Assembly: GCA_002839435.1 (NCBI GenBank)
Contig: PGYA01000020.1
Coordinates: 8,312-72,311, forward strand
Reading direction: 5' to 3'
Length of the DNA stretch: 64,000 nucleotides
Source of the DNA: Candidatus Riflebacteria bacterium HGW-Riflebacteria-2
GTDB taxonomy: Bacteria > Muiribacteriota > Ozemobacteria > Ozemobacterales > Ozemobacteraceae
Position numbers and translations under genes: made by a program. How positions within the stretch are numbered: the first letter of the stretch is position 1; every line of letters begins with the position of its first letter. The notes under the pieces were generated by a model, which was given only the letters and a program-made list of their open reading frames with translations, was not told the DNA's origin and searched no databases. Positions 1 to 64,000 of the stretch are shown in pieces.

Positions 1-1357
1 ATGCTTTGTTCTCGCCAAATTCATCTATTTCAAGGCTACGCAATTTTCTTATGATGCTCGGATCGACAGGTTTCTGGCTTGCCTCTTCGGCCGTCTTTGC
101 CGAAGAAATCGCAGTTGCTTCGCTTGCATTTTTTGAATCTGTATTATCGCTGTCTGTTTCATTGCTGACGGAAACCGGGTCTGGTAAGCCTGATGGTGGA
201 GTTGCCGATTCCAGCGAGAGGTGGCGGTTCAGTTGCCGAAATACTTCTTCGGTCTGCGGGTTTTTACCGAGGCGTTCGATCAGTTCCTGAACCTTGGGGT
301 GTTGTTTGTTTTTTTCTATCCAGCAGATAATACTGGCTTTTTTCTGGTCGTCAGCGAATGAAAGCTGAATTTCGAGATCGAACAGAAAGCTTTGCAGGCG
401 CTGTTGTTTCCAGAGTTTGATCATAGCGTCTGGTGTTGCCTGCTCGATCGGAAGAAGGCCGGTTGCCGCCAGAGCCTGACAGACGGTTCGGAAAATAAGT
501 GTCAACATCGGCTTCTGCGCCGCGGCAACGGCATCGATGCAGTCGAGTATACTCAGTGCTGTGTCGATGTCGGGGTTTGAGGCAAGTACTGTCTGGCAGG
601 CGGTCAACACCTCCTGGTCGCGTTCTTCAGGCAGCATCGACAGAATATAGCCCTTGACGCGGTCGAAAGGAAACAGAAAGCCGATGCCGATAGCAGCCAG
701 GCGGTTTTCCGGGTTGCGTGACGACAGCAGGTCGGAAAAATGTCTTTCGGCTTCGTCGGGGTCTATTTTTCGCAGGGCGCTTACCGAACGGCTGCGCACC
801 AGAGGTTCATTACTTGCCAGCAGATTGGGCAGCACCCGCGGCAGAATCGCCGGAGCTATGCTTTCAGCCGCGTTGATAAAAGGCAGGGCGAGGTTTGAAT
901 TGTCTTTGAGCAGGTATTTTTCTATAAAACCGGCGTCACTGATGCCGCCGTGTCGGCTGAGAAATGCGCCAACAGCCGGTATGACCTCGTCCGGGATTTT
1001 CTCTGGCGAATTGCGGATAATATCGAGAAGCTGTTCGGCCTGGTCTTTGCGGGCATTGAGAAATGTTTCCCGGCTCAAAAGCATTCCTGCCTGTTGCTTC
1101 GGGGTCGCTTCGGCCGTTGTTACAACCGGTTCTTCGCCAGAGAGCTGGTTGATATCGATCTTTAATCGCTCGGCTATTTTGCCGGCCGCCTGGTTGGCAA
1201 AGAACGAAAGTTCGCGGTCTTCGCAGGTCAAAAAAGGCAGCAGCGACCTGATTGCCTGCTCGCTTTTTCCCGCCCTTGTCAGCTTGACAATGGCCTGGAT
1301 CTTGACGCTGCGTTTGTCTGAATTAAGTTGCGAAATCAGTTCTTTTTCTTCGCTCAT
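1..1357 (-). CDS. HEAT/ARM-repeat protein, 3' end outside window
   Basis: Absent from the ORF track because it has no stop in the window. I checked the reverse-strand frame codon by codon. ATG at 1357-1355 (MSEEKELISQLNSDKRSVKIQAIVKLTRAGKSEQAIRSLLPFL...) stays open to position 2. The helical repeat units are of HEAT type. The + strand ORF 654..1397 is its Ser/Arg/Leu-rich antisense shadow. Confidence 0.6.
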   Translation of the reverse strand, partial: MSEEKELISQLNSDKRSVKIQAIVKLTRAGKSEQAIRSLLPFLTCEDRELSFFANQAAGKIAERLKIDINQLSGEEPVVTTAEATPKQQAGMLLSRETFLNARKDQAEQLLDIIRNSPEKIPDEVIPAVGAFLSRHGGISDAGFIEKYLLKDNSNLALPFINAAESIAPAILPRVLPNLLASNEPLVRSRSVSALRKIDPDEAERHFSDLLSSRNPENRLAAIGIGFLFPFDRVKGYILSMLPEERDQEVLTACQTVLASNPDIDTALSILDCIDAVAAAQKPMLTLIFRTVCQALAATGLLPIEQATPDAMIKLWKQQRLQSFLFDLEIQLSFADDQKKASIICWIEKNKQHPKVQELIERLGKNPQTEEVFRQLNRHLSLESATPPSGLPDPVSVSNETDSDNTDSKNASEATAISSAKTAEEASQKPVDPSIIRKLRSLEIDEFGENKA

Positions 1358-1438
1358 GCCGATGCCTGTTGTGAGACTTGTTCAGCATCCATTCTAATTA
1401 CAAGCCCGGCCCACTGCAACTAATTTATATTACAGTTG

Positions 1439-3400
1439 TTATGGTTGCAGCGTCAGTCGCGGCGCAACATATTCGTTGCCAGGTCTGACAGGTTGCGCCA
1501 TGCGGTTGGCTTCGCGGCGCACGATGTGCGGTGTGATAAAAATAATCAGTTCAGTTCTGACTTCCCGGGAAGTTTGCTTCTGAAAAAGCTTGCCGATGCC
1601 GGGCAGGTCGCCAAAAAACGGCACTTTGCTTACCGAGGTGCTTTTGTCGGTTTTGATCATACCACCAATGACTATTGTGTGGTTGTTTTTGCAGATAACT
1701 TGTGTCTTGGCGCTGCGATTGCTGAGGTTTGGCGTTGAATTGCCGCCGAGTTCGGTGAAGCCGAGCACGCTTGATATGGTTGGCTGTATGTCGAGAAACA
1801 CTTCGTCGTTGCCGGTAACCGACGGGGTTACGAGCAGTGTAATGTCGGCGTTGGCCTGCCCGATTGTGCTCGTGACATTGCCGGCCTGATCGGTAGTCGA
1901 ACCGGATACATAAGGAATCGCCTGTCCGACGGTAATATTGGCTTCGCGATTGTTGAGCGTAGTGATGACCGGGTTGCTCAGCACTTTTGCGAAGTTTTTT
2001 GTTTTGAGCATTGCCAGGAGCATGCGGAACTGGTTAACGTCGAGGCTGCCGAAGCGGAACACGCCGGTGCCGCCTGCGTTAGATTCTTCAGGTGAAATCG
2101 ACATGTCAAAAATGTTGTCTTCGGTTCCAGGTAATGGAATCGACTTCTGCCAGTTAACGCCGAGTCTCTCTTCTTCGTTTTTGTCGATTTCGTAGATGTG
2201 AGCGTCGATGGTTACCTGTATCGGCGGCATGTCGAGCTTTTCGATGAGTTCGCGGATGCGGTTGAGATTATTCTGGGTGTCAGTGATGATCATCATGTCC
2301 ATACGGCCCGAACCGCCGCCACCAGCTGCGCCGGCCTGCGACGCCTGGTTCGATGAGAACTCCTTGATCTGTACATCGGGTGAAAGCATTTTGATTGGGT
2401 CTGAAAGAGCTGATGCATCAGCATAGTTGAGATAGTAGACTTCGGTAACCGGGCGCGAGCTCACATCGACTGCGGTTTCCTTGATGTCGAGCTGGGGCAG
2501 CAGTTCGCTGACCTCTGCCAGTTTGGCTGCTGTATCGGTTATCATCAGCGAGTTCGTGCGCGTGTCGATTTCGCATTTGCCTCGCGGTGCCGGGCTGATC
2601 ATGCCGTCTATCGTCGTTTTCAGAGCGGTAAGCGATGCGTGCTGAATTCTGAATATACGGGTTATGGTCGGCGCGCTTTCTCTGGGGAAAATGCGCAGGA
2701 TCGAGCCTTCCCAGGCGAACGAAAGGTTGTAGGCATTTAACAGGGTGTTGATTGCCTCTTCAATTGTGACGTCGCTGAATAGTATTGTCACGGTGCCGGT
2801 GATGCCTTGACTGAGCATCAGGTTAACGTTGATAAGCTGCAGCAATGAGCGCAGCGCATCGGCTACGGGCGCTTCACGAAAATCGAGCGAAGTAATCTTG
2901 ATGTTTTTGTCGCGTGGCAGCTTGAGATAAGATTCCAGCTGCTGAGTCTTTGGGTCAGTTGCAGCTTCTTCTTCTGATGGCGATTGTAGGGAATTGGGCG
3001 TAGCACCGGTAACAGGTGCTTGTGGTGGTAGAAGCTGGTATCTCGGTTCAGGCGTCTGTTCTCTCAGCTGCCTGATCGTTTCGAGGACTTCAGGTGACAG
3101 TTTGTTCTCGTTTTCCTGCTGCTTTTCCGGGAGCCTTATGCGCGCTCCATTTCCCAGGTTGACCCAGCCCGGGCTTTGCTTGCCGGTTGGCTGGCTGTTT
3201 GTCAGATTTGGCCCGGATTCTCTGATAATCGGATAAAAAGAATTGTTCGGAGCAGGCTCGCGCGGGTGACTGATGGCGCCCCTGGTTGCGCTTCTGAGCG
3301 GTTGCCACTGCTTGGACTGGCTGTAAGCAGGTGCTATGCCGGCCAGACAGACGCTGCCCAGCAGAATATAGCGCAGAAAATTTTCCCGCCGCTTTGCCAA
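1439..3400 (-). CDS. pilQ: Secretin (PilQ/GspD family outer-membrane channel)
   Basis: 653 aa with signal peptide MAKRRENFLRYILLGSVCLAGIAPAYSQ. The C-terminal secretin core is NPVITTLNNREANITVGQAIPYVSGS ... VPFFGDLPGIGKLFQKQTSREVRTELIIFITPHIV. TTG start preceded by AGGAG. Confidence 0.9.
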   Translation of the reverse strand: MAKRRENFLRYILLGSVCLAGIAPAYSQSKQWQPLRSATRGAISHPREPAPNNSFYPIIRESGPNLTNSQPTGKQSPGWVNLGNGARIRLPEKQQENENKLSPEVLETIRQLREQTPEPRYQLLPPQAPVTGATPNSLQSPSEEEAATDPKTQQLESYLKLPRDKNIKITSLDFREAPVADALRSLLQLINVNLMLSQGITGTVTILFSDVTIEEAINTLLNAYNLSFAWEGSILRIFPRESAPTITRIFRIQHASLTALKTTIDGMISPAPRGKCEIDTRTNSLMITDTAAKLAEVSELLPQLDIKETAVDVSSRPVTEVYYLNYADASALSDPIKMLSPDVQIKEFSSNQASQAGAAGGGGSGRMDMMIITDTQNNLNRIRELIEKLDMPPIQVTIDAHIYEIDKNEEERLGVNWQKSIPLPGTEDNIFDMSISPEESNAGGTGVFRFGSLDVNQFRMLLAMLKTKNFAKVLSNPVITTLNNREANITVGQAIPYVSGSTTDQAGNVTSTIGQANADITLLVTPSVTGNDEVFLDIQPTISSVLGFTELGGNSTPNLSNRSAKTQVICKNNHTIVIGGMIKTDKSTSVSKVPFFGDLPGIGKLFQKQTSREVRTELIIFITPHIVRREANRMAQPVRPGNEYVAPRLTLQP

Positions 3401-3518
3401 TGTTTGCTCCTGAAACTTAACGGATCTGATAGTTATTATTCAAATCCATTATCGGCAGGTTCAGCGGTTTCATGAAGTAACAGTTATAATTGAATTATTG
3501 CAGTAGCCGATGGCCTGG

Positions 3519-4217
3519 TCAGTTTTTGTGATAACTGTCATCAACGGTATAAGAGCCGTCTTCGGCGATATTTACGTTGACGCCTCGCTTGGGAATCAGG
3601 AATGTATCCTTGCCACTTTCGAGAGATATTATCTCGGTTTTTATGTCGGCAATTTTTTTGTCGCCAAAGGCGTCGCCCTTGCGGTAAAGGCGCGAATCGA
3701 TAACAGCTACCAGTTCCTTACGGGTTTCTATCGTTGCAGTAAAGTTGGCCGCCAGTAATTGAACAGATTTCTTTTCGACAGGCATAGCGGCCATTTCTTC
3801 TTTTTTCTGGAGATCTTCGACCAGTTTTGCGTAAGGCGAACGTTCAAAAGGGTCGCGTTTCATTTTTTTAAGGGCCAGCATGATCGGGTCATCCAGCAAA
3901 GGGTTATCATCAGATGTTGCTGATGGCGTTTCTCCATCGGCTGGGGCATTGGCGTTTTCTGTTTCTCCACCTTCTGCTACATCTTCCGGGAGGTCTTCAG
4001 TTCCTTCCGTCCCTGCTGAATCTTCGCCGCCCACATCGGTCATATTTTCTCCGTCAGCGAGAGGTACCTGGTCATCCTGTAGCTGAAGATCATCCAGATT
4101 GAGGGCTACCCGTTGGCGAACCTGCTTCGACCCGGCTGGCGGACGGGTTTTGTGCCATTTTGCGCCCATGGCAACAGAAAGAACTATGAGGCTGAGGAAG
4201 AACAGTTTCTTGCCCAT
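3519..4217 (-). CDS. PilP-like pilus/secretion assembly protein with acidic linker
   Basis: 232 aa with an N-terminal membrane anchor and a long Asp/Glu-rich linker. The C-terminal segment ELVAVIDSRLYRKGDAFGDKKIADIKTEIISLESG resembles the PilP beta-sandwich pattern. Its start overlaps the upstream stop by 1 nt (TAATG). Confidence 0.5.
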   Translation of the reverse strand: MGKKLFFLSLIVLSVAMGAKWHKTRPPAGSKQVRQRVALNLDDLQLQDDQVPLADGENMTDVGGEDSAGTEGTEDLPEDVAEGGETENANAPADGETPSATSDDNPLLDDPIMLALKKMKRDPFERSPYAKLVEDLQKKEEMAAMPVEKKSVQLLAANFTATIETRKELVAVIDSRLYRKGDAFGDKKIADIKTEIISLESGKDTFLIPKRGVNVNIAEDGSYTVDDSYHKN

Positions 4218-4876
4218 TATTCCTCCACGAATCCGGGATCATCCGCAGATTCTTCTGGATTTCCTTCGCTTTCAGGCTGTGTCATTGACATCGCTATCGC
4301 ATCAGGGATCAGGATAGTTGTAGGGCTGAGCTCAACATCAAAGGTGCCGCTGGCATTTGGTGTCAGGTTTGGCATATTGAGAAAAGTGATTTTTTGTTCT
4401 TTTTCAACCAGCCTCATAAAAGTGGCAAGTTGCAGCAAATTGCCGCTGAAACCAAAGGTCACCGTGCATTTTTCTGCTTCTATATTCCCCATGGGTGTTG
4501 GCACCAGTGGCAAAGGCTTTACGCTTTTTATGGGAATGCCCGCCTGGGTAGCCAGTTCTCTGACCCGTCTGAGAAAGCTGGTCATTTCAGATTTTCGATA
4601 ACAAAGTTTGATGGCCTTGCCAAGCTGTGCTTTTTTATCTTCTATATCCAGGAGGATGTTTTCTCTGTTGTCTACTGCTGCCTGTACGTCGTTTATCTGA
4701 GATTCTATTGCTTTTGTTTTTCGGTCTTCTTTTTTGAGTTCGAGCACTTTTGGGGCATAAAGTCCCTTATAGCCTCCAAAAGCCAGGGCAGCAATAATCA
4801 CCAGCGGTTGCGCCGCCAGTTTTGGGTCTTCTTTGGCTTTCTTAAGCCAGTCTGTGATACTGAATTCTTCTGCCAT
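4217..4876 (-). CDS. pilO: PilO/GspM-like bitopic inner-membrane assembly protein
   Basis: 219 aa: short cytoplasmic N-terminus, one TM (LVIIAALAFGGY), a coiled-coil segment, then an alpha/beta domain. It sits between the PilM/N fusion and the PilP-like gene. Confidence 0.6.
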   Translation of the reverse strand: MAEEFSITDWLKKAKEDPKLAAQPLVIIAALAFGGYKGLYAPKVLELKKEDRKTKAIESQINDVQAAVDNRENILLDIEDKKAQLGKAIKLCYRKSEMTSFLRRVRELATQAGIPIKSVKPLPLVPTPMGNIEAEKCTVTFGFSGNLLQLATFMRLVEKEQKITFLNMPNLTPNASGTFDVELSPTTILIPDAIAMSMTQPESEGNPEESADDPGFVEE

Positions 4877-4889
4877 GGGTGATCCCTGT

Positions 4890-6764
4890 TTAGTACATTT
4901 CTTCTTCGGCTACTGGGGCGTCTGACAGGATTTCAGGTTCAGGTTCCAAGCCAGCTCGTTTTCTAAGCTCTACTGTATTAATCTTACCATTTAGTGCGAA
5001 TCTTATGAAGTATCTGGTATCGTCTATCGGCATTTCCTGAGTTGACTCAAGGGCTGGATCTTGAAAAACAGTAGACTTAGCCAGAATGTTGAGATACTCA
5101 AAGACGCTGTCAGAGTTGTCCGCAGTTCCCTGAATACGAAATGTCGGTGGCTGTGTTTGTGAATTGAAAGTGGCTCCGCTCAAAAATATTTGTGCGGGAG
5201 TTGTGCTGGCAAGTTCAAGAATGATAACAGAATTGACTATTCGCATGCGCTCAATTTCCAAGCCAAAATTTTGCATCGAGGTTAATTTTGTCTGCTCTTC
5301 GAGAACCAGGTTGATGTCTCCCTGAGAACCTCCCAATTCGCCAAGTTCTCTTTGCAACTTTTTCTGCTTACTCTTCTCATCGTTGACTTTTTGTCTGATT
5401 TTGAATACTGGATAAAGACCGATGAGAGCGATTATGGCCGCCAAGGCCCCCGCAAGTATGCGAAGTTTCTTTTCATCGAGTTCAAAAAGTTTTGCGGATA
5501 AGTTCCCACCAAACTTGGAGCTGACTCCAGAAAGGTTGATACTTTGGTTCTTTCTGTTGGGAAAGAGAATATCAATGAAGTTAATGATCTCCTTTTCTCC
5601 ATCGTAGAGAGCGACTCCCATGGTTGGGGCCAGACTCGCCGCCTCCAGTTCCCGCCTTTCCTCGTCATATTTAATTTCGCCGATTGTCATACGCGAAAAT
5701 GGTTGGGCTATAGAGGTAGATACTTCCAGGCTTTCCTCGATGAATTCTTTAAAATTGTTCATCGCGGCTGACCCGCCTGTAAGAATTATTTTGTCGAGAC
5801 CCGTCTCGCCAGATTGCGAAATGTAGAAACTTATAGACAGCTGAATGTGCTGGAAAATCTTTTCAACTGTCTCAAATATTTTTTGTGCGGCGAATTTCTC
5901 CGCACTCTTGAGTTCTTGTATCTCATCTGGCGGCATTACGCCAAGTTTGTGTTTGAGCTCGGTAGCTTCATTAAGGTGTTTGAACGTGATCTGCTGGCCA
6001 TCTACCTCTCCTCCCGCAAAGATTGCTTCAGTGATAGTAGCCCCTGCCATGTTAATGTCCCGGAAAAACTGGATCTTGCCGTTCTTGTATATCATTACAG
6101 ATGTGGTGGAGTTGCCGCAGTGAATTATTCCCACCTTTTTATCCCCGGACGCATAGGGCGCCATCTGTTTTTCAAGAGCTTTCTCAAGGGCTTGTGGCAG
6201 GGTAATTATTCCCTCGTTTGAAAGCCCGGCGCCTTTGAAGTTGAGATTTATGTAGTCAATAATGTCTTTCTGCAGGGCGGCAACCATGATTTGTGTAAGA
6301 GCTTTGTCGTCGCGCATGGTATCGCCCTGGACGTGGTAACCAAGGACGGCATTGCCCATTGAGAAAGGCATTTGCTTGTTCGCTTCGGCAGTTACAGCTT
6401 CAATAAGCTTGTCGGCTTCGACAACGGGTGGTATTTCAATGCAGCGGATGGTTACTTCCCGGTTAGAGGCGAAAGTGATGGCGCGTTTGGTTACGATTTC
6501 GTTGTCATAGAGCAATTCGGTAATGTGGGTGGTAAGGAACTGGCGCAGCTCTTTCAGGCAGTGCTCGCGCACGTCATCCTTACTCATGGTTTCGCGCTTT
6601 TCGTCGTCCAGTTCGTGCTCGAATGGCGGAATGTTCATCTGGGCCAGCGTTTTGAGCACAAACCCGCCATTCTCGTTTTTCTGGGCGTAGGCAAACTTCA
6701 GAGAAAACGAGCCAATATCGACGGCGACAAATGATTCAAATGTTGTTTCTGTTGTTGTGGTCAT
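4890..6764 (-). CDS. pilM: PilM-PilN fusion (GspL-like architecture): actin-like ATPase domain + TM + periplasmic domain
   Basis: 624 aa. The N-terminal actin/FtsA-like fold has VAVDIGSFSLKFAY and IIHCGNSTTSV phosphate motifs. A TM (LAGALAAIIALIGLYPVF) follows at about residue 440, then a coiled coil and a PilN-like C-terminal domain. Confidence 0.8.
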   Translation of the reverse strand: MTTTTETTFESFVAVDIGSFSLKFAYAQKNENGGFVLKTLAQMNIPPFEHELDDEKRETMSKDDVREHCLKELRQFLTTHITELLYDNEIVTKRAITFASNREVTIRCIEIPPVVEADKLIEAVTAEANKQMPFSMGNAVLGYHVQGDTMRDDKALTQIMVAALQKDIIDYINLNFKGAGLSNEGIITLPQALEKALEKQMAPYASGDKKVGIIHCGNSTTSVMIYKNGKIQFFRDINMAGATITEAIFAGGEVDGQQITFKHLNEATELKHKLGVMPPDEIQELKSAEKFAAQKIFETVEKIFQHIQLSISFYISQSGETGLDKIILTGGSAAMNNFKEFIEESLEVSTSIAQPFSRMTIGEIKYDEERRELEAASLAPTMGVALYDGEKEIINFIDILFPNRKNQSINLSGVSSKFGGNLSAKLFELDEKKLRILAGALAAIIALIGLYPVFKIRQKVNDEKSKQKKLQRELGELGGSQGDINLVLEEQTKLTSMQNFGLEIERMRIVNSVIILELASTTPAQIFLSGATFNSQTQPPTFRIQGTADNSDSVFEYLNILAKSTVFQDPALESTQEMPIDDTRYFIRFALNGKINTVELRKRAGLEPEPEILSDAPVAEEEMY

Positions 6765-6859
6765 TCTGAATGCCTATGTAGAGAATAACAGATCTCAAGT
6801 GCCAAAAGCTTTGTCTTGTAAATTTTGTTTTTCAGGACTGGCTTTGATGCAGGGGTAAT

Positions 6860-6898
6860 AAAAAACGGGCTGTCCATATTATTATGACACAGCCCGCT
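6860..6898 (-). terminator. Rho-independent terminator after the pseudopilin gene
   Basis: On the minus strand, GCGGGCTGT-loop-ACAGCCCG is followed by TTTTTT. It lies about 35 nt downstream of the stop at 6933. Confidence 0.6.
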
Positions 6899-6932
6899 TT
6901 AAATCTCTCAGACGCAACGTCGAGGCTCTGGT

Positions 6933-7505
6933 TTATTGGTAGGCTCTTCTGGCGCGTGTGATAGGCACAAGAATATCGTCAACATCTGCTTCTTCTTTCA
7001 GTTCATCGCTCATATTGATGATGTTGTTGACACCTTCTGCGAAACCGTTTACTCCTCTAGATCTCAGATAAAGGGTGTTGCCTTCGGCAAAATATTCGAG
7101 AGCAGTTCCCCAGGAGTCATACATGAAATCTTCAGGGTTGGCATCCATGTAGGGGCCCTTATAGCGTCTGTCGTAGCCACCAAGGGTCATATAGTTATGG
7201 TCATTTACCAGTACGTTATTGACTGAGGTGGCAGAAAATACGATCTTGGCATTGGCCAGGTTGTTGTAATTAGCTTTTAGTGAAATGTTGAATACTGGTC
7301 CTCCTCCTACCGGGAATCTGCCGGCATCTCGCTGGAAGGAAAGGAGCGCGCTCTTAAGGGAAGAGAGATTGGCTTTGGTTGCCGATGATCTGCCCTGGTC
7401 CGTGATAGAGCCTATCATAGGCCCTGCTACTGACGCCAGAACTGCGATAACAATGATAACAACCATTATTTCCATCAGCGTAAAGCCTGAGCGTTGTGTC
7501 TTCAT
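6933..7505 (-). CDS. GspG-like major pseudopilin / type IV pilin
   Basis: 190 aa. Prepilin cleavage/methylation motif MKTQRSG|FTLMEIMVVIIVIAVLA with Glu at +5. GspG-like core (ATKANLSSLKSALLSFQRDAGRFP ... DSWGTALEY ... LRSRGVNG). Confidence 0.85.
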   Translation of the reverse strand: MKTQRSGFTLMEIMVVIIVIAVLASVAGPMIGSITDQGRSSATKANLSSLKSALLSFQRDAGRFPVGGGPVFNISLKANYNNLANAKIVFSATSVNNVLVNDHNYMTLGGYDRRYKGPYMDANPEDFMYDSWGTALEYFAEGNTLYLRSRGVNGFAEGVNNIINMSDELKEEADVDDILVPITRARRAYQ

Positions 7506-7536
7506 AAATCGGTACCTCCCGTATCAGTTACCTGCA

Positions 7537-7564
7537 ATATAGTGAAATAAATAAAGGTGTCAAG
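7537..7564 (-). promoter_or_regulatory. Putative sigma70-type promoter for the pseudopilin gene
   Basis: The minus strand reads TTGACA-16 nt-TATATT. GGGAGG follows about 10 nt upstream of the ATG at 7505. Pattern match only. Confidence 0.4.
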
Positions 7565-7651
7565 TCAGCAAAAAGAAACTAGATTATTATGTCAGCAGTA
7601 GTGTAGCATAAAGCGCTGCAGGAAATCTAACAAAATGTTACATAAGGTCAT

Positions 7652-9850
7652 ATGCGTCCAAAGTCTGTTGCATTTTTCTATATTGTACTTATATCGACAG
7701 TTATACTGTTCTGGTTGATAGCACATATACAATCGGCAGATTCTACGATTTTTGCAGGCGGTTATCTCCAGGAAGATCCTGACGCCCTATTGTTTGCGCG
7801 CCTCGTTGAACAGTCTATACTGCGTGGCGAAGTCATCACTAAGGATAATTATGGCTGTTATCCTTACGAGATAGACATGGGTTTTGCGCCTTTTTATCTG
7901 AGGTTCCACTTTTATCTTGCCGGCATAATCTATCAGATTTTTCCTGATTTGACTTTGGCCCCGCTTGAGATTCTTGGCTTCATTTCTCTTGTCTTTGCAT
8001 GGCTTCTAGCTCTGATGCTAATGTTTTCAGCCTGGTTTCTGACGAAGGATCTCAGGATTCTGTTTTTTGTTGGTGCTGGCCTGCTGCCTGGTTATTCTAC
8101 TGTGATGACAGCAAGATATATGCAGTTTGATTATGATTTTCTGAACTGCTTTCTAATCTGGTCATTTATACTGGCGTGTACGTTTAAAGTAAAGACTGGG
8201 CGAAGCATCTGGGATATCGTGGGGAGCCTCACCGCGACAATTTTTATTGGAACCTGGACCGGTACACCGCTTTTTTTCTTTATGATTACTCTTTATGGCT
8301 TTAAATTATGGTTGTTTGAAGATGAAGAGGCGTCTTTGTACAATAGTTTTGTATCTTCGAGCATGTTAGTTGGCGGGTTCGTAAATTTGTTTTTTGTTTT
8401 GAAAAGCGACCTGCTCTTTATTTCCATGAATAAATACAGCATCTTTCAGCCACTGTGCGTTATCATGGGAGGTCTGTTTTGCCGCTTTCTTATGGTTATG
8501 GCAGGCAAGATGTCCAAAAGAACCGCTCTTATGATTTTGGTCGGTGGGTTGCTTGTTCTGTTTGCAGCTTTCAATTTTCAGATCAGGGGTGCATTGGGGC
8601 TTTTGCTTAAGAACGATCCGATCCATAAATACATTGGCGAGCTCGCTCCCATACTGCCTTTGAACCGGGCCGCCATTGACAACTCTTTTGTCAATCGTCT
8701 TATGATATATTTCGGGTGGACTATTGTATTGTTTCCTCTATTTTTAATTTTTCCAAATCCGATGAAAAAATATAGAGGCAGTCGTATCGTTCTCGACTGG
8801 CTGGCAATAATGATTTTGCTGGCTTTCTATCAGACACGATTCCTACGGTGGGCGGGAATAGGAGTTGGCCTGTATGTCGGGTTGGTGCTTTTTTATCTAT
8901 GGCAGCTGGCACGTCAGAACATCGAAGATCCCAAATGGAAATTGAGGCTGGCAATAGCTTTTTGTTTAATGCTCACTTTGCAGTCTTTGCAGGATTTCTC
9001 CAGCGTTTCAGCGCAGGGAAATTTCAGCAGCAGGCAGGTAGATGTCTTGAACTGGATCATTAGAAATACACCTGTTACAAGTGGCTACAGCGATCATAGC
9101 AAGCCAGAATACAGTATTTTATCATATTGGGATGAGGGAAATGAGCTATCATTCTACACCAAACGACCTGTGTCCGTAGGCAATTCGCTTTGGGGCTTCA
9201 AAACAATGGTCGATATCTTTGCCTCTGAAACAGAGGAAGAGGCCTTGAGATTTTGCGAAGAGTATGGAGTTCGCTATGTTTTCATCTCCAACGCGCGGGA
9301 TTTTGAGGGAGACATCTGGGCGTATTGGGAGTATATGAAGGGGCAGCCTAAAAGGCCAGATTATGAAATGTTTTCTGGCGATCTCAATGTTTCTGTAGAT
9401 TACGAAAAATGGTTTTATCACTGGTTGCGAGATAACTGGGGCCTCTTCAGAAAGGGAAAATTCACCGCCTCGACAAGATTTCGTGTGGTTTACACCTCTA
9501 ATTTCAAGGATTTTGCACTGCCAGAATATGTTTTATATGAGAAAGTTGCAGGATGCAGAATAGAAATAAGAGCTGATGCCGGAACCAAGGCCCAGATATC
9601 CATTGGTATCATACTGGATGGCCATCAGTTTATTTACAAATCATCCAGAAATATACCGGCAGAGGGAAAGGTTGAATTTACTGTGCCTTACGCTTCATCA
9701 CACTTTGGCGGCAGGGTTAAGACTGAAGATTTCTACAAGATATCTTTCTGGCAGGATGGCAAAAAAATTCTGGCAAAATGTAACGTTTCTGAAAATGCTG
9801 TTACCTCTGGGGAGTTGCTGACGACAAAAGATTTGACGCTGATGCGGTAA
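7652..9850 (+). CDS. STT3/AglB-like oligosaccharyltransferase (GT-C fold), divergent catalytic motifs
   Basis: 732 aa with about 13 TM segments followed by a soluble domain. The first loop has EDPDALLFARLVEQ (DxD-type motif) and a second acidic motif FDYDF. SYWDEGNELSF sits where WWDYG is expected, followed by SETEEEALRFCEEYGVRYVFIS. The C-terminus VLYEKVAGCRIEI...VEFTVPYAS resembles archaeal AglB tails as I recall them. Confidence 0.65.
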   Translation: MRPKSVAFFYIVLISTVILFWLIAHIQSADSTIFAGGYLQEDPDALLFARLVEQSILRGEVITKDNYGCYPYEIDMGFAPFYLRFHFYLAGIIYQIFPDLTLAPLEILGFISLVFAWLLALMLMFSAWFLTKDLRILFFVGAGLLPGYSTVMTARYMQFDYDFLNCFLIWSFILACTFKVKTGRSIWDIVGSLTATIFIGTWTGTPLFFFMITLYGFKLWLFEDEEASLYNSFVSSSMLVGGFVNLFFVLKSDLLFISMNKYSIFQPLCVIMGGLFCRFLMVMAGKMSKRTALMILVGGLLVLFAAFNFQIRGALGLLLKNDPIHKYIGELAPILPLNRAAIDNSFVNRLMIYFGWTIVLFPLFLIFPNPMKKYRGSRIVLDWLAIMILLAFYQTRFLRWAGIGVGLYVGLVLFYLWQLARQNIEDPKWKLRLAIAFCLMLTLQSLQDFSSVSAQGNFSSRQVDVLNWIIRNTPVTSGYSDHSKPEYSILSYWDEGNELSFYTKRPVSVGNSLWGFKTMVDIFASETEEEALRFCEEYGVRYVFISNARDFEGDIWAYWEYMKGQPKRPDYEMFSGDLNVSVDYEKWFYHWLRDNWGLFRKGKFTASTRFRVVYTSNFKDFALPEYVLYEKVAGCRIEIRADAGTKAQISIGIILDGHQFIYKSSRNIPAEGKVEFTVPYASSHFGGRVKTEDFYKISFWQDGKKILAKCNVSENAVTSGELLTTKDLTLMR

Positions 9851-9852
9851 CT

Positions 9853-10233
9853 TTATGCAGAAGCCTGTGGACTGTTTTTTTGTTGCGTTTTATCCAGCTC
9901 ATTTTTCAGCAGGGCAACTTCCTGGGTGAGCAGGCGAATTTTATCGTTTTGCGAAGAAACCACTATGGAAAACTGTATTAGAACCAGAATCAGGGCCATG
10001 ATGAGGATCAGAAACAGCAGTGCTGGCGGATAATAGATTCCAAAAATGCTTGCAAAGTAGTCCAGGCCTTTTTTCCAACAAGAGAATAGTAGAAATACTG
10101 AGCCAAATAGTAGCCAGAGTATCGCGTAGGCTTCTTTGAGCATATTTTTTCTGATAAGCTTTGAAATCAGGAACAAAAAGAAAATACTGCCAATAATCGA
10201 AATAATCTGAATTCTTTCCAAATTCTCAAGCAT
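9853..10233 (-). CDS. DUF2304-like small membrane protein
   Basis: 126 aa with 3-4 TM segments and a C-terminal coiled coil (RLLTQEVALLKNELDK). It overlaps the upstream GT2 gene, which is the usual DUF2304/GT2 pairing. Confidence 0.65.
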   Translation of the reverse strand: MLENLERIQIISIIGSIFFLFLISKLIRKNMLKEAYAILWLLFGSVFLLFSCWKKGLDYFASIFGIYYPPALLFLILIMALILVLIQFSIVVSSQNDKIRLLTQEVALLKNELDKTQQKNSPQASA

Positions 10234-10966
10234 TATTTGTCTGCTCCTTCCTTATTGGCGGGCGCATTGCGATAAACAGCATTGCCAGTGTCACTTTGCA
10301 CATATAATAAACAGACAACGCTGATGAAATGGTAGAGGAACCGGCTTGTCTATCTCTCATCACGGCCGGCACCTCCTTGATTCTGAGATTGTTTTTATGT
10401 GCCAGAATGATTTCTTCGGGTTCTGGATAGTCGAATGACGGATAGTGTGATGACATGAATTTAATCGCTTTACGATTATATGCGCGCAATCCAGATGTGG
10501 GATCAGTGATTTTTTTGCCGGTCAACAGGTGACATATAATTTCAAAAAACTTGATGCCAATGCGGCGCCAGAAGGTAGATTGATAGCCCTGATTGCTGTT
10601 CATGAAACGCGAACCAATTACAATGTCGGCGATGTCATCTTTCAGTGGTTGTATCAGTTCTGCGATGCTGTTGGGATCATGCTGGCCATCGCCATCAAAT
10701 TTGACTGCAATTTCCATGTTCTTATTTTGCGCATACTTTAAACCAGTTTGCACTGCGCCACCAACTCCCAGGTTGACGGGCAGATCAATTACCAAAGCCA
10801 TATTGGTGTTACTGGCTTGTTCCGATGTTGCGTCTTCTGAGCCGTCATTGATAACAAGAATCTTGAAATCCCGATCAATAACTTGTGATAATTCCTGTAA
10901 AGTACCGCCAATACAGCTTTCTTCATTGTAACATGGAACTATCAGCAGCTTTTTACAGATTTGCAT
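10226..10966 (-). CDS. GT2 glycosyltransferase, DPM1-like polyprenol-phosphate sugar synthase
   Basis: 246 aa. Motifs LLIVPCYNEE, VINDGSEDAT and FDGDGQHDP (DxD) match the soluble dolichyl/undecaprenyl-phosphate glycosyltransferase pattern. Confidence 0.85.
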   Translation of the reverse strand: MQICKKLLIVPCYNEESCIGGTLQELSQVIDRDFKILVINDGSEDATSEQASNTNMALVIDLPVNLGVGGAVQTGLKYAQNKNMEIAVKFDGDGQHDPNSIAELIQPLKDDIADIVIGSRFMNSNQGYQSTFWRRIGIKFFEIICHLLTGKKITDPTSGLRAYNRKAIKFMSSHYPSFDYPEPEEIILAHKNNLRIKEVPAVMRDRQAGSSTISSALSVYYMCKVTLAMLFIAMRPPIRKEQTNNA

Positions 10967-11086
10967 GTTTGCGTTTTATCCACATAATCAACCTGTGATA
11001 ATAATGATTTGTTCGATCTTCATAAAAACATTATAATTGAAGTTTTGGATTGAGCGTTAATTTTTTATACATGGTCTGGATCTTAT

Positions 11087-12100
11087 ATGCCAGTTGCCTC
11101 AATAATAATACTTAACTGGAACGGTAAACACCACCTGCCAGATTGCCTGGCCAGTCTGGAGCAACAGACTTATCGAGATTTTGAGTGTGTCTTGGTTGAC
11201 AATGGCTCCAGTGACGGTTCTGGCGACTACATCAGGCAATTTTACCCCTGGGTAAAACTAGTCTGTCTTGACAAAAACTCCGGTTTTGCTGCTGGCAACG
11301 TAATTGCACTATCTTACTGTCTTGGCAGCTATATTATCACTCTCAACAACGATACAATTTTAGAGCCTCAATGGCTGGAGGAAATTGTAAAAGTGGCTGA
11401 CGATAATCCTCTGGCGGGCATGATTGCTTCAAGAATCTGTTCTGCCAAGGATCATGATATCATCGACTCATTGGGAATAAAAATCTGTCTGGATGGCATG
11501 TCGAGAGGGGCGTTTCGAAATCAGAAATATTCCGCACTTAGAGAGATTCCATCGGAAATTCTTTGTCCATCAGCCTGTGCCGGTCTTTACCGGCGCGAAA
11601 TGATAAATCAGGTTGGCTTTTTTGATGAAAGCTTCTTTGCTTACTGTGAAGATACCGATCTTGGATTGCGGTGTCGTCGCGCTGGCTGGAAAGCTTTGCT
11701 TGCAGAAAAAGCAGTGGTTTACCACAAGTATTCAGCCTCATTCGGCGCATTTTCTCCTTTCAAGCTTTACTTAGTAGAAAGGAACCACTTCTGGACTTTG
11801 TTTAAGAACTTTCCGGCGATACTGGTCATACTTTTTCCAGTTCTGACGGCGTTCCGCTATCTGCTTCAGTTTTTATTGCTGCTCAAGAATGATGGTGTGG
11901 GTAGAAATTTTCGAGAGAACAGTTCACAGTGGAGTTGTCTTTTTGCATTCGCAAAAGGCTTGCTGCACGGACTGATTGGCATTTATACTATTTTTTCAGT
12001 TAAATCTGCCAGTAATTTCTGGCCAGATAAGGTGGATTTTGAGTTCATGAAACTACTTCTGGCTCATAAATTGAGTTTTAAAGAACTACTTGGGGAATAG
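11087..12100 (+). CDS. GT2 glycosyltransferase (rhamnosyl/galactosyl-transferase-like)
   Basis: 337 aa. Motifs ASIIILNWNGKHHLPDCLASLEQQTYRDFECVLVDNGSSDGS and FFAYCEDTDLGLR. Confidence 0.85.
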   Translation: MPVASIIILNWNGKHHLPDCLASLEQQTYRDFECVLVDNGSSDGSGDYIRQFYPWVKLVCLDKNSGFAAGNVIALSYCLGSYIITLNNDTILEPQWLEEIVKVADDNPLAGMIASRICSAKDHDIIDSLGIKICLDGMSRGAFRNQKYSALREIPSEILCPSACAGLYRREMINQVGFFDESFFAYCEDTDLGLRCRRAGWKALLAEKAVVYHKYSASFGAFSPFKLYLVERNHFWTLFKNFPAILVILFPVLTAFRYLLQFLLLLKNDGVGRNFRENSSQWSCLFAFAKGLLHGLIGIYTIFSVKSASNFWPDKVDFEFMKLLLAHKLSFKELLGE

Positions 12101-12127
12101 CTGGACAAGGCCTGTTAAAGAGTTTTT

Positions 12128-12745
12128 TTATGCCTGAAAACTCAGTTTGTATGCCGCGTCATTGACCAGCCACCTGCTCATGTATTTGGGAAATGGGTGA
12201 TACATGGCTTTTTGCAGATGCAAAGAGTTTGCAGATGCTAATTTCTTTATCAGATTACAATCAAAATAACAACGGTGGCTGGGATCATTTTTAAATGAAA
12301 TTCCGTCTGGAACTATTATTATTACCTTTCCTCCCGGTTTGAGCGTCGGTAGATATTTTTTGACAAATTCACACGCTTGCTGGAATTCCATGTGCTCAAG
12401 GATATGAGAGAATAACAGGGTGTCAAACCTTTGCAAGCTCTTATCAAAATCTTCATCAAACTCTTGCGATAAAAAGACCTTGAAGCCTCTTCGCCGGGCA
12501 TAAAAAATAAACTCGGGATTGTGGTCAATGCCGGTTGCGTCTGGTAAAAATGAGAGGTATCGTCCAGGCCCACAGCCAACATCGAGTGTTTTTCCCTTGC
12601 ACAGACATCGCGCAAAAAACTTGAACGGTATCTCAACTGGCGACAGAAAACGCCACCATTTGGCATATTTTTGGAGGTAGTAATCTGAATATTCTTTTGA
12701 GGCTGTGTCCATAATGTTGTTCTCAACCATAATCAGATTCAACAC
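12128..12745 (-). CDS. Class I SAM-dependent methyltransferase
   Basis: 205 aa. Motif I is TLDVGCGPGRY, and an acidic loop and FSHILEHM motif follow. The start is uncertain: 12745, 12730 or 12712 are all Met. Confidence 0.8.
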   Translation of the reverse strand: MLNLIMVENNIMDTASKEYSDYYLQKYAKWWRFLSPVEIPFKFFARCLCKGKTLDVGCGPGRYLSFLPDATGIDHNPEFIFYARRRGFKVFLSQEFDEDFDKSLQRFDTLLFSHILEHMEFQQACEFVKKYLPTLKPGGKVIIIVPDGISFKNDPSHRCYFDCNLIKKLASANSLHLQKAMYHPFPKYMSRWLVNDAAYKLSFQA

Positions 12746-14231
12746 TCCTCTCCTGGCTTTTTATCTGTGAGAGCTTTAATAGCTCAGATACTATTGGGGT
12801 TGGTTTGGCTTCGAGATAAATCTGGTAAGAAAATAGTCCCATGTTTATTCCTATAAGCTTTTCATTTATAGCAATAAGTATTTTGCTCAGAGCATTGCTC
12901 CCAATTGCTTTTGGAAAAGGTGCCGGGATGCCCTCAATTTTGGTGATCTCATATCCACATTGTTCAAACATTTTTTTAAAAGTATGAAAGGTAAAAAGTC
13001 GCTTGTGAGTTTTATCCAAAATACCCTGTTTTCCGTAATTAAAATTGTTTAGCAGTAGCTGTAACCTGAGAATGAAAAACCCAATATTGCCGGTTGTTGC
13101 TATGATCTGAGGGCGCTTAAGTCTGGTTTTAGCTCTGACCTCGTCCAAAAATCTTTCTGGGTTTGACAGATGCTCAAGAATATCCAGCATCAATATTGTT
13201 TCAAACTTATCCATGTCTGGTAACTGTTCAGGACTCTCAAGATCCGCTTTAATAAAGTTTATTTTGCCGGACTGGGGAGATGATAACTCATGGCAGTCAA
13301 TGCCATAGGCTTTTATTGATTTTTGTGAAATTAGAGCCTGCAGCATTAAGCCTTGACCGCAGCCCAGATCTAAGACTACGGCGTTGTCTGGTACATTCTT
13401 TATCGCTAGAGAATGAGAAGATGGATAGGGGAGCTTAAGTTCGTAAAAATGATTGCTGTTTCTGTCGAGGTCGTAATTCAGTTGATACGCCAGTGACATG
13501 TTATGCAATCTGAATAAAATGGTAGATTTTACCACATCAAATGCGTATTTAAGACCATTAACGTGGCATATCTCATTGCCGTAGTAGGTCGGTATGGGTA
13601 TTTCCTTGATGACAATTCGAGCTTGTATACATTGAATTATTATCTCAGTGTCGAAATGAAAATCATTGGTATTGCGCTCAAATGGTATTAATTTCAATGC
13701 CCTTGTAGAATAAGCCCGAAATCCAGAGTGAAATTCACTTAGAGACGTTTTAAGAAGCCGGTTTTGCAAAAAAGTTAGAATCTTGTTGCCAACAAATTTG
13801 TATAAAGGCATGCCGCCTTTCAAGGCACCATATCTGGTAAGCATGCGTGAGCCAAATACAACATCCGCCTCTGACTCAATTATTGGTGTCAAAATGTCAT
13901 CAATCATTTCTGGTGGATATTGCCCGTCACCATGTAGTAGCACAACTGAATCAAAGCCGTTATTGATTGCATAACGATACCCCAACTTCTGATTGCCGCC
14001 ATAGCCCTGATTTGAAGGATTGTAAAGAACTGTCAAATTGAGTTGCTTATTTTTCTGTTGAAACTCTTTTGCAATAAGAAAAGTATCATCTATCGAATCA
14101 TCATCTATAACCAGAATTTCGTAATCGTATTTATTTATAGACGCTGGTATTCTAGTGAATACGTCTACTAGAGATGATCTGGCGTTGTACGCAACTATAA
14201 AAATTAGAACTTTATGTTTATTCTTTGCCAT
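12723..14231 (-). CDS. Bifunctional GT2 (DPM1-like) glycosyltransferase / class I methyltransferase fusion
   Basis: N-terminal half: VLIFIVAYNARSS, VIDDDSIDDT, LLHGDGQYPPE. C-terminal half: VLDLGCGQG, MLDILEHL. I prefer the start at 14231 (MAKNKHKVLIF), which matches the paralogue 58326..59861. The track ORF extends to 14267. Confidence 0.85.
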   Translation of the reverse strand: MAKNKHKVLIFIVAYNARSSLVDVFTRIPASINKYDYEILVIDDDSIDDTFLIAKEFQQKNKQLNLTVLYNPSNQGYGGNQKLGYRYAINNGFDSVVLLHGDGQYPPEMIDDILTPIIESEADVVFGSRMLTRYGALKGGMPLYKFVGNKILTFLQNRLLKTSLSEFHSGFRAYSTRALKLIPFERNTNDFHFDTEIIIQCIQARIVIKEIPIPTYYGNEICHVNGLKYAFDVVKSTILFRLHNMSLAYQLNYDLDRNSNHFYELKLPYPSSHSLAIKNVPDNAVVLDLGCGQGLMLQALISQKSIKAYGIDCHELSSPQSGKINFIKADLESPEQLPDMDKFETILMLDILEHLSNPERFLDEVRAKTRLKRPQIIATTGNIGFFILRLQLLLNNFNYGKQGILDKTHKRLFTFHTFKKMFEQCGYEITKIEGIPAPFPKAIGSNALSKILIAINEKLIGINMGLFSYQIYLEAKPTPIVSELLKLSQIKSQERSVESDYG

Positions 14232-15489
14232 TTTGATCCACAATGCCGATAAATTTTTGCCGCTCACTCAAGAAAATCTGGATTGCCCAGAGAAATATAA
14301 ACAGCCACAATAAAAGAGCAAGAAACTCAGGCCACCCATGCCAAACTCCCATTGAATCAGAGTCGGCGTAATGCCATGGTGTCCCCCCACACCAGAATGT
14401 ATAGACCAGGAACAGGAATAAGCCGCCTGTAATGTTTATGAACAACGCCCCTCTCAACCCCAGCAATATGCCGGGTACAACCATCCAGGCGAGATATTGA
14501 ACCCCAAAACCCGGTGTAAATACGAAAAAAAGCATAAATGTCCAGCTAAGAGCAAAGAGAAAGTCATTCCCTTTTTTCTGTTCTAGTTGACGACCTTCTT
14601 GAAAAAAGGTGCTTTCCCTGTTTCCTGAATGATGTAGCGACAGTCTATAAGCAGAAACAACAATGGTCAGAAATATCAATAATTTTCCGACAGGTAGGTA
14701 TTTGGCAACGATTTCAGGGCCAAAATGAAAGCTCAACACCTGGCTTATGCCCCAGATGCCTTGCAAACCTCCATAACTGAAGATATTGCGGTAGACACAC
14801 GCAAAATTGTTAGCCAGATGATAAGCAAAGCCAGCTGCGAAAGCAAACATAAGAATGCCGCAGAATTGCAGTTTTTTCTTGCGGCTTTCAATAAAAAAGA
14901 AAAAAACTGGTATGGTGATTAAAGGGACTATTTTTATATTAATTGCCAGGCCAAGACTGAGTGCGGATAAAGAAAGGGAGTTTCTTAAAAAAAAGTAAGC
15001 AGCGAGTAAAATCAGAAATAGGAATACAGGGTCGGTGTTACCGTGAAAGCCGCTTATAAATATCATTATCGGGCTTAAGGCAAACAGTAGGGCTGAATAA
15101 AATGCTTTTTGTGATTCTTGATAAGTTTTAAGCAGGCGGTAAATCAAAATAAAGCTGCCAATGTCTGCTATAATTGCCGGGAGTCTCATCAAGAAAGGAA
15201 ATCCATTATAGAAATAATGCTGGAGTTTGGCACATAATTCCAGAAATAAGCTCATCAACGGAGGGTGATTGTAATACCAGATATCTCTGTAAATATTAAC
15301 AGAGCCATGCTTGACAATATAGCGCATGAATGTGTGCCAGTAATAAACGTCGTTGGTTCCTATTGTTGTTAGAGCGTAAAAGAGTTTGATCGCGGTGCCG
15401 GCTAACAAGGCTAAACATAGTATGGGCAAATGATTGCGCTCTATTTTCTGCCATATTCTTCTGGTTAGAGATTGTTTAATTTCTGACAT
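14218..15489 (-). CDS. GT-C-type integral membrane glycosyltransferase (DUF2029/GT87-like), paralogue A
   Basis: 423 aa with about 11 TM segments. The conserved loop TIGTNDVYYWHTFMRYIVKHGSVNIYRDIWYYNHPPLMS is shared with 55436..56686. The family assignment is tentative. Confidence 0.6.
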   Translation of the reverse strand: MSEIKQSLTRRIWQKIERNHLPILCLALLAGTAIKLFYALTTIGTNDVYYWHTFMRYIVKHGSVNIYRDIWYYNHPPLMSLFLELCAKLQHYFYNGFPFLMRLPAIIADIGSFILIYRLLKTYQESQKAFYSALLFALSPIMIFISGFHGNTDPVFLFLILLAAYFFLRNSLSLSALSLGLAINIKIVPLITIPVFFFFIESRKKKLQFCGILMFAFAAGFAYHLANNFACVYRNIFSYGGLQGIWGISQVLSFHFGPEIVAKYLPVGKLLIFLTIVVSAYRLSLHHSGNRESTFFQEGRQLEQKKGNDFLFALSWTFMLFFVFTPGFGVQYLAWMVVPGILLGLRGALFINITGGLFLFLVYTFWCGGTPWHYADSDSMGVWHGWPEFLALLLWLFIFLWAIQIFLSERQKFIGIVDQNGKE

Positions 15490-15560
15490 CTGGTTTCTGA
15501 ATTGTTTTGTGGAAGAACCAGGAACTGGCTCCGGTAATGGGAAAGCAGCTATTGTAAGAT

Positions 15561-16964
15561 TTACTCATGGTTGTCTGTGATATCAGCAGATTTTGGAGCC
15601 AGCAAAAAAAATGTGAATATTGCTGCAGGCCAGAGCTGAAGGAATAGGCGATTGCTGGATGAGTTGAGGTGCCATGTCAGTTCGTGAGGTGACGCCATGT
15701 AAGCTATTACATAACCACCTAACATCGTCAGAAGAACAGCAGGAAACAGCCAGTTCTCTGTTGATTTCAGCTTAACACCGGCCCAAAGAAGATAGGCGAA
15801 CATAATCGGGATGGGGTTGAAAAATCCTTTTGACATCTGGTTCCACAGCCCGAAATTTGTAGCGCTGACTACCATGTGTTTTAAAATGATCGATAGTCTT
15901 TCTAAGTCAACCATCTGCGAGAGAATTCCGGGGCTAAGCTCTTTGGTAATGTAGTTCGCAGGTGCTAGTGACAATTTAAAAACAGCAACAGGAATCATCA
16001 TGAGAAGCAATCCGAAGACAAAGCCGCCGACTGAATGAGATGCTGGAGACCTCGTTCTTGTTTTTAAGGCAAGAATTATTACAACCAACAACATGACGAC
16101 AGAGAATAGTAATCCCTCATTTTTAGTCCAGGCAGCAAATCCCGCATTCATGCCGGCAAAAATCATAAGACTGGTGGAAGGCTGTCGCAGATTAATTGCT
16201 ATCAGCAAGAAAGTGGCAAGAAAGAAAAAGGCTAAAGGTAAATCGGCATACTGGCTGGCAGACATTTGGAGAAAATAGGGGGTGCTGGCCAGTGTTGCAG
16301 CTGCCAGGAATGCTGCAATGCCTCCCCGTGTTGCAAAAACGCCATTGAACAACATCAGAAAAACTAGTGCGGAAAAGATAATACTGGTTGCAATTTGAGA
16401 GGTCAGTGTTTCCTGGCGTGCATAGATCCAGCCTCGAACAACCGTGAGGGGGATAAGCAATGGATAGTCCGGGTGAGAAAATGGCATTTTATCTGAGAAG
16501 GCAGTCTTCCAGTTCTCGCCAGCTCGAAAAATAAACCGTGCGCGTACATTCCAGATAGACCAGGCATCCCAGTTGCCATGAGGTGTGTGCAGAGATATCT
16601 GCAGTATGGATAATGTAAGCAGCAAGAACAATGCTCCGAAGAAAAAGTATATTGTCCTTTTGTCGCAGAAATTATCAGATTCTCTCTCTAATTTAGCTTC
16701 AGACAAGGCTTTGACTCGTTTGGGGAGAAAGAAGGCTATGAGGCCTGCTAACAATTCAAAAACAGTATAATATTCGGTATTTCCATCGAAAATAAGCAGC
16801 CAGAAGAAAAGTAAAACACTTGTAATGGCAAGGCCTGAGCCTAATGATAATGCCAGACGCATGAGCTTGAAACTGTTTAATTGAAAGGAATTCAACCGGG
16901 ACGTAATGCTGTTGCCGATTGCCCAGGCAGGTAGCAAGCTGATTAGGGTGTAGAAGATAGTCAT
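15561..16964 (-). CDS. GT-C-type integral membrane protein (ArnT/PMT-like)
   Basis: 467 aa and polytopic. Contains the HGNWDAWSIWNVRARFIF loop. It lies in the operon with other glycosylation genes. Confidence 0.55.
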   Translation of the reverse strand: MTIFYTLISLLPAWAIGNSITSRLNSFQLNSFKLMRLALSLGSGLAITSVLLFFWLLIFDGNTEYYTVFELLAGLIAFFLPKRVKALSEAKLERESDNFCDKRTIYFFFGALFLLLTLSILQISLHTPHGNWDAWSIWNVRARFIFRAGENWKTAFSDKMPFSHPDYPLLIPLTVVRGWIYARQETLTSQIATSIIFSALVFLMLFNGVFATRGGIAAFLAAATLASTPYFLQMSASQYADLPLAFFFLATFLLIAINLRQPSTSLMIFAGMNAGFAAWTKNEGLLFSVVMLLVVIILALKTRTRSPASHSVGGFVFGLLLMMIPVAVFKLSLAPANYITKELSPGILSQMVDLERLSIILKHMVVSATNFGLWNQMSKGFFNPIPIMFAYLLWAGVKLKSTENWLFPAVLLTMLGGYVIAYMASPHELTWHLNSSSNRLFLQLWPAAIFTFFLLAPKSADITDNHE

Positions 16965-17371
16965 TATTGCCTTTTTATAAGGCAGACGCCTTGAGAGAAT
17001 TGCTGAGAAACTATTGCATTATGTTCGTTGCAGAATTCCTGCAGTCGAACCTCTGAAAAAAAGTCTCCGATTAGATATTCCGGCTCTATCGAATCTTCTA
17101 TGATTACAGGGGATAATACATACTGCGCCAGGAGATAATATGCTGCCTTGCCATTGTGAGCAAATACGTCTGATGCATAGCCGATAGGGGTGTTGTTGGG
17201 CAAAACATCTTTGAGAATTTGCATTCTCATTTGATACTTCTGTACCGAACATGGCTCAAATTGCCCGGGCCATCCCATGGGAATGCTGGTTATCATAGTC
17301 CAGAGAGACAAAAGAAAAGCGCTCATTATCGCTGCTTTATGTCTGAAGGTCATTGCGAACTCCAAGTTCAA
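16964..17371 (-). CDS. Hypothetical exported/anchored protein
   Basis: 135 aa with hydrophobic N-terminus AAIMSAFLLSLWTMITSI. Its stop overlaps the next start. No recognisable family. The true start may be Met7. Confidence 0.4.
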   Translation of the reverse strand: MNLEFAMTFRHKAAIMSAFLLSLWTMITSIPMGWPGQFEPCSVQKYQMRMQILKDVLPNNTPIGYASDVFAHNGKAAYYLLAQYVLSPVIIEDSIEPEYLIGDFFSEVRLQEFCNEHNAIVSQQFSQGVCLIKRQ

Positions 17372-17551
17372 GACTAACGCTATTTTTTACGATCATGTGC
17401 TGATTATTTTACTCTTGCGGTCGTAGAAGTCCAGCGACTTTGGTCGGATGAACCATGCTTAACCTCTCGCAAAAACCTTTCCAAACTGCCTTTCCATCTT
17501 ATCTTACGATCTTAACCCATATTCTATTATTTTGTCGAGACACCAGTTCTG

Positions 17552-18994
17552 CTACTTGAAGCGATTGCGGAATTTGACGTAGATTCCGAGATAAAGCCTG
17601 ATTGCCCAAGGTCTTGCCATCTTTGTGACTTTGTTGATCAGCTTAAACGGAAACCTCTTGCGGTGAAGTATTTTGTCGACTGTTTCCTCTGGAAAACATT
17701 TGTAAAGCCTGATTAATACTGCAAACCAGTTTTTAAGAAACACGACCTTTTCTGGGGGAAAATCGGGGGTTTTAAGGATGGGCTCTTCTGTGTATTCAGG
17801 AAAATCTTCTGGTTCAGCGCCGCTTATATAGGCGCTATTTTCATTGCAGAGCTGATTTATGGAAGTTCCGGGGTAGGGAATGAAGATCGTTGAATAGGCT
17901 CTTACCGGGCCGAGCTTTGCATTTAACTTGATGGTTGCAAGTGCTTCGTCGAAGGTTTCTGAGTAGTTGCCCAGCATGTTGAATGTTGCCACCTTGATGC
18001 CAAAATGCTCACACATCTTGACTCGCGAAATAATGTCTTCGTTAGTCATTCTTCTATTGAGAATTGCTGTTCTGACGCGTTCACAGCCAGACTCTACGCC
18101 GATCTGAATGCTCAGGCAACCCATGTTTTTGAGCATTTGCATAACTTCTTCGTTGATAAGCGTGGGGTGTATATTGCACGCAAACGGTAGTTTTACGTCT
18201 TTCTCGTAAAGGCTGGCAAACTCGGCAAACCAGGCTTTATTCAAAGGCAATATGTCATCCTGGAAAAAAATATTGTCGATAAACGAATGCTGTTGCAGCA
18301 CTCCTCGGATTTCTTCAATAAAGCGTTGTGGGTTTTTCATGCGCGTCTTGTACGTGCCGAACATTTGATTGCGAATTTTGTTGGCACAATACGTGCATTC
18401 GAAAGGGCAGCCGCGGCCGGCCATAAACTGAGCCTGTCGCTCAAGTGACTCGCGCAGGGCGGGGTAGTCGAAAAAACTACGGTCAGGTATTGGCAGAGTA
18501 TTAAGGTCGTTAACTGTACACTTTTCTGGTGAAATCAAGCTGGGATATTTCTTCGTTAGAATACCAGGAAACTGTATATCATTTTCCTGTCCCGATTCAA
18601 TAGCGGCGAAAAGGGGCGGTAATATGGCTTCGCCTTCACCTATGCAGACAAAGTCAAAACCATCGTTCAATACTTTTATCGGAGAAAACTGGGCATGACA
18701 TCCTCCGATCACAGTTTTAACCGCCAGTTCACTTTTGATGAAGTGGTTGATAGTTCGTGCATGCCTGTAATTTGGAGACATGGAAGAAAACCCGACCAGT
18801 TCTGGTGCGAATTCCTTGATCTGGTTGACGATATGATGTTTGTCGATATGACCGATCTGCGTTAAGTGGATCAATTTGACCTGATGCCCGGCTTCTCGTA
18901 GAGTCGTAAGCATAGAAGCGATACCTTCGCTGTAACCGCCTGAGTAATTGGGAAAGCTTGATCGTATTTCGGGGTATATAAGGACGAATTTCAT
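17552..18994 (-). CDS. B12-binding domain radical SAM enzyme
   Basis: 480 aa. The N-terminal Rossmann-like cobalamin-binding region is MKFVLIYPE...GHQVKLIHL. The radical SAM cluster motif is GCPFECTYC (CxxxCxxC). Confidence 0.85.
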   Translation of the reverse strand: MKFVLIYPEIRSSFPNYSGGYSEGIASMLTTLREAGHQVKLIHLTQIGHIDKHHIVNQIKEFAPELVGFSSMSPNYRHARTINHFIKSELAVKTVIGGCHAQFSPIKVLNDGFDFVCIGEGEAILPPLFAAIESGQENDIQFPGILTKKYPSLISPEKCTVNDLNTLPIPDRSFFDYPALRESLERQAQFMAGRGCPFECTYCANKIRNQMFGTYKTRMKNPQRFIEEIRGVLQQHSFIDNIFFQDDILPLNKAWFAEFASLYEKDVKLPFACNIHPTLINEEVMQMLKNMGCLSIQIGVESGCERVRTAILNRRMTNEDIISRVKMCEHFGIKVATFNMLGNYSETFDEALATIKLNAKLGPVRAYSTIFIPYPGTSINQLCNENSAYISGAEPEDFPEYTEEPILKTPDFPPEKVVFLKNWFAVLIRLYKCFPEETVDKILHRKRFPFKLINKVTKMARPWAIRLYLGIYVKFRNRFK

Positions 18995-19051
18995 AAGACT
19001 CCTATACGCTGCAGTATTTTTGCCTGCCTGTTTTATTCAATCTTGCGCGGA

Positions 19052-20251
19052 CTATTTTACACTTGCAGTCATTTTAAAGAGGGGCATGAAAACTGACAGA
19101 GCGATGGTGCCGATGACGATACCCATGACGACTGTCAGAATTGGAGTCAGGGCCGCTGTCAGGCCTTCGAGGGCTTCTTTTACTTCTCGGTCGTAGAAGT
19201 CGGCGGCTTTAGTCAGCATTACGTCAAGATTACCGGTATTTTCACCGACCTCGATCATTTTTTTGACCATTGGGGGAAAAATGGTTACCTTTACCAGCGT
19301 GCTTGCCAGTGTATTACCCTGCTGCACGCCTATTGCCATATTGCTGATCATTTCTTCCATCAGAGGGTTGCCCATGACAGAAGAGGTTATTTGCAGGGCC
19401 TGAAGAATTGGAACCCCTGAGCTGAGCAGAGAACAGAAGGTTCGCGAAAAGCGGCCGACCGCTATTTTTTGCGTGAGCGGTCCGATAATAGGGGCTTTGA
19501 GTGTGAAAATTGCAAGACCTCTTTTGCCAAGCTCTGTCTTAAAGGCCAGGAATACTACGACACAGAAGGCTAGAAAGCCGGCACCGACTGCGACATAATT
19601 GTAGATGAGTGCGTCGGACATCATTATCATCACTTCCGTGATCTTGGGCAGGTCAACCTTCATTTTTTTGAACATTGTCGAGAAGTTCGGAAAAATCTTG
19701 ACGAGAAGAAAGATTACGCCGAGAACTGCCAGAACAAGCTGTATGACCGGCATCATCAGCGCGCCCTTGATCTTGCCGCGAATCTCGGCGTCGGATTCGG
19801 CGAAGGAGGCCAGGCGCTGTAGAACTTCGTCGAGCATACCGCCAGCTTCGCCGGCTTCACACATGTTGCAGTAAATTTTGTCGAAAACCTTGGGGTATTT
19901 TCTGATTGAGACAGATAAAGACTGACCGCTCTGCAGGTCGCGACCAATTGCGTTCAGAATGTTCTTGAAAAAAGCATTCTGGGTCTGGTCGGCAAGAATG
20001 CCGATACATTCGACCAAAGGTATTGCAGCGCCGACAAGCGTTGAAAGCTGAACCGTGAAAATCATCATTTCCTTTTTACTGACGCTGCCGCCAAAACCGA
20101 AGCCACTGCTTGACTTGGCTTCTTTGGCCTTGACCAGATAATAGCCCTTGTCGGAAAGGCGGTTCGCCAGTTCCTGCAGGTTCGGGGCCTCAAGCGTCGT
20201 CTTGATTATGTCGCCCTTCGCATCCTTTACTTCACATTCGTATTTTGGCAT
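19052..20251 (-). CDS. pilC: GspF/PilC platform protein
   Basis: 399 aa with duplicated GspF domains and three TM blocks. The sequence pattern is typical, for example MCEAGEAGGMLDEVLQRLA and MIEVGENTGNLDVMLTKAADFYD. Confidence 0.9.
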   Translation of the reverse strand: MPKYECEVKDAKGDIIKTTLEAPNLQELANRLSDKGYYLVKAKEAKSSSGFGFGGSVSKKEMMIFTVQLSTLVGAAIPLVECIGILADQTQNAFFKNILNAIGRDLQSGQSLSVSIRKYPKVFDKIYCNMCEAGEAGGMLDEVLQRLASFAESDAEIRGKIKGALMMPVIQLVLAVLGVIFLLVKIFPNFSTMFKKMKVDLPKITEVMIMMSDALIYNYVAVGAGFLAFCVVVFLAFKTELGKRGLAIFTLKAPIIGPLTQKIAVGRFSRTFCSLLSSGVPILQALQITSSVMGNPLMEEMISNMAIGVQQGNTLASTLVKVTIFPPMVKKMIEVGENTGNLDVMLTKAADFYDREVKEALEGLTAALTPILTVVMGIVIGTIALSVFMPLFKMTASVK

Positions 20252-20277
20252 TGCAACCTCTTTTTTTGCTGGTCAGG

Positions 20278-21960
20278 TCAGTCTGCGCGCGCCAGCGCAA
20301 ACACTTCTTCGGGAGTGGTAAGGCCCTGCTGAAACTTTACTACAATGTCATCCTTCAGGCACTTCATGCCAAGGCGCACGGCTTCGTTTTTAAGGTCATC
20401 GGGACCAACCTTTTGAATAATCATGCGTCGAAGGTTTTCGTGGGTATACATGACTTCGTGTACACCGACACGACCTTTGTAACCAGTTTTTGCACACTTT
20501 TCGCAGCCTTTGCCGCGGTAATAAGTTTCGTTGATGGCTTCTGGTGGCAAACCCAGGTCGACAAGGGTTTCGGGTGTAATCGTAGTATCGACATCTTTGC
20601 AGAATTTGCAGACACGCCGCGCCAGTCGCTGTGAGACGATGCAAAGGAAAGCCGATGAAACCAGAAAGGGTTCGACGCCCATATCGACGAGACGAATCGC
20701 AGTACTTGGCGCATCATTGGTATGCAGTGTCGCGAAAACAAGATGGCCGGTCAAGGCTGCTTCAACCGCGATACTTGCGGTTTCTTCATCGCGAATCTCA
20801 CCCAACATGATAACGTCAGGATCCTGGCGCAGAAAGGCGCGCAGCACTGTTGAAAAATTCAGGTCAATTTCAGCGCGAACCTGCACCTGGTTGATAAACT
20901 TCAGCTTGTATTCGACCGGATTTTCAACTGTGCAAATATTGATATCTGGCCCTTTTATCGCGTTCAAGCATGCATATAGAGTTGTTGTCTTGCCGGAACC
21001 GGTTGGCCCGGTGACCAGACACATACCGTTTGGAGAACCAATTGCCTTTTGCACTTTTTCGAAGTTTGTCGGAGAAAAGCCCATCTGGTCAAGCGCAACG
21101 TTAACGTTTGACTTGTCGAGAATTCGCAGGCAGGCCTTTTCGCCCCATGCCGTCGGAATTGTGTTGACGCGAAAGTCGATAGGCTTGTCCATGATTGTCA
21201 TCTGAATACGACCATCCTGCGGAAGTCTGCGTTCAGATATGTCCATGCCGCTCAAAATCTTGATACGTGACATAACCGAGGGCAGCGCTTCTGGCTGCAG
21301 ATTCATCGCAATAAGCAGTGAGCCGTCAATGCGCAGTCGCACACGTAGTTCGCCTTCGTCAGGTTCGATGTGAATGTCTGATGCGCCCTTCTGAACCGCC
21401 GAAGTCAGAACCAGATTGACCAGCTTGATGATCGGGGTTTCTTCGCTGGCCTTTTTAAGGCCATCCAGCGCCCCGCCGCTTCCATCGTCTTCACCGACAC
21501 CCATGGCGCTGAGAGCGTCGGCCATAGCGCCGGCAACATAGAGTTTGTCTGTCGTATCAGCGATCTGGTTTTCTGAACAGATCGCCCTTACTACTTCGCA
21601 GTTGTTTTGAAACTGGATTTCATCGATGATGAATACGTCGAGCGGATCGGCCATGCCGATCATCAAGCTCTTGCCGTCAAAGCTGATTGGCACCAGAATA
21701 TGCTTGCGGCAGATTTTTTCGGGCACCATTTTGAGTACTTCAGGCTTGATTTCGACTTTGCTGAGATCGACGAATGGCACCTTGAGCTGCTTGCCAAGAA
21801 TTGGCAACAACTTGTCTTCTGTGAGGTAGCCGAGCTCAATGAGAACCTGCCCGATACGTTTGCCGCGCTTTTTCTGCTCGGCAAGCCCGATGTTGAGCTC
21901 TTTCTCACCTACGTGCCCTGCTTCAATCAGCAGCTGACCGATCTTTTTTCGCTTAAACAT
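20278..21960 (-). CDS. pilB: GspE/PilB secretion ATPase
   Basis: 560 aa. N-terminal MshEN-like repeats, Walker A GPTGSGKTT, Asp box, Walker B IMLGEIRD, His box and a tetracysteine motif (CKFC...CEKC). Confidence 0.92.
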   Translation of the reverse strand: MFKRKKIGQLLIEAGHVGEKELNIGLAEQKKRGKRIGQVLIELGYLTEDKLLPILGKQLKVPFVDLSKVEIKPEVLKMVPEKICRKHILVPISFDGKSLMIGMADPLDVFIIDEIQFQNNCEVVRAICSENQIADTTDKLYVAGAMADALSAMGVGEDDGSGGALDGLKKASEETPIIKLVNLVLTSAVQKGASDIHIEPDEGELRVRLRIDGSLLIAMNLQPEALPSVMSRIKILSGMDISERRLPQDGRIQMTIMDKPIDFRVNTIPTAWGEKACLRILDKSNVNVALDQMGFSPTNFEKVQKAIGSPNGMCLVTGPTGSGKTTTLYACLNAIKGPDINICTVENPVEYKLKFINQVQVRAEIDLNFSTVLRAFLRQDPDVIMLGEIRDEETASIAVEAALTGHLVFATLHTNDAPSTAIRLVDMGVEPFLVSSAFLCIVSQRLARRVCKFCKDVDTTITPETLVDLGLPPEAINETYYRGKGCEKCAKTGYKGRVGVHEVMYTHENLRRMIIQKVGPDDLKNEAVRLGMKCLKDDIVVKFQQGLTTPEEVFALARAD

Positions 21961-22174
21961 TAACCGTTAAGCCTTATTTTCTGCTTTTTATCATCATGAT
22001 AAGTAAAATTACAACCATCGATTATAATATAAACCCGCGCAAAATTGAATAGATTTATCTAAACCTTGTGTTGAACGCTAAACTTTCTAGGCCGGATGCC
22101 AGATTCAGCCAAATGCCTGATGCGACATACCCTGGCTTGAATTTGCCAGGCAGCAGAACAGAGGCACCGGGTTT

Positions 22175-22924
22175 TTATTGTGCCGATTCCCAGTATTTGC
22201 GCCGGGCTTCCATGTAGTGGGGGTTGAGTCTGATCGCGATTCTGAATTCTTCCATGGCCTCGTCATCGAGGCTTTTTTTTCGCAGAATAATGCCGAGATG
22301 AAAATGCAGGTCGGCGTATTCCGGGTGGTCCTTGATCAGGCGTCGGTATTCGGCCTCGGCCTGATCGAGCAGGCCAAGATCAGAAAAGACGGCGCCAAGG
22401 TCGATAGTCACACTGCTGCGCTCAAGCTTTTCGCCGAGCATATCTTCGATAATCTGGCGATATTCTTTTACCGCCTTGCTGATAGCGCCCTGTTCCTCAT
22501 ATATGCGGCCAACATGGTAGCGCGCGGCAGCATAGCGAGGGTTGATCGCGAGAGCGTTGGCAAAGCTGGCAAGCGCTTTGTCGAAGGCCTTGTTTTCGTA
22601 AAAAATCAGACCAACATTAAAGTGGGCGTCAGCAAAGCGCGGATTCAGCGTGAGAACAGATTCGTATGAGGCAACCGCCTGGTCGCGGTCGCCCAGTTCT
22701 CGGTAAGCGTGTCCGAGATGGCTGTAATAAACCGGGTTTTTCGGGTTCTGGTTAACGGCCTTGACATAGCAGAAAGAGGCCTTATCATACTGTTTCTTGA
22801 GATAAAAGGCGTTGCCGAGATAAAACAGCTTTTCGTGGTCGTTGGGGTGTGTTCGCAGATGCTTGATGCAGGCATCGATCACCTCGTCGAGCAGTCCTTC
22901 GCGATAAGTCGTGTTATCTGGCAT
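22175..22924 (-). CDS. TPR-repeat protein
   Basis: 249 aa made of 34-aa repeats with the A..Y..AL..NP pattern. Confidence 0.8.
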   Translation of the reverse strand: MPDNTTYREGLLDEVIDACIKHLRTHPNDHEKLFYLGNAFYLKKQYDKASFCYVKAVNQNPKNPVYYSHLGHAYRELGDRDQAVASYESVLTLNPRFADAHFNVGLIFYENKAFDKALASFANALAINPRYAAARYHVGRIYEEQGAISKAVKEYRQIIEDMLGEKLERSSVTIDLGAVFSDLGLLDQAEAEYRRLIKDHPEYADLHFHLGIILRKKSLDDEAMEEFRIAIRLNPHYMEARRKYWESAQ

Positions 22925-22941
22925 TACCTTCTCCTGTCAGG

Positions 22942-23661
22942 TCAGTCGAGTGATAGAACCGATTTAATGTCCTTGCCGAGCTTGGTGCGGGGTTCGAGGC
23001 GCCTGAAGGTGGATTTGTCGGTGCAATATGTGTGGAGAACTTCGAGTCCTTCATAATTGCGTTTCTGCAGACCCTGACGCATGCTGTTAAAGTGAGGGGC
23101 CAGCAGTTTAAGCCCTTCTTCTGGTTCGTGTTGCTCGCGCATGAAAAAGCGATACTTGTGAATAACCCCGTCATCGCGGCGGTAAATATCTATTTCTGGT
23201 TCTTCGAGGTGTTGCGAGCGCGCCGAGTATTTGCGGGCTTCGAAAAAATGCTGGCGTTCGTAGTCTTCGTAGACGTTTACCCCCCATATATAAGGGTTTC
23301 TGAATATCCACAGCGGAAAAACCGGGCCGAGAAAGTTCTTGAGATTGCTGATCAGGTCGTAGTTATACTCGCTTTCACGAATGCACACATGCAGGTTGCT
23401 GCTCTGCAGTCGGAAATCACCGCCGTCACTGAAGCGTCCGGCAATGCAGTTGATCTTGTCTGGACGCGGCAGGCTGGCGAGAATTTTTTTTGTCCGGTCA
23501 TTGATCGTTGAATAGGCTGCGTTGGGCTGGTCGCTGTATTCAACGGTGATATCGGCTACCGGAAACGTAAAAATCTTCTCGAAAGCCGAGTGATAGACTT
23601 CGTGATCCTTACGTTCGCTCAAAAATATGTGTTGTTCGAGTATGGGGTCTGATTCGTTCAT
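22942..23661 (-). CDS. Hypothetical protein
   Basis: The track ORF runs to 23841 but would overlap the upstream gene by 176 nt. Met61 (MNESDPILEQ, ATG at 23661) starts 5 nt after that gene's stop. No family recognised. Confidence 0.45.
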   Translation of the reverse strand: MNESDPILEQHIFLSERKDHEVYHSAFEKIFTFPVADITVEYSDQPNAAYSTINDRTKKILASLPRPDKINCIAGRFSDGGDFRLQSSNLHVCIRESEYNYDLISNLKNFLGPVFPLWIFRNPYIWGVNVYEDYERQHFFEARKYSARSQHLEEPEIDIYRRDDGVIHKYRFFMREQHEPEEGLKLLAPHFNSMRQGLQKRNYEGLEVLHTYCTDKSTFRRLEPRTKLGKDIKSVLSLD

Positions 23662-23665
23662 CGGG

Positions 23666-25342
23666 CTACTCCGTGCTGGCGTATATAAAGGTGTAATCTT
23701 CCAACGGTCTCTTTCTTGCGCCGTCAGGAATAAGCTGGTCAGCCAGGTTGGCCAGCAGATCGTCCGCATACTGCTCCGGCATCTTGTCCAGAAGAAGGCG
23801 CAGATCTTCGCTGCCAAGCCGGTTACCCTTTTCCCCGGCAAAATCGAGTGCCCCGTCAGTATAAATCAATATACCATCGCCGGGCAACAACTGAATAACC
23901 TGATTCTGATAAGGTTCGACGCCCTGGTTGAACAGCCCCATCGGAACCCCGGTAATCAGCTGCGGAATCTCGACATAGCCACTGCGCGGTCGGTTGATCA
24001 AAGGGGTCGCGTGCCCGGCAACCGCCAGGGTGACGCTGCGCTCGTTCGCTCTTAGCTGCAACGCGATAAGCGAAGAAAACAGGTCAAGCGATTTGTCGCT
24101 GGTGAAGCGCGCCGAAAGGCGGTTGAGCAGGTCGGCCGGACTGGCGCAGCTTTCGCACAGGCAGTCGAGAATGGTACGTAGGCGCGTCAGGTATAACGCA
24201 GAATTGAGACCTCCGGCCGAAGTTCGCCCGGCAATAATCAGCATGCGATCGCCAGGAAGCATTATATAGTCATGGAAATCGCCAGTGCGAGCGTCGCAGT
24301 AAGCGCTAAGCTGCGCGATATCCCAGCCGGGCAGCGATCTGGCTGATTCGGGAAGCATGCCGGCGAAAAGCCGGTGCGTCAGCAGTTTTTCTGCCTCTAA
24401 AATGCTGGCATCATTAAAATCAGCTCGTTGCAGCCGGTTGTAGAACCAGATTGCTATGCTGGCACAGAAGTGATTTAACAGTTCCTGCTCGGCAACTTCA
24501 TACTTGCGCTCCGAAATCGACAGGACAGCGAGAACTGCGAATAACTCGTTATTGCAGGCAACAGGCAGCAGTATGCCGTCTTCATTTTCGCGCTCGCGCG
24601 AAAAAAACAGAGGGCGGCTGAATTTTCCGGGCTGCCTTAATATCTGTGCGTCGATACAGCTGTTAACCCGCTTTGACAGCTCTTCAATCAAATCGTCAGA
24701 AGAATCGATCATTTCACTTTTCTGGCGTGAATTAAGGCGTGTGCCACAGCTGAATGCGAGAACGCTGCCGCTGAGCTGATACAGGGCGATAATTCGGTCG
24801 GGCATAAGTTCGGCAAGCCTGAGAAGGGCTTGTTCTGGTGTGTCGCTCTGGGCGCCGCACATTCCGGTCTGATGCAGCCGGTATAGAAGGCTTGTATCGA
24901 GTTTTTTTTCGTTTCCGCTGATATTCTCAGGTTGTGTGTCTGCCTGTCCGGCTTTGCCCGCAGTTGACCCGGTATTCTGCGAACTGGCAGCGAGCAGGGC
25001 AAAAAAGATCGCTGCAGCTGGCATGAGCAGCAGTGCGATTCCGGCGGGCCAGACACCAACATCGTGCCAGCCAATCTCGCGCAGCACAACAAGCAGCCCG
25101 ACAACCGCAACACCGCCGCTTATTTTCATAAGCCGCAGTTTAAGCCGTCTATCGATTTTGCTTGCAAATGTCATTTGGCTGTTATTAAGAAAGAATATGA
25201 TTCTCTCATCGTGCTCGTGCTTTAAACAGACGCCGGGGCCGTCGCAGTGACAGCCCCGGCAACTGTTATCCAGAGTTTGGGAATCGACAACCGGGTCAGG
25301 CGGCCCGATAATTCTCGTATGAACGCATTGAGTGATTTTCAA
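23666..25342 (-). CDS. Membrane-anchored SpoIIE/PP2C-family phosphatase with GAF-like sensor region
   Basis: 558 aa with two TM segments near the N-terminus. The C-terminal PP2C pattern is MLPGDRMLIIAGRTSAGG ... LLPGDGILIYTDGALDF. The start is uncertain: 25342 overlaps the upstream gene, and Met57 at 25174 is an alternative. Confidence 0.75.
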   Translation of the reverse strand: MKITQCVHTRIIGPPDPVVDSQTLDNSCRGCHCDGPGVCLKHEHDERIIFFLNNSQMTFASKIDRRLKLRLMKISGGVAVVGLLVVLREIGWHDVGVWPAGIALLLMPAAAIFFALLAASSQNTGSTAGKAGQADTQPENISGNEKKLDTSLLYRLHQTGMCGAQSDTPEQALLRLAELMPDRIIALYQLSGSVLAFSCGTRLNSRQKSEMIDSSDDLIEELSKRVNSCIDAQILRQPGKFSRPLFFSRERENEDGILLPVACNNELFAVLAVLSISERKYEVAEQELLNHFCASIAIWFYNRLQRADFNDASILEAEKLLTHRLFAGMLPESARSLPGWDIAQLSAYCDARTGDFHDYIMLPGDRMLIIAGRTSAGGLNSALYLTRLRTILDCLCESCASPADLLNRLSARFTSDKSLDLFSSLIALQLRANERSVTLAVAGHATPLINRPRSGYVEIPQLITGVPMGLFNQGVEPYQNQVIQLLPGDGILIYTDGALDFAGEKGNRLGSEDLRLLLDKMPEQYADDLLANLADQLIPDGARKRPLEDYTFIYASTE

Positions 25343-25739
25343 GCTTGCGGCAGTGACTGGTCAGTGCTTCGATCGCGGCCGGGTCGCCGATACGTGTCAG
25401 AGCTTCGCCGGCGGCAAGACTGACTTCTTCGCGCGGGTCATCGAGTGCTTCGATCAGCGCTTCGACAACCGCGGTGCCGCGTCGGTCGCCCAGCTGAATG
25501 CACGAAATGCGACGAATGCGCCAGTCGGGACTGCTCAGGCCCTTGATGTAACGCCAGGTCTGATCTACCGGGGTAACTGTCGCCAGCGGCACTACCTTAC
25601 GCCTGGCTCGCGGTGTGGCGCTGTTCTTCTCTTCGCCACGCAGGCGCCTCCAGAGAGCGGAAAAGACTTTTTCGAACATGAACCATCCGGTAAAGTAAAC
25701 CAGAGTCAATGCAATTATTTTAACTTCAAGTTGCCACAT
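25296..25739 (-). CDS. Membrane-anchored HEAT-repeat protein
   Basis: 147 aa with one N-terminal TM. The HEAT (PBS-lyase type) repeats are DWRIRRISCIQLGDRRGTAVVEALIEALDDPREEVSLAAGEALTRIGDPAAIEAL. Confidence 0.6.
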   Translation of the reverse strand: MWQLEVKIIALTLVYFTGWFMFEKVFSALWRRLRGEEKNSATPRARRKVVPLATVTPVDQTWRYIKGLSSPDWRIRRISCIQLGDRRGTAVVEALIEALDDPREEVSLAAGEALTRIGDPAAIEALTSHCRKLENHSMRSYENYRAA

Positions 25740-25809
25740 GAATTTTTGCCTCCAGCATTTTATTCTGGAAAACTCATCGGCATTCTGCGCACAATAACTT
25801 AGCTTGAAT

Positions 25810-27390
25810 TTACCAACCTTTTGTATCTATTGGCCAGGGGCCGGTAACTGGCGAACTGGCGCCTTTAAATACATGCAACAGCGCTCGAATAGCCGGCGTT
25901 CTGAAGCCAAAGGTGGCGGCGCAGGTTTTTATCTGCGGCAGGTTGGCCAGGTCATAGGGATTGCGCAGTGCTGCCACCGCAAATTTGTCTGTTTGGCAGG
26001 CGAAATGTTTGATTGCTTCAAGTTGCCCGGTGAACAGATGCGCATTGTAGGTCATAAAAATCATCTGGCACATTTGTGAGTCGCTGCCGAGCGTATTTGA
26101 AACTTGGCTTATAAGCTCTTTCCCAGAGGTTTTAGGGTCATAAACATATGTTCTTGCCCTGGGAAACTCTTTTGCAATCAATGATTTCAGGCCTCCCTGA
26201 TTGTGTTCTTCTTCAACCTGTACCAGCGCCGAAATCTGTGGTACACAGAAAATCAGACTTGCCGAATCTGTGTGCAGCGGCAGCAGTGCTGGGTCATAAC
26301 GTAAGAACCTTATCGATTCTGCGTGCAGTTTTTCAATAAGAGGCTGATGGATAGACTGTAATTCAGGCAGCTCAGCGGTGTTGCGGTTCTCGCTCAGCTT
26401 CTTGCGGGCGCTGGTAACTCGTTGCAGGCTTTCTTCAAGTCTTTTGCCGGCGCGAGGATCTTCACTAAGACGCTTCATTATTGTTTCTGCCGCCAGTTTC
26501 TGCTGTTCGAGCTGGTGGCAGATAAGCAGCTGGTCGGCACCGGCCAGAAAGGACATGGCCGCTGCCTGGGCAATGCCATAAGATTCGGTTATCGCACCCA
26601 TTTCGAGGTCGTCGGTAACCAGCATTCCCTTGAAGCCAAGTTTCTCGCGCAGTAGACCGGTTAGAACCGATTGTGAAAGAGTCGCCGGCAGACCAGGTGT
26701 CTTCTCGTAAGCCGGAAAGAATACGTGCGCGGTCATGATCGCAGCTACTTCATTTCTGATCGCTTCGGCAAAGGGAAAGAGTTCGAAGCGCTCAAGCCTT
26801 TCGGCATCGTATGGAATCATCGGCAGTGTCAGATGTGAATCGACTTTGGCGTCACCTTTGCCGGGAAAATGCTTGGCACAGGCCAGCACGCCGGCTTTCT
26901 GCAGACCTCTTATCGCAGCGCAGCCAAATTCTGCGACGCGTTGCGGTGAATCAGCAAAAGAGCGTGCGCCAATACCGGGGTTGTCGGGGTGATTGATATC
27001 AAGAACCGGAGCAAGATTCCAGTTCAGGCCTAGGCTCAGCATTTCGCGGCCGATTGCCTCGTGACATTGCTCAGTGAGTTCGACGCTGCCGGTAGCCGAC
27101 AGAGCCATGGCTGAAGGAAACAGGCTGCCACGGCTGAGAATTCGCAGAACCAGACCGCCTTCCTGGTCGATCGAAGTAAAAACCTGCTGCCCGGCAGCCT
27201 CACAAATGCGTGCCAGATGCGCTGGCAGCCGCGCCGGGTCTGACAGGTTGCGCGCAAAAACTATCACGCCGCCTATTCCCCATTCTTCGACAAAATGCAA
27301 AAAATCACTACTCGGCTCTTCGCCCTGATAGCCCACAATAAACAGCTGCCCGACCTTTTTCTTGTCCATAATTTTTCCCTGTCGAACCAA
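25810..27390 (-). CDS. nagZ: Beta-N-acetylhexosaminidase, GH3 (NagZ-like) with C-terminal extension
   Basis: 526 aa. GH3 motifs IDQEGG, NWNLAPVLD, KHFPGKGDAKVDSHLTLP and GMLVTDDLEM. Confidence 0.85.
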   Translation of the reverse strand: MVRQGKIMDKKKVGQLFIVGYQGEEPSSDFLHFVEEWGIGGVIVFARNLSDPARLPAHLARICEAAGQQVFTSIDQEGGLVLRILSRGSLFPSAMALSATGSVELTEQCHEAIGREMLSLGLNWNLAPVLDINHPDNPGIGARSFADSPQRVAEFGCAAIRGLQKAGVLACAKHFPGKGDAKVDSHLTLPMIPYDAERLERFELFPFAEAIRNEVAAIMTAHVFFPAYEKTPGLPATLSQSVLTGLLREKLGFKGMLVTDDLEMGAITESYGIAQAAAMSFLAGADQLLICHQLEQQKLAAETIMKRLSEDPRAGKRLEESLQRVTSARKKLSENRNTAELPELQSIHQPLIEKLHAESIRFLRYDPALLPLHTDSASLIFCVPQISALVQVEEEHNQGGLKSLIAKEFPRARTYVYDPKTSGKELISQVSNTLGSDSQMCQMIFMTYNAHLFTGQLEAIKHFACQTDKFAVAALRNPYDLANLPQIKTCAATFGFRTPAIRALLHVFKGASSPVTGPWPIDTKGW

Positions 27391-27465
27391 AAAATCGCCT
27401 TTGTTGTTTTAACAAGTGGCAGGATAGGGTATAATTCACTTGCGAAATTTTCAAGGAGAACTCAA

Positions 27466-28839
27466 ATGTATTGTTTCAGATGCGGAAGCAAATTGCCGCG
27501 AGGGGTTATCAACTGCCCCGACTGCGATACTCCGCAAAAGCGCCGCCAGCGCTATCGTCGTCGCATGATTCTCGGACTTTTTATCTTTCTGGCCGGTGCC
27601 GTCGCCGGCAGTCTTTTTGATACATTCTTTTTCAGGGGCCGTGCCTGGGAGCATTCTTTTTTGGGAGCGCTCAATTCGCAGGAAACCGCCAGCTCAACTG
27701 TTGCGCCAGCCTCAGCCACTGCTTATCGTGGCCCGACCCCGCTGGCGCCTGAAACTCCGACTTTGTCATCATCAACAGCTGTAGTTGCTGATGTGGGCTC
27801 TTCTACTGACACACCGGCATATCAGGAAGCTCCTGCTGCTCCGGTCACTGCTGAAGACTCTGTCCCCACAGAGCCAGTTCTCGATGGTTCGGTCACTGTG
27901 GCTTCTTCTGCCGAAATGCTTGTTGGCAGCGATTCTTCCCGTGTTGCCGAGCCGATTGTGCCTGTCGCCACCGGTCGTCTTGTGTATGCAGGCGTTGATG
28001 TGCTGGAAAAGGGTGGGGGAAGCAGCTATCATGGGTCGCTGTCGCGGGATGGCAGCGAAATGCTTTTTGCCTCGAATCGCTTGAAAATCAACGGCAAAAA
28101 CACTTACCAGTGTTTTATCAAGAAGCCGGTGGCCACAGAAAAAGCTGTGCGGGCCTTTGAATGGCCGGGCAACGTCTGGACCCCGGAGTTTACTCCGGAT
28201 GGCAGTCGCATTGTGTTTTCAAGTGACAGTGTCGCCCCTGAACATCTGTTTGTTTATGATCGCAAAAGCGGCAAGGCAAAGGCTCTTACTCAGGGTGACA
28301 GCAAGAACATGATGTGCGCGGTTTCTCCTGATGGTCGGCTTATCGCTTTTACGTCAGGCCAGAAGGGAAAGTCCAACAATATCTGGATGATCGGCATAGA
28401 TGGCGACAACCTTATGCAGCTAACTTCCGGCGCTGCTGACGATCGTGAGCCGCGCTGGTCGGCAGACGGATCGACACTTTATTTTACCAGAATTCATACC
28501 TATATGAAAAAGTCAGATATCATGAAGGTGCGACTTGATCCGCTTGGCGAAGCTGAGCCGGTAGTTCAGAACGGACGCCGCAACTGGCTGCCTGACATTT
28601 CTCCAGATGGCAGCACTCTCGTATACGTGCGTTCCGAGAGTGAAGATGGCAGCAAAAATGTTATTGTTGTGCATCGCATGGATACAGGTGCTGAAACTGT
28701 CATCAAGCCACTAAATGAAACCGAATGCTTACGGCCGGTCTGGACCACAGACTCTTCTGGTCTGGTGTTTCACGCGACGGTTGGCAGTGCCCGCAATCTT
28801 TATTTCGCGCGTTTCAAACGCGAGTTGCAGGGAGACTGA
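27466..28839 (+). CDS. Zinc-ribbon / TM / TolB-like (PD40) beta-propeller protein
   Basis: Start trimmed to ATG 27466, with AAGGAGA 7 nt upstream. The track ORF begins at 27295, inside nagZ. The N-terminal zinc ribbon is CFRCGSKLPRGVINCPDC, followed by a TM and an Ala/Pro/Ser/Thr/Val-rich low-complexity linker. The repeated PD40 motifs are FTPDGSRIVFSS, VSPDGRLIAFTS, WSADGSTLYFT and ISPDGSTLVYV. Confidence 0.75.
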   Translation: MYCFRCGSKLPRGVINCPDCDTPQKRRQRYRRRMILGLFIFLAGAVAGSLFDTFFFRGRAWEHSFLGALNSQETASSTVAPASATAYRGPTPLAPETPTLSSSTAVVADVGSSTDTPAYQEAPAAPVTAEDSVPTEPVLDGSVTVASSAEMLVGSDSSRVAEPIVPVATGRLVYAGVDVLEKGGGSSYHGSLSRDGSEMLFASNRLKINGKNTYQCFIKKPVATEKAVRAFEWPGNVWTPEFTPDGSRIVFSSDSVAPEHLFVYDRKSGKAKALTQGDSKNMMCAVSPDGRLIAFTSGQKGKSNNIWMIGIDGDNLMQLTSGAADDREPRWSADGSTLYFTRIHTYMKKSDIMKVRLDPLGEAEPVVQNGRRNWLPDISPDGSTLVYVRSESEDGSKNVIVVHRMDTGAETVIKPLNETECLRPVWTTDSSGLVFHATVGSARNLYFARFKRELQGD

Positions 28840-29682
28840 TTGACTTCTTCCGATGAAATACTGTTCCCGCTGCTGTTGTTGCTGCCGATAGGCCTGTTTT
28901 ATCTGGTTTTTCGGCGCAACTGGGTTGATGTAGAACTCCGCACCGCGTTTATTACCGGACTGCTTTTCGGAGGCGTTGCTATTCTGGTTACCAGAGTCGC
29001 CTATGTGCCGATCGAAATGTATCTGGGAACTGATTTGCGCACATTCATCGCCGGGCCGGGAAACTGGTGGACAACCCTGTTAACCAGCATCGGCGTTATC
29101 GGCTTTGTCGAAGAAAGCCTGAAGTCGGCTGGGGGACTGATTGCAGCCAGTCAGGTTTCTTATCTTAGACGCCCGGCTCTGGTGTTTATGGCCTTCGCCG
29201 GTTGCGCGCTTGCTTTTTCCCTGCTTGAGAACATTCAGTATTACCTGATTTTCGGGGCCGAAATTGTGTTGCCGCGAATCATTGTGAGTTCAAGCGCACA
29301 TCTGTTTTTTGCCTGTATCAGTTCAAGTGTTGCCGCAGTTGCTTTCTCGCGATCCACAAGGGCTGACTCTATCGTGTCTGTGCGCATTCTCTGTGGAATT
29401 GTCATTGCGGCTCTGGCGCATGGCTTTTTTGATTTTCTGGTGTTTCATTTTGATATTCAGGCTGCCAGTGGTGTTATCGTAAGTCTGGTGGTGCTGTTCC
29501 TTTTTGGCATACATGAAGCCTGGATATCAGTGCTCAGAGTTGACTCGCCGCAAGAACCTGGCCTGATGATCTGTTCCGGTTGTGGAGCTTTTTCGATCGA
29601 GCGTTCGCGTTTCTGCGGCTTTTGTGGCTCGCGGGTGTTGCGAAAGCCGAGAGCGTCTGCATTCAAGGTTGGTGAAAGCTGA
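28840..29682 (+). CDS. PrsW-like intramembrane protease with C-terminal zinc ribbon
   Basis: 280 aa and polytopic. Contains the EExxK motif (FVEESLK) and His motifs (SSSAHLFF, LAHGFFDF). The C-terminus is CSGCGAFSIERSRFCGFCGS. The TTG start abuts the upstream TGA. Confidence 0.6.
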   Translation: MTSSDEILFPLLLLLPIGLFYLVFRRNWVDVELRTAFITGLLFGGVAILVTRVAYVPIEMYLGTDLRTFIAGPGNWWTTLLTSIGVIGFVEESLKSAGGLIAASQVSYLRRPALVFMAFAGCALAFSLLENIQYYLIFGAEIVLPRIIVSSSAHLFFACISSSVAAVAFSRSTRADSIVSVRILCGIVIAALAHGFFDFLVFHFDIQAASGVIVSLVVLFLFGIHEAWISVLRVDSPQEPGLMICSGCGAFSIERSRFCGFCGSRVLRKPRASAFKVGES

Positions 29683-29692
29683 GGAGGATTAA

Positions 29693-30409
29693 ATGAGAGT
29701 GTCTTTGCTGAGACTTGCGAATATTGTTGTATTGGTCGCGGCTTTTCAATTGTGTTGTGGCAATACGCCTTCGCTGGCAGCAGAAAATATTGCCCGGGCA
29801 AATGAAGAGTGGCAGTTTTTCAGAATAAACGCACAGTATCGCGGCACGGTAAAAAAGGGTTTCAGCAGTCTTGGCTGCGGCCTGGCCTGGTTCAAGGATA
29901 TTTCTCCAGAAAAAACCCAGGTTATCGTGCATGTTTCAGCTTTGCACCCGGAAAAGCGCGGCCAGAAATACACTTTTCGCGTGAACATGGTGCTTAATTG
30001 CCAACCCGACAATTACAGCATCGACTCAGAAGTCTACGCGCAGTTCGCCGGTATCGAAGGTGAGCGTCAGCAGCAGATCAAGCAGTTGGTCGCCCTCTGG
30101 GCATACATGCGCCAGGTCGAAAAGACCGGTGCGGTGCTGAATGAATTTAATGCTGGCGGAGCTCGTATTGGTCTGCGTGATGTTAATGCCCGCCGTGGCA
30201 AGTCGCGTGAAATACACTGCAACTGGACCGGCCGCCGCAATTTTTCCGGCAAATTCTTTTTTGATCAGCTTGCCAGTGCTGCACTTGCTCTCGACAAGTT
30301 CCGTTTCCGAAGCGGCAAACTTTCAGTCTCATTGACCAAAGAAACCGCAGAAACGATAAATCGCGACTTCGCCCACCGCGAGCCCTTCGCCACTGACGTT
30401 TTTAAATAA
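29693..30409 (+). CDS. Hypothetical secreted protein
   Basis: 238 aa with signal peptide MRVSLLRLANIVVLVAAFQLCCG. No family recognised. Confidence 0.5.
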   Translation: MRVSLLRLANIVVLVAAFQLCCGNTPSLAAENIARANEEWQFFRINAQYRGTVKKGFSSLGCGLAWFKDISPEKTQVIVHVSALHPEKRGQKYTFRVNMVLNCQPDNYSIDSEVYAQFAGIEGERQQQIKQLVALWAYMRQVEKTGAVLNEFNAGGARIGLRDVNARRGKSREIHCNWTGRRNFSGKFFFDQLASAALALDKFRFRSGKLSVSLTKETAETINRDFAHREPFATDVFK

Positions 30410-30411
30410 GT

Positions 30412-31317
30412 CTAAAACTTCAGGTTGTCTTCGCGGGTCCAGCCGGATTTTTTGCCTTCCTGAAAGAGGATCTCAAACCACTGCCATTTGCCGACTTTTT
30501 CGACGGCCTTGATTTTAACAACCATGCCTTTGGGCAGCTTTGCGACCATATCGTGTCTGGTGCTGGGGCCGCTTCTGATGTTGGCGAAAGTTTGCACTTC
30601 AATTCTTGCCTGTTCCGGCAGATTGGCGCCATCAACAAAGGTTTTGACCGTTTCTGAAACCGGTGCCGGCTTAGCTATTGCTACGGCGACTCTGCTCTCT
30701 TCAAGTATGGCTTTGGCTGTCTCCTTGTTGAGTTTCCCGGCATCGATTTCGGCAATATCACTCGTGTTGGCGACAACCGTCTGCACAACACTGGCGGGGC
30801 CCTGCACAAGCAGGTCGTCTCGCACCCAGCCCTCTTTTTTGTTGAAGTCCCATTTTATCTGCGTCCAGCCATTTTTTTTGTCAGTAACGGTGCCCTTCGT
30901 GCCTTTGCCAACTTTGAACAGGGCTTTGTCCTGAAGCGACGGGCCAGATCTGACGTTGATCCCGTTTCCGGTGGAGTAGGCGAACCATTTCGGGCCATCG
31001 GGATCAAACGCTTTGCTGTCTTTTTTTTCTGTCACCGGCACAGCGGGTGCAACTGCCTCAACTGGTTTTACCGCAGCATTGTCCACGACTGGAGCAGGAG
31101 TCTCCGCCGGGGATGCTGCAACCGTCGTGGCAGGCTTATCTGCGCTATAGAGAATCTTGACTGTAGAAGATGCACTGTCTCCACCCGCCGCGGCTGTCTG
31201 ACCCGGTGCCCCAGTTTCAGCTTCCATCAGCTTAAACATCTGCTTCCCCATAAAAACGCCCAGAGCGATGACCGAGAGCATTATCACCACGACTGACAAT
31301 ATTTTCGCTTTTTTCAC
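30412..31317 (-). CDS. Membrane-anchored protein with two bacterial SH3 domains
   Basis: 301 aa with an N-terminal TM and an Ala/Pro/Val linker. The two SH3b-like units are GINVRSGPSLQDKALFKVGKGTKGTV...GWTQIKW and ANIRSGPSTRHDMVAKLPKGMVVKI...KWQWFEI. Confidence 0.7.
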   Translation of the reverse strand: MKKAKILSVVVIMLSVIALGVFMGKQMFKLMEAETGAPGQTAAAGGDSASSTVKILYSADKPATTVAASPAETPAPVVDNAAVKPVEAVAPAVPVTEKKDSKAFDPDGPKWFAYSTGNGINVRSGPSLQDKALFKVGKGTKGTVTDKKNGWTQIKWDFNKKEGWVRDDLLVQGPASVVQTVVANTSDIAEIDAGKLNKETAKAILEESRVAVAIAKPAPVSETVKTFVDGANLPEQARIEVQTFANIRSGPSTRHDMVAKLPKGMVVKIKAVEKVGKWQWFEILFQEGKKSGWTREDNLKF

Positions 31318-31437
31318 TACAACCCCTCCGATACAACTTGCTGTGCACCAGTGTAGTACGATAAAAACCCCCTGTCAATACCCCCACTCAAGTTTTTTAA
31401 AGGAGCATTTCACGGAACGTGAGGTTGTCGCCAGGAG

Positions 31438-32385
31438 TCAGGCAACGTGGGTTGTTTCATCTTCTCTGGTTATGTAAATAGGTCTGTTCTTTGTTTCCAG
31501 GTATGTTTTCGCTAAGTATTGGCCTAGAACACCTAAGAAAATAAATTGAAGTCCTTCAATCCCTAGAATCGCACTCGCAAAGTATGCCCATATGCCTACC
31601 TGGTCGCCAGCAACAAAAGTTTTAAGAAGAATAAACATCGTGAATAAAAATGAAAGCAGGCAAAAAATTACTCCGAATAAAGAAGACATAACCAGCGGTA
31701 CAATTGAAAAATCGGTTATTCCGTCAAGGGAATACAAAAAAAGTTTCCAGAAGGACCATTTTGTATTGCCGGCGGCCCTCTGAATGTTTTCATACTCAAA
31801 CCATTTTGTTTTAAACCCAACCCATTCATTTATTCCTTTGATGAATCTATTGTATTCTTTCATCGACAAAATTGCGTTTACCATCTGGCGACGCATCATT
31901 CTGAAATCTCTTGCTCCATCAATAAACTCTGTTCTTGATATCCATCTCATTAATTTGTAATAACTTCTCGCAAAAAGTGATCTGACAAAAGGTTCTCCTT
32001 TGCGGGTAACGCGCTTGGTTGCGACAGCGTCATAGCCATCTTCGTGAATGGCTTTAAACATCATGAGAAGCATGGATGGGGGATCCTGCAAATCTGCATC
32101 CATTATTACAACATAATCACCTTTTGACTTTTCAAGGCCGGCAAATATTGCAGACTCTTTGCCAAAATTTCGTGAGAAAGAAATGTATCGAATATGGGAA
32201 TCGTTTTTTCTCAGTGTCTTTATAATATTTATCGTATTGTCAGTAGAGCCGTCATCAACAAATATGATCTCTAATTCTGCCCCCGCTTTTTCAAGGGCAA
32301 TAAATTCTTTGCTGATCTCTGAATAAAAAATCTCCAGGACTTTTTCTTCGTTAAAGCTCGGAACAACTATAGAAAGAAGTGTCAT
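31438..32385 (-). CDS. GtrB/CsbB/ArnC-like polyprenol-phosphate glycosyltransferase (GT2 with two C-terminal TM)
   Basis: 315 aa. Motifs LSIVVPSFNEE, FVDDGSTDNT and IMDADLQDPP, plus two C-terminal TM helices. Confidence 0.85.
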   Translation of the reverse strand: MTLLSIVVPSFNEEKVLEIFYSEISKEFIALEKAGAELEIIFVDDGSTDNTINIIKTLRKNDSHIRYISFSRNFGKESAIFAGLEKSKGDYVVIMDADLQDPPSMLLMMFKAIHEDGYDAVATKRVTRKGEPFVRSLFARSYYKLMRWISRTEFIDGARDFRMMRRQMVNAILSMKEYNRFIKGINEWVGFKTKWFEYENIQRAAGNTKWSFWKLFLYSLDGITDFSIVPLVMSSLFGVIFCLLSFLFTMFILLKTFVAGDQVGIWAYFASAILGIEGLQFIFLGVLGQYLAKTYLETKNRPIYITREDETTHVA

Positions 32386-32403
32386 ATAATCTCTCCGCGC
32401 AAT

Positions 32404-33990
32404 TTATGGATGAAATATTCTTTTAAAATATACAGTATCAGAGTCTTCTAACAGAATTTCATACTTGTCTTTTCTTTCTCTAAGATATGCAGCCAAGCTA
32501 TTCCCAGAGCGAGTTAAGAATGCATCAAAGCGATATTTGTTAATCAAAATCTCAGGAGTAAACTGTTCATTCTTGATAGAGGAATTCTTATTTGTCAGGT
32601 TCGCCAGATTGAAAGCATCGCGAAGGTTGTGAGGCGAAAACAGGTCTGCTCTGGCATCAACAAAAGTTTCTATGTTATTGTATATTAAAGAAACGCCAAA
32701 ATCATAATCATTATAGAGTCTTTTAGGGGACTCTTTTTTGACCAGTTCTATGAATCTACTTTCCAGTACCGTTGAAATCAATCTGTTTTCACGTGTTGTC
32801 TTAATCGTATTACTTATACCCATGATATTCAGTATTAGCAGACCTGCCAATACTACATAAAAGAGCGTATTTGCGTGCTTTTTTGCTGGTGCAAAAATTG
32901 GAACAGGAAAATATTCAAAAACAAAAAAAGTGGATGCAATGTAAAAAACAACACCAAATCTGACACTTCTGAAAAACATATAAGAGAAAAACAAGAAAAT
33001 AAGCAAATCAACTGCCTTAATTTTTTTTTCGGTTATCATAAATCCGAGGGAAACAAATGAAAGAGGGAAAAATAATATGAATACTTGCCAATACTCTTTT
33101 GCGTCTGGCGATGACCATTCAGAAATCATCTTTTGCATAAAAGAATCACCCATGTTTGAATATGGGTAAACCAGCATTTCTATGCTATAAGGGTTGATAA
33201 TCAAAGCTAATATTGATGCCAGTCCTGCTATCAGAAAAGCAAAAGACCTGTTTCTCGGCAGTTTATCAAAATGCAGCTTTCCTATAGAGAATTCAAAACT
33301 GCTGGTAACAAAAAAAGCAAAACACAAGATATACGACATTGTTGATGAGCCTCCATGCAGGTTGGCCCAGAAGAATGCTATCAAAGGAATAAGATAAATT
33401 GCCTTAGAGGATTCGTTCGATCTGTAATGGTAGAGGCATGCCAGGGTGGCATAAATGAGAAAATAGCTGAATAAATGTGGGCGACCATAGAACATCAGCT
33501 TGAAAAGAACTGACATTGGCAAAAAGAAAGCTGCCGGCAAAAGAATACTAAGGCCTAAAAATTTCTTGTTTCTTCGAATAATTAGAAAAGCCATCAAACA
33601 GGCTGATGTGAGTGAAAATAAATATATTCCAATCTCGCCCGTAGTATGATGTATGAGGTAGAATATTACCTGAGAAAGCCATTCATGAGAAAGCCATTCA
33701 ATTTGATTCTCTTTTGCATACCATGAGAAAACATCTACAGAAGGTAAGGAAAAATTGGTGACCATCCATTCCCCAGCTTTGACGTGCCACCAGAAGTCGT
33801 TTCCGGATATTCCGATGCTGAACAGGCAAGTTAATGCAGTCATTACCATTACTGATAAAACTATATAGCTTCTGTTGTCGGTTTCCATGATCAGGTGTCG
33901 GTCGATCCTAACGGATGATAATGTGTTTCTATGGGGAAAGACTTTGAAAAGCCTAATTATATTATCATACGAAAGACCAAAAGAAAACAC
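32404..33990 (-). CDS. GT-C-type polytopic membrane protein
   Basis: 528 aa with about 12 TM segments and a C-terminal soluble domain. It lies directly downstream of the GtrB-like gene. The start is uncertain, with Met35 at 33888 as an alternative. Contains a perfect 15-nt tandem duplication at 33671-33700. Confidence 0.5.
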   Translation of the reverse strand: MFSFGLSYDNIIRLFKVFPHRNTLSSVRIDRHLIMETDNRSYIVLSVMVMTALTCLFSIGISGNDFWWHVKAGEWMVTNFSLPSVDVFSWYAKENQIEWLSHEWLSQVIFYLIHHTTGEIGIYLFSLTSACLMAFLIIRRNKKFLGLSILLPAAFFLPMSVLFKLMFYGRPHLFSYFLIYATLACLYHYRSNESSKAIYLIPLIAFFWANLHGGSSTMSYILCFAFFVTSSFEFSIGKLHFDKLPRNRSFAFLIAGLASILALIINPYSIEMLVYPYSNMGDSFMQKMISEWSSPDAKEYWQVFILFFPLSFVSLGFMITEKKIKAVDLLIFLFFSYMFFRSVRFGVVFYIASTFFVFEYFPVPIFAPAKKHANTLFYVVLAGLLILNIMGISNTIKTTRENRLISTVLESRFIELVKKESPKRLYNDYDFGVSLIYNNIETFVDARADLFSPHNLRDAFNLANLTNKNSSIKNEQFTPEILINKYRFDAFLTRSGNSLAAYLRERKDKYEILLEDSDTVYFKRIFHP

Positions 33991-34036
33991 CGCAATTCTG
34001 CCCCTTTATGTTAATATAATGCGAGAGATGAGATAG

Positions 34037-35893
34037 ATGATACTGTTAATAGCATATTCTGTATTGATAAAAGTTTTTCACTATTGGCATGTAATAGCGG
34101 GTTATGCTGAGTTGCCGGCATTTCCCGGGTTTGTTTATATTTCTGCTACATTTGCGCAATTGCTGGTTGTGCTCCTGATTTTAAGAAAAATTGGAAGTCA
34201 CAAATTAAGGTTTTTGCTTGCGTTTTTGCTTAATATCGTGCTCGGAATATATAGCAATGCCAGTTATATGTATTATCGTATGTTCGCAATGCCAATGGAT
34301 TTTTCTCTATTTCTATTCGGTGGTAATGTCATAGATATAAGCGACAGCATAGTTACTCTACTCAAGCCATCTGATTTTATTATGTATGTACTTGATATAG
34401 TGATTATTGCTATTTTCTTTTGGCCGAGAATGAAGTCTCGTATGGACATGACAGACAAATTCCTATTCGGAGTTTCGGCCAAAAAAATCACAGCTGTTTT
34501 GCTGATGTTTATGATTGCCTGGTGGTGGAATATATGCCCCATAGGCGCATGGACAGAACCTTTTGGGCGCAGAGGATTTATGGCAATGGTTTCGTATGGG
34601 CCGATAGGCCATCTCACTTCTGAGCTGGCAAGAGGAGTTTACCGAACCTATATCCCGCAAAGGCTGAATACTGAAACAAAAATGCAGATAAGGGCTGAAT
34701 TGCAGAAGCTCAGAAGCCTTGATGAAAAAATAGAAATCCCGTTCAAGGATCAGACTAAGGTCGCTTCTCCAGACATTATTATTATCCAGGTAGAGTCTTT
34801 GATGAACACTTTTTTACACGCAAAGTTTAAAGGTGTAGAAGTGATGCCTGTTCTCAGTGATCTGGCTAGTCGGTCTGTTTACCTCAAGAATTTTTACTCT
34901 CACGCTGTTTCGTCGGCAGATTCTGACTTTTCTATGCTTACTTCCTTGCTTCCTCTCAGACTTGAAAGTGCGCACTTGCGATATTCAGGAAACAGGTTTG
35001 CATCGCTGCCACACGAGCTGAAACGATTAGGATATTATAATATTTATGGAGTCGGGGTTCCCAAAAATTTCTGGAACACAAGTCGTTTCAATACCAATGT
35101 GGGTTTTGACAAAATTTTTGCTAAGGAAAATCTTGGCAAGGGTAAAAAAGTAGGTCCTTGGTTAGGCGATGAGTCTTTGTTGGAAAAAATGGCAGATCAG
35201 ATCGCGCTTAGTCCACAGCCACTATTTTGTATGATTTTTACGTCGAGTACGCATCATCCATTTAACATTACCGGTCTTCCTGAAGTTATGCCAAAAACGG
35301 GTTTATATGGTGCTGAGCTGGAACTGGCAAATTACGCGAATGCTTTGAATTATGCAGATCAGGCAGTAGGCAATTTTATAAACAGGCTCAAATCGATGAA
35401 TCGCTTGCAGAATTCGATCATTATAATATACGGTGACCATCCTGTTTTACTAGATTCTCAGGCTGATATTTTGAAGAGGAAATACGGGAGTTTCCCCGAT
35501 TCGGAAAGGTTGATACGATTTTTGAATTCCAACATCCCGTGTATGATTTATGCCCCCTGGCTGTTTGAGCCTCAACTTGTCGCAAAGTATTGTGGGCAAA
35601 TAGATATTGCACCAACCATACTGTCAGTCCTAGGCAGAAAAAAGCCTTCAAGATTTCTGGGCAACTCTGTGTTTTCTGATCAACCTGGTGTTGTGTTACA
35701 TAAAAACGGCTGTGGCAGGAACTCTGATAGAATCTTTTATCAGGCTGAGGATGGTTACAACGATTCTTTAGGTTTTCAATTTGTTATTAATGCGTCAGAT
35801 TTGCAGATAAGTTCTGATACAATTGATGTAGCCGGCTACTATTCGATTTACAATCTGTCTAAAAAAATCATAGAATACGATTATGTCGAATAA
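34037..35893 (+). CDS. LtaS/MdoB-family sulfatase-fold phosphoglycerol (or related) transferase
   Basis: 618 aa with about 5 N-terminal TM segments, then a sulfatase-like domain. Motifs are IIIIQVESL, HAVSSADSDFSMLTSL (Ser where LtaS has its Thr nucleophile, by my alignment from memory), SSTHHPF and IIIYGDH. Confidence 0.75.
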   Translation: MILLIAYSVLIKVFHYWHVIAGYAELPAFPGFVYISATFAQLLVVLLILRKIGSHKLRFLLAFLLNIVLGIYSNASYMYYRMFAMPMDFSLFLFGGNVIDISDSIVTLLKPSDFIMYVLDIVIIAIFFWPRMKSRMDMTDKFLFGVSAKKITAVLLMFMIAWWWNICPIGAWTEPFGRRGFMAMVSYGPIGHLTSELARGVYRTYIPQRLNTETKMQIRAELQKLRSLDEKIEIPFKDQTKVASPDIIIIQVESLMNTFLHAKFKGVEVMPVLSDLASRSVYLKNFYSHAVSSADSDFSMLTSLLPLRLESAHLRYSGNRFASLPHELKRLGYYNIYGVGVPKNFWNTSRFNTNVGFDKIFAKENLGKGKKVGPWLGDESLLEKMADQIALSPQPLFCMIFTSSTHHPFNITGLPEVMPKTGLYGAELELANYANALNYADQAVGNFINRLKSMNRLQNSIIIIYGDHPVLLDSQADILKRKYGSFPDSERLIRFLNSNIPCMIYAPWLFEPQLVAKYCGQIDIAPTILSVLGRKKPSRFLGNSVFSDQPGVVLHKNGCGRNSDRIFYQAEDGYNDSLGFQFVINASDLQISSDTIDVAGYYSIYNLSKKIIEYDYVE

Positions 35894-36118
35894 GCAAGAG
35901 CTGGGATATCTTTCAGCAGTATACTGTAACATTTATGAACCCAAGACCAAAGCGGAAAAAGACTTGGAGTAGAACCTGAAAAGCAGTAGATAAGTATTTT
36001 AATCTAAATTATTATTGCATCTAAATTCCATCAGATTTAAACAAAATTGAGCATAATTCTGGTTCCGCTTTATCTGAAGAATATACTGTGAATCCGCAAA
36101 ACAAATGCCAAAAACAAA

Positions 36119-36379
36119 CTATTGGCTATCAGCGCTCCCATCATCTGGAGTTGGCGCGGCTTCAGGAGTTGGTGGTGCATCCCCACCACTGGTTCCAAGC
36201 CCTTCGGATATGTAATCAGTGGCATTAGATAGGACCTGATTGATCTTTGCGATAAGACTGCCATTGAAAGTGCTTGAAAAATATGTCATTGCAGCAATAC
36301 CGCTGACTGCAATGAGACCTATCAGCAAGGCATATTCTACCAATCCTTGGCCTCTTCTATTTTTCTTCTTATAATGCAT
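36119..36379 (-). CDS. Flp-family type IVb pilin with Pro/Thr/Ala-rich acidic tail
   Basis: 86 aa. The Flp motif is RGQGLVEYALLIGLIAVSGIAA (G/xxxxEY). The tail is GGDAPPTPEAAPTPDDGSADSQ. Confidence 0.8.
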   Translation of the reverse strand: MHYKKKNRRGQGLVEYALLIGLIAVSGIAAMTYFSSTFNGSLIAKINQVLSNATDYISEGLGTSGGDAPPTPEAAPTPDDGSADSQ

Positions 36380-36425
36380 ATCCCTCTCCTGAAGAGAGTG
36401 GTAACTCCACAGTTAAAATAATCTG

Positions 36426-36455
36426 GAGTAAGGCGAGCGGATGCTCGCCTTACTC
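36426..36455 (-). terminator. Perfect 13-bp stem-loop between the two flp genes (terminator/attenuator or processing site)
   Basis: GAGTAAGGCGAGC-4 nt loop-GCTCGCCTTACTC lies 22 nt after the stop of the upstream flp. It is followed on the minus strand by CAGATTATTTTAA, which is only a weak U-tract. Confidence 0.45.
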
Positions 36456-36476
36456 TAAACTATTGGCAAGACTAGA

Positions 36477-36671
36477 TCAGCCTCCTGCTGAATCGATGCC
36501 ATCGGCAGTATTACTAAGTACGCTGCCGATACTGCTAAAGATTGAGCTTATGCTTGCACCAGACAATGTCAGAGCAGCGATCGCAACAACTGCGATGAGA
36601 CCAATGATCAAAGCGTATTCGACCAGGCCCTGGCCTTCTTCTTCACGTACAAATCTGCGAATGAGTTCCAT
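36477..36671 (-). CDS. Flp-family type IVb pilin
   Basis: Trimmed to MELIRRFVREEEGQGLVEYALIIGLIAVVAIAAL (ATG at 36671, AGGAGG upstream). The longer track ORF would start inside the predicted -35 box. Confidence 0.8.
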   Translation of the reverse strand: MELIRRFVREEEGQGLVEYALIIGLIAVVAIAALTLSGASISSIFSSIGSVLSNTADGIDSAGG

Positions 36672-36711
36672 ATGAATCCTCCTGAAATATTTTGGCGTTC
36701 TGCCAATATGT

Positions 36712-36740
36712 ATTATCGCAAATACAATGCCAAAATGCAA
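36712..36740 (-). promoter_or_regulatory. Putative sigma70-type promoter for the flp genes
   Basis: The minus strand reads TTGCAT-17 nt-GATAAT, about 40 nt upstream of the ATG at 36671. Pattern match only. Confidence 0.45.
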
Positions 36741-36984
36741 TTGTTTGCTGAAAATTGTAGAAGTCCTTTTGCAGGCGGGGTTTGCTGGGTGCGGTACTTT
36801 TGCGTCAAAGGCGAGGGGAGAAATTGCAGGTAATCTTTACCGCGAGTGAGGCAAAGTTGCCGCAAACGATAATAGGCTTTCAAAAGAAGCCAGAATCCGC
36901 CGATTGCGCAGATTTTCCCGATTCGAATAGAAGTGTGGCATCTATGGGATTAGCCTCAGAGCTGGGCTTATGCCTCTGGCATAC

Positions 36985-37017
36985 GCTTCGTCGGGCCGAA
37001 GCCCTCCTCGCAATGAC
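36985..37017. repeat. Short conserved stem-loop element, copy A
   Basis: GCTTCGTCGG-GCCGAAGCCC-TCCTCGCAATGAC. The arms are shared with copy B, and the central hairpin is GGGC-cgaa-GCCC. It lies 40 nt 3' of the minus-strand stop at 37057. Confidence 0.5.
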
Positions 37018-37056
37018 AAATTTAAAAGCAGTTTGCGATAGAACAGGATTGTAATA

Positions 37057-39051
37057 TCAATCTTCGTAGGGTAGTTCGGTGCGGTTGATGCCCCAGATGT
37101 CTTCGGTGTCGGGGTAGGGCTGGCGCAGGCGGTAGTCGTATGTGGCACCGGAGAGTTCCATTTCCATCAGGACTGCTTCTGACGTGCTGTCGTCTGATGC
37201 GGTGCAGCCGACGTAGGCAACGTCTGTGTTGAAGTTGAGCATGTTGTTCGGTCCGAAAACAGGCAGGGGCGGGGTGCCGACCAGATGCTCGATGCCTTTC
37301 TGGCCAGTAGCGAAAGTGCTGCGCCGTGCCATAAAGATGTTCTTCCTGATCACCGGGCTGCCCTGGTTGATCTGTATCAGATATGGCGAATCAAAAGTAT
37401 TGTAATCAATTGTGGCATTTCGCTGCGTCAGCTTTATGCCAGTGCCGAGCGACGATACGAAAAGGTTGTTGGTGAACCTGATATTGCCGCCGGCCTCATT
37501 AGAGACCAGACCGGTTTCGGTGTATTCCAGCAAATTGCAGCCGCTGATCTCGATGCCATCGTTGAGCTGTGAAGTAATGCCAATTGCCGGGTGAACGATC
37601 GTGCTGTTGCTGACCAGTATATTCGTGTTGCTTTTGAGTTCCATCCCGGTCGGGCAACGCTGGGCTGTGATCCGATCGATCTGCAGGTCGAGGCAGTTTT
37701 CGACTTTGACCGCAGTGTTGCAGTTCTTGATAGCAATGGTTGAGAAAATGCCCGCCGAGTTGCTGATGTGCAAACCTGTCGTGGCGTCGGAAATAACTGC
37801 GTTAACCAGCGTGTTAACCGTGCTTTCTACGCTTTCGAACTTTATGCCGCCCCAGGCGCCTTTTTCCGGATTCGACTTCTGTGAAGCAAAAAGCACCGGA
37901 AAATCAGCCACGGCGGAAGCTACAATAGCTCCAGATACGGTAATCTCAACCAGATTGCTGTCGCCCAGCCTGAAAGCGTCGCTTTCGGCTATCAGCACTT
38001 CTACGCCTGAGTCGATGTTAAGAATGCCGGTTTCAGTGACATTGAGGTCGCCGGCCAGGATATATGGGCTGTTGGCTCGGATCCAGCGGACTTCGGTCGA
38101 GATATTGCCGGGCACCAGCATGCTGGCGACATTGTTGTAGCCGCCCTCGTTCCCGGCCTGATCTATGGCAGTGACGCGGTAATGATACTTTTTGCCGGCA
38201 ACCGCGGTGTAGTCGGTGAAACGTTCCTGACCCTTTGGAATAAGCGTGTTGCTGACCTGACTGAATGTTGCGTTAGCCAGCTCGCTGCGGTAGACCTTAT
38301 AGCCTTTCAGATCGGGGTCGGCAACTGCTGCCCAGAAAACTGTGACCTGACCCGGTGTCGAAGTGAGTGCGGCTGAGACGCCGGTGGGCGCTGAAGGTGG
38401 TGTTTTGTCTTCGAGCGAATTCTGGGTCACAAAACTGCTCGAAGTAGAGGTTTCGGTTGAGCGCCCTTCGCGATTGGCAATGATTCTGAAAAAATACTGT
38501 TTCTCAGGTGATAGATCGATCAGTCTTACACTGTGGGTTGTCGCATAGACACCACTTTCTTCTCGTACGGTTCTGCCGAATGACTCGGTTTCCCCGTACT
38601 CTACCAGACCATTGGTGTAGTCTGTTGTCTTCCAGGAGATTACGGCGTGGGTCGCCGAGACTTCTTCGACTTCAACTTCAAGATAGTCGAAGCTCTTGGC
38701 TTCGATCGCAAAATCTTCTGCCGTACTGGTCTGACCGGAATAAATGGCAATACCGAAACGCGAAGGATGATAAGCGAAAGCCTGCACCAGAAATGTCTGG
38801 TCACCAAAACCTATGGCTTCTAAATGGTATTTGCCATCGGCATCGGTTAGTGCCCAGCGGGTGTTGTCGTATTCCCAGGTCACCAGCGCGTCCTCAACCG
38901 GCAGGCCGCCTTTGTCGATGATGCGGCCCTGCAGGCTGCCCTCGCGCGGCGTGACACTGTTGCCCGAACAGCCGATAATTCCCATACCCATAACCAGCAG
39001 CATTAAGGCCGCCAGTATTGTTGCCCGCACTCGGTTGAGGTTAAGGTTCAT
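37057..39051 (-). CDS. Lipoprotein with CarboxypepD_reg-like, two FN3-like and right-handed beta-helix domains
   Basis: 664 aa with lipobox MGIIGC. Carboxypeptidase-regulatory-like unit: GRIIDKGGLPVEDALV...TDADGKYHL. FN3-like units: AVISWKTTDYTNGLVEYGET and KGYKVYRS...YHYRVTAIDQAGNEG. The C-terminal part has repeated N/G/I-rich beta-helix rungs. Confidence 0.7.
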   Translation of the reverse strand: MNLNLNRVRATILAALMLLVMGMGIIGCSGNSVTPREGSLQGRIIDKGGLPVEDALVTWEYDNTRWALTDADGKYHLEAIGFGDQTFLVQAFAYHPSRFGIAIYSGQTSTAEDFAIEAKSFDYLEVEVEEVSATHAVISWKTTDYTNGLVEYGETESFGRTVREESGVYATTHSVRLIDLSPEKQYFFRIIANREGRSTETSTSSSFVTQNSLEDKTPPSAPTGVSAALTSTPGQVTVFWAAVADPDLKGYKVYRSELANATFSQVSNTLIPKGQERFTDYTAVAGKKYHYRVTAIDQAGNEGGYNNVASMLVPGNISTEVRWIRANSPYILAGDLNVTETGILNIDSGVEVLIAESDAFRLGDSNLVEITVSGAIVASAVADFPVLFASQKSNPEKGAWGGIKFESVESTVNTLVNAVISDATTGLHISNSAGIFSTIAIKNCNTAVKVENCLDLQIDRITAQRCPTGMELKSNTNILVSNSTIVHPAIGITSQLNDGIEISGCNLLEYTETGLVSNEAGGNIRFTNNLFVSSLGTGIKLTQRNATIDYNTFDSPYLIQINQGSPVIRKNIFMARRSTFATGQKGIEHLVGTPPLPVFGPNNMLNFNTDVAYVGCTASDDSTSEAVLMEMELSGATYDYRLRQPYPDTEDIWGINRTELPYED

Positions 39052-39104
39052 CTCTCTTCTCTTTCGTTCTCGTGCTCGTAATCGGTATTGAATTCCATGA
39101 GATT

Positions 39105-39134
39105 GCTTCGTCGGCTACGCCTTCTCGCAATGAC
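39105..39134. repeat. Short conserved stem-loop element, copy B
   Basis: GCTTCGTCGG-CTACGCC-TTCTCGCAATGAC. The 10-nt 5' arm and 11-nt 3' arm are the same as in copy A, and the central hairpin is GGC-tac-GCC. It lies 6 nt 3' of the minus-strand stop at 39140. Confidence 0.5.
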
Positions 39135-39139
39135 GGTTT

Positions 39140-41707
39140 CTATTTCAGCCTCGAAAAGGCTTCTCTGGCAAACTTCGATATCTGGGTGTTGGCCGGAGCG
39201 TTGTCAAACGCACGTTTGAAGCAGGCTTTCGCCTCGCGGAGCATTTTTTTCTCTTCATACGCCTGGCCCAGATAGAAGCAGGCGTAAGAATCGCCCGGCG
39301 ACAGGTTCACAACGCGAACCAGCGCGTCGATAGCAGCGTCGGCCGAGTGCTTGTCGAGATGCGCTACTCCGAGGTTATACAGGGCGTAGGTATCTTCGGG
39401 GTTGATTTCGATCGCGCGTTGCAGAGCGACAATGGCCTCATCGATCTGGCCCTGTTCGTAGAATGAAAGGCCGAGGTGTGAATGCGAATAGGCGTCGTCA
39501 GAATCGAGTTCAATAGCATGTGAAAACGCCTTGATTGCCATGGGAATACGCCCCGAATTCTTGTAGAGCACGCCGAGACTGTACTGCGAAAAGGCGTCGT
39601 CAGGATTGAGCATGATTGCTTTCTTGAATGAGGCTTCTGCCTGTTCGCGATTGCCCATGGCGCGATAAATACTGCCCAGCAGGTAGTGCGCGTAGAATTT
39701 TTCGCCGTCGAGTCGGATACTCATCATTATGCAGTTCAGAGCATTTTCGAGCTGATTCAGACTCTTGTAAACGGCACCGAGAATCATCAGAACAGAGGGG
39801 TTCTCTTCTTGATACTTCAGAAGATCTTCAAATGTTTCGCGCGCTTCTTCCATCATGCCGTTGTTTTTGTAGATAAGGCCAAGCACGTAACGACTTTCGG
39901 TGTCTTCAGGGTTGAGCTTGATCGTGCGCTTGATCGAACTGATGGCTTCTTCGAGGCGTCCCTGATTGAGGTAGGCCTTGCCGAGGTGGAAAAACGCCTC
40001 CTGAAAATCGGGGTCGAGCTCGATGGTTCTGTGCCACGAACTGATCGCCTGATCGGATTTGCCAACACTCTTGTAGGCAATACCCAGCTGCATATGAGCG
40101 TGTGAAAAGTCGGGGTCGAGCGCTATCGCTTTCTCCCATTCCCTGATCGCTTCATCGATCATTCCCTTTTCGCGGTAAGCCAGGCCAAGTCGGTAGTGCG
40201 CGCCGGCGTTGTCGGGATTGATGGTAACAGAACGCTTCCAACGGGTCAGGTTCTGGTCATCGATGCCCTTGAGCCGGTAGATGACTTCGAGGTTGTAATT
40301 GGCGAAGCTGTCATAGGGGTTGAGCGCGATGACCTTGCGATACTCGATGATCGCTTCGTCATACATTTCCTTGTTTTTGTAGGCCGAAGCCAGCTTGTAA
40401 TGGGCCTCGGGGTTGTTCGGATTGTTGCTGATCTCAGCCTTGTATTTTTCGATCATCATGTCGATTTCGGTCTTGTTTCTGATGACCGCTGAAGGCTTGG
40501 GCGCCTGTTCCCCGCTCGTTTTACGGCGCAGTTCGGTCGCCTTGCGCCAGTGAAAGACCGCCTGCTCGCATTGGCCTTTTACGTCATAGATTTCGCCAAG
40601 CACGTCATGTGCGCGACTGAGGCGGGCATCGAGAAACAGGCTGCGTTTGAGTTCGCCGGTCGCTTCGTCGAGCATGCCGCGGTCTTTATAGGAAAGGCCA
40701 AGATTGAAATGCAGTTCGGCGTCGTTCGGGTTGAGGTTGTTCTCGAGTCTGAACTGCTCGATAGCTTTCTGTAATTCGCCTTTCTTGCGCATGACCATGC
40801 CGATGAAAAAGCGCAGGCGCGGATATTTTGGATCGATTTTGAGCGCCTTGCGAAATTCGGCCAGCGCCGCGTCGTCCATGTTGAGCTTCAGAAAGGATTG
40901 TCCGAGATATACATGTGCTTCAAGCAAGATCGGGCTGATTGAAAGCACTCTTTTGAACGCTTCGACAGCCTCGTCATAAGACTGGCTGAAGAAATGCGCC
41001 ATACCGATATTCAAAAAGGCAAAGGCGTTGTCGGGGTTGATTCTTATTGAATCCTTGAGATGCCTGATTGCTTCTTCGTAGTTTTCGAGGCTGATATAGC
41101 TTCTGCCAAGCTGACAGAGAGCGTAGGCGTCCTGCGGATTGAGCAACACGGCCTTTTTGAACTCAACGATAGCCTTTTTGGGCTTGCCGATCTCAAGATA
41201 GACCGCTCCCAGCGAAAAATGCGCGTAAGCATAATCGCGGTTGAGGTCGATCGCATTCTTGAGGCGCACTATTGCTTCGTCATACAACTTTTTGAGCTTG
41301 TATATCAGTCCAAGTTGCAGATGCGAAAAGGCAAAGTCGGATTTGAGCGAAATAGCCTTCTTGAACCTGATAATAGCCTCATCATACATGCCCTTGAGCT
41401 TGTAAATTACCCCGAGATTGGCATAAGGAAAGGCGTAGCCAGGGTTATACATGATCGCCTTCTTGAACTCGGTAATCGCTTCGTTGAGCATGCCCTTGTT
41501 GCGGTAGGCAAGGCCGATAAAATTGTGGGCGTAGGCGTCTTTGGGGTTGATCGTGATCGCATCTTTGAAAACATTGATGGCACGGTCAGTTTCGCCTGAC
41601 ATTTCAAGCGCGCGGGCAAGCTGGTAATAAGCGAAAAAGTCGCGCGGATTAGCAGCAATCCGTCGTTTGCAATCCTTTATGATTTCGTCGAGCTTTCGTT
41701 CTGCCAT
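39140..41707 (-). CDS. Very large TPR-repeat protein (about 24 repeats)
   Basis: 855 aa, almost entirely 34-aa units with the pattern A...G..Y...G..DEAI..FKKAI.LNP. Confidence 0.9.
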   Translation of the reverse strand: MAERKLDEIIKDCKRRIAANPRDFFAYYQLARALEMSGETDRAINVFKDAITINPKDAYAHNFIGLAYRNKGMLNEAITEFKKAIMYNPGYAFPYANLGVIYKLKGMYDEAIIRFKKAISLKSDFAFSHLQLGLIYKLKKLYDEAIVRLKNAIDLNRDYAYAHFSLGAVYLEIGKPKKAIVEFKKAVLLNPQDAYALCQLGRSYISLENYEEAIRHLKDSIRINPDNAFAFLNIGMAHFFSQSYDEAVEAFKRVLSISPILLEAHVYLGQSFLKLNMDDAALAEFRKALKIDPKYPRLRFFIGMVMRKKGELQKAIEQFRLENNLNPNDAELHFNLGLSYKDRGMLDEATGELKRSLFLDARLSRAHDVLGEIYDVKGQCEQAVFHWRKATELRRKTSGEQAPKPSAVIRNKTEIDMMIEKYKAEISNNPNNPEAHYKLASAYKNKEMYDEAIIEYRKVIALNPYDSFANYNLEVIYRLKGIDDQNLTRWKRSVTINPDNAGAHYRLGLAYREKGMIDEAIREWEKAIALDPDFSHAHMQLGIAYKSVGKSDQAISSWHRTIELDPDFQEAFFHLGKAYLNQGRLEEAISSIKRTIKLNPEDTESRYVLGLIYKNNGMMEEARETFEDLLKYQEENPSVLMILGAVYKSLNQLENALNCIMMSIRLDGEKFYAHYLLGSIYRAMGNREQAEASFKKAIMLNPDDAFSQYSLGVLYKNSGRIPMAIKAFSHAIELDSDDAYSHSHLGLSFYEQGQIDEAIVALQRAIEINPEDTYALYNLGVAHLDKHSADAAIDALVRVVNLSPGDSYACFYLGQAYEEKKMLREAKACFKRAFDNAPANTQISKFAREAFSRLK

Positions 41708-41721
41708 GCCTGCCTCCTGTG

Positions 41722-42180
41722 TCAGCTTATCCAGTCTAATGTTCTGAACAGCTCCGGGGTTTTACCCCCTGCGTAGTCCAACAGATCGGTCTTCATTGCC
41801 GGGTATATGGTTACCTGTTCGATATCTTCGGGCCCGAAGAAGTCAAACCCCTCAACCCTGGGATCAATGCCGGTTGCCAGTGTCGAGAAGTCCGGCCTGA
41901 TACCCTCAAAAACCATGAACTGAATGTGACGACCCGTTTCTTTGTTGATAGATTCTCTGATAAACAGCAGGCGGAAATCTTCCGCCCTTATCTGCAGCTC
42001 TTCCGCCAGTTCCCGCGCTGCCGTTTCCTTTGCCGATTCGCCTGCATCCTGACCGCCGCCCGGCAGAAGCCAGTAACGCCGGCCATCTTTGCAGTGACGC
42101 ACGAAGCAGATCCGCCCGTCATCGCGTTTGAGCAGCACAGAAACCCTTATCCGGATCGAGTTGTTATTAAGCTGTTGCAC
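41722..42180 (-). CDS. NUDIX hydrolase
   Basis: 152 aa. The Nudix box is GGGQDAGESAKETAARELAEELQI (Gx5Ex7REUxEExxU). Confidence 0.85.
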   Translation of the reverse strand: MQQLNNNSIRIRVSVLLKRDDGRICFVRHCKDGRRYWLLPGGGQDAGESAKETAARELAEELQIRAEDFRLLFIRESINKETGRHIQFMVFEGIRPDFSTLATGIDPRVEGFDFFGPEDIEQVTIYPAMKTDLLDYAGGKTPELFRTLDWIS

Positions 42181-42220
42181 ACCTATCTACATCGGCAGGC
42201 AGCTGCTCAAATTGAACAGA

Positions 42221-43276
42221 TTATTTTACGATGAGACGGGAGCTGGCTACTTTTATTGAATTGAGCGCGAAAAGCTCTTCGACTTTTGCCGATTCTTTTT
42301 TGTGCAGATAGATGGCGCGTCGCGGTGCCAGGCTGTGTTCCTGCTGTATTTTTTCGAGCTGAAAAAAGAAGCCGTTGTTTTTAAGCAGGTTGAGGGCACG
42401 CAGCAGGTCGGTCGGCGTTTTGAATCTGACCAGCTGCAATTCGGTGCTCTGCTGGACTTTTCGGTAAACAATCTCGTTTTCGACGAAAACCTGGGTGAAA
42501 TCTTGTTTTGCGCCGGCTTTGAGCATCTCGTTCGCGCTGGTTACGTAAAATCCGCCTGGCTCGAGCACCTTAAAAAAGCGGCGCGCCATCTTTTCCTTGT
42601 TACTTTCATCGAAATAAATCATGGTGTTGCGGCAGAAAATTATGTTGTAGCTGCGGGCCGGCCAGCTGTCAAGCAGGTTCAAAAGCTCAAAAGAACAATA
42701 TTTGCGATACTCCGGCAGCACCTGCCAGTTGTTGTGTGAGTGCTTCGAAAAATATCTCGCCAGCATCTTTTCGCTCAGCAGTTTGAGCTCGTTTGTGCCA
42801 TATATTGCCGAACGCGCGCGTTCGATGGCATCGCTCGAAATGTCGCTGCCGGTCAGCTGAATATTGAGCTTCTGCGCATCTGGCAACGCATCGAGAATAC
42901 TGAAAAGAATCGAATATAGCTCGGCGCCGATCGAACAACCGGCCGACCAGATGCGTAACCGGTTATCGCCGGTCTGGCGAGAACTCTCAAGCAGCGTGGG
43001 CAATATATGTTCGCGCAAAATCTTGAAGTGCTCGGGGTGCCGAAAAAACCAGGTTTCGTTGGTAGTAAGGCAGTTCAGCAGCTCAATACGCAGTTGAAGA
43101 TCTTTTTTTGCCTTGCTGACTATGTCAGAAAGCGTGCTGCAGCCAAAATCCCGCAATATCGGCTCAACCCGGTTCTCGACAAAAGAATATCGCGCCGTTG
43201 GAAAGCTCAACCCGTATTCCCGGTTGAGGTACAGGCAAAAATCACTGATTTCTCTTGCGCTGAAGCGATTACTCAT
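42221..43276 (-). CDS. CheR-type SAM-dependent protein methyltransferase with extra C-terminal domain
   Basis: 351 aa. Motifs TNETWFFRHPEHF, LRIWSAGCSIGAELYS and IIFCRNTMIYFD. About 80 additional C-terminal residues belong to no family I recognise. Confidence 0.8.
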   Translation of the reverse strand: MSNRFSAREISDFCLYLNREYGLSFPTARYSFVENRVEPILRDFGCSTLSDIVSKAKKDLQLRIELLNCLTTNETWFFRHPEHFKILREHILPTLLESSRQTGDNRLRIWSAGCSIGAELYSILFSILDALPDAQKLNIQLTGSDISSDAIERARSAIYGTNELKLLSEKMLARYFSKHSHNNWQVLPEYRKYCSFELLNLLDSWPARSYNIIFCRNTMIYFDESNKEKMARRFFKVLEPGGFYVTSANEMLKAGAKQDFTQVFVENEIVYRKVQQSTELQLVRFKTPTDLLRALNLLKNNGFFFQLEKIQQEHSLAPRRAIYLHKKESAKVEELFALNSIKVASSRLIVK

Positions 43277-43288
43277 CTTGCTTACTTC

Positions 43289-43498
43289 TTAGAACGACTT
43301 GGTGCTGCGTGGAAAAACCCTTCCAGAAATTATCTGCCAGGTCGGCCGCATCTGCCCGCGAATTTCGGCGTCGCATTGCTTACACACGAGCCGTTCGGTG
43401 TTCTGAAACTTGAGATAACTTACGTTCTCGATATCGAATTGCTTTATCTGAAGGCACAGCGGACATCTGTCTTCCATAATATCTCCGTTGAGTGCCAT
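43289..43498 (-). CDS. Small four-Cys (zinc-ribbon-like) protein
   Basis: Trimmed to Met30 (MALNGDIMEDRCPLC...CKQC) to avoid overlapping the upstream gene. The CxxC...CxxC pairs are the only support. Confidence 0.35.
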   Translation of the reverse strand: MALNGDIMEDRCPLCLQIKQFDIENVSYLKFQNTERLVCKQCDAEIRGQMRPTWQIISGRVFPRSTKSF

Positions 43499-43529
43499 TT
43501 TAGCACAGTTCTCGCCAGGGTTCAATACC

Positions 43530-45860
43530 TCAGAACCCGTTATATTCTTCTTCACTCGCAGCGGTGTCTTTCCACGAGATGACAATATGAGCTGTCAACT
43601 CGTATTTATTGCCGGTCAGGCCCATGTGGGGCAGGCTGGGGTCATAGATCTTGCGCCGGGTGGGAGGAATATAATAACTGGCGTCGATGCGATGAACATC
43701 GTGCGTGCGCAGGTTTATCTCAGATCCGAAAACGCGATGAACGAAATGGTTGGTTTCAGAATGACGCCGACCGACATTGTTATTTACGCAGCCGATTTTG
43801 TTGTAATACTTAACGACGTCAGGGCCGGCATAGAATATGGTGTCGCGCTCGCCGCACGAAATGAACATTGCATTAGTGGTTAACTCAGGATAATAAAGAA
43901 AATCGTCGGGATCGTCATCTATGACATTAGGGTTGAAATTTTGAGCGTTGCCGTTGCCCGGAACTCCCATCTTGTCGCGAAGTCCTGAAAGCAGTTTGTA
44001 TACACCGTAAGAGCCGCTCTGGGCGAAGGTGCTCGGCGCGCCGCGTTCGCCGCTTGCTGCTATCTCGTAATTATCGGCATAGCCTTTCCAGACTTCGCGA
44101 CAGACATTATCAAAATCGTCAAAATTGAGGTTGCCATCTGTGTGCAGGTCTTTAAGCTTCTGCTTCAGCGTGTCTTCTGTCGGAGTGCTGTTCGCAGCAT
44201 CAGTGCCTTCTATCGGGTAGTCAGTAAAAAACTGGTCTATAGCTTCTTCAAATTCTGTACTGCCAGATTTAAAATTGATCGTGCCATTGCGGTTACGGTC
44301 GAGGCAGTTGTCCTTGGCATTTGCTTCTGAACCCATTGCGCTTGCCAGCTTGTATTTCATGAAAGGGTAGATCTCGTTCTCAAAGCAATCGACCGGGCTG
44401 CGGTAATCATAGACGATGCGTTCCTGTGCTACTACTGTCGCTGCTACATGGTGTCTGAAAGTAGCCCCTGGCTCTGCATCTTCAATGAAACGCTCCTTTA
44501 TGTGATCCGCGTAGTCCATCGCGGTCATGGCGTTTTCGCCAGGTTTGTAGTCCTGTGCCATACCATAATAATCTGCGAAGCTTGCCGTTGCGTTGCCGGC
44601 CTGATTGAAGTCGCCAGCCATGAAAACATTGCCGTCGCTGACTATATGAATGTCTTTGGGCGGATTTCCCTTAACTACAATGTGCTTTTCTGAGTATACG
44701 ACACCATTGAAGTTATTGGGCAGGCTTACGTTTCCCTGACGAAGGTTGCTGCCGAAATCAAGAAACACTGCATTCAACTTGGTCGAACCGTCTTCAGTCC
44801 AGCCTGTCGGCATATGGTATTTGATGCTTTTGTTGCTGCTGTCACTGGCGCCAAAGAAAAGTCCGCCAGCCTTGGCATCGCTTTTGTATTTGGCGAAAGG
44901 AGGATCAGAAAGAGGCATCGACATTTTTTCATTGCGGTCTTTGATCCATGGTTTGAGTTCATCTGGCAGTGCTGGCGTTGTGCTGGCAATCTCAGCAGGC
45001 ATTTCGCCACTTTTGCGTGCCTCGGGACTGCTGAAAGTGCCGCCTGTCGGAAATACTGTATTCGTGGGTATCGTGGCTGTCTTTGCCGGCAGGCCACGGC
45101 GCGCTCTGAACTGTGCTTTTATCGGGCTGTAGATGAAAATTCCGCCGGCACCACTGATAATGGCATTCATGTCGTTGAGTTCCTGGGTAGTGCCAAGCGA
45201 GGTCGGATTGTGCGCCGAAAGCATGATGCGTCCGATCTCTATGCCCTCGTGCCCATAAAGATGCCCGGTTGAGAAGACATTTGTGTTTGTGAGTCCTGGC
45301 AGACCGTAAACCATCGAGAGCACTTTACCGTCATACATCAGAAACTCACGGGCGGGGTATCTGCGGTTGATAACCGCATCGACGCGGCGTATCGCCGTGT
45401 CGTATCTGCCGAGCGATTCAATTCTTACATAGCTGTGACTTTCGTCGATAGTGGTCGTTTCTGGATCGTCAGCGTATGGAATAACACCGACCCTGACGCG
45501 AAAAGTGCCATCGCCGATTTTGCCGCTGTAGGTCCCGGAAGTCGCCGCGTTGATCTTGAGGCCATGCCCGCTCAGGTCCTGCATCATATGCTCGCGGTTT
45601 TCTGTCGCCAGCCAGGTGAAGTCCTTGGTAAGCTTGTGGGTGGCGAAAGCAGAGTTCTTGGTAAGTTCGGCGAGAGCCAGTTCCAGGCCGGCTTCGGCTA
45701 TGGCCAGAGCTTTGACACGCCGGCTTTCCTGAATAATTGTCTGGGTGCGGTAGCTTGAGAAGGTATAAATGGCGACTATAATGAACAGCATGACTGTCCC
45801 CATGCCAATAGCGGTTATGATTGCAGAACCATGGCGAGACTTCATGTTATTGCCTTTCAT
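43530..45860 (-). CDS. Giant GspK/PilX-like minor pseudopilin (possible tip protein)
   Basis: 776 aa. The N-terminus MKSRHGSAIITAIGMGTVMLFIIVAIYTF...ALAIAEAGLELALAEL is pseudopilin-like and lacks Glu+5, as in GspK/PilX. The remaining roughly 700 aa match no family I recognise. It overlaps the upstream pseudopilin gene by 4 nt. Confidence 0.6.
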   Translation of the reverse strand: MKGNNMKSRHGSAIITAIGMGTVMLFIIVAIYTFSSYRTQTIIQESRRVKALAIAEAGLELALAELTKNSAFATHKLTKDFTWLATENREHMMQDLSGHGLKINAATSGTYSGKIGDGTFRVRVGVIPYADDPETTTIDESHSYVRIESLGRYDTAIRRVDAVINRRYPAREFLMYDGKVLSMVYGLPGLTNTNVFSTGHLYGHEGIEIGRIMLSAHNPTSLGTTQELNDMNAIISGAGGIFIYSPIKAQFRARRGLPAKTATIPTNTVFPTGGTFSSPEARKSGEMPAEIASTTPALPDELKPWIKDRNEKMSMPLSDPPFAKYKSDAKAGGLFFGASDSSNKSIKYHMPTGWTEDGSTKLNAVFLDFGSNLRQGNVSLPNNFNGVVYSEKHIVVKGNPPKDIHIVSDGNVFMAGDFNQAGNATASFADYYGMAQDYKPGENAMTAMDYADHIKERFIEDAEPGATFRHHVAATVVAQERIVYDYRSPVDCFENEIYPFMKYKLASAMGSEANAKDNCLDRNRNGTINFKSGSTEFEEAIDQFFTDYPIEGTDAANSTPTEDTLKQKLKDLHTDGNLNFDDFDNVCREVWKGYADNYEIAASGERGAPSTFAQSGSYGVYKLLSGLRDKMGVPGNGNAQNFNPNVIDDDPDDFLYYPELTTNAMFISCGERDTIFYAGPDVVKYYNKIGCVNNNVGRRHSETNHFVHRVFGSEINLRTHDVHRIDASYYIPPTRRKIYDPSLPHMGLTGNKYELTAHIVISWKDTAASEEEYNGF

Positions 45861-46504
45861 TCGGGATTCGCTCCTCTCTCTTTTACCGAAATCGTTATCT
45901 CATTTGAATATTTTTTGCTTTCGTCTTCGGCGTCGGTGCGGGTCAGCTTGAGCCTGATATAGACGTTGCCTCCTCCTGAGGTATTAGCGTCATTAAGCCG
46001 GTAAAAAACGCATTCCCTTATTCCGCGCATGATCGTAAAGACTGTTGCCAGAGAATTTTCGGGCTGTTTTTTGTTGTTATAAGGCAGCATGCTGCGCTGT
46101 AGAGTCCATGTGCTGTCTGGATCCTGGTCGTCTTCGGGTTCAAGGTAATAGGTGATTTCGTTTTTGGTATAGTTTACCTCACCGGCCGCCAGCGAAGTCG
46201 GGTCTTTGGTATAGTCGTAGAGATATTTTTCAAATTTGAGCTTGTTTTCTTTACTGGTACTTAGGGTGCTGACTTCCATGCGCTCGATGGTGGCCGGGTA
46301 CCCTGGAACTATGACATTCGATTCCCTTATATCGTCAGTTATACGCAGAAGCGTGCGGTCGAGGTCGTCATTGATGGAATGGTTGGCTATGATCTCGGTC
46401 GCCGTTCGCCGGCTCGTTGAAAAGGCTTGAAACAGAGCGGTAAACAGGATGGACATGATTATCAATCCTATCATGAGCTCGACAACTGTTACGCCTCTGC
46501 GCAT
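45857..46504 (-). CDS. Minor pseudopilin (GspJ/PilW-like)
   Basis: 215 aa. Prepilin motif MRRG|VTVVELMIGLIIMSIL with Glu+5. Confidence 0.7.
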   Translation of the reverse strand: MRRGVTVVELMIGLIIMSILFTALFQAFSTSRRTATEIIANHSINDDLDRTLLRITDDIRESNVIVPGYPATIERMEVSTLSTSKENKLKFEKYLYDYTKDPTSLAAGEVNYTKNEITYYLEPEDDQDPDSTWTLQRSMLPYNNKKQPENSLATVFTIMRGIRECVFYRLNDANTSGGGNVYIRLKLTRTDAEDESKKYSNEITISVKERGANPE

Positions 46505-46505
46505 G

Positions 46506-46976
46506 TCATTCCCTTCTTGTGATCGCGGTAGATATTTTGAGCTGATGATCGCGTTGATCTTTGCTCTTATAATTGATGGTAAAGTGAAATGCCAGCGCTA
46601 CCAACTTCGTGTTGGCACCATCGTGCTTGCCTTTTATCGGTTCTATGCTGGTCTCTTCCGGGTCAATATTATAGACGATGTCGTTTACTATGTGTTTGCG
46701 ATATTCATCATCGTTTTTCAGCTTCCATTCAAAAGTCTGTTTCTGCATGTTGGGATTAGAGTTGTATTGATCGGCCTCAATCATGTCGAATTGGAACGAA
46801 CGGCAGAGTTCCTGCACCTTTTGAGCAATAAAGGCTGCAGACGAGTGATCTCGAGTGGCGGTAACGGTTCTGGTCTGCCCGACGATGACCTGCAGCGAAG
46901 GCACTATGATCAGAGCCAGGAGTATGACACCGATCATGATTTCTATCATCGACATGGCAGCTGTGCTTTTACGCAT
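46506..46976 (-). CDS. Minor pseudopilin (GspH/I-like)
   Basis: 156 aa. The N-terminus is MRKSTAAMSMIEIMIGVILLALI, a prepilin-like hydrophobic helix with Glu. Confidence 0.65.
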   Translation of the reverse strand: MRKSTAAMSMIEIMIGVILLALIIVPSLQVIVGQTRTVTATRDHSSAAFIAQKVQELCRSFQFDMIEADQYNSNPNMQKQTFEWKLKNDDEYRKHIVNDIVYNIDPEETSIEPIKGKHDGANTKLVALAFHFTINYKSKDQRDHQLKISTAITRRE

Positions 46977-46977
46977 A

Positions 46978-48213
46978 TTACTCCGGGTAAATCATGAATT
47001 CGCGTCGTTTCAGATTAAAAGTGGCAATATCAGGCTGCAGCGCTGACCAGGTCTCCATTAGCGGGCGGTTGCTGATAATATTCTGTCTGATTTTTTGACT
47101 GCCGAGCAGCGTGTCGATCGCTTCAGCGGCAGCAGCGTTCGAAAGAGGAATGCGATCTGGATACAGTTCATAAAGACTTTTGAGAATTGCCATTCCGGCA
47201 AGGAACGGGTCGAAGGTCAAGCGGTCGGTTATCACCAGCTCGATACCGGTAGCCTTGCGCTGGGAAAACAGCCCATAATAAGGCTTTTCGGCGGCGGTGA
47301 TGAATCGCACCCCCGGCAGGCGGTGGCGTTCGAGTCGCTGTGCCAGCATCTCACCGTCGATCCAGGGTGCCAGCACGTAGTGAAAGGGACGGTTAGTGCC
47401 GACCCCGGTCGAGAACACCCCGATTTCGCCGATAAAGCCGGTTGCGGCATAGAAGGCCGACGTGTCGGGTTCCGGGATATGGTCGGAAGGCGGCACCCAG
47501 TGCAGCCCTGTGTCGTGCCAGCTCATGTTACGTTTGTAGCCTTCCATGCCGATGACGGTTAGACTGGCGCCAAGCCCGTATACCTTGTTGAAATATAAGG
47601 CCAGTTCGCCAATCGTCATGCCATGCAGCAGAGGGATTGGATAAACGCCAAAACGGCTGCGCAGACCGACTTCCAGTACCGGGCCGGCCACTGTAACGGC
47701 GTTGATCGGGTTGGGCCGGTCGAGCACCAGCACCGGTATCGAAGCTTCGCGGGCCAGGTCGAGAAACTGTGCCATCAGGGTCAGATACTTGAAATAGCGT
47801 ATGCCGATATCCTGAAAGTCGATTACCAGAAGATCTGCATCGCCAAAAACATCGACTTTGGGGCGCTTCAGCGGGTCGAGTATTTCGATTACGCGCGCGC
47901 TGGTAAGGGCGTCATAAGCTTCGCCGGGCACTTCCCCGGGAATCGTCTCACGAAAAAAACTGTCGCCGGTTACAATCAATCTAACTTTTGCGGCACGCGC
48001 CAGGCGGTCGATGGTGTGGGTGAGACCGCTGTCTATGGCTGTTCTGGCAGTCAGCAAGGCAAGTTTTTTGCCGCGCACCATCTCGGGGTGTTCGCGCGCC
48101 AGCACATCAATGCCGGTTTTGACCCTCGTCAGAGCCGGTGTTGGCGCCAGCAATAACGCTGCCATCACCAGAAAAATAATTTCTGGTAAAATGATGCGTT
48201 TAATATTTATCAT
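46978..48213 (-). CDS. DUF1343 family protein (NamZ-like exo-beta-N-acetylmuramidase)
   Basis: 411 aa. Motifs GIDVL...KKLALLTARTAIDS, LVIDFQDIGIRYFKYL, VLVLDRPNPI and LLHGMTIGELALYFN. Confidence 0.8.
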   Translation of the reverse strand: MINIKRIILPEIIFLVMAALLLAPTPALTRVKTGIDVLAREHPEMVRGKKLALLTARTAIDSGLTHTIDRLARAAKVRLIVTGDSFFRETIPGEVPGEAYDALTSARVIEILDPLKRPKVDVFGDADLLVIDFQDIGIRYFKYLTLMAQFLDLAREASIPVLVLDRPNPINAVTVAGPVLEVGLRSRFGVYPIPLLHGMTIGELALYFNKVYGLGASLTVIGMEGYKRNMSWHDTGLHWVPPSDHIPEPDTSAFYAATGFIGEIGVFSTGVGTNRPFHYVLAPWIDGEMLAQRLERHRLPGVRFITAAEKPYYGLFSQRKATGIELVITDRLTFDPFLAGMAILKSLYELYPDRIPLSNAAAAEAIDTLLGSQKIRQNIISNRPLMETWSALQPDIATFNLKRREFMIYPE

Positions 48214-48285
48214 ATTCTTATTCTACTTGATATTTCGAACCTCTTCAACTCAGAAGTATCTCTAAGCATCGACAGGAGAAATAGC

Positions 48286-49134
48286 ATGCAGCGTGAACCG
48301 GTAGTGGCCGGCAGATTTTATCAGGGCCGTCCTGAGCAGTTGCGTCAGCAGATCAGGGAATGCTTCGAACATAGCCTGGGCGTCGGTCAGAAGGCTGTTG
48401 CTGTTTCGGGTCGTCTGCTTGGCCTGATTTCGCCGCATGCCGGTTATATGTTCAGCGGGCCGGTTGCATCACATGCCTTCGCCCGCCTGCGTCAGGAAAA
48501 GCCACTGCCGCAGACGATCATTCTGATGGGGCCGAAACACACCCATCATGGCGCCAGATTTTCAGTCAGTGCCGCCGCCAGCTGGAAAACGCCCCTCGGC
48601 GATCTGGCGGTCGATCAGGCTCTCTGCCGTCGCCTTGTCGAAGAAGTGCCTGAGCTCGAATCAGACAACGGGGCACATCTCTACGAGCATTCGCTTGAAG
48701 TTCAGCTGCCCTTTTTGCAATACAGTCTGCCAGACATGCCGAAGATAGTGCCAATCGCCTTCGCTTATGCTTCCTTCGAAGAAATAGAGACAGTAGCGGC
48801 CGCTATCGGCAAGATTGTTGCGACTGAGCCGCCGGGAAGCGTCTGCTATATCTGCAGCTCCGATTTTTCGCACGACACCCCACGCGATGAGGCTTATCGC
48901 CTCGACGCCGAGGTGATTGACCGCATAACCGGCCTCGATGCCCGCGGTTTTTACGATCTGATCGTCGAAGATGATCGCTCTGTTTGTGGCCTGATGCCGA
49001 TAACCGCGTTGCTGGTGATCTTGCAGCGACAAAAAGTTCGCGCCACTCTGCTGAAATACGCGACATCGATGGATGTCATGGAACACGAGCGTGGCGTTGG
49101 CTATGCCGCAATTATATTTGAGGAGCCTGGATGA
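48286..49134 (+). CDS. Memo-like protein (AmmeMemoRadiSam system protein B family)
   Basis: 282 aa. Motifs VAGRFYQGRPEQL, ISPHAGYMFSGPVASHAF and SSDFSH. Confidence 0.85.
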   Translation: MQREPVVAGRFYQGRPEQLRQQIRECFEHSLGVGQKAVAVSGRLLGLISPHAGYMFSGPVASHAFARLRQEKPLPQTIILMGPKHTHHGARFSVSAAASWKTPLGDLAVDQALCRRLVEEVPELESDNGAHLYEHSLEVQLPFLQYSLPDMPKIVPIAFAYASFEEIETVAAAIGKIVATEPPGSVCYICSSDFSHDTPRDEAYRLDAEVIDRITGLDARGFYDLIVEDDRSVCGLMPITALLVILQRQKVRATLLKYATSMDVMEHERGVGYAAIIFEEPG

Positions 49135-49370
49135 CGCCTTTTGAAATAGGCATACTGGCTGGCATGATCTGGGCTTTCGCCCTGGTCGTCTGGACCCTCG
49201 CCGAAATCACGACCGGTGAACCCAGCCCATGGCTGCTGCTGGTCGCCTATATCTACGAAGGCTTCAATTTTACGCCGCGCGGCATTCTGGTTGGTGCCGG
49301 CTGGGCTTTTGCCGACGGCTTCATAACTGGCTTCGTTATAAGCTTTATAATCAACTGGTTTATTGGTTAA
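49131..49370 (+). CDS. Small two/three-TM membrane protein
   Basis: 79 aa and hydrophobic. It overlaps the upstream stop by 4 nt (ATGA). Confidence 0.5.
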   Translation: MTPFEIGILAGMIWAFALVVWTLAEITTGEPSPWLLLVAYIYEGFNFTPRGILVGAGWAFADGFITGFVISFIINWFIG

Positions 49371-50677
49371 AAAGTTACGCTGCCGTAGGCTTCGAGGCGG
49401 CGTTCGCGAAAATAGCCGGAGAGACGGTCGCCGAGCGAAACATAAAAACTGCCATTGGGAAATCTGTAGCTGAGATGAATCGTCGCGCCGGCACCACTGT
49501 CGTATATTGTTTCGTCGCTGCCGAAACGGTAGGAGTTCGCGGTTACGCTGGTGTCAAGGCCCCACCACCAGCTTGCTCCAATGGCCCTTTCCCAGGCCAG
49601 CATCAACTCGGTTCCCTTAAAGTCTGATGGCGCCCAGTAATCGAGCAGGGTATCGTCATTGTATCTTTGTTTTTCGTAGCTGGCCTGATAGACACGCAGG
49701 TTTGCCGTAAGAAATGGCTCTGAGCGTCTGAATATGCTGTGAATCAGCTCGCTGTCCCATCGGCGCCGCGAATTGCCGTCTGAAATGTCTGCCAGAGTAA
49801 TGGTCTGAATGGCGCGGGTTCTCTGGTGCAGGTCGCCGAAGAGGCTGAAAGATTTGAACTCTTCGGCATAGCGGTTGCGCAGGGTGAACAGGTTTTCCTT
49901 GAAGGTCGCCTTGCCGCCTCTGAACGAGGTTTTGAGATTGTCGGTGCCGGCGACAAACTGTGCGCTGTAGCCACCGACGCTGTCGTCATTGGAGAATATT
50001 TCTGGAGCCCAGGTCAGCGACAGGCTGGTGTTGCGGTCAGCTCGATAATCCATGGTTGCTGAGTATATCTGGCTGGTTTCGCGCTGGTTGTTGTCTTCGT
50101 GCGACCAGGCCTCGTAGCGGTAGCGGCCGGTAAGCTTTTTCATCTCGCCAGATGGGAAGACGCCCTCGATTGAAGAGACGATGTCACGAATGCCGCGGTC
50201 ATCTTCGCGAATGGTAGAGCCTAACACCGCCTGGTTCTGAAGATTCATGCGGTATTTCTCGACTTCTTCCTTCAGCTGATCTGAGAGTGGATAGAACTTG
50301 TGAACCACGTCCATGCGGCTGCGCGCCAGATTGAACTCGCCCTTGTGGTAATGTACCATTACCATGCCCTGATTGGCATTCATGTTTTTCGGCTGAATCT
50401 CGAGCGCCATTTCAAAAAAGCGCTGTGCTTCTTCGAGTTTTCCCTGTGACAGGCGCAGTTCTCCGAGCTCGATATAGGCTTCGAGGCGGGTTGGCTCGCG
50501 GGTGAGTTTTTCGATGGCGATATCGCGCTCAATTGCCTGCAGGGCGCGCAGTTCGTGACTCAGCGTATCAGGGCTTTCTTCGCCCGGCACGATAAGGTCG
50601 AACGGCTGCGCGAAAACATTTCCCGCAGTCATCATGAGACCGAGAAACAGAATCAGTTTTAACAGACGTCTGTGCAT
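49367..50677 (-). CDS. Outer-membrane beta-barrel protein with N-terminal TPR region
   Basis: 436 aa with signal peptide MHRRLLKLILFLGLMMTAGNVFA and TPR-like helices. The C-terminal half has alternating beta-strand sequence and ends ...AYGSVTF with a terminal Phe. Confidence 0.6.
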   Translation of the reverse strand: MHRRLLKLILFLGLMMTAGNVFAQPFDLIVPGEESPDTLSHELRALQAIERDIAIEKLTREPTRLEAYIELGELRLSQGKLEEAQRFFEMALEIQPKNMNANQGMVMVHYHKGEFNLARSRMDVVHKFYPLSDQLKEEVEKYRMNLQNQAVLGSTIREDDRGIRDIVSSIEGVFPSGEMKKLTGRYRYEAWSHEDNNQRETSQIYSATMDYRADRNTSLSLTWAPEIFSNDDSVGGYSAQFVAGTDNLKTSFRGGKATFKENLFTLRNRYAEEFKSFSLFGDLHQRTRAIQTITLADISDGNSRRRWDSELIHSIFRRSEPFLTANLRVYQASYEKQRYNDDTLLDYWAPSDFKGTELMLAWERAIGASWWWGLDTSVTANSYRFGSDETIYDSGAGATIHLSYRFPNGSFYVSLGDRLSGYFRERRLEAYGSVTF

Positions 50678-50726
50678 GCATATCTATTATCGGCAAGCCG
50701 TCTGCTTAAATGAACAGATTCGCCGC

Positions 50727-50757
50727 AAACAAAAAGGGCTGCCATTTCGGCAGCCCT
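50727..50757 (-). terminator. Rho-independent terminator
   Basis: On the minus strand, AGGGCTGCC-gaaat-GGCAGCCCT is followed by TTTTTGTTT, about 20 nt after the stop at 50777. Confidence 0.65.
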
Positions 50758-50776
50758 CGTGTTTGCGTTTAAGCGA

Positions 50777-51802
50777 TTATTCGCGTTCGCTTTCTTCTTC
50801 TACTTCAACGTCGCCTTCAGTGTCAACTTCAGTGGCGCCCTTTTCCTTCATTTCTTTGATTCTCTGTTCCATTTTGGCCTTGATTTCATCAAGCTTGGCC
50901 TTGGGAACACTCAGAGCTATCTGAACTGTCGTTGCGCCGGTGCTGATTTTTACCATGTTGAGGATTTCGCCGACTTCAGGAGCCTGAGCGGTGAGCATCT
51001 TGAGCATGGCCAGGAAGCCGTTGAGTGAAGTGGTAACGGTTTCAACATTTTCTTTCTTATCGACTTCGCCGTTGAAATTGAATTCAATGGTATCGCCATG
51101 GTTGAAAGAGAAGAAGAAAAAGTTGAGCGCGGCAAGCGGAGCTGCCTGCGGGTTAGCTTTTAGTTTTTCTTTGAGGTCGGCCGGAATGAGTCCGGCGCCA
51201 CTAACAGAGGCGTTTAGGTCGAGTTTCTGCAGAACTGCGAAGAAGTCCTTGCGAGAAGCTGCGCCTTTGTTGGTGCCTTTTTTGACATCTTTAACAGCGT
51301 TAACACCAAGTTCGGTGCCGAGTACTGCAGTTTTGTCATCGAGGAATATGCCGAATCCATCTTTTTTGTCTCTGGGAACTATGGCATCGAAACCATCGAT
51401 TTTAGTGATTTCAACGTCTTTGCCAGCATTGGGGTCTTTTTTGATGGCTTCCATGATTCTGCTGGAATTGAAAGTTCCGGCCATGATGGCGCCCGCATTC
51501 TGAGCGGGAGCCTTGGGATCGATCTTGCCGGATGTGAAGATAATGATCTGAGAGAGGTTTTCCATCGGATTGAAGCCAGTGTTGGCAACAAATTCATCGA
51601 AAGCCTTTTTCTGTTCCGGTGATTTCTGGAGGTTTTCCATGAGGGATTTTTTGACGTCAGGGTTAGATACGAATTTGCTGATGTTTACCTGAAATACGAA
51701 GTCAGCTTCGCTGGGGATGAGCTTCATCAGATCCTGGGCCATCAGGGCCGAGCCGGTAAAAGCTACCAGCATTACTGCTACCAGTAAAAACTTCTTGAAC
51801 AT
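50777..51802 (-). CDS. Hypothetical secreted protein with acidic C-terminal tail
   Basis: 341 aa with signal peptide MFKKFLLVAVMLVAFTGSALMA. The tail is TEVDTEGDVEVEEESERE, and AGGAG lies upstream of the ATG. Confidence 0.55.
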   Translation of the reverse strand: MFKKFLLVAVMLVAFTGSALMAQDLMKLIPSEADFVFQVNISKFVSNPDVKKSLMENLQKSPEQKKAFDEFVANTGFNPMENLSQIIIFTSGKIDPKAPAQNAGAIMAGTFNSSRIMEAIKKDPNAGKDVEITKIDGFDAIVPRDKKDGFGIFLDDKTAVLGTELGVNAVKDVKKGTNKGAASRKDFFAVLQKLDLNASVSGAGLIPADLKEKLKANPQAAPLAALNFFFFSFNHGDTIEFNFNGEVDKKENVETVTTSLNGFLAMLKMLTAQAPEVGEILNMVKISTGATTVQIALSVPKAKLDEIKAKMEQRIKEMKEKGATEVDTEGDVEVEEESERE

Positions 51803-51989
51803 AGGTTACTCCTCATTTTTTGTTTGCGTTTAACATGAACATCCACCGCCATGATATAGCCCCCCCTCAACAATGTCAAGAAATACGCCTCTGTATATGT
51901 TCGTTGAGTAAATGACGTTATGTGGGAGTCTTGGCAGCTGCACTTGTGTGACTGTCACTGACAAGAGACGCCTTTATCTAGAAGGAATC

Positions 51990-53699
51990 TTAATTTCGCG
52001 TGCTTGTGTGTCTGCGTCTGAAAAACATGCCGGCCAAAGTTGTTATAGATATAATGTACGCAATGATTTTGAGTGTGGAATGTTCAAATTGAATTGTAAT
52101 ATGGCCTGATTTCGCAGCCTGAATCGATAACTGAACAAGTCCGTTCTCGCTTTGCGAAATGGGCAGCCTTTTGTTGTTCAGGTAAGCGTTATAACCTATG
52201 TAATAGATAACCGGGAATTCAAGTGTCAGCTCATTAGAAGCGTTGCTGAAGATCAAATCAATTTTATTGCCGGTTTTGGCATATCTTTCTATAGATAGTT
52301 CACCTGTTAAGGGGATCGGTGTAGCCGGCCTCTTCATTGATGCACGATTGAACTTCGCTGGCAAATATTCACCTCTTCCGATGCTTATAACAGGAGGTTT
52401 ATAAGTTATGGGTTCTGCATAGTTGTCTGCAATAAGCATCAGGATATTTGATGTCAGGAATCCTGAGATTATAGCTATTGTCGTAAGAGAGAAATACCAG
52501 AATGAGAATTTCCTGGCCAGAAAATGAAATGATACGATCGCGCATAGCATTGAAAATGAATACGCTACCAGAAGGAATATGCGCCATGGGAACTGAATGT
52601 ACTTCATCAGAGGAATATTTTCTACAAGAGACCAGGGAAATAAATTGGTTGTCATAATACAGAGAAAGACAGTAGTTAAGAATAGCAATGCTGTTCTTGG
52701 ATACCATTGCTTTTTCTTTAGCCAGACATAGCAGTAGTAAATCAGAGCCATCGCCATTAAATAAATTATCAGGAGTAAATTGCTGTGCGGGGGCGTACAT
52801 ATTGTTATTGCCTGCTCGGTTAAAGATCCAAACGGGTTTTTAACGTTGTAATAAAACTGGTTGCTTTGCATTTGTTCAATCAACGGCAGTAAAAAAGCGG
52901 CACTCAAGAATGCAGTCATTAAAATTGATTTTAGTAGCATGTATTTTTGCTGCCAGCTTTGCCGAAATTTAATTATTATGAGCATCAAAATGCAGATACT
53001 TACCATTAAGGTGGTGATGACGTGTGAATAGAGAAGTCCGAGCATGCCAAATGTAAGGATTCTCCAATTGCCCTTTTTGACGCAAAAGACTTCTGTTAAC
53101 CCCCAGGCAACAATTGGGAGAAAAACAAACGACAAAATTTCTCCTAACGCGCCGCGTAAATAAATGTTTATCAGGCGATATGGAAATGCTATGTAAAATA
53201 GTGTTGCCAGGATTGCTAGTTCTTGCTCTACGGTAAAAAAATGACTTGGGTTCTGAACATAGTATTGGCTGATTTTTAAATTAGACAGCAATCTGTTCGT
53301 TGCAAAATACATTGAAACGGCGGTAGTGATTGTAATCAGAACAAGAAATATCTGATATGCTCTAATAAGTTCAAGGCCTGCTAAGGCTAATATCGCAGGT
53401 ATATACAGCAACAAATCCGGGTAAAACAATGATGAGGCGTAGCCGAAATCATTTATGGAATCGCCGTAGATAGTTGGCAATATGTTGCCCAGTTGTAAGT
53501 TCGCCTTTATACTTTGAATACGTGCCAGGTGGAACGGCATGTCATCCAGAATGTTCATGGAGTTTCTAAAACATGGAAAACATGAGGCAGCTACAGAAAG
53601 CAGCAAAATGATTATTAACGGCCAGACTGACTTATCGTTCAAGAAAGTTCGTTCGTGGCTGTGCTTATAAATAAATACTTGCATCTTGTTGATTCTCAA
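51990..53699 (-). CDS. GT-C-type membrane protein (YfhO-like)
   Basis: 569 aa and polytopic. The N-terminal loop DDMPFHLARIQSIKANLQLGNILP resembles the YfhO family. It has a C-terminal soluble domain followed by a TM. Confidence 0.55.
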   Translation of the reverse strand: MRINKMQVFIYKHSHERTFLNDKSVWPLIIILLLSVAASCFPCFRNSMNILDDMPFHLARIQSIKANLQLGNILPTIYGDSINDFGYASSLFYPDLLLYIPAILALAGLELIRAYQIFLVLITITTAVSMYFATNRLLSNLKISQYYVQNPSHFFTVEQELAILATLFYIAFPYRLINIYLRGALGEILSFVFLPIVAWGLTEVFCVKKGNWRILTFGMLGLLYSHVITTLMVSICILMLIIIKFRQSWQQKYMLLKSILMTAFLSAAFLLPLIEQMQSNQFYYNVKNPFGSLTEQAITICTPPHSNLLLIIYLMAMALIYYCYVWLKKKQWYPRTALLFLTTVFLCIMTTNLFPWSLVENIPLMKYIQFPWRIFLLVAYSFSMLCAIVSFHFLARKFSFWYFSLTTIAIISGFLTSNILMLIADNYAEPITYKPPVISIGRGEYLPAKFNRASMKRPATPIPLTGELSIERYAKTGNKIDLIFSNASNELTLEFPVIYYIGYNAYLNNKRLPISQSENGLVQLSIQAAKSGHITIQFEHSTLKIIAYIISITTLAGMFFRRRHTSTRN

Positions 53700-53846
53700 C
53701 GAAACGTCCCGGTATTTTCTCAGAGAATTTTACCAGAAACAGAGTGCGGTTTAAATATTTCCTGCTTCATCACTTATCGGCTTGACCAATTTTCTCAGAC
53801 CACCGCTCTTAACCGATTTAATATGCTCACAAACACTTGTGTTGCA

Positions 53847-55373
53847 TTACTGCCAATGAGGAAGATCGCATTCTCCAATTCCTCTGCGTAAGATTTGAGC
53901 GTCATTTTCAAATGAACCATAGATAAGCAGTTGCTGATCAGCATGATCAAAAACTACTTTATGCCTCACCAAAGAATCTATTTTCGCAAATTCAGCTTTT
54001 TCGACCCAAACCCCTTTAATGACTATCAGATTGTTGTTTGCTCGTGCAAAAATTTCGCTGATAACTGGAATATTCAGCCGATTTCTCTCTTTCTCTGAAA
54101 GCTTCGGAGCAATAAATTGTGCAAAATGATTTTCAGTGCCTGGAATTATTTTCTTATCCAACCCCACGAGATAACCAGACCAAGTTGAATAAACCATGGC
54201 ATTGTCGCCAGAAGCAAGCTTAGATGCCATTTTCGTCATGCGAATTATGCCTTGGATTCTCCACTTTTCGAGATGACCACTGAGTCCTGTAATGCCGTTA
54301 CCTGTTAATGTTGCTCTTGTAACTGTCGAAAGCCCTGAGACGTAATAAACTATCAATATTACTGTAACTAAAATCCTTGTTGCAGGTTTTAATGTCGCTT
54401 CGGAAGACAAAAAGACTGAAGCCAAAGGGATTAGCATTGCAAAAAGCATAACGAAATACTGTTCGTAAGTAGGACTGGGTAGTAAATGTGCAATTGCAAT
54501 TGCAATTCCAATTCCAAATATTGGTAGGCTATGATCTCTGCTTTTTTTTAACAAAATAGATCCTAAGGCTGCAAAAAAAATAATCCAGCTCTGGATTCCC
54601 ATGTCACGCTCTGATCCATATATACCTAATGCGCGAAAGACTGTATCAAGTTTCTGACGCCAATTTCCAATAAGCCCAGAATCCCCTCGAAGTGCATGAT
54701 ACTCAAAGTTTGAAAACAAAAATCTATCGGGATCCATATTATAGAAGAAGCCAAATATTATAAAACAGGCAAACCCAAAAACAATTAAAAACTCAAGACA
54801 GGCTCTCTTTCTGTTTTGCGTTGATATATTGACAATTGGCGACCATAATATTGTGCCTGCAATAGGAACAATACAAATAGCCATTGGCAATCTGACTCCG
54901 GTACAACATGCAATTATTATTGCGGCAGTTATGTGAGGCAATCTAGTTCGGTTTGTCAATATGATGCAGGTCGAGATTACAGTGAGCAGGATTGAGACTG
55001 GATAAGATTTGATTACGGTTCCCCAATTAAGCATCCAGCCAGAGAATGCATACATCGTTAAGCAGAGAGTGCCAGTTGAATCACCATATTGAGATCTTAT
55101 CGCTCTAGACATCATTAAACAAGAAATTGAACAAAATAGAGCACTTAAAATGCGGGCATAATACCACGATAAAGTTCCATGTTTTGCTGCAATCGAGTAT
55201 ATATAAGGCAATATAGGTGCTTGGGGATAAAAAAAATCTAGATAAGGGACGTATCCTTGAGATACTAGTTCGGATGCATAGAGGTAATATCCTTCATCCG
55301 CATCAATAAATCGGCTTACTGACATAGCCAAAAGAATTAAAATAGTAGTTAGTTCTGCAAAATGATATTTCAT
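53847..55373 (-). CDS. GT-C glycosyltransferase (ArnT/PMT, GT39/GT83-like)
   Basis: 508 aa. The first-loop motif is FIDADEGYYLYASELVSQGYVPYLDFFYPQAP (acidic DE motif). About 11 TM segments, with a C-terminal soluble domain. Confidence 0.65.
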   Translation of the reverse strand: MKYHFAELTTILILLAMSVSRFIDADEGYYLYASELVSQGYVPYLDFFYPQAPILPYIYSIAAKHGTLSWYYARILSALFCSISCLMMSRAIRSQYGDSTGTLCLTMYAFSGWMLNWGTVIKSYPVSILLTVISTCIILTNRTRLPHITAAIIIACCTGVRLPMAICIVPIAGTILWSPIVNISTQNRKRACLEFLIVFGFACFIIFGFFYNMDPDRFLFSNFEYHALRGDSGLIGNWRQKLDTVFRALGIYGSERDMGIQSWIIFFAALGSILLKKSRDHSLPIFGIGIAIAIAHLLPSPTYEQYFVMLFAMLIPLASVFLSSEATLKPATRILVTVILIVYYVSGLSTVTRATLTGNGITGLSGHLEKWRIQGIIRMTKMASKLASGDNAMVYSTWSGYLVGLDKKIIPGTENHFAQFIAPKLSEKERNRLNIPVISEIFARANNNLIVIKGVWVEKAEFAKIDSLVRHKVVFDHADQQLLIYGSFENDAQILRRGIGECDLPHWQ

Positions 55374-55435
55374 AGGAACTGAAAAGTAATATTAATTTTT
55401 CATCCATTTGGTGGTAATTATATATCTTTCTATGA

Positions 55436-56686
55436 TTAACTTCTTTCTTTTAGTAAGTTGCAGGGATCCAAAATTTTCGTTTTTATTAGTTGACACATCC
55501 AGAGAACCAAAAATATCCATAATATATAAGCCACATCTATTGTAACTCCGCCCCAGCGACCCAAGCTTGAGTCTGCATAATACCATGGTAAACCGCCACA
55601 CCATGAAGTATATACAAGAAATAAAAAACATCCACCCACCAGATTAACGAACAATGCTCCTCTTTGGCCGAGAAATATACTCGGAATTACCATCCAGGAC
55701 AAATACTGAACGCCAAAGCCTGGTGTAAAAACAAAAAACAACAAAAAAGTCCAGCTTACTGCAAATAGAAAAAATTTTCCTCGTATGGTTTTTTCTTCGC
55801 GTTTCTCTTGTCGGCAAAATTTGTGGAAGAACTTAGATATCGCAAATATCGAAATGGTGGTTCCAGAAAATATCAACAGTTTACCTAACAGGCTATAATT
55901 AATTGCCGCCTGAAAACCGAATTGGTCGCGCAAAAATTGTCCTATTCCCCATAAGCCGTCTTGCCCACTGTAAGAAAACACATTCCTGTAAAGGCTATTA
56001 AAGTCCATAAGCGCATTATAGCCATATCCAATAACAAACGTTGTAAAAAGCACCGCGCCAAAAACTGTTTTCTCTTTCCAGCTTCGGAGGAAAAAAAAGA
56101 ATGCGGGCAGTGTAATAAGCGGTACAATTTTTATATTTAAGGATAAACCAAGAATTGCAGCGGCTAAAATTACTCCTTCTCGCTTCAAATAATAGTAAGT
56201 TGCAAGAGTAATTAAGAACATAAACACCGTATCTGTATTGCCATGGAAACCGCTTACAAAAATTAATATTGGGCTGAAAGACATAATGAGGACTGAAAAG
56301 AATGCTGATTTTTCATCATAATATTCATTTGATAACTTATACACTAGGACGCAACTGCCAATATCTGCAAGAATTGCTGGCAGTCTTATCAGAAATGGGA
56401 ATCCATTATAAACATAATGTTGCAGAATATTGAATAATATAAGGACCTGACTCATAAGTGGGGGGTGATTGTAGTGCGAAATGTTTTTGTAAATATCTAC
56501 CGAGCCATTCTCTGCAATGTAATTCATAAAAAATGCCCAGGTAGTTACGTCATTTGTGCCAATGGTAGTAAATGCAAATTTTAACTTTACGACTGTTCCG
56601 GCCAATAGAGCAAAAATAAGAACAAAATGCTGAATTGCTTTGCTTGGCATCTTATCAGAAACATTATCTTTAAGTGTTTTAATCAT
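55436..56686 (-). CDS. GT-C-type integral membrane glycosyltransferase, paralogue B of 14218..15489
   Basis: 416 aa. The loop TIGTNDVTTWAFFMNYIAENGSVDIYKNISHYNHPPLMS and the whole length are collinear with paralogue A, well over half identical by eye. Confidence 0.6.
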   Translation of the reverse strand: MIKTLKDNVSDKMPSKAIQHFVLIFALLAGTVVKLKFAFTTIGTNDVTTWAFFMNYIAENGSVDIYKNISHYNHPPLMSQVLILFNILQHYVYNGFPFLIRLPAILADIGSCVLVYKLSNEYYDEKSAFFSVLIMSFSPILIFVSGFHGNTDTVFMFLITLATYYYLKREGVILAAAILGLSLNIKIVPLITLPAFFFFLRSWKEKTVFGAVLFTTFVIGYGYNALMDFNSLYRNVFSYSGQDGLWGIGQFLRDQFGFQAAINYSLLGKLLIFSGTTISIFAISKFFHKFCRQEKREEKTIRGKFFLFAVSWTFLLFFVFTPGFGVQYLSWMVIPSIFLGQRGALFVNLVGGCFLFLVYTSWCGGLPWYYADSSLGRWGGVTIDVAYILWIFLVLWMCQLIKTKILDPCNLLKERS

Positions 56687-58274
56687 AACTCGTCATCAAA
56701 TCCGAAATTTTATCATCTGTTTGAGGCAGCATTCTAATTAAAGCCAGAATTTTATAGGCAGTTATAAACACAAAAATTACTAAAATCAATGGAATAATAA
56801 ATATCAAATGGTTGCCGCTGTAATAATAGATGTAGAACCACCAGAAATCAATGCAGTTCATATGCGGTAGATCAGTGATTTTTATTTTGTTTTTATTCAT
56901 TTTGTTTGAATTATATGATCTTGATATTTTATTCATGTTGGGCAGTATTCGGGATAGCATTTCGCAATTTAGCAAGATCGGTGAAAGCCTCCAATCATAG
57001 TAAGTAGAATATACTGGCCCCTTAATTGGTTGAACGCCAACTCCGTTGGCTATTGTAAATTTTACTCTTTTTTCTGTTTCGAGAAACAAGAAGTAGCTAT
57101 AGGAATTAATAGAAACTGAAATTATTTGGACAAATACGCTTGTAAGTATTAAGCATGATATTGCTGTCTTTTCCAGAAAGTTGTGATTTTGAAGTTTCCT
57201 TTGGAGGAACTCTACTGACGCTATAATCAAAAACGGAGTTAACATGAAAAGATAACGTGGACCCCAAGCCCAATCACCATGCCAGAAATGGTTTTTGGAG
57301 AAAAAAAGTATATATATAGTAATTGTGCAGATGAAGCATATTGCTACTTTCATATGTCTTCTCCAAAAAGCTGTGAAACTGAAAAAAAAGAGTATTGTAA
57401 TGGGTGAGTAATAAAAGAAGCCTTTTCCTGGACTTAGTAGCAACCCAGCTAATCCTGATAAAACAGGGGTTCCTTGAAAAAAGTCAACCCCGATTCGATT
57501 TGCGATAAGAAAATATCCAGCCTCAAAAATAGAACCAAATCTGTAGAGGTTGTACCATAGATAAATACCGACGAATGGTATTACAGGAAAGATAAACAGG
57601 CAAAAATGCTTAGTTATTGCCTTTATGGCCAGACAATAATTATATTTCGAAGTTAAGTGCATTATGAGCATTAAGAGTAGCGGAAAAATCATCATAAATG
57701 AAGAAGGCCTGACGAGTCCTGCTATTCCCAGAGAAAATCCAGAGGCCAGAACGTCACAATGCGTTTTATACATGGTAAATCTCAGCATTGCATAGACTGC
57801 CAAGAGTATGAAAAAAGTCTCTAAAACGTGATCCCCAGGATCTTTTGAATAATACCATGCCATAGTTCCAATGCCATATAACACAGCGGAATAAACAGAT
57901 GCTTGTCTAGAATAGCCTAGAAGCAAGCAAAATAAGAACACAAGTGTTGCTGTTGCAGCTCCAAAAAATGCGCTGAGTATGCTTACAAAAAATGTTGGCG
58001 GAATTCCTGCTGCGTTGGCAAGCAGATAAAATGGCAGATAAATAATTACAGAACCAAGTCCATGCCATGAATATTCCTTGCCATCCGCTCCTACAACACC
58101 TGTTCCAGTCGGCACGGTTAGGTCAAAATTTTCAATAATTGATTTAATAACTTCTGATCTCATAACGCTAACATCAAATATATGAGCGCTTAGTGACGAT
58201 GCTGTCAAAATATAAATTGCAAAAAGCATCATAAACAAGTAAAACGCGAGCAGGGTATTATTACTAGCTTTCAT
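56679..58274 (-). CDS. GT-C-type polytopic membrane protein
   Basis: 531 aa with about 13 TM segments. It lies between the GT2-MT fusion and the GT-C paralogue and overlaps the downstream gene by 8 nt. Confidence 0.5.
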   Translation of the reverse strand: MKASNNTLLAFYLFMMLFAIYILTASSLSAHIFDVSVMRSEVIKSIIENFDLTVPTGTGVVGADGKEYSWHGLGSVIIYLPFYLLANAAGIPPTFFVSILSAFFGAATATLVFLFCLLLGYSRQASVYSAVLYGIGTMAWYYSKDPGDHVLETFFILLAVYAMLRFTMYKTHCDVLASGFSLGIAGLVRPSSFMMIFPLLLMLIMHLTSKYNYCLAIKAITKHFCLFIFPVIPFVGIYLWYNLYRFGSIFEAGYFLIANRIGVDFFQGTPVLSGLAGLLLSPGKGFFYYSPITILFFFSFTAFWRRHMKVAICFICTITIYILFFSKNHFWHGDWAWGPRYLFMLTPFLIIASVEFLQRKLQNHNFLEKTAISCLILTSVFVQIISVSINSYSYFLFLETEKRVKFTIANGVGVQPIKGPVYSTYYDWRLSPILLNCEMLSRILPNMNKISRSYNSNKMNKNKIKITDLPHMNCIDFWWFYIYYYSGNHLIFIIPLILVIFVFITAYKILALIRMLPQTDDKISDLMTSYD

Positions 58275-58325
58275 ACATTGGAGTGGTCAAATCTCTAGAG
58301 ACACGGCAGCTATGAATCTTCATGC

Positions 58326-59861
58326 TTATTTTGCGATCGATGAAGTGCTTGGCTTCTGGCGTTTCATACCACTTTCCCGAAGTGATAGTTTTAGCAATTC
58401 ATTTACTGTCGGGGTGGGTTTTGCTTCTATATAGATTTGATAAGAAAATAGGCCCATATTCATTTTTATAAGGAAGCTGTTTATGTTTATCAAAAGTGCG
58501 CTGAGGGCGTTTTTCCCAATAGCTTTAGGAAAAGGTGCTGGAATGCCTTCCATTTTAGTAACTATATAACCACATTGTTCAAAGAGTCTTTTAAATGTAT
58601 GAAATGTAAAAAGTCTCTTATGGGTTTTGTCAAGAATTCCTTGTTTGCCGTAATTAAAGTTGTTGAACAGCAGTTGAATTCTCATGACAAAAAAGCCAAT
58701 GTTGCCTGTGGTTGCAATAATTTGAGGCTTTTTTAGTTTTGATTGTGCTCGAATTCTGTCGAGAAAAATTTCAGGATTGGACAAGTGCTCAATGATGTCA
58801 AGCATTAGTATAGAGTCGAATTCTTCCAAGCATGGAATTTGCTCTGGATCTTCAAGATTGGCTTTGATAAACTTTATTTTACTGGTTCTTGAAGGAGGCA
58901 AGTCATAATAATCAATTCCGTAAGCATCAACTGATTTTTTAGCTAACAATAAGTCCAAGAACGCTCCTGTTCCGCAGCCTATGTCTAGAACTTTTGCCTT
59001 ATTCATTATGCTTTCCAAGGCATAAGAATGCGATGACGGATAACTTTCTTTAAGTTCATAGTAGCAATTATCGCTAAGGTTGAAATCAAAATTCAGCTGA
59101 TAAGCCAATGACATTTTGTGTAATCTGAAAAGAATCGTCGTTTTTGCCACATCAAAGGCATATTTCATTCCATTCACGTAGCAGATTTCGTCGCCATAAT
59201 AAGTTGGAATAGGGATTTCCTTGATTTTTAGCTGTGCATGTAAAAGCTGAATAATAATTTCTGTGTCAAAATGGAAATCATTGGTATTACGTTCAAATGG
59301 AATCTTTTTTAAGGATTCCACAGAATAAGCTCTAAAACCAGAGTGAAATTCGCTTAAGCTAGTATTTAAAAGCTTGTTTTGGAAAAATGTAAGAATTTTA
59401 TTTCCAATAAATTTGTATAAGGGCATTCCCCCTCTCAATGCGCCCCATTTCTTAAGCATTCTTGAACCAAACACTGCATCCGCTTCCCCTGAAATTATTG
59501 GCTCTGTGATCGGTTCAATCATCTCAGGAGGGTACTGCCCATCGCCATGTAGCAACACAACAACATCATAGTTATTGTCTATTGCATACCGGTAGCCCAA
59601 TTTTTGATTGCCACCATAGCCTTGGTTCGTGGGGTTGTAGAGAACCGTCAAATTGAGGGTCCGGTTTTCTCCCTGGTATTTTTTTGCAATTTGAAAAGTA
59701 TCGTCAGCAGATGAATCGTCTATTAGTAGTATTTCATAGTCATACTCGTAGACTTCTTTTGGAATTCTTGCAAAGACTTTTTCCAGAGAAGATCTGGCAT
59801 TATAAGCAACAATGAATACCAGTAACCGATATTGATTTTTTGTCGTAGCTTCTAGGCCCAC
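58326..59861 (-). CDS. Bifunctional GT2 (DPM1-like) / class I methyltransferase fusion, paralogue of 12723..14231
   Basis: 511 aa. Motifs LLVFIVAYNARSS, LIDDSSADDT, LLHGDGQYPPE, VLDIGCGTG and MLDIIEHL. Collinear with the other copy, about 70% identical by eye. Confidence 0.85.
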   Translation of the reverse strand: MGLEATTKNQYRLLVFIVAYNARSSLEKVFARIPKEVYEYDYEILLIDDSSADDTFQIAKKYQGENRTLNLTVLYNPTNQGYGGNQKLGYRYAIDNNYDVVVLLHGDGQYPPEMIEPITEPIISGEADAVFGSRMLKKWGALRGGMPLYKFIGNKILTFFQNKLLNTSLSEFHSGFRAYSVESLKKIPFERNTNDFHFDTEIIIQLLHAQLKIKEIPIPTYYGDEICYVNGMKYAFDVAKTTILFRLHKMSLAYQLNFDFNLSDNCYYELKESYPSSHSYALESIMNKAKVLDIGCGTGAFLDLLLAKKSVDAYGIDYYDLPPSRTSKIKFIKANLEDPEQIPCLEEFDSILMLDIIEHLSNPEIFLDRIRAQSKLKKPQIIATTGNIGFFVMRIQLLFNNFNYGKQGILDKTHKRLFTFHTFKRLFEQCGYIVTKMEGIPAPFPKAIGKNALSALLININSFLIKMNMGLFSYQIYIEAKPTPTVNELLKLSLRESGMKRQKPSTSSIAK

Positions 59862-60132
59862 ATTTAGATCCTGCTTATTATATTAGTGATTCGGGATTTC
59901 ACTACTTGTAAAGTAGTTGCCAACTGCATATACCTTCTTATAATGGTAAATTAAACCACATGTGGCACTAGATAGTCAAGAATCATGCCTGAACTGTTTG
60001 CCCAGCAAATTAATAATAGGGAGGCTGCTTTGAAGGCAATTGCATAACTGAGGTTTGCGGCGGGTTGAATCGGGGGCGGGGTTGTGCTAGCATGTGGAGC
60101 CTGCAAAATTATATTAACAGGAAAAAAACACA

Positions 60133-60540
60133 ATGGAAGCAGAACAGATCAGAAAAATCTATGAGGCCATGAATGACAACGGCTTCAACAGTATCGAGCT
60201 GGAACTGGGAGATGATCACAAGATCAGAATGCAGCTCGACAATGCACCAGTTTGGGATTCGGCGAATGACGCCCCCCCGGAAGCAGCAGAGCACGAAAAC
60301 GGAGTTCTTTCAACCCAGGTCGAGATAAGGTCTGACAAAGTTGGCTCATTTTCTTTCGCTGAGCGGCAGCTTAAAGCTGGTGACCACATTAAAAAAGGCG
60401 AGATACTTGGCTCGATCAAGGGCATCAGTTTTCAGGATCGCGTCAAATGCTCTCTCGATGGCACTATCGCCTCAGTGGAAGTTGAGCCGGGCACTATCGT
60501 AGATTATGGCCGCCTGCTCTTCGTCGTTAATATTGACTAA
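60133..60540 (+). CDS. accB: Biotin carboxyl carrier protein-like (AccB) lacking the canonical EAMKM motif
   Basis: 135 aa. The N-terminus EQIRKIYEAMNDNGFNSIELELGDDHKIRMQL and the biotinyl-domain frame VGSFSF...GDHIKKGEILGSIKGISFQDRVKCSLDGTIASVEVEPGTIVDYGRLLFVV fit AccB. No (A/V/S)MK(M/L) tetrapeptide is present. Confidence 0.7.
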   Translation: MEAEQIRKIYEAMNDNGFNSIELELGDDHKIRMQLDNAPVWDSANDAPPEAAEHENGVLSTQVEIRSDKVGSFSFAERQLKAGDHIKKGEILGSIKGISFQDRVKCSLDGTIASVEVEPGTIVDYGRLLFVVNID

Positions 60541-60594
60541 TCCACAGTCTGCCATAGTCTGGCAGTTAACGCACTCTTATTTTCAGGAGTACTA

Positions 60595-61936
60595 TTGATG
60601 TTTTCAAAAATTCTTGTCGCTAATCGCGGTGAAATCGCCGTTCGTGTTATCAGAACCTGTAAAAGAATGGGCATTGCAACAGTTGCAGTCTATTCTGAAG
60701 CTGACCAGAACGCATTGCATGTGCAGATGGCCGACGAAGCCTACTGCATTGGCCCGGCCCGCCCGGATCTGTCATATCTCAATATTCCGAATATTCTCTC
60801 TGTCGCCCACGCTTCGAACTGCGAAGCAATTCATCCCGGCTACGGCTTTCTCTCAGAAAACCCCAGCTTCGCTGAAATTGTCGAAAAATGCGGTTTTGTG
60901 TTTATCGGCCCCGAATATCGTGCCATAGAACGCATGGGTCAGAAGTCGGTGGCGCGTGACCTGATGATCAGATCTGGCGTACCGGTTATGCCAGGCTCGC
61001 AGGGCAGTGTGGAAGACGAACACGAAGCGCTTGAAATAGCCAGACAGATTGGGTTTCCTGTGCTGGTAAAGGCAACTTCGGGTGGCGGTGGAAAGGGCAT
61101 GCGTCTGGTTGAGCGTGAAGAAGATTTTAACAACCTGTTCCGCATGGCGCAGGGCGAAGCAGAGGCCTCATTTGCTGATAAGCGTGTCTATATCGAAAAA
61201 TACATGCGCAATCCACGACACATTGAAGTTCAGATTATCGGCGACCGCCACGGCAAGGTTGTGGCGCTTGGTGAACGCGAATGTTCGATACAGCGCCGCC
61301 ACCAGAAGCTGATTGAAGAATCGCCATCTCCGGCCGTCAGCCCGGATCTGCGCCGAGAACTTCCTGCTCGACAGCGATGGCAAGTTTTTCTTCATGGAAA
61401 TGAATACCCGCCTGCAGGTTGAACACCCGGTAACCGAAATGGTCTGCAACTATGATCTCGTCGAACTGCAGCTGCGCGTTGCCGCGGGCGAACACCTGCC
61501 GATCGAGGCGGATCTCGTCGAGCCCTACGGCTGGGCGATAGAGTGTCGTATCAATGCCGAAGACCCTGCCATGTCTTTTATTCCCTGTCCTGGCCGCATC
61601 GAAAAATATCTGGTGCCAGGTGGCCCATGGGTGCGCGTCGATTCAGCCGCATATCAGGATTACCTGATCAGCTCTAACTATGATTCGATGGTTGCCAAGC
61701 TGATAGCCTGGGGTCGAACCCGCGATGAAGCACTTGACCGCATGAGTGCCGCTTTGCGCGAATATGAAATAAAGGGCATCGAAACCACTATCCCCTTTCA
61801 CATTTACGTCATGAGTCACCCTGATTTCAGATCTGGTAACTTCTCGACCAGCTTTGTTGACAAGCATTTTGCGGCGTTCCTCAAAGATCTAAACGACAAC
61901 CTGCCAGTCGAGAAAGCAGTATCAGCAACCAGCTGA
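60595..61936 (+). pseudogene. accC: Biotin carboxylase (AccC) interrupted by an internal frame-shifting deletion
   Basis: ORF 60595..61422 matches AccC residues 1 to about 255 (ILVANRGEIAVRVIR, GGGGKGMR, ECSIQRRHQKLIEESPSP..DLRR). It then reads nonsense to a TGA. ORF 61313..61936, in the +1 frame, resumes at ENFLLDSDGKFFFMEMNTRLQVEHPVTEM and continues to the normal C-terminus. Confidence 0.8.
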
Positions 61937-61943
61937 GTCTCTG

Positions 61944-63194
61944 ATGAATCTGTTCAAACAGGAAACTCCCTTTCCGGCAAAGGTCTTGAGCGTTAATGAC
62001 CTCACCAGACATCTCAAGAGCCTGGTCGAGAACGACCGTCTGCTGGCCGGACTCTGGGTGCAGGGTGAGATATCCAATCTGGTTAAAGCCGCGTCAGGGC
62101 ATTGTTATTTTACCCTCAAAGACGATCAGGCCGTAATAAAGGCCGCTCTCTGGGCCGGTAACCGCCGAAAAATCGCGCATGACTTCAAAAATGGCGATTT
62201 TGTCATGGTGTTTGGTGCTCTCTCAGTGTATCCGCCGCGCGGCGAATACCAGATTGTCGTCAGCGATCTGCGCCCGGCCGGAATCGGTGCCCTGTATGAG
62301 GCTTATGAGAAGCTCAAGAAAAAACTGCAGGCGGAAGGCCTGTTCGATGCCGAGCGCAAACTCGACCTGCCGCTGATTCCGCGTGGCGTCGGCGTGGTGA
62401 CTTCGCCTCGGGGCGCCGTTGTGCAGGATATTTTTCGCGTAATCAGACGCAGATTCAGGAATATGCCGATTTACCTTGTGCCCGCCAAGGTACAGGGAGA
62501 AGGTGCCGCCGCCGAAATAGTCGCCGGCATCGAACGCCTGAATCAGGATGCCCGCGTCGATGTAATAATTGTCGCGCGTGGCGGTGGCAGTCTTGAAGAC
62601 CTCTGGTGCTTCAATGAAGAAGCGGTTGCCCGTGCGATCAGCGCCTCGCTCAAACCCGTTGTTTCGGCAGTCGGTCACGAAACCGATACGACAATCGCCG
62701 ACATGGTAGCCGACCGCCGTGCCGCAACCCCTTCGGTAGCAGGTGAACTGGTCGTTCCGGTTAAAGACGAACTTCTCGAACTGATTTCGCGTCAGGTCGG
62801 GCGTCTCAACCGGTCGATAAAGGGCATGCTGGCGCTGGCGCGTGAACGCTACCGCAGTGCCGCTTCCTGCCGGTTTCTCGTGAAACCATCGCTGATGGTG
62901 GCAGAACGCCGGGTTCGCGTAATGACGCTCAGCCGAGAGCTCGAATCTGGTTTCAAGCAGTTTGTGACAAGAGCGAAACATCGCTATGCCCTTGCCGCAT
63001 CGAGGTTGCAGGGTCTGAATCCACTGACATTGCTGAAGCGGGGCTATATTATGGCCATTGACAGCGAGGGCAGGGTGGTTAATTCAACTTCCGGACTGCA
63101 GCCTGAACAGGAAGTCAGCCTGTGCTTTGCCGACGGCACCGCCGCCGCCCGAATTATCAAAGTTAAAAAGGAGAGCGCCGATGCTGCGTCTTAA
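61944..63194 (+). CDS. xseA: Exodeoxyribonuclease VII large subunit
   Basis: 416 aa. N-terminal OB fold (LSVNDLTRHLKSLVE...LWVQGEISN), the GVVTSPRGAVVQD motif and ARGGGSLEDLW. Followed by xseB. Confidence 0.9.
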   Translation: MNLFKQETPFPAKVLSVNDLTRHLKSLVENDRLLAGLWVQGEISNLVKAASGHCYFTLKDDQAVIKAALWAGNRRKIAHDFKNGDFVMVFGALSVYPPRGEYQIVVSDLRPAGIGALYEAYEKLKKKLQAEGLFDAERKLDLPLIPRGVGVVTSPRGAVVQDIFRVIRRRFRNMPIYLVPAKVQGEGAAAEIVAGIERLNQDARVDVIIVARGGGSLEDLWCFNEEAVARAISASLKPVVSAVGHETDTTIADMVADRRAATPSVAGELVVPVKDELLELISRQVGRLNRSIKGMLALARERYRSAASCRFLVKPSLMVAERRVRVMTLSRELESGFKQFVTRAKHRYALAASRLQGLNPLTLLKRGYIMAIDSEGRVVNSTSGLQPEQEVSLCFADGTAAARIIKVKKESADAAS

Positions 63195-63471
63195 AGAAGA
63201 AGAAATTCTCGAATTGATAAAAATCACTCCCGAACAGGTTGAAAAGCTCGATTACGAAGCTGCCATGGCCAAGCTTGAAATGGTGACCGGTGCCCTTGAA
63301 CAGGAGGGCACGCCACTGGCGCTTGGTCTCAAACTGTATGAACTGGGCACGGCTTTGAGCAAAAAATGTGCAGCAGTGCTCGATTCGACCGAAGAAAAGA
63401 TGTTGCAGCTGCTTGGCGATATTCAGAACCAGTCTGAAGCTCCTTTTGACCCCGAGAAAGATGGCAGATGA
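63181..63471 (+). CDS. xseB: Exodeoxyribonuclease VII small subunit
   Basis: 96 aa starting at ATG 63181 (MLRLKEEEILE...). Contains the LDYEAAMAKLEMVTGALEQEGTPLALGLKLYELG pattern. It overlaps xseA by 14 nt. The track ORF from 63058 is an upstream extension inside xseA. Confidence 0.85.
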   Translation: MLRLKEEEILELIKITPEQVEKLDYEAAMAKLEMVTGALEQEGTPLALGLKLYELGTALSKKCAAVLDSTEEKMLQLLGDIQNQSEAPFDPEKDGR

Positions 63472-64000
63472 ACGGCCACGGCGAAAACTTCATCCAGGCG
63501 CTGAAAAGCATTTCCGAACGTGTCGATCGGGCGCTTGACCAGTGGTTGCCGCTCCCCGATGTTCATGCTTCCGGTCGCCTTAACGAAGCCGTACGCTACA
63601 GTGCCATGGCTGGCGGTAAACGCATCAGGCCGGCGCTTTGCCTGATGATTGCCGAAAGCAAAGGGGAACAAAGCGAAGCGGCTTTGCGTGCCGGTTGTGC
63701 TTTTGAGTTGATTCACGCTTATTCGCTGATTCATGACGATCTGCCAGCCATGGATGACGACGATTATCGGCGCGGCAAGCCGACAAACCACAAGGTTTTT
63801 GGCGAGGCCGTCGCCATTCTTGCTGGTGACAGCCTGCTTACGCTCGCATTCGCATGGTTCGCCGGGCTGGTGCAGCATGGTATCACAGCTGACAAGACCG
63901 TTGAAATTCTCGCACTGGCCGCGCAGGCGGCCGGGCATGCCGGAATGGTGGGCGGTCAGATGCTGGATCTGACCTACGAGCATCGCGAAACAGATCTGCT
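63468..64000 (+). CDS. ispA: Polyprenyl (farnesyl/geranylgeranyl) diphosphate synthase, 3' end outside window
   Basis: My own translation from ATG 63468, which overlaps the xseB stop as ATGA. Contains GGKRIRPALCLM and the first Asp-rich motif LIHDDLPAMDDDDYRRGKPT. Open to the window end. Fits the classic xseA-xseB-ispA order. Confidence 0.85.
   Translation, partial: MNGHGENFIQALKSISERVDRALDQWLPLPDVHASGRLNEAVRYSAMAGGKRIRPALCLMIAESKGEQSEAALRAGCAFELIHAYSLIHDDLPAMDDDDYRRGKPTNHKVFGEAVAILAGDSLLTLAFAWFAGLVQHGITADKTVEILALAAQAAGHAGMVGGQMLDLTYEHRETDL

Follow-up and report, generated by a model that had tools for sequence, protein, structure and literature searches.

An AglB-type oligosaccharyltransferase homolog beside the major pilin gene of Riflebacteria, with conserved catalytic residues and an altered acceptor pocket

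Introduction

In N-oligosaccharyltransferases (OSTs) the Trp-Trp-Asp of the WWDYG motif makes the pocket for the Ser/Thr residue at position +2. The closest described system for the present purpose is the AglB of Archaeoglobus fulgidus (AfAglB), where Asp47, in EL1, both binds the metal and activates the amide of the acceptor, Asp161-His162-His163 includes two metal ligands, Arg426 lies near the donor phosphate, and the TIXE motif takes part both in catalysis and in binding of the sequon backbone, the donor being a monophosphate LLO (PMC8342417). The DK and MI motifs of these enzymes can be unidentifiable without a structure (PMC3703281). Characterised bacterial OST-dependent N-glycosylation is essentially that of PglB, in Campylobacterota and a few deep-sea or Desulfovibrio-type bacteria (PMC8342417). 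A further theme is the pairing of a GT2 enzyme with a small membrane protein in HexNAc-P-Und synthesis, after the paradigm of GacJ/GacI and Rv3632/PpgS, pairs which feed GT-C enzymes (bioRxiv 10.1101/180810).

We describe here an AglB homolog from Candidatus Riflebacteria bacterium HGW-Riflebacteria-2, found in a stretch of 64,000 nucleotides, hereafter the window. Our literature search returned no paper linking Riflebacteria with an OST or describing a pilin-adjacent AglB homolog.

An AglB-type enzyme in Riflebacteria

The homology and fold class of the protein, how far its catalytic residues are conserved and its acceptor pocket degenerate, and the synteny of its gene were computed directly. 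The gene and its parts are as follows.

7652..9850, + strand: AglB-type (GT66-like) oligosaccharyltransferase homolog, 732 aa (ORF with ATG start; Pfam, TIGR04154, hhalign, Foldseek)
7775..7783, + strand: first acidic (DXD-type) motif, D42-P43-D44; D44 aligns with AfAglB Asp47
8129..8137, + strand: second DXD-type motif, D160-Y161-D162; aligns with AfAglB Asp161-His162-His163
8630..8641, + strand: EL5 TIxE-type motif, Y327-I-G-E330; E330 aligns with AfAglB Glu360
8837..8839, + strand: R396; aligns with AfAglB Arg426
9086..9289, + strand: AglB central-core domain, residues 479-546 matched (PF22627; PDB 3vgp, 3vu0, E 1e-9 to 1e-16)
9125..9139, + strand: degenerate WWDYG motif, Y492-W493-D494-E495-G496; aligns with AfAglB W550-W551-D552-Y553-G554
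9551..9817, + strand: AglB_L1 peripheral beta domain, residues 634-722 (PF18079; aligns with AfAglB-L residues 766-868)

The first-pass annotation of this DNA had placed exactly here a 732-aa archaeal-type STT3/AglB-like OST, closer to AglB than to PglB, and it was right on all three counts. Full-length homologs at E = 0 to 1e-168, together with 1647 representative relatives at E <= 1e-3, mean that the ORF is not due to chance, and its homology with archaeal AglB is established. The protein scores 30.7 bits with the AglB_core-like model PF22627 (Pfam gathering threshold 27) and 32.7 bits with the AglB_L1 model PF18079 (threshold 23.6), two domains present respectively in 29/30 and 30/30 members of the bridging set. 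Comparison by hhalign of a Riflebacteria-only alignment with canonical AglB gives a probability of 100% and E 5.7e-48 over 662 columns, collinear across residues 41-730. The C-terminal domains of A. fulgidus AglB-S are matched at E 1e-9 by the protein and at 1e-16 by the family profile, and here SYWDEGN falls opposite SWWDYGN in a secure register. The family profile alone reached none of the full-length AfAglB-L, STT3 or PglB sequences of the PDB at E <= 1; the bridging profile matches full-length AfAglB-L at 5e-113, STT3A at 3e-37 and PglB at 6e-7.

Two other models draw the limits of this assignment. TIGR04154 matches residues 12-573 at E 2.2e-31, and its score of 109.1 bits, against a curated cutoff of 450 bits, makes the protein a homolog and a non-member of that subfamily. 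Pfam STT3 (PF02516), the model that had been named beforehand as a check, has no match in the protein at E <= 0.1 and is matched by 14/30 members of the bridging set; it is the AglB-specific models that do match. One family member already carries the automatic annotation 'Oligosaccharyl transferase/Stt3', and the bare OST homology of the family is not new.

The layout is that of a 13-helix membrane domain (residues ~1-445) followed by the AglB central core and the C-terminal beta-rich AglB_L1 peripheral domain. The estimate of about 13 transmembrane helices agrees with the 13 long helices that precede residue 445 in the AlphaFold model, and with the collinear alignment with the 13-TM AfAglB; a crude hydropathy scan alone finds about 10 segments. 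The motifs singled out at first reading are where they were said to be: EDPDALLFAR at 41, FDYDF at 159, SYWDEGNELSF at 491, SETEEEALRFCEEYGVRYVFIS at 525, VLYEKVAGCRIEI at 627 and VEFTVPYAS at 674. The model has a pTM of 0.69, with pLDDT around 90 in the strands of the AglB_L1 domain and below 50 over residues 475-511, which span the YWDEG loop. Its best Foldseek match is AfAglB (E 1.5e-19, TM 0.61), followed by STT3 (1e-9), DPY19 (3e-7) and PglB (4e-4), and the top 21 matches are all OSTs or DPY19. The other GT-C clades (ArnT, PMT, ALG, Emb, YfhO) were considered and rejected: their fold matches are much weaker, with TM scores <= 0.32 (ALG9 at E 3e-3, Emb and PMT4 at E >= 1.5e-2), and the Pfam search of the protein returned no ArnT, PMT, ALG, Emb or YfhO family match. 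Membership in the bacterial PglB group was likewise rejected, as fold and profile searches alike place PglB far behind AglB and STT3. The first-pass annotation had listed, as what would speak against it, a lack of significant HMM matches or the fold of another GT-C clade; AglB models match significantly and the fold is that of the OST clade, AfAglB coming first.

The predicted catalytic centre

Conservation was counted in 51 family representatives, with identity down to ~21%, the denominators being the representatives that cover each position, and equivalences with AfAglB were taken from the bridging-profile and hhalign alignments. D44 is Asp in all 42 covering representatives and D160 in all 46, position 162 being His (23) or Asp (21) in 44/46. 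In EL5 the family form of the motif is [T/S]-I-x-E-L: E330 is Glu in 48/48, position 328 is Ile or Val in 48/48, and position 327, which is Tyr in the window protein (Y-I-G-E330), is Thr or Ser in 41/48. R396 is Arg in 49/49. In these alignments D44, D160, D/H162, E330 and R396 fall on AfAglB D47, D161, H163, E360 and R426, invariant or with a conservative exchange of Asp and His. For family members from across the phylum, sharing 21-43% identity, such constancy of the metal, catalytic and phosphate residues points to purifying selection on catalysis.

A filament cluster and its glycan island

The OST gene stands between the following neighbours.

1439-3400, - strand: secretin (Pfam)
3519-4217, - strand: 232-aa product, no assignment
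4217-4876, - strand: PilO-like (Pfam)
4890-6764, - strand: PilM-PilN fusion, downstream of the pilin gene (Pfam)
6933..7505, - strand: GspG-like type IV (pseudo)pilin precursor, 190 aa, MKTQRSG/FTLMEI... (N_methyl, T2SSG, TIGR01710)
7506..7651: divergent intergenic region, 146 nt, between the pilin and OST genes
9853-10233, - strand: DUF2304 small membrane protein (PF10066, E 2.5e-26)
10226-10966, - strand: GT2 (PF00535)
11087-12100, + strand: GT2 (Pfam)
12128-12745, - strand: methyltransferase (Pfam)
12723-14267, - strand: GT2-methyltransferase fusion (Pfam)
14218-15489 and 15561-16964, - strand: two PMT_2/GT87-like GT-C enzymes (Pfam)
17552-18994, - strand: B12-binding radical SAM enzyme (Pfam)
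19052-20251, - strand: GspF/PilC-type platform protein (Pfam)
20278-21960, - strand: GspE/PilB-type ATPase with MshEN domain (Pfam)

The pilus assembly genes of one flank (1439..6764, - strand), all downstream of the pilin gene, are conserved and syntenic in all loci containing that flank, and the GspF and GspE genes, 73-97% identical and syntenic in other loci, form the far boundary of what lies between. There, inserted between the pilin gene and the GspF and GspE genes, is a variable glycan island headed by the OST gene; its gene content from 11087 to 18994 differs between loci, and its GC content is 40-44%, against 46-52% in the flanks. The island interrupts a single type IV filament system.

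The head-to-head pairing of pilin and OST genes across 146 nt, already seen at first reading, is real. The pilin exceeds the Pfam thresholds of N_methyl and T2SSG, and its match to TIGR01710 (GspG) is confined to the N-terminal part; it is the sole prepilin gene of the window, and a motif scan finds one prepilin per locus. In all 13 informative loci the OST gene adjoins this sole prepilin gene, and this takes in OST members that are 21-28% identical to the window protein, as well as two loci (L012 and L013) where the pilin gene has moved to a position immediately downstream of the OST gene, on the same strand, with adjacency kept. Divergence is faster in the OST (38-43% identity) and in the pilin (41-52%) than in the genes of the flanks, which keep 55-97% identity. 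A strong sigma-70-like promoter match, TTGACA-16-TATATT at 7563..7536, faces the pilin gene; it is a match to the consensus only, and region-wide the count of promoter matches is no higher than in shuffled sequence.

Two GT2 genes do follow the OST gene (10226-10966 and 11087-12100), as the first-pass annotation had it. In NCBIfam the former matches PpgS at E 3e-31 and AglJ at E 2e-24, with scores that miss the equivalog cutoffs. By analogy, this GT2 and the DUF2304 protein are likely to constitute a polyprenyl-monophosphate-sugar synthase of the GacJ/GacI or Rv3632/PpgS type, which would supply the donor. A homolog of the GT2 is found near the OST gene in 8/11 loci containing that flank; the GT2/DUF2304 pair is missing there in L003, L010 and L021. 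No phosphoglycosyltransferase was recognised in the island among Pfam matches.

A possible mechanism

On balance, we think that the gene codes for a catalytically competent, single-subunit AglB-type N-OST of GT-C fold, part of the filament cluster, with the neighbouring pilin as its most likely principal acceptor. Enzymatic activity, the monophosphate donor and the role of the pilin are here what we infer. In this scheme the GacI/GacJ-like pair of GT2 and DUF2304 proteins would load a sugar onto undecaprenyl monophosphate at the cytoplasmic face of the membrane, and the lipid-linked sugar may then be modified or extended by enzymes from the variable part of the island (GT2, methyltransferase, GT-C). 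After flipping, the OST would bind the polyprenyl-phosphate-linked glycan, with R396 near the phosphate and a divalent metal held by D44, D160 and D162. The carboxamide of the acceptor Asn would be activated by D44 and E330, while the extended peptide is held against the TIxE-type segment of EL5, so that transfer of the glycan would occur on the periplasmic face. The principal acceptor would most likely be the neighbouring GspG-like major pilin, as in the AglB-dependent N-glycosylation of archaeal pilins and archaellins.

One acceptor or many

It is synteny that makes the pilin a candidate substrate, and since archaeal AglB and PglB act generally, on numerous targets, adjacency is no proof of pilin specificity. 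The enzyme could thus be a general N-oligosaccharyltransferase, modifying many periplasmic or surface proteins, of which the pilin would be at most one, its adjacency arising from shared regulation of surface structures, or from a hot spot of insertion, rather than from substrate specificity. The conserved catalytic machinery suits this account as well, and the pilins themselves speak for it: they hold 22 N-X-S/T sites where 24.7 are expected (P = 0.76), no sequon is positionally conserved among the orthologs, two of which have no N-X-S/T at all, and a canonical pilin sequon is not supported by these sequences. There is no pilin in the vicinity of P0013, a distant homolog from bacteria, and the known AglB and PglB enzymes are broad-spectrum (PMC5131992). 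Against it, adjacency in 13/13 loci, through deep divergence and rearrangement, is hard to explain without a functional link, and in L003 the OST gene is the only one standing between the pilin and GspE genes. We regard a general role as possible, though doubtful, and retain the pilin as the more probable principal acceptor.

A remodelled acceptor pocket

The WWDYG motif had been described at first reading as degenerate, with its first Trp and its Tyr replaced. The former statement holds for the whole family, position 492 being Phe (23), Tyr (21), His (3) or another residue (4) and Trp in 0/51; the change of Tyr to Glu is unimportant, because that position varies within the family. Trp is kept at position 493 in 50/51, Asp at 494 in 45/51 (it is substituted in the other 6/51) and Gly at 496 in 50/51, so that only W-D-x-G remains of the motif, and the family-defining change is the loss of the first Trp. 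The equivalent of AfAglB Gln571 is hydrophobic in 43/51 representatives (Met 22, Leu 10, Ile 6, Phe 3, Val 2). On the kinked helix (~residues 547-563), in a model of moderate quality, no Lys or Ile signature of a DK motif (DxxKxxx[MI], or the E<>K variant) or MI motif (MxxIxxx[IVW]) is recognisable; the alignment has a gap opposite AfAglB Lys618, and the family does not conserve D550, the equivalent of Glu613. With [F/Y]WD, Met or Leu in place of Gln571 and no recognisable DK/MI Lys or Ile, the pocket probably accepts its substrates in a relaxed manner or by a rule other than strict N-X-S/T, and we understand the enzyme as probably an active N-OST with altered acceptor specificity.

One may go further and see here an OST-derived GT-C enzyme of changed acceptor chemistry, fed an Und-P-monosaccharide by the GacI/GacJ-like pair and acting on an Asn in a non-canonical context (for example the pilin N-[VIT]-L), on another type of residue or on a non-protein acceptor, as GacL and Rv3779 act on glycans and DPY19 on Trp. 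The altered pocket would fit, as would the presence of DPY19 among the fold matches and the fact that known DUF2304 and GT2 pairs feed GT-C enzymes transferring single sugars; moreover, one Asn is invariant in 13/13 pilins, as N-[V/I/T]-L. Yet conservation is strict both for the amide-activating D44/E330 and for the T/S-I-x-E frame binding the sequon backbone, a pattern that points to an Asn or peptide acceptor; AglB fold matches surpass those of DPY19 by about 10 orders of magnitude, and the invariant N-x-L may be merely structural. Such a change of chemistry seems unlikely. Still more speculative, and rather improbable, is a dedicated pilus-embedded N-glycosylation system whose remodelled +2 pocket reads a non-canonical acceptor, with the Asn of the pilin N-[V/I/T]-L as candidate; it would represent a third, independently acquired bacterial N-OST lineage, with a new sequon and a filament-specific role. 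Finally, an inactive relic, which serves pilus biogenesis as a structural element or chaperone or has no function, might account for the degenerate WWDYG, the lack of a PF02516 match and a score far below the TIGR04154 cutoff, but is very improbable in a family whose metal, catalytic and phosphate residues are invariant phylum-wide and whose gene co-occurs with glycan-donor genes.

Origin and significance

The OST family spans Riflebacteria, and its named relatives with canonical WWDYGN are Euryarchaeota. Bacterial homologues have been placed inside the euryarchaeal clade (Lombard 2016). A Riflebacteria ancestor probably acquired the gene from Euryarchaeota, a direction of transfer that we infer. 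An AglB-type enzyme has become fixed throughout a separate, uncultivated phylum, with its gene in physical linkage to that of the major pilin, and this may be an undescribed pilus-linked bacterial N-glycosylation system. If the enzyme is active, it would stand for another independent archaea-to-bacteria acquisition of N-glycosylation and for a bacterial counterpart of the glycosylation that AglB carries out on archaeal pilins and archaellins. It would also be a natural experiment on the Ser/Thr(+2) pocket, with an intact core, with the first Trp and the Gln571 equivalent changed and with no recognisable DK/MI signature, a combination which makes the question of the sequon determinants directly testable. 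It could finally yield, for glycoengineering, a single-subunit OST of unusual acceptor or donor (Und-P-linked) specificity.

Comparison with known systems

The closest known system is the AglB of A. fulgidus (AglB-L, PDB 3WAJ/3WAK/5GMY/7E9S; C-terminal domains of AglB-S1/S2, 3VGP/3VU0), along with the euryarchaeal, archaeosortase A system-associated OSTs of TIGR04154. The Riflebacteria protein shares with AfAglB the 13-TM domain, the central core and the AglB_L1 domain, collinear over 662 profile columns, and D47, D161, H163, E360 and R426 are the same or conservatively replaced; by analogy its donor is likely to be monophosphate-linked. It differs in its bacterial host, its length (732 vs 868 aa, several insertions of AfAglB-L being missing), [F/Y]WDxGN in place of WWDYG[HN], Met or Leu in place of Gln571, the lack of a detectable counterpart to the variant DK motif (E613...K618) and the embedding of its gene in a pilus cluster.

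The characterised bacterial N-OST, Campylobacter PglB (PDB 3RCE/5OGL/6GXC), is also a single-subunit enzyme of the GT-C superfamily; it acts in the periplasm and has acidic motifs in EL1 and EL2, besides those of TIXE and WWD type. It is far more distant, with a Foldseek E of 4e-4 vs 1e-19 for AglB and a PDB profile match (E 6e-7) through the bridging alignment only, and no MI motif of the PglB kind was identified in the Riflebacteria protein. Between the WWD-type motif and the helix after it, the protein has GNSLWG, where the family consensus is NNAMWG and AfAglB-L has ANPFQAG; literal DGGK is absent from this segment, in what is probably the right register. Unlike the system described here, PglB uses a diphosphate donor from a pgl locus with a phosphoglycosyltransferase, none being seen in the Riflebacteria island, and is not known to be linked with pilin genes.

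Functional analogues may be seen in TfpO/PilO and PglL (Pseudomonas, Neisseria) and in TfpW arabinosylation, where the gene of a membrane glycosyltransferase lies beside or is linked to the major type IV pilin gene. The TfpO/PilO/PglL systems likewise work with a lipid-linked glycan and a variable glycan repertoire alongside; they belong to an unrelated, Wzy_C/O-antigen ligase-like family, with O-linkage to Ser or Thr. Archaeal AglB, for example in Methanococcus maripaludis, is an AglB-type OST whose glycoprotein targets include type IV pilin-like subunits (PMC5131992, PMC4390842), as may be the case here. It is a general enzyme, not known to be pilin-adjacent, with canonical N-X-S/T targets, whereas in Riflebacteria the host is bacterial, the gene adjoins that of the pilin and the pilin has no conserved sequon. 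In GacI/GacJ-GacL (Streptococcus) and PpgS/Rv3632-Rv3779 (Mycobacterium), finally, a GT2 and a DUF2304 protein make a polyprenyl-monophosphate sugar for an outer-face GT-C enzyme, and the same pair is found here; GacL and Rv3779 are polysaccharide modifiers and not OST homologs, whereas in Riflebacteria the GT-C partner is homologous to AglB and keeps the Asn-activating dyad intact.

A probable AglB-type oligosaccharyltransferase

The product of 7652-9850 (+) is, judging from sequence comparison and predicted fold, very probably a catalytically competent homolog of the AglB-type oligosaccharyltransferases (OSTs). The open reading frame of 732 aa claimed in the first-pass annotation is present, as are all the quoted motifs at their positions, and it is not a chance ORF, because its full-length homologs reach E values of 0 to 1e-168. 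Two AglB-specific Pfam domains, AglB_core-like (residues 479-546) and AglB_L1 (residues 634-722), score above the gathering threshold, so that the significant STT3/AglB/PglB HMM match whose lack was to count against the original proposal does exist. NCBIfam TIGR04154 (archaeosortase-A-associated OST) covers residues 12-573 (E 2e-31), its score (109 bits; cutoff 450) indicating homology, not subfamily membership. The Pfam STT3 model PF02516, the test proposed at first, gave no match at E <= 0.1; this is no argument against homology, because AglB-specific models, TIGR04154, hhalign and the fold search concur.

Among solved structures, the sequence matched only the C-terminal domains of Archaeoglobus fulgidus AglB-S1 and AglB-S2 (E 1e-9; 1e-16 with the family profile), SYWDEGN aligning gap-free to SWWDYGN of AglB-S. 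A Riflebacteria-only profile also recovered these domains alone from PDB sequences, and full-length A. fulgidus AglB (AfAglB-L), STT3 and PglB could be reached only via a bridging alignment of 30 sequences, canonical AglBs among them, the profile of which matched full-length AfAglB-L (E 5e-113), human STT3A (E 3e-37) and C. lari PglB (E 6e-7). Because that profile includes canonical AglBs, the Riflebacteria-only alignment was compared as well with a set of canonical AglBs led by AfAglB-L, and hhalign returned a probability of 100% (E 5.7e-48, 662 aligned columns, residues 41-730). The AlphaFold model is of moderate quality (pLDDT 74.8, pTM 0.69), with pLDDT < 50 at residues 475-511, the stretch that holds the YWDEG loop. 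Foldseek ranked AfAglB-L first (E 1.5e-19, TM 0.61-0.63), followed by eukaryotic STT3 (1e-9 to 1e-6), DPY19 (3e-7) and PglB (4e-4); ALG9, Emb and PMT4 were weak (E >= 3e-3, TM <= 0.32), which speaks against the other GT-C fold envisaged earlier.

A conserved place in a pilus locus

By Pfam, the minus strand of the window encodes one type IV filament cluster; a lower-GC island, with the OST gene at its head, lies between its pilin and GspF genes.

Genes of the type IV filament cluster and of the glycan island
1439-3400 (-), secretin
3519-4217 (-), unassigned gene
4217-4876 (-), PilO-like
4890-6764 (-), PilM-PilN fusion
6933-7505 (-), pilin
9853-10966, DUF2304 + GT2, island
further GT2, island
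12128-12745 (-), methyltransferase, island
12723-14267 (-), GT2-methyltransferase fusion, island
two PMT_2/GT87-like GT-C genes, island
17552-18994 (-), B12-binding radical SAM gene, island
19052-20251 (-), GspF/PilC, ~11 kb beyond the pilin
20278-21960 (-), GspE/PilB with MshEN domain, beside GspF/PilC

The divergent neighbour had rightly been taken for a pilin: it starts MKTQRSG|FTLMEI, with the prepilin N-methylation motif, and scores above threshold for Pfam T2SSG, while TIGR01710 (GspG) matches over its N-terminal 60 residues only. The 146-nt gap and, on the side of the OST gene opposite the pilin, the GT2 genes (Pfam) are also as first described. Within this gap, a near-consensus sigma-70-type promoter (TTGACA-16-TATATT, 11/12; 7536-7563, minus strand) faces the pilin and no comparable match faces the OST gene; in a consensus scan of the intergenic region, promoter matches were no more numerous than in shuffled sequence.

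Eight loci from Riflebacteria genomes share well-preserved pilus genes and GspE/F flanks (55-97% identity), with faster divergence of the pilin (41-52%) and of the OST (38-43%); the remaining island content varies, down to L003, where the OST gene alone is left. Metagenome loci that represent the divergent half of the family (21-33% identity to the window protein) keep the pilin adjacency, either in divergent orientation (L010, L014, L021) or with the pilin and its PilMN-PilO operon directly downstream on the same strand (L012, L013). In all, the pilin adjoins the OST gene in 13/13 loci having at least 1.5 kb of relevant flank. In L019 a prepilin of another kind lies 1.2 kb downstream of the OST gene, and L018 was too short to be judged.

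Several island genes deserve a remark of their own. The fusion gene and the methyltransferase gene overlap by 23 nt (12723-12745), and the fusion gene shares a further 50 nt with a GT-C gene (14218-15489), both overlaps hinging on predicted GTG starts. Distant homologs of the radical SAM enzyme (24-29% identity) occur in the otherwise variable cassettes of L002, L004, L005, L006, L010 and L021, which suggests a recurrent sugar-modifying step. A second low-GC island of the window (51990-59861, minus strand, 35-39% GC) has a gene set paralogous to the one beside the OST gene, and a third low-GC patch (37-40% GC) spans 31438-35893.

Genes of the second island and of the third patch
58326-59861 (-), GT2-methyltransferase fusion, same architecture as 12723-14267
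55436-56686 and 56679-58274 (-), two PMT/PMT_2-like GT-C genes
51990-53699 and 53847-55373 (-), two large ORFs without Pfam match
31438-32385, GT2, third patch
32404-33990, 528-aa ORF without Pfam match, third patch
34037-35893, sulfatase-family (PF00884) membrane protein, third patch

The pilin as candidate substrate

On balance we lean towards a scenario, taken as a whole, in which an N-OST of euryarchaeal ancestry would have been recruited to the pilus locus of Riflebacteria, the adjacent genes would make an Und-P-linked glycan that it uses, and the major pilin, perhaps with further proteins, would be modified, recognition of the Ser/Thr at position +2 of the acceptor being relaxed or altered. 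That the pilin is the substrate is probable on the basis of synteny, its sequence giving no independent support. Indeed, N-X-S/T is not enriched in the globular parts of 13 pilin orthologs (22 sites against 24.7 expected by shuffling, P = 0.76), none is positionally conserved among them, and 2/13 lack any sequon. These counts would suit a general N-OST whose location is incidental, a view that we consider unlikely when set beside the adjacency seen in every locus with sufficient flank.

The sole invariant Asn outside the N-terminal helix of the pilin, in a globular part that varies elsewhere, lies in N-[V/I/T]-L in 13/13 orthologs (...SVNNVLVND... in the window; the column is shared with L001-L004, L006-L008, L010, L012-L014 and L021). 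It may be a non-canonical acceptor, or simply structural; it is an intriguing lead because the +2 pocket of the enzyme is remodelled.

Acceptor pocket and catalytic core

Residues were mapped by aligning the OST protein to AfAglB-L, and conservation was counted over 51 family representatives scoring at least 260 bits. In AfAglB the metal is bound by Asp47, Asp161 and His163; the TIXE Glu360 contributes to catalysis and also keeps the backbone of the sequon in place; Arg426 neighbours the phosphate site, and the peptide site has Asp552, Gln571 and Lys618 close by (PMC8342417). Lys618 belongs to the DK motif variant that PMC3703281 defines.

Counterparts of AfAglB-L residues in the OST protein and the family
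D44 = D47, metal-binding residue of the first DXD motif: Asp, 42/42
D160 = D161, metal-binding residue of the second DXD motif: Asp, 46/46
D162 = H163, metal-binding residue of the second DXD motif: His in 23 and Asp in 21 of 46
E330 = E360, Glu of TIXE (catalysis, frame for the sequon backbone): Glu, 48/48
R396 = R426, close to the donor phosphate: Arg, 49/49
Y492 = W550, WWD, first Trp: Phe 23, Tyr 21, His 3, others 4, Trp in none
W493 = W551, WWD, second Trp: Trp, 50/51
D494 = D552, close to the peptide site: Asp, 45/51
L513 = Q571, close to the peptide site: Met 22, Leu 10, Gln 7, Ile 6, Phe 3, Val 2, Thr 1
gap = K618 of the DK motif, close to the peptide site: nothing conserved corresponds

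This family has not preserved the Ser/Thr(+2) pocket, and Lys618 falls opposite an alignment gap. Both changes reported earlier in WWDYG are present, but the Y-to-E substitution then stressed concerns a position that varies freely among the relatives. The segment K517-T-M-x-D-I522 was considered as an MI motif (MxxI) and rejected: it aligns opposite AfAglB-L 583-591, whereas the real DK/MI helix comes after the VKYVV strand. An OST-derived GT-C with a genuinely different acceptor chemistry would fit such a pocket; next to the invariant TIXE Glu, the residue that frames the sequon backbone, we regard it as improbable. The catalytic, metal and phosphate residues are strictly conserved, even in representatives that are only ~21% identical to the window protein, and an inactive relic is thus hardly credible.

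Distribution and origin

Close homologs (38-43% identity) all come from Candidatus Riflebacteria MAGs, and the more divergent members include those of Ca. Ozemobacter sibiricus and other Ozemobacteraceae/Rifleibacteriota. Taxonomy is absent for most representative sequences; among the relatives that fall below the family boundary and have canonical SWWDYGN, the ones with a name belong to the Euryarchaeota (Methanomethylovorans, ANME-2, 'Euryarchaeota archaeon'). Lombard (2016) described a few bacterial homologues nested within a euryarchaeal clade, implying transfers from archaea to bacteria. Together, named best relatives and that phylogeny make a euryarchaeal origin of the gene probable.

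AglB-type genes are found in other uncultured bacteria too, since a distant homolog (P0013, L023 10001-12304) with an RWDYGH motif, positive for PF02516, PF22627 and PF18079, sits on a clearly bacterial contig (SurA, Amidase_3, FtsY, SMC, RadC), with a GT2 near and no pilin nearby. Also below the boundary, many uncharacterised AglB-like proteins (P0055-P0159; taxonomy mostly lacking) have x-W-[D/S/G]-x-G-H replacing WWDYG; in unstudied relatives within GT66 the first Trp is therefore widely lost.

Comparison with known systems

OST homology itself is not new, one divergent member being already annotated 'Oligosaccharyl transferase ... Stt3'. The searchable literature yielded nothing relevant that connects Riflebacteria or Ozemobacter with an OST or with the glycosylation of pilins, nor did it report phylum-wide conservation of the family, an obligatory position next to the pilin gene within a type IV filament cluster, an intact catalytic core combined with a degenerate Ser/Thr pocket, or a likely monophosphate donor module beside the OST gene. 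The finding should surprise glycobiologists, and it makes sequon determination testable, with a proposed pilin substrate that lacks sequence support.

As for the donor, Pfam annotation of the island turned up no phosphoglycosyltransferase, and a homolog of the GT2 paired with DUF2304 lies near the OST gene in 8/11 loci with that flank. The donor of AfAglB is a monophosphate (PMC8342417), and by analogy the donor module is likely to be of the monophosphate type here. The DUF2304 + GT2 pair matches the paradigm of GacJ/GacI and Rv3632/PpgS, in which the GT2 makes HexNAc-P-undecaprenol, stimulated by its DUF2304 partner, for use by a GT-C enzyme outside the membrane (bioRxiv 10.1101/180810).
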